Assembly (NCBI GenBank): GCA_026396975.1
Contig: JAPLVT010000024.1
Location: 1 to 32,294 of the forward strand
Direction: 5' to 3'
Length of the DNA stretch: 32,294 nucleotides
Source: Candidatus Iainarchaeum sp.
GTDB lineage: Archaea; Iainarchaeota; Iainarchaeia; Iainarchaeales; GCA-2688035
Position numbers and translations under genes: made by a program
In this document: positions 1 to 32,294 of the stretch, in pieces
Layout of the letters: each line of letters begins with the position of its first letter
How positions within the stretch are numbered: the stretch's first letter is position 1
The notes under the pieces: generated by a model
Seen by the model: the letters and a program-made list of their open reading frames with translations, nothing else
The model's database searches: none
What the model was told of the DNA's origin: nothing

Positions 1-117
1 AGCGCGGACATGCAATGGTCCAAAAAGGTGAGGGCACAAATGGAAGCGCTCTACAACGGTGTCGCGAACTCGATGGGCTACAAAAGGAAGGGAAGGTTTT
101 TTGTGAAAAAATTGTAA
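1..117 (+). CDS. 3' end of an unidentified CDS entering from the left edge (...MQWSKKVRAQMEALYNGVANSMGYKRKGRFFVKKL*)
   Basis: Frame 1 is open from base 1 to TAA at 115-117. No recognisable domain. It is partial, so it is absent from the ORF track. Confidence 0.3.
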   Translation, partial: SADMQWSKKVRAQMEALYNGVANSMGYKRKGRFFVKKL

Positions 118-144
118 TCCGCCCGAATCGCAAGCGCAAAACCA

Positions 145-154
145 ATTAAATAAC
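145..154 (+). promoter_or_regulatory. TATA-like box upstream of RNase Z
   Basis: AATTAAATAA is centred about 27 nt upstream of the ATG at 177. This spacing fits an archaeal TATA box driving a leaderless or very short-leader mRNA. Confidence 0.4.
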
Positions 155-176
155 CTTTTCCTTTTACTGTTAAGTT

Positions 177-1085
177 ATGGCGATAAGGCTGGTTGTTTTG
201 GGGACAAGCTGCAGCAATCCGACTGTTGAAAGAAACCTCACAGCCGTGGCACTGCAGTTTGACGGAAACTGGTTTTTGTTCGACTGCCCCGAGGGAACGC
301 AGCGGCAGATGATGAAATCAGGCGTGAGCTATATGCGGGTGCACAGCATTTTCCTCTCGCACTTTCACGCAGACCATGTGCTCGGGCTGCCTGGGCTGGT
401 TGCGACAATGGCAATGCATGGGAGAGACGCGCCGCTGAATGTTTTCGGCCCAAAGGGAGTGAAAGAAGAGATAAAAAAAGTGCTTGGCTTGGCGCTGATG
501 AAATGCAACTTTGAGGTGCGCGTGAAAGAATGCGGAAGGGGAAAAGCGCTTGAAGGCGAAAAATTCACTGTAAGCGGAGTTCCGCTCAAGCACGGAGTGC
601 CATGCATCGGCTGGGTCTTCAAGGAAAAGGACAAGGAGGGAACTTTCCAGCGCGAAAAAGCCCTCAAGCTTGGAATACCGGAGGGGCCGCTCTGGAGCAG
701 GCTGCAGCACGGAAAAGAAGTTACAGCCAACGGCAAGGCATTCAAGCCCGAGCAGGTGATGGACTACAGCAAGGGGCGCGAGGGAAAAAAAATCAGCATT
801 GTTCTGGACACGCTGCCGAGCGACAGCTATTTCGACGCCATAGAAAAAAGCGACGTGCTTGTGCACGAAGCGGCTTTTTTGGACAAGCACATTTCGCGGG
901 CGAAGGAAACAAAGCACTCAACAGCGAAGCAGGCGGCATGGGTAGCGGCGCAAACAAAGGCGAAAAAGCTCATTTTGGTGCACATCTCCCCGCGCTACAA
1001 GAAAAACTCCGAAGTTGAGAACGAGGCGCGCCAGGAATTCGGCGAGGTTTCTGTCCCGGAAGATCTCGCTGTTTTTGACGTTTGA
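177..1085 (+). CDS. rnz: Ribonuclease Z (tRNA 3' endonuclease, metallo-beta-lactamase fold)
   Basis: 302 aa. N-terminus MAIRLVVLGTSCSNPTVERNLTAVAL..FLFDCPEGTQRQ with the HxHxDH motif (LSHFHADHVLGLPGL), and C-terminal LILVHISPRY. This is the typical short-form RNase Z layout. Confidence 0.9.
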   Translation: MAIRLVVLGTSCSNPTVERNLTAVALQFDGNWFLFDCPEGTQRQMMKSGVSYMRVHSIFLSHFHADHVLGLPGLVATMAMHGRDAPLNVFGPKGVKEEIKKVLGLALMKCNFEVRVKECGRGKALEGEKFTVSGVPLKHGVPCIGWVFKEKDKEGTFQREKALKLGIPEGPLWSRLQHGKEVTANGKAFKPEQVMDYSKGREGKKISIVLDTLPSDSYFDAIEKSDVLVHEAAFLDKHISRAKETKHSTAKQAAWVAAQTKAKKLILVHISPRYKKNSEVENEARQEFGEVSVPEDLAVFDV

Positions 1086-1111
1086 AGGCAGCGCGCGCCG
1101 CTGGTGTTTTG

Positions 1112-2299
1112 ATGGTTTCAAGGGAACAGCTGCAAGTTTTCGCGCTTCCGAACATTCTTTTTTTCGGGCAAATCTGCGCCTTCCAGCTGTTCTTCATGTT
1201 CATCCCGATCCACCTGCGCGACATCGGGCTGGCGAACTGGCAGATCGGCGTCCTGATGGGGCTTTTGCCCGTGACAGCGATCCTTCTCTCTGTGCCGTTC
1301 GGGATTTTCAGCGACAGGATTGTGCCGAAGCACATGGTGGTTGTTTCGCTCCTGTTAATGGCTGTTTTCACCGCGCTCCTCGGCAGCACTGCCGCATTTT
1401 CGGCGCTGCTCGTGGTGTTCCTTATTGGGGGAACCGCACGGAACCTTTTCTTTGTCAGCCTTTACTCGCTATACTACAAAACAATCGGCGAAAAAAACAA
1501 AAGCAGGAAGATAGCGCTCGCGGAAATAAGCAGGGTGGTCGCATACGGAATAGGCCCTTTTGCGGGAGGGGCGCTGCTCGCAACGCTGGCTTTCAGCGCG
1601 CTGTTCGGAATAGCATTCCTCGCGGTGATTCCGCTGATACTTCTTGCGTTGATGCTGAAGAGAACGAAAGGCGCTTTCACTCCGCTCTCGGAGTACAAAA
1701 AGGATTTCAAGAACAGCCGGTTCCTGCTTGTTTTCGCGGCATACTTTTTCCTCGCGCTTCACTTCGGTGCGGAAGACACTGTGCACGCGCTTTTCCTTGA
1801 GCATACCGTGGGGCTCTCTTTCCAGGAGATTGGATTTGTATTCCTTTGGATAGCGGCTGTCCTTGTCTGCTTTAATATCATCGGGGCTTTCGCGCTTGGC
1901 AGGGGGCGCGGAATAAAATGGATTCTTCTCGCGGGGCTTGCGGCTTCGGCAATCGGGAACATGATTTACCTCTGGAGCTTTTCCCTGCCGATGGTGCTGC
2001 TCAGCAGGCTTGTGCATGAGGGCGGCGACGCTGCCGCGATTCTCTCAATAATGGTTGTGACGCCGAGCCTCACCCGCACTGAAAGGGTCGGCGGCGCGTT
2101 AGGCACAATAACACTGGCTTCATACTCTGGCTCGCTTATAGGCGCGCTGATATCCGGCTTTTCCGCCGACGCGTACGGATACGCGATGCCATTTGCAATA
2201 ACCGGCGCCGCACTGCTGGTGCCGCTGGTTATCTTCGCCTCGATGTTCGCGGCGCGCGGCAAAAAGAATAAAAGCGGCGGGGGAATAATGTTAGCATGA
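1112..2299 (+). CDS. MFS-type transporter
   Basis: Polytopic membrane protein of about 395 aa with roughly 12 hydrophobic segments. It has an MFS motif-A-like loop (GIFSDRIVPKH). The ORF track starts at TTG 1082, overlapping the rnz stop; ATG 1112 (MVSREQ...) is more likely, but the start is uncertain. Confidence 0.75.
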   Translation: MVSREQLQVFALPNILFFGQICAFQLFFMFIPIHLRDIGLANWQIGVLMGLLPVTAILLSVPFGIFSDRIVPKHMVVVSLLLMAVFTALLGSTAAFSALLVVFLIGGTARNLFFVSLYSLYYKTIGEKNKSRKIALAEISRVVAYGIGPFAGGALLATLAFSALFGIAFLAVIPLILLALMLKRTKGAFTPLSEYKKDFKNSRFLLVFAAYFFLALHFGAEDTVHALFLEHTVGLSFQEIGFVFLWIAAVLVCFNIIGAFALGRGRGIKWILLAGLAASAIGNMIYLWSFSLPMVLLSRLVHEGGDAAAILSIMVVTPSLTRTERVGGALGTITLASYSGSLIGALISGFSADAYGYAMPFAITGAALLVPLVIFASMFAARGKKNKSGGGIMLA

Positions 2300-2348
2300 A
2301 GGAAATTGCTTCAGCCTGGCAGGAAATGCCCACAACAGAGGGGCCGGC

Positions 2349-3074
2349 ATGAAGGCAGTTGTTCTTGCAGCAGGCCAGGGCGTTCGGATGCTTCCGCTGA
2401 CGCAGGATAAGCCGAAGGCGCTTGTTGAGCTGAACGGCAAGTCGCTGCTCTGGCACGTGCTGAGTTCCCTTTCGAGGGCGCGAGTTAGCGAAACAATCAT
2501 TGTGGTTGGATTCAGGGGGGAAATGGTGAAGGAAAAATTCGGTTCGCGTTTCGGAAAAATGAAGTTACGGTATGTTGTGCAGAACGTTGCGATGGGAACA
2601 GGCCACGCTCTCTTCCAGGCGCGCAAAATCGCGAAAGGCAGGTTTCTTGTGGGCTACTGTGATGCCATTGTGGAGCCTGGGCTATGGAAAAAGCTTTCCG
2701 GCGTGAAGGGAAAGGACGCTGTCGCGGCGCTGCGCAGGGAAGAGCATCCCGAGCGCTTCGGCGTCGCGCTTGTGAGCGGAAAAAAGCTTGAGGCGATTGT
2801 TGAAAAGCCCGCTGAGAACCTGAAAAGCAATTTGGTGAACGTCGGCGCTTATTTGTTCAGCGAAAAAATCTTTCCCGCGCTCGAAAAAATAAAGATGAGC
2901 AGCAGGAACGAGTTCGAGCTCACGGACGCGATTAACGCGCTTGCGGCAGCCGGAAAAGCAGGCTTCGTATTGTACGAAGGAAAGTGCCTTGACATCGGGA
3001 CAATTGAGGACTTGAAAGCGGCCGCCGAAAGCGGGAAAAATAGGCTGCGCGATGCAGAAAAAGAAAAAAATTAA
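2349..3074 (+). CDS. Sugar-1-phosphate nucleotidylyltransferase (NTP_transferase family)
   Basis: N-terminal signature MKAVVLAAGQGVRMLPLTQDKPKALVEL (GxGxRxxPxT..KP). 241 aa single GT-A-like domain. Substrate not assignable from sequence. Confidence 0.85.
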   Translation: MKAVVLAAGQGVRMLPLTQDKPKALVELNGKSLLWHVLSSLSRARVSETIIVVGFRGEMVKEKFGSRFGKMKLRYVVQNVAMGTGHALFQARKIAKGRFLVGYCDAIVEPGLWKKLSGVKGKDAVAALRREEHPERFGVALVSGKKLEAIVEKPAENLKSNLVNVGAYLFSEKIFPALEKIKMSSRNEFELTDAINALAAAGKAGFVLYEGKCLDIGTIEDLKAAAESGKNRLRDAEKEKN

Positions 3075-3090
3075 TAAACTAGTTCGCTCC

Positions 3091-3097
3091 TTTTTTT
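3091..3097 (+). terminator. Oligo-T tract after the nucleotidyltransferase gene
   Basis: T7 run 17 nt after the stop at 3074. Archaeal RNA polymerase terminates at oligo-T tracts. Confidence 0.4.
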
Positions 3098-3101
3098 GCC
3101 T

Positions 3102-3293
3102 ATGAAATTCTTCCAGGGTTTCTTCGCACTGCTCGCGATCGCGGGAGCGATTTTCTACGCGGCGTTCAACTTCATTGCAGAGGGGATAGCGCACGCGGCA
3201 GTGATTGCGGCAGGCGGCTTTGTGCTTGCGCTCGACATTTTCGCTTTCGCTGTATGGTTCGTGAACTGGAGGTACTACCCTGAAAAGAGATAG
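3102..3293 (+). CDS. Small membrane protein (two TM helices)
   Basis: MKFFQGFFALLAIAGAIFYAAF...FVLALDIFAFAVWFVNW. ATG at 3102 lies inside the track ORF that starts at TTG 3096. A T8 tract follows at 3315-3322. Confidence 0.5.
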   Translation: MKFFQGFFALLAIAGAIFYAAFNFIAEGIAHAAVIAAGGFVLALDIFAFAVWFVNWRYYPEKR

Positions 3294-3320
3294 AAACAAT
3301 CTGCTGGGGCCTGCTTTTTT

Positions 3321-4010
3321 TTACTTAAAGCTGAAGCTCTGCCCGGGCTTGAGGATAATAGGCTTTGTTTTCAAAATGCTTTTTTCTATTTTCTGCTTGA
3401 ACTCTTTCGGGTCCTGCTCTATCATCTTGAAAGTGTTGTAGTGCATCGGCACCGCGAAGCGCGGCTTCATTGTTTTAACGGCTTTCACTGCGTCGACGAC
3501 ATCCATTGTGTAGGTGCCGCCGATCGGAAGAAGAGCGACATCCGGGCTCAGGGTCGCGAAATCGTCTATGAGATCTGTGTCGCCGGCGTGGAAAACGCTT
3601 CTGCCGCCGTACGAAACCAGAAAGCCGAGCGGATAGAATGCCTGCGGGTGGTGGACGGCGATCGCCTTTACGCCAATGCCCCTGAGGTTGATGCTGTCGT
3701 TCATTCCAACCGCGTGCAGCTGGTGCTTGCCGAGGTTGAATTCCTGCAGCACCGTTTGCGATGCTACAACGCAGCTGTTGTTTTTCTTCGCGATTTTTTC
3801 TACCAAATCCTTGTCGAAGTGGTCGAAGTGCTCGTGGGAAATCAAAATAAGGTCGATGTTTTTGAAATCGCTCTCTTTCGCAGCGGTTGGCACAAGGCGC
3901 TTGAAGGATGACTCCTTGCAGCTATTCGAAACATACGGGTCGAAAAGAACAGCCTTGTCGCCGAAGGCCAGCTTAAAGAAACTATGGCCGAAGTACTGAA
4001 CAGAAGGCAC
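3321..4010 (-). CDS. Metallo-beta-lactamase fold metal-dependent hydrolase (UPF0173-like)
   Basis: 229 aa with a GTG start. VQYFGHSFFKL..VLFDPY, HxHxDH motif (ISHEHFDHFD), HAGDT, and VALLPIGGTYTMD..AVPMHYNTF. This matches the conserved small archaeal/bacterial MBL hydrolase family. Confidence 0.85.
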   Translation of the reverse strand: MPSVQYFGHSFFKLAFGDKAVLFDPYVSNSCKESSFKRLVPTAAKESDFKNIDLILISHEHFDHFDKDLVEKIAKKNNSCVVASQTVLQEFNLGKHQLHAVGMNDSINLRGIGVKAIAVHHPQAFYPLGFLVSYGGRSVFHAGDTDLIDDFATLSPDVALLPIGGTYTMDVVDAVKAVKTMKPRFAVPMHYNTFKMIEQDPKEFKQKIEKSILKTKPIILKPGQSFSFK

Positions 4011-4065
4011 CCCAAACTACCCATATTAACTTTTCCAGCGTTTTGTTTAAATAACCTACACCCCC

Positions 4066-4222
4066 CAGCGGAAAAAAAATCACGCTCAGGCAAGATTGAA
4101 ATCACGCCGCCTTGCAAACCTGTTGGTTTGCGAGGCCTCGTGAACCCGCTGGTTCACAAGGTCGCTACTGCTAAACACAAAAGTTCGGGAAAAAGACCAT
4201 AATAAACGCCTGCGGCGGCGTT
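4066..4222. ncRNA. Copy 1 of a three-copy structured intergenic element (candidate sRNA, minus strand favoured, or a hairpin-ended MITE/PATE-like element)
   Basis: Conserved block CAGCGGAAAAAAAATCACGCTCAGGCAAGATTGAAATC. Closing stem ACGCCGCC (4104-4111) pairs with GGCGGCGT (4214-4221). Extra perfect hairpins at 4114-4131 and 4140-4157. The minus-strand reading ends in GAGCGTGATTTTTTTT. Confidence 0.45.
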
Positions 4223-4243
4223 TAGAAAAAAATAATAAATCTG

Positions 4244-5038
4244 ATGTGGTTATTATATGGGGTTGTTTTGAGAAAATTTTTGTTGATTGCGGGGCTTCTG
4301 CTGCTTTTGTGCGCCACGGCTTCAGCGCAGTTTTACCTGATTGACAGGCACGCGATTGAGATAACTGTTGACAGGCAGGGAAACGCTGTTGTCAGCGACA
4401 AGTTCTTCATCCAGTTCCAGAATCAGCAGCAGTTGGACGATTTCAGGGCAAAGGTTACGCAGATTGGCGTCAACATTGACGCCTGGCTGGCTTACGATGA
4501 CAGGATAAAGCCCGCAATTGGGGCAGAGAGCGACATAACTGTCAGCAAGGTTTCCTTTGTGGAAGAGCCGAGCGCTTACCTTGAGATACGCTATTCCTTG
4601 AACGATACGCTGATGGAGAAGAAAAGCGAGACAAGCAGGGTAATAGGCTATGGCATCAAGGAAAAGTTTTTCAGCGGATTTTTGGAGGGCAGCCTTTGGG
4701 TGATTCCCGCCGGAACAACAATAACAGTTATCCTTCCCGGCGGCGTGGAAGTGCTGCAGCCGGTTGAACCCGACGCCGCAACCAGCGGCAACACAATCAT
4801 GTGGAGCGGCTACAAGTACAGCAACAAGCTGACCTTGAACTACAACGAATTCAAGCAGATCGCTTCTTTCGACCTTGACAAGGCGTTACAGCAGGTAATG
4901 GAAAGCGACTTGTTCTGGGTAATTGTAGCGGTTCTGGCTGTTAGCGCGCTGCTTGGCCTCTGGAAGCGCAGGGCAATAAGCGAAAAAATAGAGCGCTACA
5001 TTGTCGAGCACAGCGACCTGCGGTCAGAAGAAGAGTAA
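4244..5038 (+). CDS. Secreted or membrane-anchored protein of unknown function
   Basis: N-terminal signal-like segment (LLIAGLLLLLCATASAQ) and a C-terminal TM anchor (LFWVIVAVLAVSALLGLWKRR). No recognisable domain. Confidence 0.7.
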   Translation: MWLLYGVVLRKFLLIAGLLLLLCATASAQFYLIDRHAIEITVDRQGNAVVSDKFFIQFQNQQQLDDFRAKVTQIGVNIDAWLAYDDRIKPAIGAESDITVSKVSFVEEPSAYLEIRYSLNDTLMEKKSETSRVIGYGIKEKFFSGFLEGSLWVIPAGTTITVILPGGVEVLQPVEPDAATSGNTIMWSGYKYSNKLTLNYNEFKQIASFDLDKALQQVMESDLFWVIVAVLAVSALLGLWKRRAISEKIERYIVEHSDLRSEEE

Positions 5039-5049
5039 TCCGGCTGTTC

Positions 5050-5056
5050 TTTTTTT
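5050..5056 (+). terminator. Oligo-T tract after 4244..5038
   Basis: T7 run 12 nt after the TAA stop. Confidence 0.4.
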
Positions 5057-5080
5057 GGATTTCCGCGTAAGAACAAAAGC

Positions 5081-5185
5081 CAGCGGAAAACAAATCACGC
5101 TCAGGGAAGATTGAGACCACGCTGGCGCCATTGCGACCCAAAAGCGCTTAGGGATAAGCCGATAAGAAGTGCCTGCGCCAGCGTT
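5081..5185. ncRNA. Copy 2 of the structured intergenic element
   Basis: CAGCGGAAAACAAATCACGCTCAGGGAAGATTGAGACC. 10-bp stem ACGCTGGCGC (5119-5128) pairs with GCGCCAGCGT (5175-5184). The minus-strand reading ends in GAGCGTGATTTGTTTT. Confidence 0.45.
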
Positions 5186-5254
5186 GCATTGGTGGGAGAC
5201 GCGAGCCCGCGGCAGAGGGTTCTTTGCGGAGCCCGCGCCCCTAACAATCCCTTA

Positions 5255-5340
5255 TTTTGCAATAAGCGCGCGAAACAAAAATTCTGTGTTCCAAGACATG
5301 CGGAAAACCTTTCACTTTGCAATAAGCGTGTAGACCAAAA
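5255..5340. repeat. Direct repeat TTTGCAATAAGCG(C/T)G...AAAA x2, period about 59 bp
   Basis: 5255-5280 ttttgcaataagcgcgcgaaacaaaa versus 5314-5340 actttgcaataagcgtgtagaccaaaa. The second copy covers the stop region of the 56-aa ORF (..LIAK*). The first copy would also read ..LIAK* on the minus strand. Confidence 0.6.
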
Positions 5341-5482
5341 ACGCGAGGACGACAAAGCCAAGCGGGCTGAACAGCACGCCGAACTGCGGCGTTATGCCGA
5401 GGAAAAGCGCGCCTGCGAACAAGAGCAGCATTATTGCCGCTGAGTAAACAACGGAATCGAAGATCGCCCTGAACCTACCCAT
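5312..5482 (-). CDS. Small two-TM membrane protein (56 aa), absent from the ORF track
   Basis: Hand translation: MGRFRAIFDSVVYSAAIMLLLFAGALFLGITPQFGVLFSPLGFVVLAFLVYTLIAK*. GAGG lies upstream (GGTGTGAGGAAAAATG). It has the same architecture and position as the 63-aa ORF 5912..6103 in the neighbouring paralogous cassette. Confidence 0.5.
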   Translation of the reverse strand: MGRFRAIFDSVVYSAAIMLLLFAGALFLGITPQFGVLFSPLGFVVLAFLVYTLIAK

Positions 5483-5545
5483 TTTTCCTCACACCCCAGA
5501 AAATGCTTTCCATGCAGGAACTCCCCTTGAATTCAAACATTTTTC

Positions 5546-5905
5546 TTACCCCAAGAAACTGAAATAAAACGTGTTGATGAAGCTGAGCGCCATCAGCAGG
5601 AAAGTTACTATTATCGCGAAGCGCTTCTGCACCCACCCGCCTTCCGGGAAGAACAGACCGACGAACAACTGCACGGGCAACGCGATTATGAACGGCACCA
5701 GAATCCAGCCGGCGAGATTAAGGATATCGGAGAAAGCGTAAAGCAGTCCGACTATTGCAAGGAAGTGCCAGACCGGCTTGTGGCCTTTTTCTGCGATTAT
5801 CACAAAGGCAGCGAAAGCGAAAAGCCAGTGCAGGTTGTTCATTATAAGCCCTGCTATCCAATTAAGGTCGAAGGACAACAGATGCGAAAGGAATTCAACC
5901 AGCAT
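5546..5905 (-). CDS. Four-TM membrane protein, paralog of 6100..6465
   Basis: MLVEFLSHLLSFDLNWIAGLIMNNLHWLFAFAAF aligns with MFFEFAYHVLSFDFVWIASLIMGNLHWLFAFAAC of the upstream gene. The start lies 6 nt after the stop of 5912..6103. Confidence 0.75.
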   Translation of the reverse strand: MLVEFLSHLLSFDLNWIAGLIMNNLHWLFAFAAFVIIAEKGHKPVWHFLAIVGLLYAFSDILNLAGWILVPFIIALPVQLFVGLFFPEGGWVQKRFAIIVTFLLMALSFINTFYFSFLG

Positions 5906-5911
5906 TTTTCA

Positions 5912-6103
5912 TCACTCGTAAGTAACAAGGTTTATTTCAAAAATCCCCATTCCAAGCAACAGCATCAGGCCTGCAAGCGTCAGCATTTCCGGGCCGAAAA
6001 CAGGCATACCAGCGCTTCCCGCCATGCTTGCGAAAATGAAAATGAAGAAAGTGAACATCACTCCGAAAACCGCTTTCTTGAACCAGCGCGCCATTTTTTT
6101 CAC
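5912..6103 (-). CDS. Small two-TM membrane protein (60-63 aa)
   Basis: A GTG start at 6103 overlaps the TGA of the upstream gene (GTGA); the alternative is ATG at 6094. Hydrophobic hairpin with central GMPVFGP, comparable to GITPQFG in the 56-aa ORF. Confidence 0.6.
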   Translation of the reverse strand: MKKMARWFKKAVFGVMFTFFIFIFASMAGSAGMPVFGPEMLTLAGLMLLLGMGIFEINLVTYE

Positions 6104-6465
6104 CTCATAAAAAAATTGTATGCGACAAGCAGAACCAGGAACTGCAGTTCGCTGACTATCACTAGGTGCTTGCTAAGCGACGGGACGCTCTCGGCAAAAG
6201 CAAGCGCCGCAATTTTTGTAATATAGTAAATCGAAAGGAAGCCGCCGACAAAAACAACCCAGCCGCTTATGCTTTCGAAGTCAACCCAAGTCCAGGCGAC
6301 AACTGAAAGCAAAAAAGTGCCGACAGCAATCTTCTTCCACTTGTCGCCGAAAAAGAAAGCGCAGCAGGCGGCAAAAGCAAAAAGCCAGTGAAGATTGCCC
6401 ATGATAAGCGAGGCTATCCACACAAAGTCAAACGACAGCACATGGTAAGCAAACTCGAAAAACAT
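6100..6465 (-). CDS. Four-TM membrane protein, paralog of 5546..5905
   Basis: The track ORF extends to 6489 (MCCGRGQR...). ATG 6465 (MFFEFAYH...) aligns with the paralog's N-terminus and follows AGAGG. The start is uncertain between 6465 and 6489. Confidence 0.75.
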   Translation of the reverse strand: MFFEFAYHVLSFDFVWIASLIMGNLHWLFAFAACCAFFFGDKWKKIAVGTFLLSVVAWTWVDFESISGWVVFVGGFLSIYYITKIAALAFAESVPSLSKHLVIVSELQFLVLLVAYNFFMR

Positions 6466-6518
6466 CCTCTGCCCTCTGCCGCAGCACACGGGCTGCTTAT
6501 ATTAATTGGCGGGCAGGG

Positions 6519-6529
6519 AATATATAAAT
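6519..6529 (-). promoter_or_regulatory. TATA-like box for the minus-strand membrane-protein operon
   Basis: The minus strand reads TTTATATATTC about 30-60 nt upstream of the candidate starts 6489 and 6465, inside an AT-rich intergenic stretch (6490-6611). Confidence 0.4.
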
Positions 6530-6611
6530 GTAACTACATATAGTTAACGTGTTAATTTAGGGTTATTTTTGCCCAAAAAAACACTCCCGACGGAAAGCCC
6601 CTAAAACGGGT

Positions 6612-7121
6612 TTATGGCGCTTTTTGGCCGCTTTTAACTGTTTTCAGCCCTGCACCGCAATCCGGGCAATTCTTCTCCCTGCAGCCTTTTTTGGCGGTTT
6701 TGCCGCAGGCGGGGCAGCGCAGGGAGAAGGAAATAACATCTTTTATTTTTCCCCTTATAACACCCGCAAAAGGAATGCCAAGCAGCTTGCAGAAATTCTG
6801 CACGCTGTAATCGTCGCTTATGAGGGAAAAGCGCTTTTTTGCCGCACGCAGGTCGAGCGCAAGCGCGAGCACTGAGATGTCCGCGGTGCTCAGGCGCGAA
6901 AAGCCCTCTGCGGCAACACTTTCTTTTATGCGCGCCAACGAGGCAGCGCCAGGCTCTTCGATGCGAAGCAGGCCCTGCTGCAGCGCGTTGTCCGCGAGGG
7001 ATTTGCTCCTAAGGTCGCGCAGCTCCGCAACAGCAAGCGGCGCCATGATGTAAGAATGCTCACGCTGAAAATTGAAATTGAAATCGTTCAGCACTGCGCT
7101 TGAATCAAGCAGGTAAAGCAT
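6612..7121 (-). CDS. nob1: Nob1-like PIN-domain endoribonuclease with a C-terminal zinc ribbon (small-subunit rRNA 3'-end maturation)
   Basis: PIN acidic residues (MLYLLDSSAV..., LSTADISVLALAL, LISDDYSVQNFCKLLGIPF) plus a CPACG...CPDCG zinc ribbon. The DDYxxQN motif and ribbon distinguish archaeal Nob1 from VapC toxins. Confidence 0.8.
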   Translation of the reverse strand: MLYLLDSSAVLNDFNFNFQREHSYIMAPLAVAELRDLRSKSLADNALQQGLLRIEEPGAASLARIKESVAAEGFSRLSTADISVLALALDLRAAKKRFSLISDDYSVQNFCKLLGIPFAGVIRGKIKDVISFSLRCPACGKTAKKGCREKNCPDCGAGLKTVKSGQKAP

Positions 7122-7186
7122 AATAAAAAGGAATTCCCATTAAAGGTATTAAAAGGGTTACAATACGAAATATTTCGGTTGGTTGC

Positions 7187-8662
7187 ATGGAAACAAGCAG
7201 GATTGCTGAAAGCCTGAGCGGGATAGAAAGGAAAACACTTGCCGTGCTTGACACGGGGGCGTGGCTTTCGCCTGAGGAAATTGCCGCCAAGGCAGGCATC
7301 CCTGTTGACAGCGCGAGGAGAGCGGTGCAATGGCTGCGGGAAAAAGGGCTTATCGAGCTTGACGAGAAAAAAACAGAAAATTTGCATCTCAGCGCCATGG
7401 GCAAAACAAGCCTGCGCAACGGGCTGCCTGAAAGGCTTTTTGTGGAAGCCCTGCAGGCGCTCGGCGGAAGTGCAAGCCTGGAGCAGCTGAAAAAGAAAAG
7501 CAGCCTTAATTCCCCCGAATTGAATGTCGCGATGGGAATCGCAAAGAAAAATGCATGGGTTTCCGTTAGGAAAGAGGGCGAAGAGATTGCGCTTGAATTT
7601 ACAGGTCTGGAAAAGGATTTGCTCGAGGGGAAATACGCGCTTGAAGCAGCCCTGAAAAAAATTGAATCAAAGCAGAAGATTGCGCCGGAGGAAAACGCCG
7701 CGCTGCAGGAGGCAATGAAGAGGGGCCTGGCTGAAAAAGCCGTTGAAACAGGAAGAAGGGCAAGGCTCAACGCAAGCGGTGAGAAAGCGCTCCAAGCGGC
7801 GGGAAAAGTTGCCGAGAGGGCGTACGATATTCACGCGCCAGTGCCACGGGCTTTCGCGGGAAAAAAACAGCCTTACATGCAGTTCCTTAACCAGGTGAAA
7901 AGGAAACTGGTCGCGCTCGGCTTCCAGGAAATGCCCGAGAGGCTGATAACGCAGGAATTTTATAACTTTGACGTTCTTTTCCAGCCGCAAAACCATCCCG
8001 CGCGGAGCTGGACAGACACATACCAATTGCTGCAGCCGCGGTTAGGGAAACTGCCAGACAAAAAAATCGTGGCAAAAATAAAGGCCGCGCACGAAAACGG
8101 CGGCGGAACAGGCAGCAGGGGATGGGGCTACGCCTGGAGCGAGAGGATCGCAAGCAGGCTGATGCCGAACGCGCACGGCACAACCGCAGATGCAAGGCAG
8201 ATGGTGCAGGGTGTTACAGTGCCGGGAAAATACTTTGTGGTAAACAGGTGCTATCGCCCGGACATTCCGGACGCAACGCACCTTGTGGAATTCAACCAGC
8301 TGGACGGATTCATTGTTGACAAGGAAATAAACTTCAGGCACCTGCTCGGCATTCTTGCGCAGGTTGCTGTGGAGTTCGGCGGCGCCGAAGAGGTCAAGTT
8401 CACCCCCGATTATTACCCTTTCACGGAACCGAGCGTGCAGCTTAGCGCGAAACACCCGCTACTCGGGTGGATAGAGCTCGCGGGAGCCGGGGTTTTCAGA
8501 CCGGAAATAACGCAGGCGCTTGGGATAAAGGCACGCGCAATAGCGTGGGGCGTTGGCATCGACAGGCTCGCTGCATTCAGGCTTGGAATTAGCGATATCA
8601 GGTATTTGTTCGCGAAAGACCTCAACTGGCTGCGGGAAGCGAAAAGCCAGGCGGTTGATTGA
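7187..8662 (+). CDS. pheS: Phenylalanine--tRNA ligase alpha subunit (archaeal/eukaryotic type)
   Basis: 491 aa. N-terminal winged-helix repeats, then a class II core: FQPQNHPARSWTDTY, GTGSRGWGY.W, FVVNRCYRPD..DATHLVEFNQLDG, FTPDYYPFTEPS, and ELAGAGVFRPE. Confidence 0.95.
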   Translation: METSRIAESLSGIERKTLAVLDTGAWLSPEEIAAKAGIPVDSARRAVQWLREKGLIELDEKKTENLHLSAMGKTSLRNGLPERLFVEALQALGGSASLEQLKKKSSLNSPELNVAMGIAKKNAWVSVRKEGEEIALEFTGLEKDLLEGKYALEAALKKIESKQKIAPEENAALQEAMKRGLAEKAVETGRRARLNASGEKALQAAGKVAERAYDIHAPVPRAFAGKKQPYMQFLNQVKRKLVALGFQEMPERLITQEFYNFDVLFQPQNHPARSWTDTYQLLQPRLGKLPDKKIVAKIKAAHENGGGTGSRGWGYAWSERIASRLMPNAHGTTADARQMVQGVTVPGKYFVVNRCYRPDIPDATHLVEFNQLDGFIVDKEINFRHLLGILAQVAVEFGGAEEVKFTPDYYPFTEPSVQLSAKHPLLGWIELAGAGVFRPEITQALGIKARAIAWGVGIDRLAAFRLGISDIRYLFAKDLNWLREAKSQAVD

Positions 8663-8707
8663 ACATGAAATTTACGGAAAGCGGGCAATGGTCGGCGGTG
8701 AAGCGAA

Positions 8708-10354
8708 ATGGCTAATGTAAGCGTCAGCCTTAAGGACCTTTGCGGCTTGGTGGGAAAGAAGATTCCGCAGCGCGAGCTGGCTGATGCGCTGATGTTCGCG
8801 AAAAGCGAAGTGGAAAGCATCAACGGCGACAGCGTTGTCGTGGAAGTGAAGGACAGCAATAGGCCGGATTTGTTGAGCACGGAGGGAATCGCGCGCGAGA
8901 TAAGGAGCAGGCTCACAAGCGAAAGGGGAGTGCCAAAATATAGGGTGCGCAGCAGCGGTGTTTCGCTAATTGTTGACAAGAGCGTTCTTCCCGTAAGGCC
9001 CTGCATTGCAGCGGCAATCGTGCGCAATGTAAAAGTGACTGAAGAATTTTTGGTGCAGATGGTCCAGTTGCAGGAAAAAGTCTGCTTAACATTCGGGAGA
9101 AAAAGGAAAGAGGCCGCAATCGGGCTGTACGACTGGGGCAAGCTAAAGCCGCCGATGCATTATACCGCATACAGGCCGCGCGAAAAACGATTCATCCCGC
9201 TTGAGTACAAAGTGGAAATGGATCTGGAAGAGATTCTGCTCGAGCACCCGAAGGGGAAAGAATTCGCCCAGCTACTGCAGGGGCAGAAAATGTATCCGAT
9301 ACTTGAGGACGACAGGCGCGCTGTAGCCTCAATGCCGCCCATAATAAACTCGCAGCTCACTGGAAAGGTCAGCGAGAAAACACAGGAAGTTCTTGTGGAG
9401 GTGACAGGCTACAGCCAGGAAACAGTCAACACTGCGCTGAACGTCATGGTAAGCGCGCTGGCGGAAAGGGGATTTGATGTTTACAGCGTGCGGGTAAAAT
9501 ACCCGAACAAGGCGGTTGTTACGCCTGATTTCACGCCGAAAAAAATCACGGTCAACGCGCGCGATGTGAACGATTTCAGCGGGCTGCAACTGGGTGAAAA
9601 GGAGATAATTGAACTGCTGCGCAAGGCGCGCTACGACGTGAAACAAAGCGGCGGCAGGCTGCAGTGCAATTATCCCGCATACAGGCAGGACATAATGCAT
9701 CCTGTCGATGTAATCGAGGACGCGCTTGTTTCATACGGCTACAACAAAATAAAGCCTTTGCCGGTAAGGATTGCAACTGGCGGAAAGGAAAGGCAGGAAA
9801 CAGCTCTCGCTGAGGCAGTCAGGGAAGCGTGCATTGGGCTTGGGCTGCAGGAAGTGCTCACTTACACAATGACCTCAAAGCAAAAGCAGGCTGCAATGGT
9901 AGGCCTGGACACGGAGAAAGAGCAGTTTGTTGAAATCGCGAACCCTGTCAGCGAGAACTACGTTGTTTTCAGGAAGCAATTGTTCCCAGAGCTGCTCGAT
10001 TTCCTCGCAGCGAACAAGCACGTGCAGTATCCACAGAATATTTTCGAAATAGGCAAAACACTGCGGTTGGATGGCGCCAGCGAAACAGGCGTCAGGGAAT
10101 GCAACACGCTTTGCGTGGCGCTCTGCGGAAAAGGCGCGGAATTCACCGCAATAAAAAGCATTCTTGGCGCGGTAGCAAGCGCCATGGGCTGGGAATACGG
10201 GTTGCTCGAAACAGCCAACAGCGCTCTCGCGGATGGCAGGGGCGCCCTGGTAAAAATCGCCGGCAAAGAAGGCATTCTGGGAGAAATAAAAAAAGAGGTA
10301 TTGCAGAATTTTGGGTTAGGAATGCCAGTAGCGCTGTTGGAAATAGAAATTTAA
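8708..10354 (+). CDS. pheT: Phenylalanine--tRNA ligase beta subunit (archaeal type)
   Basis: 548 aa immediately downstream of pheS. B3/4-like and B5 regions (SNRPDLLSTEGIAREI, GLYDWGKLKPPMHY, MPPIINS) and a C-terminal class II-like fold (IANPVSENYVVFRKQLFPELL). Confidence 0.93.
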   Translation: MANVSVSLKDLCGLVGKKIPQRELADALMFAKSEVESINGDSVVVEVKDSNRPDLLSTEGIAREIRSRLTSERGVPKYRVRSSGVSLIVDKSVLPVRPCIAAAIVRNVKVTEEFLVQMVQLQEKVCLTFGRKRKEAAIGLYDWGKLKPPMHYTAYRPREKRFIPLEYKVEMDLEEILLEHPKGKEFAQLLQGQKMYPILEDDRRAVASMPPIINSQLTGKVSEKTQEVLVEVTGYSQETVNTALNVMVSALAERGFDVYSVRVKYPNKAVVTPDFTPKKITVNARDVNDFSGLQLGEKEIIELLRKARYDVKQSGGRLQCNYPAYRQDIMHPVDVIEDALVSYGYNKIKPLPVRIATGGKERQETALAEAVREACIGLGLQEVLTYTMTSKQKQAAMVGLDTEKEQFVEIANPVSENYVVFRKQLFPELLDFLAANKHVQYPQNIFEIGKTLRLDGASETGVRECNTLCVALCGKGAEFTAIKSILGAVASAMGWEYGLLETANSALADGRGALVKIAGKEGILGEIKKEVLQNFGLGMPVALLEIEI

Positions 10355-10359
10355 CTCGA

Positions 10360-11775
10360 CTACAACAGCGTTGTCTGGCCCTCGCTGTTTTCCGGAACAT
10401 TATCTGATTGCCCTGCTGGTTCTTCCAGCTCTTCCGTGGGTTCCTCGAATTTCGCAAGTGTTTTCCCGTCCACTGCCTGCAGCGGCTTTCTTTTTGCAAC
10501 GCCGCTCTGGCGAATCGCTGCGGCTTCCTCAAAAACCGACTTGGTTTTTTTGGAATCCGGTTTCGCGCCGAGCAGGAATGCAATTTCCTCCGCTGTAAAA
10601 TCGAATGCTGCCGCCAGGCGCGCAGCCTGCTTTTTGTCCGCGAACAGCATGCGCAGGTACGGAAGGTCCTCAGTGATAACAGTGCTGGTGCTGGAATGCG
10701 TGGCTGCGCCGATTTTCTGCGCTACCTGCTTGCGCAAGTTCCTCGCGCCCTTGTTGCCGCCGAGCCTGCGGAGCAAGCCGGGAAACTGGTAGTGTATCCA
10801 GCCAGGGTATTCATGCTCCCTGCTCAGGGCAACGCCGCTGGTGGCAAGCTCGCCGCTGTAGCGGAGGAAGCCGTAGTGCTGCCTCCTCCCGATTCTGCCC
10901 AAAAAAACATCGGCCCTGCTGAGCCTCTCGAAAGCCGCTGCACTGTCGTTCCCCTTCGTGAAGTGCCTCGGGATGTTCTCGTCAACCCAGAGGAAAAGCA
11001 TCTCATCATCAACTTCTGTCTGCTGCCTCGCACGCCTTATTTCGCCGACAGTGCTGCCTTTGAAGACAGCCTCAATTGTCTTGAAGATGTCGTGCTGCCT
11101 TTCCCTGTAGCCGAGGGATTGCACTGCGGCAAGGTCAATTTTTCCGCATAACACGAGAGTCTGCGCGTCAAGCAACGCGCTCCGCATGTCGCCCGCGCAG
11201 CTTCGCGCGAGCGTTTTCACTGCCTCCGGGTCGAAAGGAACGCCTTCCTTCTGCAGAAGCTCGCAAAGGCGCTTCGCGATGCTCAGGTAATTTATTTTTT
11301 TGAATTGCACAAGCACGCAGGCGCCCCTAAGCGGAAGCATTTTCTGGTCGCCGTAAATGTCGTTGGCTGTCAGAATAAGCGGGTTTTTCGACTCTTTCAG
11401 GATTTTTGCCATTGCCCCTGCGCCGCCCCTGTCGGCGTTTCCCTGCAAGCCATCGACCTCGTCAAGAAGCACGAGCCTGAGCGTGCCGCCGAGCGATGCG
11501 CCCTGCGATGCAGCGCCCGCAACGCGCTCTATTACATCCTTTGTCCTGAAATCGCTGGCGTTCATTTCGAACAGCAGCCAGCCCATGAATTTCGCGAGCA
11601 TTGTTGCGAGGCAGGTCTTGCCTGTTCCCGGGGAACCGTAAAGCAGCAGCGGCTGCTGCGGCTTCCCGCTCTGCCATTTCTCGGCCCATGCACGCACAAA
11701 GTCCGCTGCTTCGGAATTGCCCACGAACTCGCTGAAGTCCTTGGGAAAAAAGCGGTCTGTCCACAGTTCGCTCAT
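10360..11775 (-). CDS. rfcL: Replication factor C large subunit
   Basis: MSELWTDRFFPKDFSEFVGN..., Walker A LLLYGSPGTGKTCLA, Walker B LVLLDEVDGL, sensor region LILTANDIY, and an acidic C-terminal tail. Typical archaeal RfcL length (471 aa). Confidence 0.9.
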   Translation of the reverse strand: MSELWTDRFFPKDFSEFVGNSEAADFVRAWAEKWQSGKPQQPLLLYGSPGTGKTCLATMLAKFMGWLLFEMNASDFRTKDVIERVAGAASQGASLGGTLRLVLLDEVDGLQGNADRGGAGAMAKILKESKNPLILTANDIYGDQKMLPLRGACVLVQFKKINYLSIAKRLCELLQKEGVPFDPEAVKTLARSCAGDMRSALLDAQTLVLCGKIDLAAVQSLGYRERQHDIFKTIEAVFKGSTVGEIRRARQQTEVDDEMLFLWVDENIPRHFTKGNDSAAAFERLSRADVFLGRIGRRQHYGFLRYSGELATSGVALSREHEYPGWIHYQFPGLLRRLGGNKGARNLRKQVAQKIGAATHSSTSTVITEDLPYLRMLFADKKQAARLAAAFDFTAEEIAFLLGAKPDSKKTKSVFEEAAAIRQSGVAKRKPLQAVDGKTLAKFEEPTEELEEPAGQSDNVPENSEGQTTLL

Positions 11776-11866
11776 GCCCTACCTGCGCCTCCTCTTTGCA
11801 GGGCGCCTCTGCAACCTTATAATTTCCGACATTCCAAAGACCAGTAAAATCTTCCTTCCAATTAGG

Positions 11867-11880
11867 TTTTTATTATAATT
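11867..11880 (+). promoter_or_regulatory. TATA-like box for the GTPase gene
   Basis: TTTTTATTATAATT is centred about 27 nt upstream of ATG 11901, implying a leaderless transcript. A second box (TTATAATTTCC, about 11815-11825) could serve the divergent rfcL. Confidence 0.45.
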
Positions 11881-11900
11881 ACAGCCCAAGATTTTTCCTT

Positions 11901-13085
11901 ATGCAGATTGGTGTTGTCGGGAAAACAAACACTGGCAAGAGCACTTTTTTCAGCGCGGCGACAATGGTTGCCGCGGAAATCGGCAACAGGCCTTTTGTTA
12001 CCATAAAGCCGAACCAGGGAACAGCCTATGTGACTGCCCCCTGCGTGCACGTGCAGATGGGAAAGCAGTGCATGCCGCAGAACAGCAGGTGCGAGGCAGG
12101 CGTGCGGCTTATTCCGATAACGCTGCTTGATGTAGCGGGGCTTATTGAAGGCGCCTGGCAGGGAAAAGGCCTCGGCAACATGTTCCTGAACGATTTGATG
12201 CAGGCAAGCGCACTGGTGCACGTGCTTGACTGCAGCGGCACAACGGACGCCGAGGGAAATCCAGCAAAGGGCTATGACCCCGCGAAGGATGTTCTTTTTC
12301 TGGAGAAAGAAATCGATTACTGGATAAGGGGCATACTGCAGAAGAACTGGGCGAAAATAAGCAAAACAGCGGCTGCAAGCGAAAAGCCCTGGGAAGCGCT
12401 TGCACAGCCGCTGAGCGGCCTTGGAATGAGCGAAGCCGATGTGAAGAGCGTTTTCGAGAAAGGCTCTTTCAGCGGCAAGCCAAGCCAGTGGAGCGAGGAA
12501 GAGCAACTGGATTTTGCGGAAATGGTGCGCGGGCAGAGCAAGCCAATGCTGATCGCATGCAACAAGATGGACCTGCCGGGCGCGAAAGAGAATCTCGGGC
12601 GCCTGCAGAAACAGTTCCCCGAAAAGATTTTTGTCCCGTGCTGCGCGGAAGCAGAGCTCACGCTCAGGAAAGCCGCAAAAGCCGGGTTGATAGAATACAC
12701 GCCAGGCGCAAAAGAATTCAAAGTGCTCGGCAATCTTGACGAAAGGCAGAGGCACGCGCTGGAATTCATACAAACGCATGTCCTTGACGCCTTCGGCAGC
12801 ACAGGAGTGCAGCAGGCGATAAACCGCACTGCCTTCGAGCTGCTGAAACTTATTTTGGTTTACCCCGTGGAAGACCAGCACAAATTGGTTGACAGCAAGG
12901 GAAACGTGCTGCCGAGCGCCTATCTGCTGAGGCAGGGGGCAACAGCCCTCGACCTCGCGGCAAAAGTCCACAGCAGCTTTGCGGAAAGGTTTGTCGCGGC
13001 AATAGACTGCAAAACAGGGCAAAAAATAGGGAAAGAGCACGCGCTGCGCGACAACGACGTGGTCAAAATACAGCTGCACAACTAG
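11901..13085 (+). CDS. OBG-HflX-like GTPase of the YchF/Ygr210 type with a C-terminal TGS domain
   Basis: G1 GVVGKTNTGKST, G3 LLDVAGLI, G4 ACNKMD, and a C-terminal TGS-like end (GKEHALRDNDVVKIQL). Confidence 0.88.
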   Translation: MQIGVVGKTNTGKSTFFSAATMVAAEIGNRPFVTIKPNQGTAYVTAPCVHVQMGKQCMPQNSRCEAGVRLIPITLLDVAGLIEGAWQGKGLGNMFLNDLMQASALVHVLDCSGTTDAEGNPAKGYDPAKDVLFLEKEIDYWIRGILQKNWAKISKTAAASEKPWEALAQPLSGLGMSEADVKSVFEKGSFSGKPSQWSEEEQLDFAEMVRGQSKPMLIACNKMDLPGAKENLGRLQKQFPEKIFVPCCAEAELTLRKAAKAGLIEYTPGAKEFKVLGNLDERQRHALEFIQTHVLDAFGSTGVQQAINRTAFELLKLILVYPVEDQHKLVDSKGNVLPSAYLLRQGATALDLAAKVHSSFAERFVAAIDCKTGQKIGKEHALRDNDVVKIQLHN

Positions 13086-13125
13086 GGGCAAAAAAACCGC
13101 GGAAAATTAAGCCCGCGCCAAGCGC

Positions 13126-13175
13126 AAAAAAAAAAGCTGCGAAAAAAAGAACATCGCATTAGTTGCAAAAAAAAA
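13126..13175 (-). terminator. Multiple oligo-T tracts (minus strand) downstream of 13217..13498
   Basis: The minus strand shows T9 (13167-13175), T7 (13142-13148) and T10 (13126-13135) after the stop at 13217. Confidence 0.45.
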
Positions 13176-13216
13176 GCGGTTTGCGATAAGGGCTAAAATT
13201 AGGCTGGCAGCATTGC

Positions 13217-13498
13217 TTATTCCGTCTTTGTCTCTTCAACAGTTGTTACTGTTTTTGTGCGCACTAAATTTGGCACAAGCTCGTGCGGGTTTTCTGTTTC
13301 AAGGCGCTTTTCCACCTCAAGCACCCTGCGCAGCAGCGCGCTCTTTTCCTTCTCCGCGCAGCGAAGCCTTGAGAGCGCATAGTAGTGGGTGTTGATTACT
13401 TCGTCAAGCGTAAGGCGCCTTTTCACGCCGATTCTTGCGATTTCCTCAAAATAAATCCTGACAATCTTTGCCGCAACCTCTTCATCGGTCAGACGCAT
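13217..13498 (-). CDS. Small protein (93 aa) paralogous to the C-terminal domain of 13489..14652
   Basis: EEVAAKIVRIYFEEIARIGVKRRLTLDEVINTHYYALSRL aligns with EELVLNLLDIYFTEVIRHGLKRSLTLDEIINAYFYALLRV. Its ATG overlaps the upstream stop by 10 nt (ATGCGTCTGA). Confidence 0.65.
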   Translation of the reverse strand: MRLTDEEVAAKIVRIYFEEIARIGVKRRLTLDEVINTHYYALSRLRCAEKEKSALLRRVLEVEKRLETENPHELVPNLVRTKTVTTVEETKTE

Positions 13499-14652
13499 GT
13501 CTTGTCACTCCTGAAATTTTCCTTGCGGATAACGCCCTTGTTAATTATTTTCTCAATCTCTTGCAGCTCGATGCCCTTTCTCTCGACCCTCAAAAGCGCG
13601 TAGAAATAAGCGTTGATTATTTCATCCAGGGTTAGGCTTCTCTTCAAGCCGTGCCTGATAACCTCTGTGAAATAAATGTCCAAAAGATTCAGGACAAGCT
13701 CTTCATCACCGAAACCCCGCACGCCGGCTGATTCGGAGACAACCCGCTCGGAAAAAACCTTCTTAAGCGCTTTCCTCCCAGCGGCTGTTTTCCCCTTCTG
13801 CACCTCTTCCACAAGAGCAGCGAGACCTCCGGGAAAAACCTCTTTCTCGACAATGACAGGCTTCTCGACAAACCTGCTCTCAAAAACACTTCTCGAAGTA
13901 GCCTGGGGCTGCACAACAACGGGCTGCTGGGAAGCAGCGCTGCGCACAAGCCTCCTTGAAACAACCCTTCTCCGCACAGTTCTCTTCCTGCGCACTCTTT
14001 TCCTGCGCGGCTTTCTCCTAACAAGCCTTCTGCGCCTAACAACGCGCCTGCGCATAACCCTGCGCTTCCTGCGCTGCTTTCTCCTTACAGGCCTTCTCCT
14101 TGCCGCCTTTCTCTTGGCCCTGACTTTTTTCGCAGCGCGCTTTACTTTTCTTTTCTTAGCAGGAATTCTCCTGATAATGATTTTGCGCTTAATAATGACC
14201 TTGGGGGCTTTCTTCACCCTGCGCCTGCGCTTGGGCGGGTTCTTCAGCCTGTTCCAGGCCCTGATTGCCTGCTTCATTGTCTTGCCCTGCTTCAATTGCA
14301 TTGAAATGAAAACATTGTAGGAGGTGCGCTTCTTGTTCTTCTCCGCCGCCTCTCTCTTCCCCTTGTTCCAGAGGCGCACTGACTGCTTGAAGGTAAGGCC
14401 CCTCATTATCTGCGCCCTCATAAAGCGGTTGTAATCGCTAAGGCTCACCTTCTTCCTTTTCTTGGCAAGCATTTCAATCTCTTTCTTAAGCAGCTCCAAT
14501 TCCCTGCCGTGCGCCGCGGTCTTCCTATTGACACGCTGCGCAAGCGCGACCTCTTTTTTAAGGCCCTTTTTCAGGGAGCGAATGTCCTTCTTCACGGTCT
14601 TCGCGGTCCTTACAACGGGCTTTTTCCGCGCATTCTTTTTCTTGACAGCCAA
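13489..14652 (-). CDS. Extremely basic Lys/Arg-rich protein (387 aa): candidate nucleic-acid-binding or chromatin protein
   Basis: TTG start. Two 28-aa repeats (SDYNRFMRAQIMRGLTFKQSVRLWNKGK and TSYNVFISMQLKQGKTMKQAIRAWNRLK). An Arg/Lys tract of about 95 aa (aa 141-237). C-terminal domain shared with 13217..13498. Confidence 0.65.
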   Translation of the reverse strand: MAVKKKNARKKPVVRTAKTVKKDIRSLKKGLKKEVALAQRVNRKTAAHGRELELLKKEIEMLAKKRKKVSLSDYNRFMRAQIMRGLTFKQSVRLWNKGKREAAEKNKKRTSYNVFISMQLKQGKTMKQAIRAWNRLKNPPKRRRRVKKAPKVIIKRKIIIRRIPAKKRKVKRAAKKVRAKRKAARRRPVRRKQRRKRRVMRRRVVRRRRLVRRKPRRKRVRRKRTVRRRVVSRRLVRSAASQQPVVVQPQATSRSVFESRFVEKPVIVEKEVFPGGLAALVEEVQKGKTAAGRKALKKVFSERVVSESAGVRGFGDEELVLNLLDIYFTEVIRHGLKRSLTLDEIINAYFYALLRVERKGIELQEIEKIINKGVIRKENFRSDKTCV

Positions 14653-14688
14653 AACAATTCACTTCTTTTAATTAATCTGTTATATCAA

Positions 14689-15849
14689 CTAATTCCTACT
14701 TTCCTTTTTAATTGTTTCGCTTTCCCGCCCAGCCGTGCCCTCCAACTTGGCTTTTGGAAAAGCAAGGGAAATCATCACAGTGCGCCCTTTTGCGCCCTTT
14801 ATGGCTTCCTCACAGTTGATGAGGCGCATCCGCTCTAGCTTTGCCCTCAGAGTCCTGAACTGGCGCTGGGTGACAGGCTTTTTAACAGACTTTGCGTAAG
14901 CCCCATAAAGGTCGCCGCTGGCAATCTGCGAATTCGCGGGAACAGCGCGCAGTATAGCCAGTTCGTCAGCACTGAGGAAACCAATGCTCTTCTGCAGAAC
15001 AGCCGCGTCAATCTGCGGAAAGACCTTGCGAAGGTGCGCCACCAAAACCTTTTCCGCGTTTTCCTTCTCCGCCTGCCTCCCTGCCTTCAAAAGGCATTCT
15101 ATCGCAATCCGGGCGTCGCCGCCGAATTTCGCGGCATGCGCGGCCGCGACATTAATAACGTCAGCATCAAGCGCGTTGGAATGGAAGGCGTACTGCACTC
15201 TCTCCTTAAGGATGTCCTTGAGCTGCTGCGGAGTGTACTGCTCAAAGCAGACAGTCTGCTCGCCAAGGCTGCTTCGCACTCTCGCGTCAAGCCTTGCCGT
15301 GAACTCCTGCTGGTTGCTGATGAAAATAAGCCCGAAAGCGCCCCTCTGCTGCTCGCCCCCTCTCAGCAGGTCGTAAAACAGCCTGTCGGCTTCGCCCTGG
15401 TGCAGCAGCTGGTCGGCCTCGTCAAGCACTATTACAGGCACAAAGCCTGTTTTGCGCAAAACAGCGTTCAGCTGGGAGTAAGCCTCATCAGTGCCGATGC
15501 CCCTGCGCGGAGTGGGTGCGCCAAGAAAGTTCGCAATCTGAGTAAGAATAGCGTGGCGCGTGTTGAACTGGAAGCAGTTGATGTAAAGCCCTTTTGCCCT
15601 GTCGCTGTACTGCTGCAGCTCGTTCAGGACAAAGCGCACTGTAGCGGTTTTTCCGGTTCCGCTTTTCCCGTAAACAAAAACATTCTGCGGCTTCTTGCCC
15701 TGCAGCACGGGCTGCAGCGAGAAAACAAGCGCGTCAACCTCGGCATCCCTATGTGGCAGGCGCTCCGGCACAAACTCCGGGTAAAGGAAACGCTCGTCCT
15801 TGAACAAATCATGCGACTTTTTCGCCTTCGCAAAAATATTTTCGGGCAT
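14689..15849 (-). CDS. orc1: Orc1/Cdc6 replication initiator
   Basis: FLYPEFVPERLPHRDAEVDAL, Walker A VFVYGKSGTGKTATV, Walker B VIVLDEADQL, and a C-terminal winged helix. ATG 15849 (MPENIF...) is preferred over the 53-codon upstream extension in the track ORF (to 16008). Confidence 0.9.
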   Translation of the reverse strand: MPENIFAKAKKSHDLFKDERFLYPEFVPERLPHRDAEVDALVFSLQPVLQGKKPQNVFVYGKSGTGKTATVRFVLNELQQYSDRAKGLYINCFQFNTRHAILTQIANFLGAPTPRRGIGTDEAYSQLNAVLRKTGFVPVIVLDEADQLLHQGEADRLFYDLLRGGEQQRGAFGLIFISNQQEFTARLDARVRSSLGEQTVCFEQYTPQQLKDILKERVQYAFHSNALDADVINVAAAHAAKFGGDARIAIECLLKAGRQAEKENAEKVLVAHLRKVFPQIDAAVLQKSIGFLSADELAILRAVPANSQIASGDLYGAYAKSVKKPVTQRQFRTLRAKLERMRLINCEEAIKGAKGRTVMISLAFPKAKLEGTAGRESETIKKESRN

Positions 15850-15928
15850 AAAATGTTTCCCACCGCAAGAAGAAATAATGAACAAATCAATTAAATTACT
15901 ATTCAGCCCCTTAGTTAAACGTCGAAAA

Positions 15929-16038
15929 CATGCCCGCAAAAATGCTTTTTGGGACAGCGGGAATTCCGCGGTCGGGCAGTGGCGGGGGCGGAACATAAAT
16001 GCCAGCAAAAATGCTTTTTGGGACAGCGGGAGTGCCGC
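15929..16038. repeat. Tandem direct repeat (two units of about 41 nt, period 69 nt) in the orc1/nfo divergent intergenic region
   Basis: 15929-15969 cATGCCCGCAAAAATGCTTTTTGGGACAGCGGGAATTCCGC versus 15998-16038 aATGCCAGCAAAAATGCTTTTTGGGACAGCGGGAGTGCCGC, about 38/41 identical. A G-rich spacer (GGCAGTGGCGGGGGCGG) lies between them. Confidence 0.85.
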
Positions 16039-16829
16039 ACTCGAGCAAGGCGCCCGACAGCGTAAGCGGAATAGCGCGCGTCAGGGAGCTGGGCCTTGAC
16101 GCCATGGAGCTAGAGTTTGTGAGGGGAGTTCACATGAGCCCTGCGGCCGCAAGGCAGGTTAATGCCGCAAGGGAGAGCAGCGGGGTTCTGCTTAGGGTGC
16201 ACGCGCCGTATTTCATAAACCTCAACAGCGCCGACAAAAAAAAGCTTGCCGCGAGCAGGAAAAGGATAATGGACAGCGCGGAAATAGGCGAATTGTGCGG
16301 CGCGCAAATTGTCACCTTTCACCTCGCATACTTCCAGGGGCAGCAGAAAGAAGAAGTGCTTGAGCGCGTTAGCGGAGTTATTGCCGAATTGGCTGAAGAG
16401 ATTGAGAAGAGCGGATGGAAAATAAGGCTGGCGCCGGAAACAACAGGCAAGCCGTCGCAGCTCGGCAGCCTGCAGGAAACATTGGAGATGTGCGAAAAAG
16501 TGAAAGGGCTGCTGCCGATGGTTGACTGGTCGCATTTGCACGCGAGGCAGAACGGAAGGTTCAAAAGCAAGGCGGATTTCGTGCGCGCAATAGAGGAAAT
16601 GCCCGAAAAGTTTATACATAACCTGCATATGCATGCGAGTGGAATCAATTTCACGGAAAAAGGCGAAAGGAACCACATGAACATGGAGGAAAAGGGAAAC
16701 ACTTTCAATTTCAGGTGGCTTCTTGAAGCCCTGCACGAGAAAAAAGCAGGCGGCTGCATCATCTGCGAAAGCCCTAACCTTGAAGAAGACGCCCTGCTAA
16801 TGCAGAAATACTGGGAAAAGCTCGGGTAA
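15999..16829 (+). CDS. nfo: Endonuclease IV-like AP endonuclease (xylose isomerase-like TIM barrel)
   Basis: FGTAGVP, VHAPYFINLNS, LAPETTGKPSQLGS, MVDWSHLHAR, LHMHASGINF..GERNH, and CESPN. This is the metal-ligand pattern of the AP endonuclease 2 family. Confidence 0.75.
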   Translation: MPAKMLFGTAGVPHSSKAPDSVSGIARVRELGLDAMELEFVRGVHMSPAAARQVNAARESSGVLLRVHAPYFINLNSADKKKLAASRKRIMDSAEIGELCGAQIVTFHLAYFQGQQKEEVLERVSGVIAELAEEIEKSGWKIRLAPETTGKPSQLGSLQETLEMCEKVKGLLPMVDWSHLHARQNGRFKSKADFVRAIEEMPEKFIHNLHMHASGINFTEKGERNHMNMEEKGNTFNFRWLLEALHEKKAGGCIICESPNLEEDALLMQKYWEKLG

Positions 16830-16887
16830 AGCCTTGAAGCCGGTTATGGGGTTCTGCCGAAGCCTGCTTGCCTGAAAAAGCACGGCG

Positions 16888-16907
16888 AAAAAAAGCTGGA
16901 AAAAAAA
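16888..16907 (-). terminator. Oligo-T tracts (minus strand) after 16910..17527
   Basis: The minus strand shows T8 (16900-16907) and T7 (16888-16894) immediately after the stop. Confidence 0.45.
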
Positions 16908-16909
16908 GT

Positions 16910-17527
16910 TTAGGCTTTCCCTTCAAGCTCTGCAACAATCTGCTTGACAATCTTTCCCTTGTCAATCTTTGCCTGAAGAGCCTTCGCAATTTTCTCGGGA
17001 TTTTTGAAGCCGGCTTGCCTAAGAGCAGCAATGAAATTGGCGTCTCGGGCGGGGTTTTTCGGGCAGCCCTGCTTTCTCAGCAAATTAGCCAGTTGCCGCT
17101 GCGGAGAAACTGTTTTTTGAGGTTCGGGTGCAACAGCCTTTGCAGCCCGCTTTGCGCCCGGCTCTTCGCCGCGCGCCAGCGCGTCAAGCGCTGCAGCCGC
17201 GGCACCCGCACGGCCTATATGGGTTTGGCCGTGCCTTGCGCCTTCCACTATCTTATCGGCTTGCGCAGCCGAACGCGCGTCAAGGCTCGGGCCATGCAAG
17301 CCTGCGGGCATTTTTTCAAATTGCTTTGCCCTGCGCTTTTTTTCAGCCGCACCCGCCTTGGCTTCAAGCGTTTTTGCACGCATTTCAAGTTGGGTTGCTC
17401 TTCCAAGCATTTTATGTGCAGAAGCCGGTTTTGCGCTGGCATTACGCCTCAGCATTGCCGCCCGGGCTTTCTTTTTTGCCGCACTTTTGCGCAAAAAATC
17501 CGGTGTTCTCCAAAACAAAAGCCCCAT
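16910..17527 (-). CDS. Ala/Lys-rich basic protein of unknown function
   Basis: 205 aa, low complexity (AAKKKARAA, EKKRRAKQ), with a structured-looking C-terminus (NFIAALRQAGFKNPEKIAKALQAKIDKGKIVKQIVAELEGKA). A TATA box lies 26 nt upstream of the ATG. The overlapping plus-strand ORF is Cys/Arg-rich junk. Confidence 0.5.
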   Translation of the reverse strand: MGLLFWRTPDFLRKSAAKKKARAAMLRRNASAKPASAHKMLGRATQLEMRAKTLEAKAGAAEKKRRAKQFEKMPAGLHGPSLDARSAAQADKIVEGARHGQTHIGRAGAAAAALDALARGEEPGAKRAAKAVAPEPQKTVSPQRQLANLLRKQGCPKNPARDANFIAALRQAGFKNPEKIAKALQAKIDKGKIVKQIVAELEGKA

Positions 17528-17549
17528 AATTAATTACGCTCTGCAGAAG

Positions 17550-17557
17550 TATTTATT
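17550..17557 (-). promoter_or_regulatory. TATA-like box for 16910..17527
   Basis: The minus strand reads AATAAATA, centred about 26 nt upstream of ATG 17527, implying a leaderless transcript. Confidence 0.4.
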
Positions 17558-17692
17558 CCTTTCTTCTCCGTTCAGAACACCGAACGCCTTGCCACTGCAG
17601 CCGATTGGCGGGGGCGCAATGGCACTCGCGCAGGCAGCTTTGCAATCAGATTCACATTGTTTTGCGCTTTTGGGCGGCAACGCCAGCACAGG

Positions 17693-18586
17693 TCAGTCCT
17701 TTGTTCCCATGAGCAGGGCTATTGCAAAGGCCGCAGCAAAAGCCGCAAGAGCCCTTGTCTTGAAGTAAGCAATCGAAAGCATCTGCTCTGACGGCAGGCC
17801 CAACCATGCCATTGAAAGAGCCATGGACAAAACCGCGCAAATTGCAAGCGCCAACAGGAACCGCCGCATTCCGTTCAAAAAATCAGTGAAAGAGCTTTTT
17901 ACGAAAATAATGCCGCAGGCAATAAGCAGGACAAAAAGCACTGTGCCCCACAACTCGTCGGGAGCCGCTATTATTATGCCGCTCAGAACGCCGAGCTGCA
18001 CAACCACGGCATAGCAGAAAAGCGCGAGTTCGCTGTTGTCCCTCAGCTGCACGCGAATTTTTTTCAAAAACCCTTCTCCCGTGCCGCCGGACTGCTGCTT
18101 CGAAAGCGGCTTTGCTGCGGCAAACCGGCTTCCCGGTTCGGGCTTTTCCCCGCCCTTGCTTTCCATTGTCGCTGCAGCGGCCTGCAACATCTGCTTTTTG
18201 AGCAGTGCGACTTTCATCGAACGCGCAACGTCAAACTGCTCTTTGAATGAAATCGCGGCTATTGCAAAGGAAAGCAGCGTGCAGGCAATCCCGAAAATAC
18301 CCGCGGCCATTGACCATGCGCTGGCGCCAGCGGTTTCCGCGAAAGAAGCGAGGAAAAAAACCGCTGATGCCGCAAGAACCGCGATCAGCAGTATTCTTTT
18401 TGACAGCCCGGCGAACCATGCGGCGACAGCAACAAGCAGTATCAGCCCTATGAAAATCGTTATTGCGCACATCAGCACGAGCACAAGCGTGCTTACGTCG
18501 CCCTCAATCGCCTTTGGCATTACCTCCTGCAGCGCGTAGCTTGCTGCCTGGTAAAGCATAGCGTTAAGGTCTAATTCTGCTGGCAT
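17693..18586 (-). CDS. Polytopic membrane protein of unknown function
   Basis: 297 aa. N-terminal and C-terminal clusters of TM helices flank a hydrophilic loop (KKQMLQAAAATMESKGGEKPEPGSRF...). Confidence 0.7.
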   Translation of the reverse strand: MPAELDLNAMLYQAASYALQEVMPKAIEGDVSTLVLVLMCAITIFIGLILLVAVAAWFAGLSKRILLIAVLAASAVFFLASFAETAGASAWSMAAGIFGIACTLLSFAIAAISFKEQFDVARSMKVALLKKQMLQAAAATMESKGGEKPEPGSRFAAAKPLSKQQSGGTGEGFLKKIRVQLRDNSELALFCYAVVVQLGVLSGIIIAAPDELWGTVLFVLLIACGIIFVKSSFTDFLNGMRRFLLALAICAVLSMALSMAWLGLPSEQMLSIAYFKTRALAAFAAAFAIALLMGTKD

Positions 18587-18606
18587 TATAAGAGATTTTG
18601 GCTTAA

Positions 18607-18625
18607 GGTATATAAATATTTAAAG
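18607..18625. promoter_or_regulatory. AT-rich TATA region in a divergent intergenic spacer
   Basis: GGTATATAAATATTTAAAG lies about 30 nt upstream of the minus-strand ATG at 18586. A second box (AATATTTAAAGAAATT, about 18663-18678) precedes the plus-strand ATG at 18691. Confidence 0.45.
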
Positions 18626-18690
18626 CAGGGGCGATTTCCGGCAAAAACCTAAAAAAAATGATGAATATTTAAAGAAATTGAGAGAAGTGA

Positions 18691-18987
18691 ATGTTTATGG
18701 CGGAAGCAGCCAAGGACAGCAAGGAAGCAAAGGACGATATAGGCACTGCCGACAAATGGTTCGGCAAGCTCAGCGACTGGCTCGGCGAAAAAATAAGCGC
18801 TTTTGTTGCTTTCCTGTTCCTTTTGTTTGCGGCCGGCGCCCTTTACGGCACTTTCATCGTGCCGAGATTCCAGCAGCTCGGCGCGCTGCTTCTTGCGGCG
18901 CCGATAGTGCTCGCGGCAGTCGCTTACTACAACAGGGCTGCAGCGCTGGTACTTTTTGGCGGCCTGATGCTTTTTTTTATACTGTGA
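18691..18987 (+). CDS. Small membrane protein (98 aa)
   Basis: Charged N-terminus (AEAAKDSKEAKDD) followed by three hydrophobic helices. Confidence 0.55.
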   Translation: MFMAEAAKDSKEAKDDIGTADKWFGKLSDWLGEKISAFVAFLFLLFAAGALYGTFIVPRFQQLGALLLAAPIVLAAVAYYNRAAALVLFGGLMLFFIL

Positions 18988-19042
18988 TATTTGCATAGCA
19001 AAAATGGCTCGGGCTTATTGTGGCGGGGGAGCGTGATTGTTT

Positions 19043-19636
19043 ATGGACGGCAGGATAACTCTTTCGGTGAACGAATTCAAGGCGCTTGCCAGCGACACGC
19101 GGGCTTCGATAATAAAGCTATTGCAGGAGCGGAACCACACGCTCAGCGAGCTGAGCAAAAAGCTCAGCCTTGCTGCTCCGACTGTAAAGCAGCATTTGAG
19201 CATCCTAGAGGGCGCGGAAATAATCCAGGGGCTTGAGGAAGGGAGAAAGTGGAAGTACTACTCCCTGACGAAGAAGGGAAAGAACATTTTTTCGCCGGAG
19301 CAGTCGGCAAACATTCTTGTAGTATTGTGCACCAGCATAATAGCGCTCGGCGCCGCGATTTACTGGTTTGTTTTAACGCTCGGCTTCCAGGCAAGGGATT
19401 TTGCAGGCGCCGGCAGCAGGCTTTTGCAGGCACCTGCCAACGCGCTCCCTGACGCGGGAAGCGCTACAGCGGGCGCGGCTGAAACTGCTGCGGGCGCCAC
19501 AATACAGAAAGCAGGCGAAACAGCTTTCGCTGTTTCAATCGGCGGCGCTCCGCTTGAAACTGTCTTAGCGCTTCTGGCGCTGGTTGTTTTTCTTGCCCTG
19601 CTGGCAGGCTTCGCAGTTGGAAAGCTTAAAAGGTAG
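19043..19636 (+). CDS. ArsR-family winged-helix regulator fused to C-terminal transmembrane segments
   Basis: FKALASDTRASIIKLLQERNHTLSELSKKLSLAAPTVKQHLSILEGAEII...KYYSLTKKG, then TM (ILVVLCTSIIALGAAIYWFVL), an Ala/Gly-rich linker, and a terminal TM (VLALLALVVFLALLAGFAV). ATG 19043 is preceded by GGGGGAG; the track start at 19037 is TTG. Confidence 0.8.
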   Translation: MDGRITLSVNEFKALASDTRASIIKLLQERNHTLSELSKKLSLAAPTVKQHLSILEGAEIIQGLEEGRKWKYYSLTKKGKNIFSPEQSANILVVLCTSIIALGAAIYWFVLTLGFQARDFAGAGSRLLQAPANALPDAGSATAGAAETAAGATIQKAGETAFAVSIGGAPLETVLALLALVVFLALLAGFAVGKLKR

Positions 19637-20602
19637 CATGCCTGCCTTGCTTAGCTCGATTAGGTAATTTGGCTTGTGGGGCTGGCTGTAAAGCACCAGG
19701 TAGCTTGTTGTCTGCTTGACGCCCTTGATAGCGTAAATTTTTTTCAGGAATTCGAACAATTCGGCAACGTTTTTTACCCTCGCTATCGCCATCAGGTTCT
19801 GCCAGGAGAGAATGTGGTTAAGCTCGTGGATTTCATTCATTTCAACGAGCGCCTTCACAACGCTCGAAAGCATTGTTGCATCAACGTCAAGCAGCATTAT
19901 CGCTTTCATTCCGAACCCGAGCTCGTCGTAGTATTCGGGGTTCACAACAGGGGTTTTCTTCATAAGCACATTTTGGCCCCAGAGCATTCTCCAGCGCTTG
20001 CTGACAGTGTTCCTGTGGAGCGAAAGCCCCGCGGCTATTTCGCGCACGCCCAGGTCAGGGTGCAGCATCTTGCAGTTCAAAATGTCAAAATCTGTTTTGC
20101 AGAGCCCCTTGTAGGGGGTTGTGTCTGTTAGAGCGACGTTATGGGTCTTGTACATTGCCACACAGAACAGCACTTTCGGCTCATCGAGCGCGCCTTTCTG
20201 GTTTGTTGCGAGCCGCATCACGAAATCGTTCAGCGCCGCGATATCCTTTTCAATCACTTTTATCGCAAGGTCGTGCTCTCCCGTGATAAACGAAACAACA
20301 TGAATCTGCGGGTAGGAAAGCAGGCTTTCGAAAAGGCTTTTTGCCGCAAAGCCGGGGGCGCCTGCCGCAACCCCGGGCTTGAACTTGAAAAGCACCCACG
20401 CCATTGTGGAAAAGCCCAGGCGCAGGTAATTCAGGCGGAAATTATAGCGCAGAATCACCCTGTCCCTGCGCATCTTTTTGAGGCAGTAAGAGACAGTGCT
20501 AGGCTTAAGGCGCAGCTCCCTGGCGACCTCTGCATCAGGCAGCTGGGCACCCCTGTCGCACACAAAACGCAAAATCTTGATGTCAATTTTGTTTAAGCCC
20601 AC
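19565..20602 (-). CDS. Tandem-duplicated Lrp/AsnC-type transcriptional regulator (two HTH + effector-domain modules)
   Basis: Module 1: IDIKILRFVCDRG..AEVARELRLKPSTVSYCLKKMRRDRVILRYNFRLNYLRLGF. Module 2: TDFDILNCKMLHPDLGVREIAAGLSLHRNTVSKRWRMLWGQNVL..VNPEYYDELGF. GTG start. The 3' end overlaps the convergent ArsR gene by 72 nt. Confidence 0.75.
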   Translation of the reverse strand: MGLNKIDIKILRFVCDRGAQLPDAEVARELRLKPSTVSYCLKKMRRDRVILRYNFRLNYLRLGFSTMAWVLFKFKPGVAAGAPGFAAKSLFESLLSYPQIHVVSFITGEHDLAIKVIEKDIAALNDFVMRLATNQKGALDEPKVLFCVAMYKTHNVALTDTTPYKGLCKTDFDILNCKMLHPDLGVREIAAGLSLHRNTVSKRWRMLWGQNVLMKKTPVVNPEYYDELGFGMKAIMLLDVDATMLSSVVKALVEMNEIHELNHILSWQNLMAIARVKNVAELFEFLKKIYAIKGVKQTTSYLVLYSQPHKPNYLIELSKAGMLPFKLSNCEACQQGKKNNQRQKR

Positions 20603-20745
20603 AAAAAAACACCAGTATATATTATAAAAGCAAATTTATTTAATTCCTTGCTAAAATGCACACTTTTACGGCAAAAAAGCGTGTTTTTGCTAAAAACGTC
20701 TTTAATATTTGTTAACGCATAAGATATAATGGTGGGGGGGCCGGG

Positions 20746-21015
20746 ATGACTACAAAATACAGCATTCTGAAATTCGTTGCCGTAGCTGGCACTATCTTCT
20801 CCATTTACAACGCCTGCACCGAAAGGCTGCTCCTGGAGGACATAATAATCATTATTCTTATAGCGGCAGCCCTTGTGGCAATGGACGCAGAAAACACCAT
20901 GGGAAAGCATCGCAAGAAAGCCGAAGCAGCGCACGAACTCGACAAAAAACTTGAGGCGCTGGACGAAATCGGGGAAATAATACACAAAAAGCTCGAGGGA
21001 ACAGCTGTTAACTAG
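20746..21015 (+). CDS. Small membrane protein with a C-terminal charged helix
   Basis: 89 aa. Two TM helices, then KHRKKAEAAHELDKKLEALDEIGEIIHKKLE. GGTGGGGGGG precedes the ATG. Confidence 0.55.
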   Translation: MTTKYSILKFVAVAGTIFSIYNACTERLLLEDIIIIILIAAALVAMDAENTMGKHRKKAEAAHELDKKLEALDEIGEIIHKKLEGTAVN

Positions 21016-21054
21016 AAACAAGCGCACGCGCCGGCTCTTTTAACAAAACGCGAA

Positions 21055-21083
21055 AAGCGAAAACAAAAAGCGGCTTTTCGCTT
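21055..21083. promoter_or_regulatory. 9-bp inverted repeat upstream of the plus-strand pilin-like operon
   Basis: AAGCGAAAA (21055-21063) and TTTTCGCTT (21075-21083), within a GCGAAAA-rich spacer. AAAATTTAAAC follows about 25 nt before the start at 21136. Confidence 0.3.
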
Positions 21084-21135
21084 AACAACGAAAAAAGCGA
21101 AAAAATTTAAACATCCGCGCGCCAGCGCTTCTTTG

Positions 21136-21669
21136 ATGAACAGCAAGGGCATTTTTTGCATCGCACTACTGCTCGCGGCAGCAGGCATCGAACTGGGGAT
21201 GCGGCAAAGTTCCGCACTTGCAAACGCGAAAACCGCAGAAGCGAAAACAATCGCGCTCGAAGCGGAACAACTGAACATGGCGCGCACGGCAATAGAAGAG
21301 AACACAGACGCCATTATCCTGCAAACACTGCGCGAGCAGCTGCAGCAAAACAAAACACCGGAAGAAATAAAGCGGGCTGTAAATAGCAGGCTCGCGGCGC
21401 TTTTCACTGCAACAGAAAAAAATTACACGCGCGGAATCACAGTGGAATTCGCCATAGGAAGCGGCGGCAACGCAGACACTGCTTTCCTCAACGAAAACAG
21501 CAGCATCATTGTTTTGCCCGCTGGCGGCAGAACAATAGCAGGGGAATACTCCTTCACGGGCGGACTGCTGCGCAACAAGGCGGTGCAGGCGGAAATCACC
21601 GGCAGCAGAACAAGGCAATTGTTCAGGATTCCCGCAGGCTACACCATCAGGGCAACAGTGGTGAAATGA
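21136..21669 (+). CDS. Type IV pilin-like protein (class III signal peptide candidate)
   Basis: The N-terminus MNSKG|IFCIALLLAAAGIEL has a basic residue plus Gly, then a hydrophobic helix. First gene of a four-gene overlapping operon. Confidence 0.55.
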   Translation: MNSKGIFCIALLLAAAGIELGMRQSSALANAKTAEAKTIALEAEQLNMARTAIEENTDAIILQTLREQLQQNKTPEEIKRAVNSRLAALFTATEKNYTRGITVEFAIGSGGNADTAFLNENSSIIVLPAGGRTIAGEYSFTGGLLRNKAVQAEITGSRTRQLFRIPAGYTIRATVVK

Positions 21670-22049
21670 ACGGAAAAAGGGAAAAAAGGTTTTTTGGGGC
21701 AGCGCAGGCGCAGCTCGAAGCGCTCATATGCATCGCTTTTTTCATTGCAATGCTCGGCGCGTTGCTGCATTCCCTTGGCCAGGCAAAGCAGGCGGCGGAC
21801 GCCGCAGGTGAAGCGCTGCAGGCGAAAAGCAACGCGCTGCTCTGCTGCGCTGCAGTGGACAGCACCTACAGCAACAGCGCAGCCGGATTATTGGACGAAG
21901 AGCTGCATTGCACCGCGGAAAGCGGCATGATGCTCAGCAGCGCTGGCGAAAAAACAAAAGAGGCAGACTGCATTGCCCCCGGCATCAAAACTGCGCAGAA
22001 CAGCGGCAAAACAAGGATAGAGGTAACTCTGAATGAGCACTACAGATAG
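21666..22049 (+). CDS. Type IV pilin-like protein (class III signal peptide candidate)
   Basis: KRFFGAA|QAQLEALICIAFFIAMLGALL resembles the QxSxExxxL archaeal class III motif. ATGA overlap with the upstream gene. Confidence 0.6.
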   Translation: MNGKREKRFFGAAQAQLEALICIAFFIAMLGALLHSLGQAKQAADAAGEALQAKSNALLCCAAVDSTYSNSAAGLLDEELHCTAESGMMLSSAGEKTKEADCIAPGIKTAQNSGKTRIEVTLNEHYR

Positions 22050-22572
22050 CGGGGGAAGCCGCACGGGGGGATTTGTGTTCTGCTGTGACCAAGCTATAGC
22101 AAACAAGCGCAGGGGCGCCCGCAAGGGATTTATTTTCTCCCTTGACCTCGCAATCGCGCTAATCACAGTGTTGCTGATGCTGAACCTCGCGCTGCTGCAC
22201 TTCAACGAGGAGAAAGAATCACTGCTGGCGGGCGCAAAAAAATCCGAACTGCAAAAAAACGCGCTGCTGCTGGCGGACTCTCTGGTGAAAAACAACAACG
22301 CGGAAAACCCGCTGCTTGGAGCGGCTTTCTTTGACAACGAAAAGCACAGGGTGCTAAGCAATGTTGTGCAAAAGGAACTGCTGCGGGAAGCACAGGCGGA
22401 TTCTTTCGGAGGCTGGCACGCCCAGGCACTTTCACTAAAAACAAAAAACGGCGCGGAAGAAACATTTTTCGCGGAGGAGAAACAGGCCGGCAAGGACTGC
22501 GTGGCTGTCGAGCGGTTTGTAATCGCGGGAACGGAAAAAGCGCTGCTGCGGGTGGCTGCCTGTGAGGAGTAA
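22033..22572 (+). CDS. Type IV pilin-like protein (class III signal peptide candidate)
   Basis: RRGARKG|FIFSLDLAIALITVLLML is the typical archaeal prepilin/archaellin-type cleavage context. An alternative GTG start at 22075, preceded by GGGGGG, would give a 17-aa leader. Confidence 0.65.
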   Translation: MSTTDSGGSRTGGFVFCCDQAIANKRRGARKGFIFSLDLAIALITVLLMLNLALLHFNEEKESLLAGAKKSELQKNALLLADSLVKNNNAENPLLGAAFFDNEKHRVLSNVVQKELLREAQADSFGGWHAQALSLKTKNGAEETFFAEEKQAGKDCVAVERFVIAGTEKALLRVAACEE

Positions 22573-22912
22573 CGGGCTGTATTTCACTGCCGATGCGCTG
22601 CTTTCGCTGCTGCTTCTATCCGCACTGCTGGCGCTCCCGGCACAGCAGCAGGAAGCTGACTGGAGCCAATTGCTCGCGCTGCAGAAGGAAAACGACCTGC
22701 TAAAAATATGGGCTGCCGAAGGAATGCCTTTCAACGAAGTTGAAATCATTAGCGACGCGCAATTTGTTTTCCCTGGCAGCGGAATGAAAATAACGCTGGA
22801 TGGAAAAGAAATTCCGCTCGGGGCGGAAACAGGCAGCGCGATTGCGTCCGAAATAATTTTTTTTGACAGCGGAATGCAAAAGCACACCATTCAGCTTGCG
22901 GTATACAGGTAA
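22562..22912 (+). CDS. Type IV pilin-like protein (class III signal peptide candidate)
   Basis: (GTG)RSNG|LYFTADALLSLLLLSALLAL. Overlaps the upstream gene by 11 nt. Confidence 0.65.
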   Translation: MRSNGLYFTADALLSLLLLSALLALPAQQQEADWSQLLALQKENDLLKIWAAEGMPFNEVEIISDAQFVFPGSGMKITLDGKEIPLGAETGSAIASEIIFFDSGMQKHTIQLAVYR

Positions 22913-23304
22913 ACAAGCCCGGCCTTCTTTTCCACGACAAAAACCTTCCTGCCGGAGAAAACAATTTTTGGAAAATCAACGGAATTGGGAAGCAATACGC
23001 CCAGGGTTTTTTCTCCGCCAGCCCCGTTTTCCAATGCAACAAAAAAATTTTCCCCCTCAGCCCGGACAGTCCACTTGCCAAAAGGCTGCGCCTCAACAGA
23101 GGCGATGCTGCCATCGGCCAGAAAACGCGCTTCGTCAACAGCGTGCTGCAGGCGGCCTGCAAAAACAGCCGCGTTCTCCCTGTCAAGCGCGAGCAGCGCG
23201 TCGCTGTGGACGCGCTGCACTGTCGGCAGCAGAACTGCGACGACTGCAAAGACAGCCGCAAGCAGCAGCAGGAACTCCAGGCTCAGCTGGCCGCCAGAAC
23301 GCAT
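22891..23304 (-). CDS. Type IV pilin-like protein with a canonical class III signal peptide
   Basis: MRSGG|QLSLEFLLLLAAVFAVVAVLL matches QxSxExxxL exactly. 137 aa. The 3' end overlaps the convergent gene by 22 nt. Confidence 0.75.
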   Translation of the reverse strand: MRSGGQLSLEFLLLLAAVFAVVAVLLPTVQRVHSDALLALDRENAAVFAGRLQHAVDEARFLADGSIASVEAQPFGKWTVRAEGENFFVALENGAGGEKTLGVLLPNSVDFPKIVFSGRKVFVVEKKAGLVYLYTAS

Positions 23305-23315
23305 AATGAAACAAC

Positions 23316-23495
23316 TCAGATGTCCTCTATTTCTTGGAAAATTTTCTTGCTTTTCTCTTCAATGACCTTTGTTCCCTCGCTGCTGGTCTGCTGCAGCTGC
23401 GAAACAAGCAGCAGCACTAGCGCAACCACTGCCGCGAGAACTATTATCAGTTCCACTGAAATCTGCGCCTTCGCGTCCATGAAAAAATTTTTCAT
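23316..23495 (-). CDS. Small (59 aa) major-pilin-like protein with a class III signal peptide
   Basis: MKNFFMDAKA|QISVELIIVLAAVVALVLLLV. GGAGGT lies 8 nt upstream of ATG 23495. The track ORF (to 23894) carries an implausible 133-aa N-terminal extension. Confidence 0.75.
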   Translation of the reverse strand: MKNFFMDAKAQISVELIIVLAAVVALVLLLVSQLQQTSSEGTKVIEEKSKKIFQEIEDI

Positions 23496-23622
23496 GAAAA
23501 AAACCTCCATCGCATAAGAAATTTGCTGCAAAGAGAAGCAATAAAAAGCGCGCGAAAAATTCGGCGCAAGACGAACTCTGCGCAAGTTTGTTTTTAATTG
23601 TTTTCTAGGAAAAGTTCTTTGG

Positions 23623-24231
23623 ATGAACGCAACCGAAAGGAACGATTTGCTGCTTAGTTGGATAACGCTCAGCATAGCGTTCGCGCTAGTGATAAGCGAC
23701 AATTTTTTGAGCTTGATGAGCATTGCCGACGCGCTGCCCACAGCGCTGATTGCTGTTGGCACCGGCTTTGTTTTCCATGAGATGGCACATAGGAATGTCG
23801 CGAGAAAATTCGGCTTCCACGCGGAATTCCGGGCGTGGACCGGCGGGCTAATTTTCGCTGTCCTGATCGCAGTCATAAGCGGCGGCAGGTTCATTTTCGC
23901 AGCGCCGGGGGCAACCTATATTTTTGCCCAGAACATTTCAAGGGAAAAAAACGGGAAAATTAGCATCGCGGGGCCGATAACAAACCTTGTCATCGGATTT
24001 GTTTTGCTAATCGCAGCCGTTGCGTTGGGGGGATTTTTTTCAACTGTCCTTGGCAGCGCGGCATTGATTAACTTCTACTTCGCTTTCTTCAACCTGCTGC
24101 CATTCGGGCCGCTTGACGGCACAAAAGTAATGGCTTGGAACAGCGGCATCTGGGGCGCAACAATCGGAATAGCGGCAATAATGTCTTTCGCACCTGGAAT
24201 TTTCCTAGCCCTGATTGGGGCAACAGCTTAA
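23623..24231 (+). CDS. Site-2 protease-like M50 family membrane metalloprotease
   Basis: HExxH in a TM helix (GFVFHEMAHRNVARKFG) and the second signature FNLLPFGPLDG. Polytopic, 202 aa. Confidence 0.85.
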   Translation: MNATERNDLLLSWITLSIAFALVISDNFLSLMSIADALPTALIAVGTGFVFHEMAHRNVARKFGFHAEFRAWTGGLIFAVLIAVISGGRFIFAAPGATYIFAQNISREKNGKISIAGPITNLVIGFVLLIAAVALGGFFSTVLGSAALINFYFAFFNLLPFGPLDGTKVMAWNSGIWGATIGIAAIMSFAPGIFLALIGATA

Positions 24232-24238
24232 CTCATGT

Positions 24239-27200
24239 TCACCCGACGTAGCTCGGCCTGAACTCCGCGGGGTTTTCCTCGAATTTGTCGTAGACTTCCT
24301 CTACTTTTTCCGAAACGCTCGGCTTTGCCTTTGCGAGCGCGGCATCCAAGTGCGCTTTCTCAATGGGCTTTGGCTGCATCTTGTTTTCCTTCAGCGCAAT
24401 CAGCGCTGCTTCCCTTATCAGGCCCTCTATGTCCGCACCGCTGAAATCCTCGGTTTTTTTCGCGAGCTCTTCAAGCGAAATATCCTTGCCAAGCAGCACG
24501 TCCTTCGTGTGAACCTTTAAGATGGCGAGCCGGCCTTTCTCGTCGGGAGCGCCGATTTTCACAAGCTTGTCAATCCGCCCTGGCCTGAGCAATCCGGGGT
24601 CTATAAGGTCGACCCTGTTTGTTGCGGCAACAAAAATAACGTTCCTGTTCTGCTCGATGCCGTCAAGCTCTGTAAGCAGCTGGTTCACAACCCGCTCGGT
24701 AACATGTGAGTCAGCGCTGAGTCCGCGCCTAACGGCAATCGCATCAATCTCGTCAAAGAAAACAATGCAGGGAGCGACCTGCCGCGCCCTCCGGAAAATC
24801 TTGCGGATTCCCTTCTCGCTGTTGTGGGCGAAAATGCCGCCGAAGCCAGCAACAAAGTTCTGGCACGGTTCGACTGAAATATCGTACACTAAACCGTCGT
24901 ACGGCACTTCTTCCATCTTTTCAACAATATCCCAAAAGATATCCGCTTCGACCAATTTCCATAGTTCAGCGTATTTTTGCCTGCTGAGGTCGACAAGGCA
25001 GAGCGCCTGCATTATCTTGCTCTTGCCGATTGTTTTGTTTTTCGGGTATCTTACAAAAGCCTCGTTTAGCAGCGCTTCTATTTTATTGTCAATCGGGATG
25101 GTGTTGCTCCTTGTCCAAGCGACTTTGTTTATGTACTCTTGCACCATCGAGTTCCTGTGGGCGTCGATGAATCCAGCGGGAGCAAAGCGCTTGAAGTTGT
25201 CCGCGCCAAAAATTTGCACCCTGTGGCTTATTGAACCGGTCCATTCTTTTTTCTCCGCATGATTGGCGACTATTCCCAATTTCAGCAACAGGTACAGGAG
25301 GTCGTTCGCAAGCTGCTGGCTCACTGTTGTCGCCTCAACCATGCTGCTTCTCCCATTGCTTCTTATTGTACCGTCACCGCTAAAATAGCCCTTAAGGAAG
25401 GCATAGACTGCTGCGTTTGAAGAAGCAAGTAGGCAGCCTGGCGCTCTTTTGTTAAACGCCCCGCTTGAAAGCCCCAATTCCTTCAAAACGAGGGTAAGCG
25501 TTGTATTGTTGATAACGATTCCCCTCCCTTCGACGATGGAGTAATCAAGACCGAGGCGGTTAAGCAAATGCTGTGTTCTTTGCATTATCTCAGCATCAGC
25601 TATGGACAGGCGCGGGATGCCCGAGTTGAAATCACCCTCTGCAACCCACAAACCAACCAACTCGAAGAATTCCTCTGAAAGGTCGAAAAACGCGGGCAGG
25701 TTGTTTCTTGCGCCTTTCCTTGCAATCCTGGCCAAAGCCGGGTTTATTCCGATGCCTGACTTTTCGGAAAGCAGGATAAAATTTTTGAGGTCTACTGGCA
25801 GTTTCCCGCGAACGATTTCATAAAGATACTTGTGCTTTAGCCCTGTTAACTCGGAAGTTTTTTTGTAGCCAATCTTTTTGACCATCTCCCTGACCTGCGG
25901 TGATTCAACGAAAAAGCCGGCTCTGCCCCCGAATAGTTCAACGAGATTCAGGCGCTTCCCAGCAGAGGAAATGTTCGGAATCTTTGCTGGAACCGCCACT
26001 ACACTCTTGCCTGCCACCAACTGCGACGGCACTACAGGGGTTATCTCATTCTCAACAAGCGAGAACAGCGAGTGCTTGTCAGTAACCCTTATCCGCCGCC
26101 CGGTTTTTGTTGTTATCTGCAGCATTTTCCCATTAATTTTGTGCTTGATAAAACCGGCGATTTTCGAAAAGAAAACCCTGCCATCGTTATCGAACGTGAC
26201 CACTTGGGCATTTTTCCCCTCGTCAACGATTCGCCCGATTTTCTCCCTCAAAATATTTTTACCATCAAAAACAAGCAGTTCCTCGTCAAAAGGCAGGCTT
26301 TCACCAACCCACATGCTCAAAAGCTCCGGCCCTTTCACTGAAATGAAGTTTGCCTCGCTTTCTGTGGCAACGGCTTTCGCAAGCAAGGTTTTGCCGCAGC
26401 CCGGCGGCCCGAACAAAAGCACTCCAGTCTGCGGCTTGATGCCCATCTTCTTGAAGCTGTCCGCGTACTTGAGCGGCCATTCAACAACCTGGCGCAGCTC
26501 TTCCTTCGCATTCTCCAGGTCGCCGACATCGCTCCAGCGCACGTTAGGAATCTCAATGGCAACCTCCCTAAGCGCACTAGGCTGCACATCCTTAAGGCCG
26601 TTGTTGAAATCCTTTTTGGTAACCTCCAGTGCCTCAAGAATTTCCGGTGGAATTGTTTCCTCCTTCAAATCGATGTCCGGCAGATAGCGCCGCAGCGATT
26701 TCATTGCGGCTTCTTTCACCAGTGCAGTAAGGTCGGCGCCGACGAAGCCGTGGGTTATGCCTGCAAAGTACTCCAGGTCAACGTCTTTTGCAAGAGGCAT
26801 TCCCCTCGTATGAATCATAAGGATTTCGTGCCTCGCCTTCCTGTCGGGCACAGGGAACTCTATCTCCCTGTCAAACCTGCCGGGGCGCCTCAATGCCTCG
26901 TCGATGCTGTTGACCCGGTTAGTCGCTGCAATGACAATCACGTTGCCGCGCGCCTCTAGGCCGTCCATCAGCGCAAGAATCTGCGCGACCACGCGCCTCT
27001 CGACCTCTCCGATAACCTCTTCCCGCTTTGGGGCAATCGCGTCAATCTCGTCGATGAAAATAATGCTCGGAGCGCTTTCCTCGGCTTCCTTGAAAATCTG
27101 CCGAATGCGCTCCTCGGCTTCTCCCACGAATTTGCTCATTATTTCCGGGCCGTTCACTGAGATGAAGTGAGCCTGGGTTTCGTTAGCAACGGCTTTCGCG

Positions 27201-27895
27201 AGCAGTGTTTTTCCGCAGCCAGGAGGACCGTGCAGCAGCACTCCCTTTGGGGGCACAATGCCAAGTTTCATGAACAGTTCAGGGTGCTTCAAGGGCAGCT
27301 CTATCATTTCCCTCACCTTTTGGATCTGCTCGTCAACGCCGCCTATGTCCTCGTAAGTAACTTTTGGGATAAGCTCTATCTCGCTTTTAACGGGCTTTTC
27401 CTTCATCACGAACTGCGTAAGCCCAGTTATTTTCACTATACCGCGGGGCGTGGCATCAACAACCTTGTATACTACTCCTCCGCCGCCGAAAACACTGATC
27501 CAAACATGGTCTCCGATCGCCATCGGCCTGCCCAGAAAGCTCTTTTTCAGAATCTGCTCGTAGCCGATGATATTGATGCGGATTTCCTGCGTCGGCGCGA
27601 GAACGATTTTTTTTGCTTCCTTTGGCTCGGCTTTCCTGACAAATACTTTTTCCTCGAGGCCGACGCCTGCGTTGCGCCTCACAAAGCTGTCCATCCGGAT
27701 GATTTTTTTGCTCTCGTCCTCTGTCCGCGCGGGCCACACGATTGCGGCTGTCTTGCGCACGCCTTCTATCTCGACGATATCCCCGCTGGTGATGCCGAGC
27801 GCCTGCTTGGTTTCCCTGTCAAGCGTAACGATGTTCCTGCCGACGTGCGCAGGGTCAGGCTCTGAGACCTTCAATTCAATTCCTTTTTCAGCCAT
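24239..27895 (-). CDS. cdc48: Cdc48/VAT (p97-type) double AAA+ ATPase precursor, interrupted by an intein in D2
   Basis: N-domain ([27 protein letters not shown]). D1 has Walker A GPPGCGKT and Walker [12 protein letters not shown]2 Walker A GPPGCGKT is followed by WVGE | 493-aa insert | [28 protein letters not shown]. The extein total is 725 aa. Confidence 0.95.
24821..26299 (-). mobile_element. Intein (493 aa) with a LAGLIDADG homing-endonuclease domain inside cdc48 D2
   Basis: Starts with Ser ([13 protein letters not shown], block A). Block B TxxH (VTDKH). LAGLIDADG motifs [11 protein letters not shown] and [12 protein letters not shown]. Blocks [24 protein letters not shown], followed by +1 Ser (SEKG). 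Boundaries were checked codon by codon. Confidence 0.9.
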
Positions 27896-27986
27896 TCAGA
27901 CCACGCAAAAAAAAGCCATGCCTTCTTTTCATTCAATATGGAAAAAAAAGGATTATAAAGCGTTGCACTTTTGAAGGCGAAATGCC

Positions 27987-28802
27987 TCAGCCGTCCGCAA
28001 CCGAGATTCCGCTGGCGGGAAGGGCGCCCTTTACGGTTTCCTGCGAAAGCCCTGCTTTTTGCCCGGCTTTTTTCTCAAGCACGCCGAGTATTTTTTTCGC
28101 GGCGCTGTCCTTGTCAAGCGCGCCCGGCTTCACAACAACGAACGCGGCAGCCTGCTTTTCAACAGCGCTTTTCGGGCCTGCGACAACAGAAAAGCCATCG
28201 CCTTCTTTTTGCAGGCCAACCGCGAACGCGAGCGGGGTTTTCCTGAACCACTGTCTCTTGCCATTAATCATGAAGCTTCCTGTCGCAAGGGAAGTGCCGC
28301 TCGGCGGAGTCTTGCTGACCTGCTCCGGGGCAACCGCATAAACATCCACGCCCGCGAATCCCTGCTGCCAGGCTTTGCTGTGCGCTGCAGCGAACTGCGC
28401 TGCCTCCCCGATTGTTGAAGCGGGGATCTGCAAGCCGTCGCTTTTTATAACGCATGCGGACGCGCCCTGAATGTCGGCGTGCAGGAACAGGTCGCCCTGC
28501 TGCAGGTGCTTTTTTACAAGCACCTCGTTGCTCTGCGCGCTCTTGCCTCCGACCACGAGCAGGCCGTCGCTGCTTTTGAACCAGTAGAACTGGTTGAACC
28601 ATTGCGGCTTTGCTTTTTTGGGGAGAGGCACGCACCCTGCTTTTTTCTCTTCGGCTTCCGCGCTTGCTTTAGCGATTTTTGCCTTTGTTTCCTCTATCGC
28701 CCGCAGCAGGCCCTGCAGCTTTTTCTTCGCTTTTTTGCTTTTCTCAAAGTAAGCCGAGGCGTTTTCCTCGACGCTTTTGTCCAGGTCTATTTCCAGGTCC
28801 AT
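27987..28802 (-). CDS. NFACT-R (DUF814) domain protein, equivalent to the C-terminal half of Rqc2/NEMF/FbpA-like proteins
   Basis: Coiled-coil N-terminus (ASAYFEKSKKAKKKLQGLLRAIEETKAKIAKA), then WFNQFYWFKSSDGLLVVGGKSAQSNEVLVKKHL..GDLFLHADIQGASACVIK, the NFACT-R signature. No NFACT-N domain. Confidence 0.75.
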   Translation of the reverse strand: MDLEIDLDKSVEENASAYFEKSKKAKKKLQGLLRAIEETKAKIAKASAEAEEKKAGCVPLPKKAKPQWFNQFYWFKSSDGLLVVGGKSAQSNEVLVKKHLQQGDLFLHADIQGASACVIKSDGLQIPASTIGEAAQFAAAHSKAWQQGFAGVDVYAVAPEQVSKTPPSGTSLATGSFMINGKRQWFRKTPLAFAVGLQKEGDGFSVVAGPKSAVEKQAAAFVVVKPGALDKDSAAKKILGVLEKKAGQKAGLSQETVKGALPASGISVADG

Positions 28803-28890
28803 TGCAAGCCAGCTCTTTTAAGATTTTAAAATTTTTTTTGATGATTCTAAGTTTTATTTTTTGGCGGATGCCATTCTTGCAAAAAATTTT

Positions 28891-29442
28891 TTATTTGCCT
28901 TTCTTCGCGGGCTTTCCGCTCTCCCTTTTTATGAGCTCTATTATGTTCTTTGTCCTGCCCGCGCTTTTGAAGACTGGTTCCACGCTGAAAAAGCTCTGGG
29001 TGTCCTTCATGAGATTGTAAAAGCCCGGGATGCTGCGGTAGCGCTTCTGCGATTCGTCGTGGTAGCTCTCAATGTCCTTGTACAGGTGCCTTGTGAGCAT
29101 GTTCCAGTTGCCGCTGCCCACAACGCTGCTCACCCAGTGGATGTGCGGGTCGCTGTTCGCTGCCTCCAAAAATTTTTCGAATACCTTCTGCTCGCTCATG
29201 TCGGCCTGCGAAAGGCTCAGCACCTCCAGCTTGTAGCCGAGCTTCCTGAAATCCACTTTTGGGCCGAATCCAGTGAGCACACCCTCTTTTTCAAGGAAAT
29301 CAAGGCTGCTTTTTATGGTTGCCTTGTGGAAGCCTGTGTGGCGCTTTATCTGCCGTATGTTGGGCTGAACGCACTTCGGGAGCAAAAGCGCCTCAAGTAT
29401 TGCAATCCTTATCTCGTCGTCAATGCGCATTTGGCTAGCCAT
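28891..29442 (-). CDS. Winged-helix plus Lrp/AsnC-like (RAM) domain regulator
   Basis: DDEIRIAILEALLLP..NIRQIKRHTGFHKATIKSSLDFLEKEGVL, followed by an alpha/beta domain (KLEVLSLSQ...). The start is ambiguous among GTG 29451, ATG 29442 and ATG 29430. Confidence 0.65.
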   Translation of the reverse strand: MASQMRIDDEIRIAILEALLLPKCVQPNIRQIKRHTGFHKATIKSSLDFLEKEGVLTGFGPKVDFRKLGYKLEVLSLSQADMSEQKVFEKFLEAANSDPHIHWVSSVVGSGNWNMLTRHLYKDIESYHDESQKRYRSIPGFYNLMKDTQSFFSVEPVFKSAGRTKNIIELIKRESGKPAKKGK

Positions 29443-29738
29443 CAAAAGCACTGATAGTATACTAAATGGGGCACCATTAAAAGATTAACTAATGCAAAAG
29501 TCACACTTATCCCCCGAGATTTGATATATACTTGTAAGGCGTATATTATTACAGTTGTGGGAGGGATTTACAAAAAACGAAAAGTAAGTTTAGATTAAAA
29601 GCCGCGAGGGGGGTAGGCTCACCAAGCAAAAAAAAATTGCGATTACTATTTCTGCTCCCTTCCGGCAAAAAAACAGGCTCTCATGAAACGTTTTTTCTGG
29701 GGCTTTTTTGCGAGCAAAAAAGGCTCTCAGTACTTTTT

Positions 29739-31985
29739 CTATTTCTTTTGTGCCGCACTTGAGCCGGGGGCAGCGCGCTTCCTGCCCTTCTTTGCAACAG
29801 CGCCGCCCGCAATTGGAGCGGGCCGCACAACGGCATCTGTGCCCTTGCCATCAACGGCTTTCGGCTCTGCGCCTGCCTTTGGTTCCGCGGCAGTTTTTGG
29901 CAATGCGCCTGCTTTTGGTTCTGCACCTGTTTTCGGCCCTGCACCAGCCGGCTGCGGCTTTTTCTTCCAATCGGCTTTGCTCGGGCAGCCGGGAAGAATG
30001 CACATCTTGTAAGAGTAGCGGAAGCTGCGCACTTGAATCATCGGGTGCCCGCATTGCTCGCAGCGCTTGTCAAGCATTGTAATGCTTCCCTTTTGCGGGA
30101 GGGGAAAGGAATTTGTGCAGGCAGGGTAAGCGGAACATGCGATGAAGCGCTTTCCAGTCCTGCCCTTCCTGACAATTAGCTCGCCCTTGCAGCCAGGTTT
30201 TGTGCACGGCCCGAACATTGCATCAGCCCTGACTGCGCCGCGCAGCATGCTGCCAATGTTGTTCTTGTTCTGCAGCAGCTGCTTCAATATGTCTGACAAA
30301 AATGCCCTGCTTTCAGAAACAACAACCAGCTTCTCCTTTTTTCCGCTTGCAACAAGATCCATTTCCTGCTCGAGGTTAGCTGTCATCTCAGGCTTAACCA
30401 CAAGCCCGTCGTATTTTTCAAGCGCATCTATAACCGCAAAAGCAATCTTGTTCGGCTCTATGGCCTTCTGGCCGCTGATGTACTTGCGCGCGTACAGTTT
30501 CTGTATTATTTCCGCGCGCGTGCTTTTCGTGCCGAGGTTAAGGTCAGACATCGCCTTTATCAGGGCGCCCTGGCTGTAGCGGGGAGGCGGCTGTGTCTCT
30601 TTCTCAAGCAGGTCAAGTTTTAGCAGTAGCACCAAATCGCCTTTTTCCAGGCGCGGCAGCGTTACCTCTGTTGCCTTGCTGTAAGGGTAATAAAATTTCC
30701 AGCCCAGTTTGAGGTAAATCTGCCCTGTTGCGACGAAAGGCTGCTTGTTCAAATCAATCAGTACGCTGAGGTTTTCTGTCACAGCATCTTCTGCGAGAGT
30801 CGCCATGAAGCGCCTGCATACAAGCCCGTAGACCTTCCATTCTGTCGCGTCCAACTGCCCCTTGTGCGCGGCAGTAACCGGGTGGATTGGCGGGTGGTCT
30901 TTCGCGAATTTTCCCGCGCTTGGCACGAGTTTTTTCTGCTGCAAAAGCTTTTCAACCAGCGGCGCGAACTCTTTTACTTTTTTCAGTTCGGCAAGTACCT
31001 CCGGAATGATTAGCGTCGGCGGATAAACGCTGTTGTCAGTGCGCGGATAGGAAATAATCCCCCGCTGGTAAAGGCTTTCCGCAACCTGCATCGCCCTGCT
31101 TGCGGTCAGGCCTATTGCAGTCGCGCTCCTGAGGAAAAGCGTTGTGTTGAACGGCACTGGCCGCGCGAGAACCTTCTCGCTCTTCCTGACTTCCTCCACT
31201 TTTCCGAGCGGCGGCTCTTTGCAGCGCGCAGCCTGTTCGGCTTTTTCCTTTTCCGTGAAGCGCCCTTCCTTGTGCAGCGCTACGAACTGCTGCTTGTCCT
31301 TTTCGAAAAGAGCCTCAATAACCCAGTATTTCTCGGCCTTGAAAGCCAGGCGCTCTTTCTCCCTGTCGACAATAAGCGCGAGAGTCGGCCCCTGCACCCG
31401 GCCCATGCTCAAAAACTCCCTGCCAAGCTGCCCGCTCACAAGCGAAAGGAAGCGCGTGAGCACAGCGCCCCAGATCAGGTCAATCTCCCTGCGCGAGTTC
31501 GCGCTCTCCGCGAGATTGTAGTCGACCTGCTCGAGCTTTGAAAAAGCAGTGCTGATGTCCTTTTCCGTTATCGCGCTGAAAAGCGCCCTCTGCGCCTTCA
31601 CTTTCGGGTTCGACTCTTTTACCAGGTTCAGCGCTTCAAGGCCGATTGCCTCGCCCTCCCTGTCGGCGTCAGTGGCTACAATTACCACTTCAACCTCCGG
31701 CCCGAGCTTTTTCAAAAAATCGCAGATCACTTTCTCCGTCGCCTTGTACTCGACAGGGCTGTTCACAAGCGCGTTCAGGTCTGTGCCAAGCCAGTGGCTG
31801 TACTGCAGCGGAAAATCAACGTCAACAACATGCCCGCGCAGGGGAACAACGCTGCACGGCTTTCCCTGCATCTCAAAATCAAAGTGCGCTGCCTTGTCTG
31901 TCGTGTGCTGCGGCAGCTGCTTTCCAGCAAGAATGCTCGCAATCCTCGCGCCAGCAATGGCTTTTTCGGCGATGATTACTATCAT
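29739..31985 (-). CDS. topA: DNA topoisomerase, type IA (archaeal TopA/Topo III-like)
   Basis: Toprim (MIVIIAEKAIAG, VATDADREGEAIG). Active-site Tyr context GIISYPRTDN. C-terminal Cys4 zinc ribbons (CTKPGCKG..CSAYPAC; CEQCGH..CILPGC). Basic repetitive tail (AEPKAG repeats). Confidence 0.95.
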   Translation of the reverse strand: MIVIIAEKAIAGARIASILAGKQLPQHTTDKAAHFDFEMQGKPCSVVPLRGHVVDVDFPLQYSHWLGTDLNALVNSPVEYKATEKVICDFLKKLGPEVEVVIVATDADREGEAIGLEALNLVKESNPKVKAQRALFSAITEKDISTAFSKLEQVDYNLAESANSRREIDLIWGAVLTRFLSLVSGQLGREFLSMGRVQGPTLALIVDREKERLAFKAEKYWVIEALFEKDKQQFVALHKEGRFTEKEKAEQAARCKEPPLGKVEEVRKSEKVLARPVPFNTTLFLRSATAIGLTASRAMQVAESLYQRGIISYPRTDNSVYPPTLIIPEVLAELKKVKEFAPLVEKLLQQKKLVPSAGKFAKDHPPIHPVTAAHKGQLDATEWKVYGLVCRRFMATLAEDAVTENLSVLIDLNKQPFVATGQIYLKLGWKFYYPYSKATEVTLPRLEKGDLVLLLKLDLLEKETQPPPRYSQGALIKAMSDLNLGTKSTRAEIIQKLYARKYISGQKAIEPNKIAFAVIDALEKYDGLVVKPEMTANLEQEMDLVASGKKEKLVVVSESRAFLSDILKQLLQNKNNIGSMLRGAVRADAMFGPCTKPGCKGELIVRKGRTGKRFIACSAYPACTNSFPLPQKGSITMLDKRCEQCGHPMIQVRSFRYSYKMCILPGCPSKADWKKKPQPAGAGPKTGAEPKAGALPKTAAEPKAGAEPKAVDGKGTDAVVRPAPIAGGAVAKKGRKRAAPGSSAAQKK

Positions 31986-32023
31986 GCAAGTTCAGCCCAA
32001 GCAATTAGTAAAGGAAAGGGATT

Positions 32024-32118
32024 AAAAAAACACGCTCAAGAGAGATTGAAATTACGCCGGCGCTACCGAAAAAGAAAGCGTTCGGGAAGAAGAAAACGCC
32101 AAAGCCTGCGCCGGCGTT
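32024..32118. ncRNA. Copy 3 of the structured intergenic element
   Basis: AAAAAAACACGCTCAAGAGAGATTGAAATT. 10-bp stem ACGCCGGCGC (32054-32063) pairs with GCGCCGGCGT (32108-32117). The internal GTTCGGGAAGAAG block is shared with copy 1. The minus-strand reading ends in GAGCGTGTTTTTTT. Confidence 0.45.
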
Positions 32119-32152
32119 AAAAAACACGGCCAAATAAAAGGGAAAAAGAGCA

Positions 32153-32293
32153 TCACAATTTTTTTTGCAGCGCGCCCGCGGGCAGAACGTTGCTCTGCTT
32201 CACCTCGCTCAGCACGACAAGCGTTTTGATGTCAATGACCCCATCGAACATTCCGATGCTGTTGATTGCCTTTTCCGCGTTCTCCAGGTCCTT
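32153..32293 (-). CDS. 3' end of an unidentified CDS entering from the right edge (...KDLENAEKAINSIGMFDGVIDIKTLVVLSEVKQSNVLPAGALQKKL*)
   Basis: The minus-strand frame is open from the window edge to TGA (32153-32155). No secure domain call. Confidence 0.35.
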   Translation of the reverse strand, partial: KDLENAEKAINSIGMFDGVIDIKTLVVLSEVKQSNVLPAGALQKKL

Positions 32294-32294
32294 G

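Follow-up and report, generated by a model that had tools for sequence, protein, structure and literature searches.

Three intergenic loci of one archaeal contig carry related copies of a short element in which an inverted repeat appeared to be held together by changes on both arms, and this raised the question of whether they encode a structured small RNA or represent a mobile piece of DNA that folds into a hairpin. The sequence analysed, hereafter the window, spans one whole contig of 32,294 nt from a Candidatus Diapherotrites (DPANN) MAG. Its genes include those for tRNase Z, a NOB1-like PIN nuclease and the alpha and beta subunits of PheRS, as well as an RFC-like ATPase, Orc1/Cdc6, a Cdc48 with an intein and a topoisomerase, the gene for which adjoins the third copy. 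A Pfam scan of 30 ORFs identified no transposase, integrase, reverse transcriptase or cas gene in the 32-kb window. DPANN archaea have very small genomes, their non-coding RNAs and repeat DNA are almost unexplored, and the element is both multicopy and selected in a genome ill able to afford ballast.

Anatomy of the unit and its copies in the window

The unit is intergenic and consists of an A-tract (5-8 nt), a box of 28 nt and a hairpin of 64-66 nt that is clamped by a GC-rich 10-bp stem (P1), resulting in a total length of ~95-100 nt, or ~150 nt in a long form, and in a period of ~100 nt where units are arrayed. The box is the best-conserved part and could form a mini-hairpin of 3-4 bp (P0) presenting GGAAAGA on the + strand. 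The hairpin interior of 44-46 nt is purine-rich and non-palindromic, with a second mini-hairpin presenting GGGAAA. The window contains the following features:

4065-4221, + strand: copy 1, long form (cmsearch 93.5 bits, E=1e-20)
4065-4071, + strand: CCAGCGG of copy 1, likely left over from the 3' arm of the unit before it; recurs at 5080-5086
4072-4079, + strand: A-tract of copy 1 before the box (T-tract on the minus strand), found in all copies
4080-4103, + strand: box of copy 1, TCACGCTCAGGCAAGATTGAAATC, with P0 (TCA/TGA) and a purine-rich loop
4104-4108, + strand: outer half of the P1 5' arm of copy 1, ACGCC
4109-4160, + strand: insertion module of copy 1, 52 nt (MFE fold)
4109-4136: hairpin H1 of the insertion, 12 bp including one U.G
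4140-4157: hairpin H2 of the insertion, 7 bp
4161-4165, + strand: inner half of the P1 5' arm of copy 1, GTCGC, pairing with GCGGC with one U.G
4182-4196, + strand: block B of copy 1, AGTTCGGGAAAAAGA, an internal motif like the box core (alignment)
4212-4221, + strand: P1 3' arm of copy 1, GCGGCGGCGT, adjoining the TATA-like TTTAGAAA of the downstream gene
5080-5184, + strand: copy 2, short form (cmsearch 96.2 bits)
5080-5086: relic of copy 2
5087-5094: A-tract of copy 2
5095-5118: box of copy 2
5119-5128: 5' arm of copy 2
5146-5159, + strand: P3 hairpin of copy 2, GCTTA-GGGA-TAAGC
5175-5184: 3' arm of copy 2
32024-32117, + strand: copy 3, short form (cmsearch 106.8 bits)
32024-32030: A-tract of copy 3, doubling on the minus strand as the topoisomerase TATA box (by comparison with the promoters of relatives)
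32031-32053: box of copy 3
32054-32063: 5' arm of copy 3
32078-32092: block B of copy 3
32108-32117: 3' arm of copy 3
32118-32129, + strand: TAAAAAACACGG, the cut-off start of a next unit behind copy 3, repeating TTAAAAAAACACG at 32022-32034

The box CACGCTCAnGnnAGATTGA occurs three times in the window, on the + strand only, compared with 0.27 occurrences expected from shuffles, none of 100 of which reached three; this confirmed the claim of a conserved box at three intergenic loci. The stem arms and their coordinates had also been predicted correctly, with ACGCCGCC (4104-4111) pairing with GGCGGCGT (4214-4221) in copy 1, ACGCTGGCGC (5119-5128) with GCGCCAGCGT (5175-5184) in copy 2 and ACGCCGGCGC (32054-32063) with GCGCCGGCGT (32108-32117) in copy 3, and the pairing of a proximal AACGCC, on which alternative folds had been proposed, is present in copies 1 and 3. 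The loci assigned to the element stood, with the correction that in copies 1 and 2 conservation extends to the left by another 7 nt (CCAGCGG, from 4065 and 5080, respectively), where a 43-nt direct repeat (4065-4107 and 5080-5122) is 91% identical. These two copies are direct repeats on either side of a single surface-protein gene, and copy 2 sits between convergent genes. A lone 10-bp inverted repeat is ordinary in this sequence, because the window has 64 pairs of such repeats within 130 nt; what stands out from chance is the preservation of the stem register across homologous copies via complementary changes.

Copy 1 had been described as carrying an insertion of ~55 nt with additional perfect hairpins. 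The insertion exists, together with both hairpins (4114-4131 and 4140-4157) and the palindrome (4131-4140); it measures 52 nt and is located within the 5' arm (ACGCC / insert / GTCGC). In the long form generally, the arm is split into ACGCC and either GTCGC or GACGC, both halves can pair with the 3' arm, and in copy 1 the 10-bp P1 can still form with the insertion looped out. The same 52-nt module was found in a related metagenome contig (L003), where H1 differs by a compensated change from C-G to A-U. Long and short forms both persist across lineages with topoisomerases that are ~75% identical.

Covariation, tandem arrays and turnover

A metagenome scan identified three contigs with the element, L001, L002 and L003, and related metagenome contigs added four full and two partial copies to the three window loci. 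Seven full and two partial distinct copies were thereby available, all of them mutually related; the covariance model was built on six copies, and eight were aligned. L001 is from a 119.6-kb contig, and the same copy is found again in L013-L016 from other samples, while L002 is a contig of 1,057 nt with one single copy (L002-A) plus an array. Pairwise identity is 59-77% among all copies and 62-74% among those of the window, and since identity within this one genome is just 62-74% the copies represent old paralogs and not a recent burst. Conservation differs between the parts of the unit, with 85% for the box, 80% for the stem arms and 56% for the hairpin interior, for which RNAalifold gave no stable consensus on either strand.

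With P0, P1 and P3 taken as the structure, 92% of cells pair across the eight distinct copies, compared with 30-44% when the partner column is slid, double-sided compensatory changes are seen at four pairs (six cells) and the observed covariation score was reached by none of 500 shuffles, counts that are supportive and do not amount to a proper test because the sequences are few and interrelated and their alignment had been fitted to P1. In this stem, position 5 is C-G, U-A or A-U and position 6 is G-C or A-U; P3 alternates between CUC/GAG, UUC/GAA and UU/AA, and is GCUUA/UAAGC in copy 2. Copies 2 and 3 both have perfect 10-bp stems that are one compensated pair apart, copy 2 having a copy-specific U-A pair. 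The degree of pairing and the outcome of the shuffles support the original prediction that the stem is maintained by compensatory change. Hairpin-templated repair, or selection exerted by a transposase that binds hairpins, can also produce such change in DNA palindromes. Selection acts on a strand-specific folded nucleic acid together with a 28-nt sequence; the RNA nature, the strand and the function of the selected molecule are what we infer in the final section.

The array in L002 is arranged head-to-tail and follows a T-rich tract; a partial unit comes first, then a full one and lastly one that leaves the contig end. The array is located behind the terminator of a gene, and its units contain no ORF. 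The A-tract of L001 and L003 is immediately preceded by 17 nt that repeat the 3' arm (GCGCTGCGGyTGCGTAA). Degenerate units upstream of the L003 copy are weak remains, 2 of 200 shuffles scoring as well, and those upstream of the window copies, and of L001 beyond the 17-nt relic, were not significant when judged against shuffles. Flanking direct repeats measure 17 nt in L001 and L003, 7 nt in copies 1 and 2 and 12-13 nt (the A-tract followed by CACG) in copy 3; they vary in phase and length and are remnants of neighbouring units or arrays, not fixed target-site duplications. Contigs often break at or near copies, and L002 stops within its array.

The distribution of the family is narrow and unstable, being limited to a restricted group of Diapherotrites (DPANN) archaea. 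L001 and L003 carry the element immediately before the promoter of a small ORF, which is itself followed by rpoH-rpoB. Two further loci from sister lineages, L018 and L021, have the same gene order and an RpoB'' that is 88% identical, and there the site is empty, the stop codon of an HD-domain gene and the small ORF lying within ~40-55 nt of each other. The region upstream of the topoisomerase gene in relatives (70-77% identity) has a promoter sequence of its own and lacks the element, which is absent from L024 too. Across ~126 kb from eleven related loci, including those of the topoisomerase and rpoH-rpoB, no copy was detected even with the cmsearch filters off. Pattern scans did not find the element in GTDB representative genomes and yielded just chance matches to the box alone in viral contigs, and BLAST searches of plasmid and phage sequences gave no match to it.

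The orthologous copies in L001 (short form) and L003 (long form) are two compensated stem pairs and the insertion apart. The L003 copy resembles window copy 1 although that locus is unrelated, a likeness that is explained either by different units of an ancestral array having been kept in each lineage or by copies overwriting one another. The family grows by tandem duplication, decays at the edges of arrays and is gained or lost at single intergenic sites.

Comparison with known RNA and repeat families

The earlier statement that no known RNA family is recognisable was borne out by a search against Rfam 15, whose models cover CRISPR-DR, C/D and H/ACA sRNAs, ribozymes, riboswitches, 5S and SRP, and which gave no match over the whole window at gathering thresholds and, at E<=10, nothing overlapping the copies (3900-5600 and 31900-32294 in the window, L002 and L003). 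No tRNA or tmRNA gene was identified in the window by ARAGORN. Features of C/D box sRNAs were not found, UGAUGA being absent from either strand of any copy and CUGA occurring solely on the minus strand inside the box, and neither were those of H/ACA sRNAs, as the stem foot is followed by TTAG, TGCA, TAAA or AAGG rather than ACA and the upper stem has 3-5 bp. The hammerhead core CUGANGA is absent from both strands of the copies, with no Rfam match. A likeness of the unit junction (CCUGCGGCGG...AUCAC) to the 3' end of 16S rRNA was considered and rejected, since the match is 8-9 nt and was equalled by 3-7% of shuffles.

The alternative put forward at the outset, a hairpin-ended mobile element of the PATE/MITE kind, was not upheld, there being no terminal inverted repeats, no fixed target-site duplication and no transposase in the window. 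The ends of the unit are an A-tract plus TCACGCTC on the left and GGCGGCGT on the right and so are not inverted repeats of each other, which argues against a MITE; the inverted repeat P1 begins ~30 nt inward from the left end.

Three further explanations, which are largely refuted and very improbable even when taken jointly, are a CRISPR-like array with a degenerate box repeat and Cas6-like processing, an attC site and a gene for a tiny Arg-rich peptide. The likeness to CRISPR lies in a motif of ~28 nt repeated head-to-tail, in a box that ends in GATTGAAAy/GATTGAGAC, like many archaeal repeats, and in the succession of box, ~70 nt and box behind an AT-rich, leader-like tract in L002. The intervening 65-70 nt, however, are homologous, structured and selected, each segment being a hairpin that is 43-70% identical to the others and shares with them the stem, block B and a GC(G/C)CTGCG motif; because these segments are not unique spacers, the arrangement is not a CRISPR array. 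In addition, the boxes are more divergent (85%), most copies are single, the window has no cas genes and no match to a CRISPR-DR family of Rfam was obtained. With attC sites, including archaeal ones (PMC9668308), the element shares a structure kept over sequence, a variable branching centre, a single-strand-specific fold and the placement of direct copies around a small gene (copies 1 and 2). It differs in having no R''/R' or L''/L' and no intI or other tyrosine recombinase gene in the window, in a 28-nt box that has no attC counterpart and in array units without an ORF; the cores R'' RYYYAAC and R' GTTRRRY were absent from both strands of all seven copies searched. The peptide explanation draws on a TTG-initiated Arg-rich frame of 24 aa in copy 3, MKLRRRYRKRKRSGRRKRQSLRRR, which is a by-product of arms rich in CGC/CGG. 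A small protein gene was rejected, as 1-nt indels disrupt the frame in copies 2 and u1 and stop codons interrupt it in the long forms. In frame 1, L001 and L002-A have 11 non-synonymous and 3 synonymous differences (hand count).

Among repeat classes, REPs are palindromes of 20-40 bp tagged by GTAG or CGTC, and their arrays have been attributed to circular intermediates (PMC3733652). Like REPs and REPINs, the element is a short intergenic hairpin repeat with a one-sided, asymmetric tag, occurs singly, paired or arrayed, keeps its stems and is often found at gene ends (PMC3733652). It is longer (~100 nt), carries a non-palindromic 28-nt box 5' of the hairpin, has a non-palindromic interior and lacks a GTAG or CGTC tag at either stem foot. 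No RAYT/TnpA (Y1 HUH) protein was found in the 32-kb window or in the gene tables of the related loci (~126 kb), where the single transposase is an unrelated DDE transposase in L023. REPINs are symmetric doublets and reportedly also show stem-preserving changes; lineage specificity and vertical persistence are common to these repeats and the element. We know of no description of REPs in DPANN archaea.

In the BOX elements known from Streptococcus pneumoniae, the boxA and boxC ends resemble terminal inverted repeats, and TA duplications are present. The element resembles them in its modular build with optional or repeated internal modules, its stable fold, its intergenic position near promoters and its tandem modules, but it has no ends of the boxA/boxC type and no sequence relationship to them. 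A likeness to multi-hairpin sRNAs is seen in the repeated short hairpins, whose loops are of the GGA type when the + strand is read or of the UCCC type when the minus strand is, and in the apparent duplication of hairpin units. CsrB and RsmZ (GGA loops) and RsaE (UCCC motif) are single genes or small sets of paralogs for which the protein or Shine-Dalgarno target is known, whereas copies of the element are dispersed; to our knowledge, no CsrA homolog exists in archaea. In the literature we found no description of units of this kind, and none are known to us from DPANN archaea. The element lies outside Rfam and outside all the repeat classes compared (REP, MITE, BOX, attC and CRISPR).

Strand of the selected molecule and competing explanations

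The evidence on the strand is split and, as far as the sequences of the copies can indicate, leans slightly to the + strand. Wobble pairs, three in P1 (two in L002 unit 1 and one in copy 1) and one in H1, are G.U on the + strand only, and a tandem G.A/A.G pair in P1 of L002-A would be U.C/C.U on the minus strand. In all seven copies (7/7) the interior has 30-46% A and 9-17% T; an A-rich, T-poor composition is a frequent trait of structured-RNA loops. T-runs occur on the minus strand of all units in the L002 array, and the + strand of these units is free of them. Comparison of 72 upstream regions gave the clade promoter, in coding-strand orientation, as gc-TTTTTAAT or gc-TTTTTATT, and a TATA box typical of the clade is located 23-26 nt upstream of the box in copy 1 (TTTAAATA, 4047-4054) and in the first unit of the L002 array. 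The A-tract is unlike such a TATA box in the + direction, the copies show no consistent terminator for + transcripts and copy 3 has no visible + promoter.

A minus-strand RNA had been favoured originally because each copy, read in that direction, ends in GAGCGTG(A) and an oligo-T tract. That part of the claim stood, with a terminator-like tract of T5-8 in every copy, but a transcript of the minus strand was not established, and the wobble pairs, the arrays and the TATA sequences speak against it. Such an RNA, which we consider rather doubtful, would begin with the hairpin, continue into a single-stranded 3' module formed by the complement of the box (UCUCAAUCUUUCCUGAGCGUGA) and end at the oligo-U. 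UCCC-motif sRNAs of Gram-positive bacteria pair with Shine-Dalgarno sequences, and by analogy the minus-strand loops UUUCCC, UCCC and CUUUCC could pair with G-rich Shine-Dalgarno sequences; the loop of copy 2 is exactly UCCC, closed by 5 bp, and in many of the clade's genes the start codon is immediately preceded by GGGG or GGAGG. The MFE is lower on the minus strand in 6/7 units and the z-score in 5/7 hairpins, and the fourth pair of P0, a C-G in four copies, is in the other three kept as U.G on this strand where the + strand has C.A. The advantage in MFE, however, may arise because a U-rich strand gains chance G.U pairs, and the G.U wobbles in P1 and H1 correspond to A.C mismatches when the minus strand is read. 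Every unit of an array would terminate the transcript, none having its own promoter. Upstream TATA-like sequences would put the start inside or beyond the 5' arm, so that the selected stem could not form, and no minus-strand TATA box was found at a distance that would include this arm.

Our preferred explanation, held tentatively and read from the sequences, is that the copies are a lineage-restricted family of small-RNA genes, transcribed from the + strand, that expands and decays by tandem duplication. It is favoured because old copies keep intact, covarying stems and conserved loop motifs. On the + strand, the box would be a 5' module that stays single-stranded and is recognised by a protein or through base pairing, the clamped hairpin would supply stability and arrays would be read as multi-unit precursors. 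Presence and absence at orthologous sites and the narrow distribution look like mobile DNA and count against an RNA gene. The main rival is selfish DNA, namely a non-autonomous REP/REPIN or a relic of IS200/IS605 with a hairpin that folds as ssDNA, an explanation that is possible and to which we give somewhat less credence. Here the box would be the recognition or cleavage site of a trans-acting enzyme, HUH-type or other, encoded elsewhere in the genome, and arrays and leftovers of varying phase would stem from circular or rolling-circle intermediates. It is consistent with the filled sites in L003 and L001 as compared with the empty ones in L018 and L021 and the lack of a copy in L024, with the occupation of unrelated loci in different lineages and none in ~126 kb of relatives, and with the flanking partial units, arrays and contig breaks near copies; a hairpin with an asymmetric conserved tag at one end is moreover the layout of a REP, and the stem-preserving changes reported for REPINs would agree. 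Against selfish DNA, the copies are old (59-77% identity) with intact stems and no young, near-identical set among them, and they lack a GTAG/CGTC tag, terminal inverted repeats and a fixed target-site duplication. Neither the window nor the gene tables of the ~126 kb of relatives contained a Y1/HUH transposase, integrase or reverse transcriptase, and conserved loop motifs (block B and the covariation of P3) are unexpected in the substrate of a transposase.

A cis-acting promoter module of DNA, in which the box would be a protein site and the GC-rich stem an insulator or cruciform, and in which either end of the unit, set against a TATA box at the position of the TFB-recognition element, would modulate the adjacent genes, is improbable. 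The 3' arm does adjoin a downstream TATA in copy 1, L001 and L003 and lies within ~10 nt of one in L002-A, the box end of copy 3 adjoins the topoisomerase TATA where relatives have their own sequence, and GAGCG-TGA-TTTTT resembles GAGCG-AAGA-TTTTTATAC of a genuine promoter in L021. However, there is no promoter for copy 2 to serve, flanked as it is by convergent genes, nor for the L002 array behind its terminator, the genes next to the copies are unrelated in function, and compact genomes put any tolerated intergenic insertion beside a promoter; covariation in P1, P3 and H1 is likewise unexpected for binding sites in duplex DNA. Less improbable than this module, and still unlikely, is a hitherto undescribed archaeal tandem-array RNA system in which arrays would be transcribed and cut at the box by a nuclease or by the RNA itself. 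Clamped hairpin RNAs of ~65 nt would then be released in a biogenesis resembling that of CRISPR without spacers, and new units and loci would come from circular or multimeric intermediates, which would account for the partial units of varying phase.

If the small-RNA explanation is right, the copies would constitute a lineage-specific family of regulatory or protein-binding RNAs with an unusual array organisation; if they are selfish DNA, they would constitute a REP-like system in archaea. The covariance model, the defined coordinates and the sediment metagenomes that contain the element provide a testable handle on these explanations. The element is present in several such metagenomes (Ga03152xx series).

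Possible element remnants in coding sequence, and other repeats and low-complexity tracts

The genes lying 5' of the box-and-hairpin element in two metagenome contigs, L001 (positions 16-786) and L003 (413-1108), have C-terminal tails that extend into degenerate element sequence, and the HD-domain protein of L003 exceeds its L018 and L021 orthologs in length by ~35 residues; in these two sister lineages the orthologous rpoH-rpoB site is without the element. Together, the tails and the longer L003 protein suggest that coding sequence can absorb decayed element units, with the L001 case lacking statistical support.

Repeats of other kinds were observed in the window directly 3' of copy 2 of the element, and A-rich tracts are inserted between the genes of the L018 rpoB''-rpoB'-rpoA'-rpoA'' operon.

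Repeats beyond copy 2 and A-rich tracts in L018
Window 5196-5240 and 5256-5341: palindrome and direct-repeat region beyond copy 2
L018 11468-11666, 13491-13679 and 16302-16581: A-rich tracts

The region beyond copy 2 comprises an imperfect palindrome, rich in G+C (GGGAGACGCGAGCCCGCGG...CCGCGGGCTCGCGTCTCCC, minus-strand reading), immediately 3' of the copy, and a 26-nt direct repeat (TTTGCAATAAGCG...) with a spacing of 60 nt; folding of 5196-5240 and 5256-5341 was no better than that of shuffled sequences. The A-rich insertions are low-complexity tracts of 190-280 nt that bear no sequence relation to the box-and-hairpin element, and the same operon genes are closely packed in L013, a contig from another sample that shares the L001 copy.

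Promoters and a candidate replication origin

A clear coding-strand promoter consensus for the clade, gc-TTTTTAAT or TTTTTATT, mostly located 25-50 nt upstream of the start codon, was drawn from 72 upstream regions of the window, the related loci L004 and L005, L013, L018 and L021. In the same set, many genes carried a GGGG or GGAGG ribosome-binding site. A 125-nt intergenic stretch (window 13092-13216) lies ~1.5 kb from an Orc1/Cdc6 gene and could be a replication origin; its G+C content is only ~37% in the region matched by cmsearch.

Genes of the window and its relatives

Protein-coding features
Window 5546-5905 and 6100-6489, both minus strand: two paralogous small membrane proteins
Window 14689-16008, minus strand: Orc1/Cdc6, with Cdc6 lid and AAA domains and a weak C-terminal winged-helix domain match
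Window 24239-27895, minus strand: Cdc48/VCP ATPase, split by an intein that carries a homing-endonuclease domain of the LAGLIDADG type
L023 7312-8439, minus strand: DDE transposase/MazE-like entry

The membrane protein paralogs, which are adjoined by short membrane ORFs, have in common the motif H(L/V)LSFD(L/F)xWIAxLIMxNLHWLFAFAA; a Pfam scan of the 5546-5905 protein gave no assignment. Among orthologs of the Cdc48/VCP ATPase, the one in L005 likewise contains an intein, and the one in L004 has none. In the relative L023 (GCA_964640195.1), genes next to the topoisomerase gene encode a DDE transposase (IS240/rve_3) and a MazE-like protein; IS elements thus do occur in this archaeal group, and this transposase has no link to the box-and-hairpin repeat. 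The topoisomerase gene of the window, which adjoins copy 3, contains within its C-terminal part a 36-nt tandem repeat (29859-29937; 2.2 copies, 79% matches).

Follow-up and report, generated by a model that had tools for sequence, protein, structure and literature searches.

Accounts of archaeal chromatin usually name only a few proteins (histones, Alba, Cren7/Sul7d and MC1), and, to our knowledge, DPANN archaea are almost unstudied for chromatin proteins. In other organisms, long, disordered and acid-free Arg/Lys tracts are found in protamines, histone H1 tails and bacterial H1-like proteins such as Chlamydia Hc1/Hc2 and mycobacterial HupB (in its tail), and tracts of the protamine/H1 type are expected to condense DNA via charge neutralization. 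HMG boxes (PF00505/PF09011), which form a three-helix L-shape of about 70-75 aa, and the YABBY domain (PF04690) of plant transcription factors are regarded as eukaryotic. Architectural DNA-binding modules can also be coupled to a replication initiator, as in the case of IHF/HU/Fis with DnaA and the AT-hooks of Schizosaccharomyces pombe Orc4, and WhiP/Cdt1 is an initiator-associated factor in Sulfolobus (PMC3607249); with these systems, the gene pair considered below shares an analogy of role and no homology. Here, we describe a widespread and unnamed archaeal protein family, encoded next to orc1/cdc6, that combines a predicted new two-helix pairing domain, a protamine-like tract and small hairpins matching YABBY/HMG profiles. 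We tentatively propose, giving it a little less than an even chance, that the pair forms a lineage-specific, dimerizing, non-specific DNA-binding architectural protein complex co-expressed with Orc1; as a possible new factor for DNA packaging or with a place at the origin in archaea, it is a good candidate.

The window, that is, the whole stretch of 32,294 nucleotides that was analysed, comes from a contig in a MAG assigned to Candidatus Diapherotrites (Iainarchaeota), in which the gene pair lies downstream of orc1/cdc6 on the same strand. The locus is composed as follows:

14689..15849, minus strand: replication initiator gene orc1/cdc6, opening the apparent operon, with its stop at 14689
14653..14688, minus strand: spacer from orc1 to the long gene, 36 nt, with an A/T-rich stretch and a purine-rich GAAGTGA
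13489..14652, minus strand: long gene, 387 aa, TTG start (MCX6798656.1, NTW59_00995, annotated 'hypothetical')
13217..13498, minus strand: short gene, 93 aa, ATG start (NTW59_00990, annotated 'hypothetical')
13090..13175, minus strand: four T-runs (T7, T10, T7, T9), 3' of the short gene

The identity of orc1/cdc6 is given by Pfam (Cdc6_lid, 5.8e-18, plus AAA_22 and Cdc6_C). Its open reading frame extends to a TTG at 16008, relatives have 371-376 aa, and the ATG at 15849 is the likely start. The long and short genes overlap by 10 nt (13489-13498), with the ATG of the short gene overlapping the stop of the long one; an earlier note on this DNA had placed such a pair directly downstream of orc1/cdc6, and the open reading frames and the 36-nt gap match that description. 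The TTG start that it proposed for the long gene also stands: a TGA lies 3 codons upstream, the first internal Met is M61, and the N-terminal MAVKKK also begins the homologues P0122, P0126, P0127, P0128 and P0130. In the sequence, the GAAGTGA motif is found 8 nt ahead of this TTG. With only 36 nt, the spacer leaves no room for an obvious promoter region of its own. In archaea, transcription terminates at T-runs, and the region with the four T-runs, which is the convergent gap between the short gene and a gene for an Obg-like GTPase, is probably the operon end. Based on the gene spacings (36 nt and -10 nt) and on the presence of T-runs only 3' of the short gene, we infer that orc1, the long gene and the short gene are co-transcribed. 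Scans of the window for tRNAs and Rfam families were empty.

The long protein is highly basic (pI about 11.9, net charge +98), and the two proteins contain the following elements, for which helix boundaries and confidence values are taken from AF2 models:

14449..14604, minus strand: N-terminal long helix, aa 17-68 of the long protein (pLDDT about 70-87)
14356..14439, minus strand: repeat 1, aa 72-99, SDYNRFMRAQIMRGLTFKQSVRLWNKGK (helices 73-83 and 88-106, pLDDT 92-96)
14242..14325, minus strand: repeat 2, aa 110-137, TSYNVFISMQLKQGKTMKQAIRAWNRLK (helices 111-121 and 126-137, pLDDT 93-97)
13942..14232, minus strand: protamine-like basic tract, aa 141-237, net +60
13828..13869, minus strand: conserved linear motif VEKPVIVEKEVFPG, aa 262-275, from homologue alignments
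13585..13707, minus strand: C-domain of the long protein, aa 316-356 (helices 316-333 and 342-371)
13364..13486, minus strand: C-domain of the short protein, aa 5-45 (helices 5-23 and 31-68, pLDDT 82-92)
13268..13300, minus strand: tail motif of the short protein, ETENPHELVPN (family consensus TETKEEL(L/F)P)

The two 28-aa repeats reported in the earlier note are genuine (12/28 residues identical, BLASTP E = 3e-8) and are modelled by AF2 as helical hairpins, each with two helices in about 30-35 aa. They have a period of 36-38 aa, and across 32 repeat units of homologues Y, F, G and W are invariant and N is nearly so. When 24 homologous repeat regions were compared with Pfam, YABBY was the commonest match (19/24, best E = 6.1e-5), next to PPR_2 (16/24, best E = 3.5e-6 and thus better than that of YABBY) and HMG_box_2 (7/24, best E = 0.024); no match of any of these regions reached the gathering score, which is 28.6 bits for YABBY and 30 bits for the PPR repeat (PF13041), and the long protein itself has no Pfam YABBY match at E <= 1. 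In hhalign comparisons with reference sequences of YABBY, HMG and PPR that were entered by hand, the repeat unit gave 95.4% and a score of 37.2 against YABBY (33 columns aligned, with a 10-residue deletion; column shuffles score 8.3 +/- 2.0, z = 14.8), 27% against HMG boxes directly, and 16% with a score of 16.1 against PPR. After these profile-profile and shuffle tests, the PPR reading of the repeats was ranked below YABBY. A possible further link to the HMG box would run through eukaryotic short HMG-like repeats, which match the repeat unit (hhalign 98.4%; phmmer E down to 6.4e-9) as well as the HMG box including helix 3 (hhalign 94.1%, z = 13.1), the motifs being short, the pairwise E-values uncalibrated and convergence an alternative. 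With the repeat profile, PDB sequences returned chance-level matches only and no HMG box. At the profile level, the sub-threshold YABBY matches and the hhalign result support the resemblance to the YABBY/HMG-box superfamily that had been suggested from the sequence.

This resemblance extends to several details. The start of the repeat, K-R-x-P-S-A-Y-N-x-F-(I/M), is nearly identical to the YABBY/HMG signature, the S-A-Y-N-x-F-I lead-in and the Trp in helix 2 are traits of the YABBY helix-loop-helix, and this Trp and the aromatic core positions align within a helix-turn-helix hairpin. As in HMGB and UBF, the units are arranged in tandem and in a highly basic context. In contrast to YABBY proteins, the archaeal protein has no N-terminal C2C2 zinc finger; in contrast to the HMG box, its unit has no helix 3; and in contrast to both, it lacks the inter-helix loop insert, with about 10-12 residues fewer from one helix to the next, is combined with an unrelated and putatively new dimerization domain, and is found in DPANN archaea. 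Should the YABBY/HMG relationship prove to be true homology, it would inform the question of how far a DNA-binding fold regarded as eukaryotic goes back to prokaryotes.

The basic tract that follows the repeats is composed of 41 R and 19 K (62% K+R) with 14 V, and D/E are absent. It had been called almost entirely Arg/Lys/Val; it is indeed rich in these residues, and their share of about 76% makes the wording a slight overstatement. The tract has mostly low pLDDT in the AF2 model, i.e. it is disordered, and its likeness to protamines and the other tracts named above is one of composition, with no homology expected. In contrast to these, it is located between folded modules, in a protein with a small partner of its own. 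In homologues, the same position is occupied by a K/R-rich tract of varying length and sequence, and the open frame and the conserved domains flanking it in all homologues rule out a non-coding low-complexity artefact, as expected for a coding tract that is conserved as a feature. On the N-terminal side, the long helix ends in a (D/G)(K/R)EL.LL(K/R)KE(I/L)E.L motif that is conserved in the homologue alignment, and is probably a coiled coil. On the C-terminal side, the VEKPVIVEKEVFPG motif is similar to K-E-E-L-x-P, a motif in the short protein's tail, and AF2 predicts the short protein to be disordered beyond helix 31-68; in this tail, the Pro is nearly invariant and a disordered Thr/Glu-rich stretch follows.

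The short gene is, as previously noted, a paralogue of the C-domain of the long protein (aa 314-356 of the long versus aa 3-45 of the short protein, 22/43 identical, 51%, E = 8e-13). The domain had been given a length of about 60 aa; it is real and shared, with a conserved core of about 43 aa. AF2 predicts a two-helix hairpin with the layout helix, G-x-K-R-x-L-x-L-D loop, helix, in which conserved aromatics are found in helix 1 (IYF) and helix 2 (YYY), and which is unlikely to be stable alone. Searches of Pfam and NCBIfam with both proteins gave nothing significant (DUF1024, E = 0.12, was dismissed), the C-domain profile had chance-level matches only among PDB sequences, and Foldseek returned no match at E < 0.1 for the AF2 models of both proteins in the PDB and of the long protein in BFVD. 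The Foldseek negatives carry little weight, as they concern short hairpins and low-confidence regions. An origin of the C-domain in the Orc1 lid or elsewhere in Orc1 was rejected (hhalign 0.08%). As modelled, the domain that both proteins carry has two helices and is new. The earlier note had seen in it a weak likeness to the histone fold. G-x-K-R-x-L-x-L-D-E does superficially resemble the histone loops A-E-R-V-S-D-D and R-K-T-I-x-x-x-D, and histones are regarded as descendants of helix-strand-helix units, but AF2 predicts two helices and not three (in the short protein helix 5-23, loop, helix 31-68 and disorder, with alpha-3 absent), a 64-sequence C-domain profile gives 0.03% against HMfB in hhalign, and no histone or CBFD_NFYB_HMF match was found in Pfam, PDB sequences or the Foldseek PDB search. 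The AF2 topology and the hhalign comparison essentially refute a histone fold, and the chance that the domain is a divergent or truncated version of it is close to nil.

At least 242 proteins (protein clusters), all unnamed, contain the shared C-domain, and at least 79 loci are found among one-genome-per-species representatives; a literature search found no description of the family. Dozens of genomes retain the repeats and the basic tract, with the two genes recurring as a paralogous pair, and the combination is more than chance. Of 82 loci, 75 have orc1 upstream in the same orientation and the remaining 7 are cut by contig ends, so that all 75 testable loci have it, a linkage far stronger than the single locus showed. 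Orc1 and the first domain are separated by a median of 389 nt, and the RFC large subunit (RFC-L) is encoded downstream in most loci, which gives a conserved orc1...RFC-L block. By architecture (R, repeat; C, C-domain), 16 loci are 0R-1C, 15 are 1R-1C and 39 are 2R-2C split, with 1-3 repeat units per protein only. In small-protein-only lineages, the gap to orc1 is 92-210 nt in 12 of 16 cases, whereas in 1R-1C lineages, and likewise in loci L001 and L004, other genes are found between orc1 and the module (gaps of 0.5-4.5 kb). In seven representative clusters and in locus L082, both C-domains are part of one chain. This fusion suggests that the two C-domains pair, and lends indirect support to the heterodimer put forward in the earlier note. 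The alternative architectures suggest an evolution from homodimer to heterodimer, and the path from single gene to paralogous pair to fusion is one also taken by histones.

In the model that we favour, the long subunit would bind DNA without sequence specificity by two routes: its Arg/Lys tract of roughly 97 residues would neutralize charge and condense DNA, and the two mini HMG/YABBY-like hairpins would make minor-groove or bending contacts. The N-terminal coiled-coil helix may provide self-association, while the long C-domain would pair with its counterpart in the small paralogue, probably forming a four-helix bundle, and thereby bring in the conserved K-E-E-L-x-P tail motif of the small subunit. 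The complex would be produced together with the initiator Orc1, as its genes are always found behind orc1 in the conserved block, and its most likely site would be chromosomal DNA at or around replication, where it may serve either the nucleoid in general or the architecture of the origin. A chromatin or nucleic-acid role is suggested by charge, domain resemblance and gene neighbourhood. Nucleic-acid binding by the pair is the most probable part of the model and is likely; pairing of the C-domains is reasonably likely, and DNA is modestly favoured over RNA as the target, whereas it is doubtful that the pair is functionally tied to Orc1 or the origin in a specific way. Histones have been reported in Diapherotrites (PMC6136690), which leaves no obvious chromatin gap to fill and counts against an architectural complex.

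The invariable position behind orc1 provides a hypothesis on how a reduced-genome archaeon organizes or licenses its origin, and could also mean that the pair is a dedicated replication-initiation accessory, i.e. an Orc1/Cdc6 cofactor and not a general nucleoid protein, serving as an origin-bending or unwinding helper or as a helicase-loading adaptor. The linkage in all testable loci, where orc1 is often immediately adjacent, and the block from orc1 to RFC-L are consistent with this, as are the conserved short linear motifs of both proteins, which are possible docking sites for partners. We nevertheless consider such an accessory unlikely, given the intervening genes in 1R-1C lineages, the absence of any likeness to known initiation factors in Pfam, NCBIfam and PDB-sequence searches and in hhalign versus Orc1, and a charge of +98, which is more like that of a bulk DNA coater than of a specific adaptor; in addition, neither an origin sequence nor ORB-like origin repeats were found around orc1. 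All loci are from one phylum-level group, and genes without a role in replication (Obg-like GTPase and PheRS) are also part of the conserved neighbourhood, so the linkage could reflect an inherited order of genes and not function. Less likely again is a more far-reaching proposal, in which the module, a DNA-bending HMG/YABBY-like subunit bearing the protamine-like tract together with its small partner, is an unrecognized archaeal initiation component that assembles with Orc1/Cdc6 at the Iainarchaeota origin and the repeats are true prokaryotic relatives of the HMG box and YABBY; if true, an HMG-type DNA-bending hairpin would predate eukaryotes and would have been tied from the outset to origin recognition.

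Neighbouring genes for PheRS alpha/beta, the Obg-like GTPase and a NOB1-like PIN protein would fit an RNA-binding or ribosome-associated pair, e.g. a lineage-specific ribosomal or ribosome-biogenesis protein, with an inherited position next to orc1. Long Arg/Lys tracts are a typical trait of the extensions of ribosomal proteins, PPR_2 matches 16 of the 24 repeat regions with a better best E-value than YABBY, and the repeats share with PPR/TPR proteins a similar period, an x-Y-N-x-(F/L)-I...G...A pattern and a helical hairpin. However, hhalign with the references entered by hand places PPR (16%) well below YABBY (95%), the 1-3 units per protein, with basic linkers between them, are fewer than PPR/TPR arrays need, and the conserved Trp and K-R-x-P-S are HMG/YABBY features. 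Moreover, the GTPase and PheRS genes are on the opposite strand or shift in position, whereas orc1 is constant, and the sole ribosomal Pfam match, Ribosomal_L18, is sub-threshold (2/24 regions, best E = 0.091). We regard an RNA-related role as improbable, to the same degree as the far-reaching initiation proposal. Even less probable, and indeed very unlikely, is a structural or scaffold pair unrelated to nucleic acids (coiled-coil cytoskeletal or envelope-associated), with the tract as a disordered spacer: long predicted helices and hairpins without detectable homologues and a C-domain without assigned function would agree with it, but a net +60, acid-free tract that is K/R-rich across lineages would be difficult to account for if no polyanion were bound, and signal peptides and transmembrane segments are absent from the sequences read.

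As a DNA-binding architectural complex, the pair would resemble archaeal nucleoid proteins (histones, Alba, Cren7/Sul7d, MC1 and Lrs14), which are likewise small or basic and lineage-restricted. Searches of Pfam, NCBIfam and the PDB showed it to be similar to none of them. In contrast to these proteins, it is much larger, modular, encoded by two genes or fused, and strictly linked to orc1. Two minor observations may be added: the long protein has a single Cys, close to its C-terminus, and a repeat scan near orc1 detected nothing except a 69-nt tandem duplication of the neighbouring gene's 5' end.

In the window, a contig from a MAG named 'Candidatus Diapherotrites archaeon', orc1 and two further genes form a conserved operon-like unit encoding an extremely basic modular protein (the long protein; NTW59_00995 / MCX6798656.1) and a small partner (the short protein; NTW59_00990) with one domain in common. 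All evidence is computational. Every coordinate in the earlier note was right, and its TTG start for the long gene is supported by a stop codon three codons upstream and by the N-terminal MAVKKK common to homologues.

Gene layout in the window
14689-16008 (-): orc1/cdc6 ORF (Cdc6_lid, 5.8e-18)
36 nt (-): spacer from orc1 to the long gene
13489-14652 (-): long ORF, 387 aa, TTG start
13217-13498 (-): short ORF, 93 aa, ATG overlapping the long-gene stop by 10 nt
After the short gene: four T-runs, in the gap convergent with a YGR210-type Obg-like GTPase gene; the RFC large subunit (RFC-L) gene lies farther along, beyond the GTPase gene

The adjacency to orc1 and its phyletic spread were followed in one genome per GTDB species, with HMMs for the shared C-terminal domain (C) and the repeat (R) and phmmer for Orc1, GTPase, RFC-L and AP endonuclease. 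At least 79 loci were found, giving 82 non-duplicate loci when pooled with earlier ones. Orc1 lies upstream on the same strand in 75 of the 82; the other seven have 59-1732 nt of upstream sequence to the contig end (under 350 nt in six). Between orc1 and the first domain of the module (long and short genes or their variants) the median distance is 389 nt, which puts the module directly next to orc1 when the N-terminal portion of the long protein is allowed for, and RFC-L is downstream in most loci. The linkage could be gene order inherited within one phylum, but it survives several rearrangements that relocated the GTPase and PheRS genes. The block that recurs across Iainarchaeota, in most of these loci, comprises AP endonuclease (divergent), orc1, module, Obg-like GTPase (convergent), RFC large subunit and PheRS (window 10360-16829); the record of the complete genome CP064981.1 (locus L037) has the module within its opening 6.6 kb. 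The orc1-module-GTPase/RFC-L order also occurs at L013, L016, L033 and L054, in bins labelled Thaumarchaeota, Candidatus Falkowbacteria and Chloroflexota; these contigs are probably mis-binned Iainarchaeota.

Module architectures at the 82 loci
2R-2C in two genes (the window's type): 39
0R-1C (small protein alone, short Lys-rich N-tail, usually 92-210 nt after orc1): 16
1R-1C in one gene (orc1 0.5-4.5 kb upstream): 15
0R-2C: 5
1R-2C: 4
3R-2C: 1
2R-1C: 1
2R-2C fused: 1

Beyond these loci, seven representative clusters carry two C-domains in one chain. Because the series runs from a single gene through a paralogous pair to a fusion, it argues that C-domains work in pairs and suggests, by Rosetta-stone-type reasoning, that the window's long and short proteins form a heterodimer. 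Lineages without the long protein (L006, L007, L020, L024, L026, L042, L065, L073, L074, L084) encode just one C-domain protein, small and with a Lys-rich N-tail (MAKKK...); its gene begins 92-210 nt after orc1, at about 6001-6300 or 5001-5300 in the locus. In the two of these loci with called genes, L006 and L007, PheRS beta follows downstream in place of the GTPase.

The paralogy of the two C-domains is borne out: residues 314-356 of the long protein and 3-45 of the short one are 51% identical (E = 8e-13). The consensus is D-E-E-v-A-x-x-h-v-x-h-Y-F-x-E-h-A-R-x-G-x-K-R-x-L-x-L-D-E-h-I-N-x-Y-x-Y-x-L-x-R. AlphaFold2 of the short protein (64 homologues) gives helix 5-23, a 7-residue loop and helix 31-68 (core pLDDT 82-92), followed by a disordered, Thr/Glu-rich tail. 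The profile retrieves at least 242 proteins; among the 120 matches listed, lengths are 78-124 aa and named proteins, from Diapherotrites/Iainarchaeum, Micrarchaeota and unclassified archaea, are all 'hypothetical'. No relative was found in Pfam or NCBIfam, among PDB sequences, or by Foldseek against the PDB. The suggested histone fold fails, with the third helix absent and an hhalign probability of 0.03% for the family profile against HMfB. Profile comparison with Orc1 itself gave no similarity.

The long protein has a pI of 11.9 and a net charge of +98, and was modelled by AlphaFold2 from an 18-sequence alignment.

Predicted anatomy of the long protein
aa 17-68: long helix
aa 73-83/88-106: helical hairpin 1 (pLDDT 92-97)
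aa 111-121/126-137: helical hairpin 2 (pLDDT 92-97)
aa 141-237: basic tract, largely disordered (41 R, 19 K, 14 V, zero D/E)
Between basic tract and C-terminal hairpin: low-confidence linker with conserved motif VEKPVIVEKEVFPG
aa 316-333/342-371: C-terminal hairpin

A short linear motif, (T/V)-K-(E/D)-(E/V)-(L/V/F)-(F/L/V)-P, is kept at two places (13828-13869 and 13268-13300 (-); homologue alignments A2 and A5): VEKPV(I/F)V(T/E)K(E/D)VFP ahead of the C-domain in long proteins, and TETKEEL(L/F)P, its Pro nearly invariant, in the tail of short ones. It is possibly a docking motif for a partner.

The two repeats are indeed 12/28 identical (E = 3e-8), and Y, F, G and W are invariant among 32 units from homologues. 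Their proposed HMG/YABBY likeness holds at profile level and not as formal Pfam membership. Pfam gave only weak matches to DUF6434 and PPR_2 for the window's protein alone; among 24 homologous repeat regions it matched YABBY in 19 (best E 6.1e-5), PPR_2 in 16 (3.5e-6), DUF6434 in 11 (0.0013) and HMG_box_2 in 7 (0.024), with YABBY and PPR_2 all under their gathering scores (28.6 and 30 bits) and the other two weaker still. Exhaustive HMMER against 1.84 billion representatives returned 34 clusters, the majority of them archaeal proteins built like the long protein. A few distant matches (proteins P0140, P0151-P0153) have 2-5 short repeats running into an HMG-type third helix (W-K-x-h-D...Q-x-x-Y-x-D-K-A); the P0140 and P0153 contigs are eukaryote-like (Aph-1, protein kinase, zinc finger, sparse genes). 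P0140 (L087 4262-5401) and P0151, the latter likewise on a eukaryote-like contig, carry an N-terminal Toprim_C_rpt (topoisomerase C-terminal repeat), then 4-5 short repeats (PASGYQLYVSEVMKGGMKMGEAAAAWK..D...Q..Y.DK) of an unusual shortened HMG-box variant, which would be the nearest non-archaeal relative of the window repeats.

Profile-profile (hhalign) comparisons, with hand-entered YABBY, HMG-box and PPR reference sequences
Archaeal unit (repeat profile) with YABBY: 95.4%, score 37.2 (column shuffles 8.3 +/- 2.0, maximum 17.9, 0/100 reaching it)
Archaeal unit with eukaryotic short repeats: 98.4%, score 60.8
Eukaryotic short repeats with HMG box: 94.1%, score 37.4 (column-shuffle z = 13.1)
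YABBY with HMG box (positive control): 91.7%, score 34.9
Archaeal unit with PPR: 16%, score 16.1 (column-shuffle z = 5.6)
Archaeal unit with HMG box, direct: 27%, score 20.3

The repeats are thus best described as a putative shortened HMG/YABBY-type hairpin, about 10-12 residues shorter between the helices than HMG/YABBY, lacking helix 3 and formally outside both Pfam families; the likeness may also be due to short-motif convergence. A role with RNA or the ribosome, to which the PPR-like matches and nearby translation genes would point, is a possible alternative, although it agrees less well with the profile comparisons and with the unvarying link to orc1, and a scaffold without a nucleic-acid role leaves the conserved +60 tract unexplained. 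We classify the pair as a putative architectural binder of nucleic acids, basic in character, which combines HMG/YABBY-like modules with a new domain that probably acts in pairs and has an unusual, strict association with the replication initiator. The family is covered by no Pfam or NCBIfam model and no solved structure, and the literature search turned up no description of it.

In such a complex, the Arg/Lys tract and the hairpins would bind nucleic acid, DNA most likely, and either bend or condense it, while the N-terminal helix and C-domains would mediate oligomerisation. The small subunit would supply the conserved K-E-E-L-x-P tail motif, also present in the long protein and possibly a docking site, and expression of the pair would be coupled to that of Orc1. 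Since histone genes have been reported in Diapherotrites (PMC6136690), the complex would add to histone chromatin and not replace it. It may act as a general nucleoid protein or as a specific origin or initiator helper; a specific link to Orc1 is less likely than not.

Several minor features of the window deserve mention. The mechanical orc1 ORF (439 aa from TTG 16008) extends about 55-65 aa beyond its relatives (371-376 aa) and overlaps the 5' end of the divergent AP-endonuclease gene; the true start is likely the ATG at 15849 (MPENIFAK...), leaving a 149-nt divergent intergenic region. A 49-nt direct repeat lies in the divergent orc1/AP-endonuclease region (15930-15978 and 15999-16047; 88% identity, starts 69 nt apart). 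Its upstream copy duplicates AP-endonuclease codons 1-16 and makes a 22-codon ORF whose TAA stop immediately precedes the genuine ATG; candidate explanations are a leader ORF, recent tandem duplication, an artefact of assembly, or a portion of an origin or promoter element. Sizeable ORFs without a Pfam family at E <= 0.001 lie at 4244-5038, 5765-6226, 17693-18586 and 20593-23894; among them, four or five small ORFs follow one another at 20.6-23.9 kb. Finally, a CDC48/VCP-type AAA ATPase gene, 24239-27895 (-), is split by an intein (Intein_splicing, 3.7e-19) with a LAGLIDADG homing-endonuclease domain (LAGLIDADG_3, 1e-23).

Follow-up and report, generated by a model that had tools for sequence, protein, structure and literature searches.

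The locus described here lies in a window of 32,294 nt from Candidatus Iainarchaeum sp. (contig JAPLVT010000024.1 of assembly GCA_026396975.1; source genome 72% complete) and comprises six adjacent small genes, with plus-strand genes A–D converging on the minus-strand pair E–F (Table 1). The class to which this organism belongs, the Iainarchaeia (Diapherotrites), consists of uncultured DPANN archaea with small genomes, about whose lifestyle little is known. An initial reading of the DNA (hereafter the original prediction) had described six open reading frames with class III (prepilin-type) signal contexts, overlapping by 4 nt (A/B), 17 nt (B/C), 11 nt (C/D), and, tail to tail, 22 nt (D/E), along with a strong ribosome-binding site in front of F. 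Each of these features was recovered from the sequence.

Table 1 Features of the pilin-like gene module and its flanks (positions within the window; predicted cleavage sites are marked by an arrow).
Feature	Position	Strand	Description
ArsR-type regulator	19037–19636	+	Membrane-anchored ArsR-type winged helix-turn-helix (wHTH) regulator; Pfam HTH_5, 9.8e-11; two TM segments
Lrp/AsnC-type regulator	19565–20602	−	Tandem regulator with two modules; Pfam AsnC_trans_reg and HTH_24; conserved flank
U	20746–21015	+	89 aa; two hydrophobic segments, charged tail; same direction as A–D; conserved
Imperfect palindrome	21077–21093	+	TTCGYTKAACAACG; conserved; candidate operator of the A–D operon
A	21136–21669	+	177 aa; N-terminus MNSKG↓IFCIALLL; pilin-like
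B	21666–22049	+	127 aa; GAA↓QAQLEA; pilin-like
C	22033–22572	+	179 aa; RKG↓FIFSLD; pilin-like
D	22562–22912	+	116 aa; GTG start; SNG↓LYFTAD; pilin-like
E	22891–23304	−	137 aa; SGG↓QLSLEF; minor pilin (predicted), co-transcribed with F
F	23316–23495	−	59-aa prepilin; AKA↓QISVEL; 49-aa mature form (predicted)
Shine–Dalgarno of F	23504–23509	−	GGAGGT, read from the sequence; 8 nt upstream of the ATG
M50 protease	23623–24231	+	Membrane metalloprotease of the site-2-protease family; Peptidase_M50, 1.8e-12; divergent from F

All six proteins begin with a short, usually basic leader, followed by Gly or Ala at position −1 and a hydrophobic N-terminal segment of about 20 residues, which runs on into a long alpha-1 helix. 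Across homologs, the −1 residue was Gly or Ala in at least 90% of the members of each of the six families (36/36 for A, 31/31 for C, where it was always Gly, 28/29 for D, 30/30 for E, and 30/31 for F), and −2 was Lys or Arg in 63–87% of members in every family except B, the one family whose leader could not be aligned. In family A, −1 was Gly in 34 of 36 members and −2 Lys or Arg in 31 of 36. Some B homologs appear almost leaderless, which may reflect mis-called starts. Glu was found at +5 in 27/28 members of B, 30/30 of E, and 31/31 of F; every member of C (31/31) and D (29/29) carried Asp or Glu at +6 and not at the canonical +5, and the alignment of family A members displayed no acidic residue at either position. 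Archaeal pilins and archaellins often lack Glu5, however, so that its absence does not exclude membership among the pilins. The original prediction had assigned a Q-x-S-x-E-x-x-x-L motif to E and F only. The motif itself stood in both proteins (QLSLEFLLLL in E and QISVELIIVL in F), with invariant Gln, Ser, and Glu (+1, +3, and +5) in all 31 F and all 30 E homologs, but the restriction to these two did not, as B also has an N-terminus of the Q-x-x-x-E type (QAQLE), and its relatives carry G↓QLQLE where the window copy has A↓QAQLE. Profile comparison with hhalign related the N-terminus of B to those of E and F (96.5% and 91.5%) and that of C to that of D (88%). These relationships were confined to the N-terminal helices (B–E–F and C–D), and the head domains of the six families were not detectable paralogs of one another.

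The order and orientation of A–F were identical in every related locus examined (~30 distinct loci), including all 20 genomes sampled across the class Iainarchaeia. Family A was detected in 151 of the 215 genomes of the class and in 47 of the 58 high-quality ones, in one copy per genome except for two genomes with a second, partial match, and was represented by 277 sequences among 1.84 billion proteins. Since the array is conserved gene for gene in related loci, and since no columns of the six families are better conserved than the signal positions, it is not a product of chance.

The two minus-strand proteins can be connected to a known family. F reads KA↓QISVELIIVLAAVVALVLLLV followed by an amphipathic tail, and has no globular domain. 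PF04021 was matched by 28/30 members of F (best E-value 6.5e-8; cut-off of 0.1) and 18/30 members of E (best 1.8e-6; cut-off of 0.01), although the window's own copies, at 17.0 bits for F and 17.8 bits for E, are both below the gathering cut-off of 23.7. Family-wide Pfam scans confirmed PF04021 for F and E only, and at least 559 clusters of F homologs are annotated as, for example, “UPF0333 family” or “class III signal peptide-containing protein”. On sequence grounds, F is probably a member of UPF0333/PF04021, and it resembles EpdE and Flp. The bacterial-type profile Flp1_like (PF16982) was weakly matched by 7 of 30 F members (best E-value 0.0013) and gave E = 0.056 for the window's F, whose 13.3 bits lie below the cut-off of 33.5; there were zero TadE matches. 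Across the class, mature F sequences share ~64% identity, versus 28–33% for A–E. This much higher conservation suggests that F is probably the major pilin, in line with its initial description as major-pilin-like.

By contrast with F and E, the A–D proteins of the window had zero matches in Pfam or NCBIfam. A, C, and D matched no pilin family of either database, C had no Pfam match in any of its 31 members, and A had no Pfam relative and no hit in a profile search of the PDB; the same PDB search gave nothing for E. AlphaFold2 (AF2) gave confident “lollipop” models for A and E, in which an N-terminal helix of 50–68 residues precedes a beta sheet: the model of A (pLDDT 94.5) comprises helices at residues 3–70 and 75–96 and six strands, and that of E (pLDDT 92.4) a helix at residues 9–59 and then seven strands. 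The structural comparison suggested at the outset found no solved relative for either protein, with no Foldseek match in the PDB at E ≤ 0.001 and best TM-scores of ~0.3 to unrelated proteins. Because pilin head domains are very diverse, this weakens the case for homology of the heads, not the proposed mechanism, and the helix-plus-sheet models of A and E, along with the signal positions, support the pilin-like reading of all six proteins. In B, Cys60, Cys82, and Tyr126 are invariant and His125, part of a C-terminal HY motif, is nearly so. C contains a conserved Cys156/Cys177 pair, of which Cys177 is invariant and Cys156 nearly invariant, and the conserved cysteine pairs of both proteins fit an extracytoplasmic location. 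In the family alignment of D, Asp45 and Trp50 are invariant. The window copy of C also has 24 additional residues in its leader, which resemble a degenerate second copy of the sequence around the cleavage site. A true start further downstream was considered and rejected: the MSTT start and the 17-nt overlap recur in relatives, which indicates a leader insertion and not a mis-called start.

As the original prediction had it, no assembly ATPase, platform protein, or prepilin peptidase is encoded in the window, or indeed anywhere on its contig. The genome-wide absence of this machinery, which had been named as the observation that would speak against a pilus, is not what we found, as peptidase, ATPase, and platform genes were all identified elsewhere in the same genome: two Peptidase_A24, three T2SSE, and four to five T2SSF matches, including two pairs of platform (TadC) genes, spread over six other contigs. 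One of these, contig C96, carries an operon with an ATPase (1394–2929) and two TadC genes (2995–3912 and 3920–4924), and another, C165, carries a TadC pair at 267–1448 and 1452–2390. No archaellin was found in this 72%-complete genome, which argues that these machines are pili rather than archaella. A recent survey (PMC13705601) describes archaeal system 1 as having a pair of platform genes and a major pilin that lacks a globular domain; two adjacent TadC/FlaJ-like genes with an ATPase, the survey's mark of this system, are present on C96, and C165 also has the TadC pair. Separation of pilin genes from their motor is not unusual: the major pilin MMP1685 (arCOG06620) of Methanococcus maripaludis is encoded away from the main locus (PMC4858521), and in DPANN generally pilins are scattered while ATPase and platform genes stay together (PMC13705601).

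Linkage between the module and a machine can be seen in related genomes. In one relative, a single strand carries, in order, TadC, TadC, a pilin, an A24 peptidase, two pilins, a membrane protein, and A–B–C–D, with an ATPase just beyond, and this machinery order is collinear with contig C165 of the genome studied here. The distance between the module and the orthologous ATPase or A24 locus is 12–44 kb in another six relatives, of which five are well assembled. Such linkage within 45 kb could be inherited synteny instead of functional coupling. Because several machines are encoded in the genome, together with at least 20 further pilin-like proteins, we infer the cognate machine of the module from linkage only.

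Taken together, we consider it likely that the six genes together encode the pilins of an Epd-like type IV pilus (archaeal system 1). F would be its major subunit, with 49 residues forming a hydrophobic alpha-1 helix and a short amphipathic tail, as in EpdE or Flp, and the low-abundance minor pilins would be A–D, from a translationally coupled operon, and E, co-transcribed with F. All six proteins would be inserted into the membrane through their N-terminal hydrophobic segment and cut after the −1 Gly or Ala by an A24 prepilin peptidase encoded elsewhere, a cleavage predicted from the signal positions. A secretion ATPase and a TadC-like platform pair, also encoded elsewhere, would then extract the pilins from the membrane and polymerize them into a filament. 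By analogy with the bacterial GspH–K and FimU–PilVWX, assembly would probably be primed by the minor pilins, with these placed at the tip. A, which alone among the six has no acid at +5 or +6, would be the capping subunit, and we regard it as a candidate tip or capping minor pilin on the strength of this analogy. We speculate that the pilus serves in attachment to a host or a surface.

The most serious competing explanation keeps F and E as pilins and makes A–D uncleaved single-pass proteins that form an accessory complex of the pilus machine within the membrane. Parallels exist in the alignment proteins PilN/PilO and GspL/M and in the archaellum stators FlaF/FlaG, which likewise have an N-terminal TM helix leading into a long helix and a small beta domain. 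Such a role would also suit the lack of a match between A–D and any pilin family, and especially A, which is the outlier in profile comparisons, has no acid at +5/+6, shows an unusually long 68-residue helix and a second helix before the sheet in its model, and found no pilin by Foldseek. However, Foldseek equally returned no match to PilN/O, GspM, or FlaF structures, and the sole near-invariant N-terminal feature of A, C, and D is a K/R-G placed 3–8 residues from the start, which is needed by a prepilin peptidase and not by a plain signal anchor. Moreover, profile comparison ties the N-termini of C and D to B, and that of B to E and F, and sets of four to five co-transcribed minor pilins are the rule in type IV pili (T4P) and type II secretion systems (T2SS). 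We therefore judge this explanation unlikely, if not negligibly so.

It is also conceivable, but in our estimation quite unlikely, that the proteins are processed pilins whose product is a short T2SS- or Com-like pseudopilus, serving secretion or the uptake of nucleic acids, and not a long adhesive pilus. One tiny major subunit with five minor ones does mirror ComGC–GG and GspG–K, DPANN archaea are generally known to rely on imported nucleotides, and one source calls an F homolog “competence protein ComGC”, next to weak ComGE-type matches. These ComG names and matches are nonetheless below threshold and reflect the hydrophobic helix only, and a search of the 72%-complete genome for a ComEC-type channel was negative. 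The closest characterized relatives of F, the EpdE/UPF0333 family, form adhesive surface pili (PMC4858521, PMC13705601). Finally, the notion that the N-terminal resemblances are coincidental and the open reading frames unrelated small membrane proteins or spurious, to which we give virtually no credence, can appeal to the 284 of 10,464 stop-to-stop open reading frames in the genome that match a loose, home-made FlaFind-like pattern, but it is refuted by the conservation of all six as proteins in a fixed order across the class, with highly confident models for A and E and the motif positions as the most conserved columns. The same pattern was discarded as a genome-wide null or census, its 284 matches being mostly spurious frames.

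We next consider the genes that flank the module. Roughly half of the sampled genomes contain a homolog of the ArsR-type wHTH protein in the locus; in eight loci it stands directly upstream of A, and this protein is probably a regulator linked to the pilin module. Homologs of the Lrp/AsnC-type regulator adjoin the module in six loci. U, which is kept upstream of A in close relatives, displayed neither a Pfam match nor a class III signal. In the spacer between U and A, the only conserved columns are the palindrome TTCGYTKAACAACG and a TATA-like TTTAAA (21106–21111) ~13 nt downstream of it. The palindromic box occurs exactly once per locus, 55–80 nt upstream of A, in 13 same-family locus records, several of which are duplicates of the same contig, and its single match in the window means that there is no second box here, for example upstream of F. 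On the other side, the protease next to F is an M50 family member (Peptidase_M50) and not a prepilin peptidase, as first proposed. Its homologs were present in 18 of 20 sampled loci, usually directly beside F and nearly always with a Cdc48 homolog. The M50 protease is a conserved neighbor, and any functional link to the pilins is conjectural.

These neighbors invite a more specific model, which we hold to be very unlikely, in which the pilin module is the output of a regulated-intramembrane-proteolysis circuit made up of the ArsR-type regulator, its release by M50, and the palindrome upstream of A. The ArsR-type regulator travels with the module and would be the first gene of the A–D operon in several lineages. 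Pilins or surface contact would change the state of the membrane, upon which M50 would free the tethered regulator to act on the palindromic box. If true, this would constitute a switch by which a DPANN class controls its host-attachment organelle in response to contact; to our knowledge, no contact-sensing proteolytic switch of this kind has been described in archaea.

Overall, we regard the module as a genuine and rather ordinary set of type IV pilus genes whose accessory families had not been named before, and it leaves the current picture of the archaeal type IV filament mechanism unchanged. As a single-copy module in ~70–80% of the genomes of the class, with an almost invariant F, it is a strong candidate for the main surface filament of these archaea. 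F thus offers a target for antibodies, proteomics, and helical reconstruction by cryo-EM, and A–E a predicted minor-pilin or tip set, in which the modeled heads of A and E have no solved relative. The palindrome and the ArsR-type protein form a candidate operator–regulator pair for expression studies. Likewise, the census of archaeal pilins gains four or five unnamed families that current family models miss.

Among known systems, the tip complexes of T2SS and T4aP (GspH-I-J-K, FimU-PilV-W-X, and ComGD-GG) share with the module a set of four to five coupled, co-transcribed minor pilins alongside one major pilin, and GspK, at the tip of the T2SS, lacks the conserved acidic residue as A does; there is no similarity in sequence or fold, and this likeness is organizational only. 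Bacterial Tad/Flp systems (Flp, TadE/TadF, TadV) resemble the module in a mature major subunit of ~50 residues made of a hydrophobic helix and a short tail, larger pseudopilins with the same N-terminal motif, and a platform split into TadB- and TadC-like genes. Here, however, Flp1_like matches are far below threshold and TadE matches absent, the lineage is archaeal, and the A24 peptidase is of archaeal type. An origin of Tad systems from Epd-like systems of archaea has been proposed (Denise et al. 2019, cited in PMC13705601). That survey (PLoS Genet 2026) counts ~1,990 DPANN genomes with system-1 (Epd-like) pilins and states that its own models may miss pilins; a fixed six-gene module, its class-wide single-copy conservation, and families A–D are not described in the part of it consulted. 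The closest counterpart is the Epd pilus of M. maripaludis, with EpdE/MMP1685 (UPF0333, arCOG06620) as the major pilin and MMP0233, MMP0236, and MMP0237 as minor pilins (PMC4858521, PMC13705601). Both have a very short major pilin with a QxSxE-type N-terminus and no globular domain, several minor pilins, a major pilin gene located away from the ATPase/platform locus, machines with two platform genes each, and an A24 peptidase of their own. Unlike in Epd, A–D and the globular part of E display no detectable sequence relation to named pilin families in Pfam or NCBIfam, and in the Iainarchaeia the major pilin travels with five minor pilins as a fixed six-gene module, next to which lie a membrane-tethered ArsR regulator and an M50 protease.

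The six reading frames A to F, i.e., the plus-strand pilin-like genes A–D and the minus-strand genes E and F that converge on them, are real genes held in a fixed array. All six carry class III signal contexts at the sites originally predicted (Table), and the overlaps proposed at the same time, of 4, 17, and 11 nt among the plus-strand genes and of 22 nt between the tails of D and E, proved exact, with E starting 11 nt past the F stop codon. Across 25 locus records, the A/B overlap of 4 nt is kept in 13, the B/C overlap of 17 nt in 14; most also keep the tail overlap of D and E. The closest homologs of A (47–50% identity) lie on contigs that share the layout of the window, i.e., U (a conserved 89-aa protein encoded upstream of and co-directionally with A), A, B, C, and D converging on E and F, with an M50 protease and Cdc48 beyond and ArsR- and AsnC-type regulators preceding U-A-B-C-D. 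Among 19 further locus records from genome and metagenome collections, several of them extra copies of known contigs, all six families were found in unchanged order and orientation on every sufficiently long contig, with A just 29–33% identical in some.

Coordinates of the six pilin-like genes and associated elements in the window
Feature	Position	Strand	N-terminus or description	Basis
A	21136-21669	+	MNSKG/IFCIALLL	ORF table and sequence
B	21666-22049	+	FFGAA/QAQLEA	ORF table and sequence
C	22033-22572	+	ARKG/FIFSLD	ORF table and sequence
D	22562-22912	+	GTG start; RSNG/LYFTAD	ORF table and sequence
E	22891-23304	-	RSGG/QLSLEF	ORF table and sequence
F	23316-23495	-	59 aa; MKNFFMDAKA/QISVEL	ORF table and sequence
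Shine-Dalgarno of F	23504-23509	-	GGAGGT	sequence
Imperfect palindrome TTCGYTKAACAACG	21077-21093		Only stretch of the A upstream spacer kept by close relatives	

The array extends across the class. A-B-C-D converged on E-F in 20 of 20 excised regions, taken from genomes of about 18 families; B or D did not reach the HMM threshold in some distant loci (L050–L054). A whole-genome search detected family A in 151 of the 215 genomes of the class, in 47 of 58 high-quality genomes, and in 61 of 79 genera, always as a single copy except for two genomes with a second, partial hit. Since an exhaustive profile search recovered just 277 family A representatives among 1.84 billion proteins, all of them full length, the family is compact and lineage-restricted. 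Judged by the source names of the homologs (“Candidatus Iainarchaeum”, “Candidatus Diapherotrites”, and some “Micrarchaeota”), the organism belongs to Iainarchaeia/Diapherotrites, a class of DPANN archaea.

We then evaluated the N-termini in alignments of 28–36 sequences per family. Position −1 is Gly or Ala in 36/36 A, 31/31 C, 28/29 D, 30/30 E, and 30/31 F sequences, and is always Gly in C, where it is the sole invariant N-terminal residue; position −2 is Lys or Arg in most members. Glu occupies +5 in B (27/28), E (30/30), and F (31/31), with +1 invariably Gln and +3 invariably Ser in E and F, while C (31/31) and D (29/29) carry Asp or Glu at +6. No member of the A alignment has an acidic residue at +5 or +6. 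Profile–profile comparison of the six families linked B, E, and F at 91–96% probability and C to D at 88%, in both cases through the N-terminal helix only; A stood apart, and the C-terminal parts were unrelated. The Cys pair of B is invariant and that of C conserved (Cys177 invariantly, Cys156 nearly so), which fits exported domains. In five loci (L038, L040, L042, L043, and L044), the best start codon of B places the conserved Glu after just 2–4 residues, with neither Gly nor Ala at −1, so that either these starts are mis-called or the B proteins there are unprocessed. The leader of C in the window holds 24 extra residues relative to most relatives (22045–22116); within it, GGFVFCCDQAIA resembles the true cleavage-site region downstream, KGFIFSLDLAIA, and looks like a degenerate tandem duplication. 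An insertion at the same place in L056 is unrelated to this stretch.

Taken alone, the F and E proteins of the window score under the PF04021 cut-off. This family is matched by 28 of 30 F homologs (best E-value 6.5e-8) and 18 of 30 E homologs (best E-value 1.8e-6). Sources name the F homologs “class III signal peptide-containing protein” or “UPF0333 family”, the latter being also the family of MMP1685. MMP1685 is the major pilin of Methanococcus (PMC4858521). In the 22 loci with the complete gene set, F reaches 64% identity as a mature protein (82% over its first 25 residues), as compared to 28–33% for A–E. Its high identity, mature length of 49 residues, strong Shine-Dalgarno sequence of its own, and lead position in the F-E pair follow the pattern of EpdE and Flp, suggesting that F is probably the major pilin. 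Pfam and NCBIfam scans returned no family match for A, C, or D. AlphaFold2 models built with family alignments (A, pLDDT 94.5, helices 3–70 and 75–96 and six strands; E, pLDDT 92.4, helix 9–59 and seven strands) follow the pilin “lollipop” plan as predicted structures. Foldseek found no significant PDB match for either model, and a sequence search of the PDB with A and E was likewise negative, in line with the earlier impression that the globular parts resemble nothing known, at least for these two proteins.

As first noted, the pilin genes stand apart from any machinery: the window's contig carries no prepilin peptidase (A24), assembly ATPase, or TadC platform gene, all of which lie on other contigs of this genome (0.88 Mb in 168 contigs, 72% complete). 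The objection that peptidase or ATPase might be absent altogether, raised with the original prediction, falls away with two A24 peptidases (C165 and C115) and three secretion ATPases (C55, C86, and C96). TadC-like genes form two pairs, on C165 and on C96, the latter in the order ATPase-TadC-TadC. On C165, positions 267–5549 encode two TadC proteins, four pilins (two of 54–58 aa), an A24 peptidase, and two more pilins; this type IV pilus locus is complete but for the ATPase, and its contig starts at the first platform gene. A second operon at the end of C165 (9693–10947) encodes at least three pilin-like proteins, one with a C-like N-terminus (NRG/FVFSMDAALAL). Neither archaellin nor ComEC was found in this 72% complete genome. 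Convincing N-termini of the class III type (GQ..E, KG/IF...) were seen in more than 20 other ORFs, one of 693 aa, e.g., on C13 (823–4265), C70 (358, 869), C71 (1392), C72 (600), C83, C122 (5844), and C166, which is a large set of pilin-like proteins for a genome this size (about 1.2 Mb). Secretion ATPase searches gave 4–8 hits in each related genome.

Relatives connect the module to one machine. In genome G181, a single strand encodes TadC, TadC, a short pilin, A24, two pilins, a membrane protein, and A-B-C-D, which converge on F-E, with an ATPase just beyond; the machinery part is collinear with C165, and its peptidase resembles the C165 copy most. In six further relatives, 12–44 kb separate the module from the locus of the orthologous peptidase or ATPase (distances to A24 and ATPase, respectively: G087, 17 and 12 kb; G183, 17 and 21 kb; G154, 24 and 29 kb; G018, 29 and 25 kb; G023, 44 and 36 kb; G065, ATPase only, 23 kb). 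The module is always 2–44 kb from one particular A24 and ATPase locus in these seven genomes, which is tighter than random placement given genome sizes of 1.0–1.5 Mb. This arrangement may represent a loosened supercluster, and the proximity could also be explained by shared ancestry. We infer that a C165-type machine is the likely partner of the module.

The neighboring protease, originally assigned to the M50 family, is a Peptidase_M50. Of 20 sampled loci, 18 contain an M50 homolog, mostly directly beside F and almost always together with Cdc48. At 1218 aa, the Cdc48 of the window (24239–27895, minus strand) is longer than its 724-aa counterpart in L011, a syntenic relative. About half of the loci also encode an ArsR-type regulator with a membrane anchor, which is immediately 5′ of A in L038, L041, L045, L052, L054, and L015–17. 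In G181 (L048, 1060–3146), the ArsR-AsnC-U cassette lies on the F side, upstream of F-E rather than A-D, indicating that it moves with the module. In the spacer before A (21047–21103), GCGAAAA recurs several times and three 9-nt inverted repeats overlap one another; relatives keep just the stretch at 21077–21093, the palindrome. This box, present once per locus and not found upstream of F in a search of the window, is followed about 13 nt downstream by a TATA-like TTTAAA, itself about 25 nt before the ATG of A, a spacing that suggests a leaderless transcript and a candidate operator adjoining the promoter. The boldest reading, in which the ArsR-type regulator and the M50 protease form a regulated-proteolysis switch, seems improbable.

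Overall, the pilin-like interpretation is supported, and we consider it likely that the six genes encode the pilins of an archaeal type IV pilus of the Epd-like kind, the minor-pilin families being new and specific to this lineage. The six proteins would then be cleaved and assembled, possibly with A as an acid-less cap at the tip, and the module may have some role in attachment. Pilin genes standing alone, away from the motor, are documented in Methanococcus and many archaea (PMC4858521). A 2026 survey describes a headless major pilin and a pair of platform genes for each machine as marks of archaeal “system 1”, the Epd-like class, and reports Epd-like pilins in about 1,990 DPANN genomes, with ATPase and platform genes together and pilins scattered (PMC13705601). 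Specific to the present case are a six-gene module that is fixed, class-wide, and single-copy, A–D families and an E head that are unnamed, and the steady company of an M50 protease and of a regulator tethered to the membrane.
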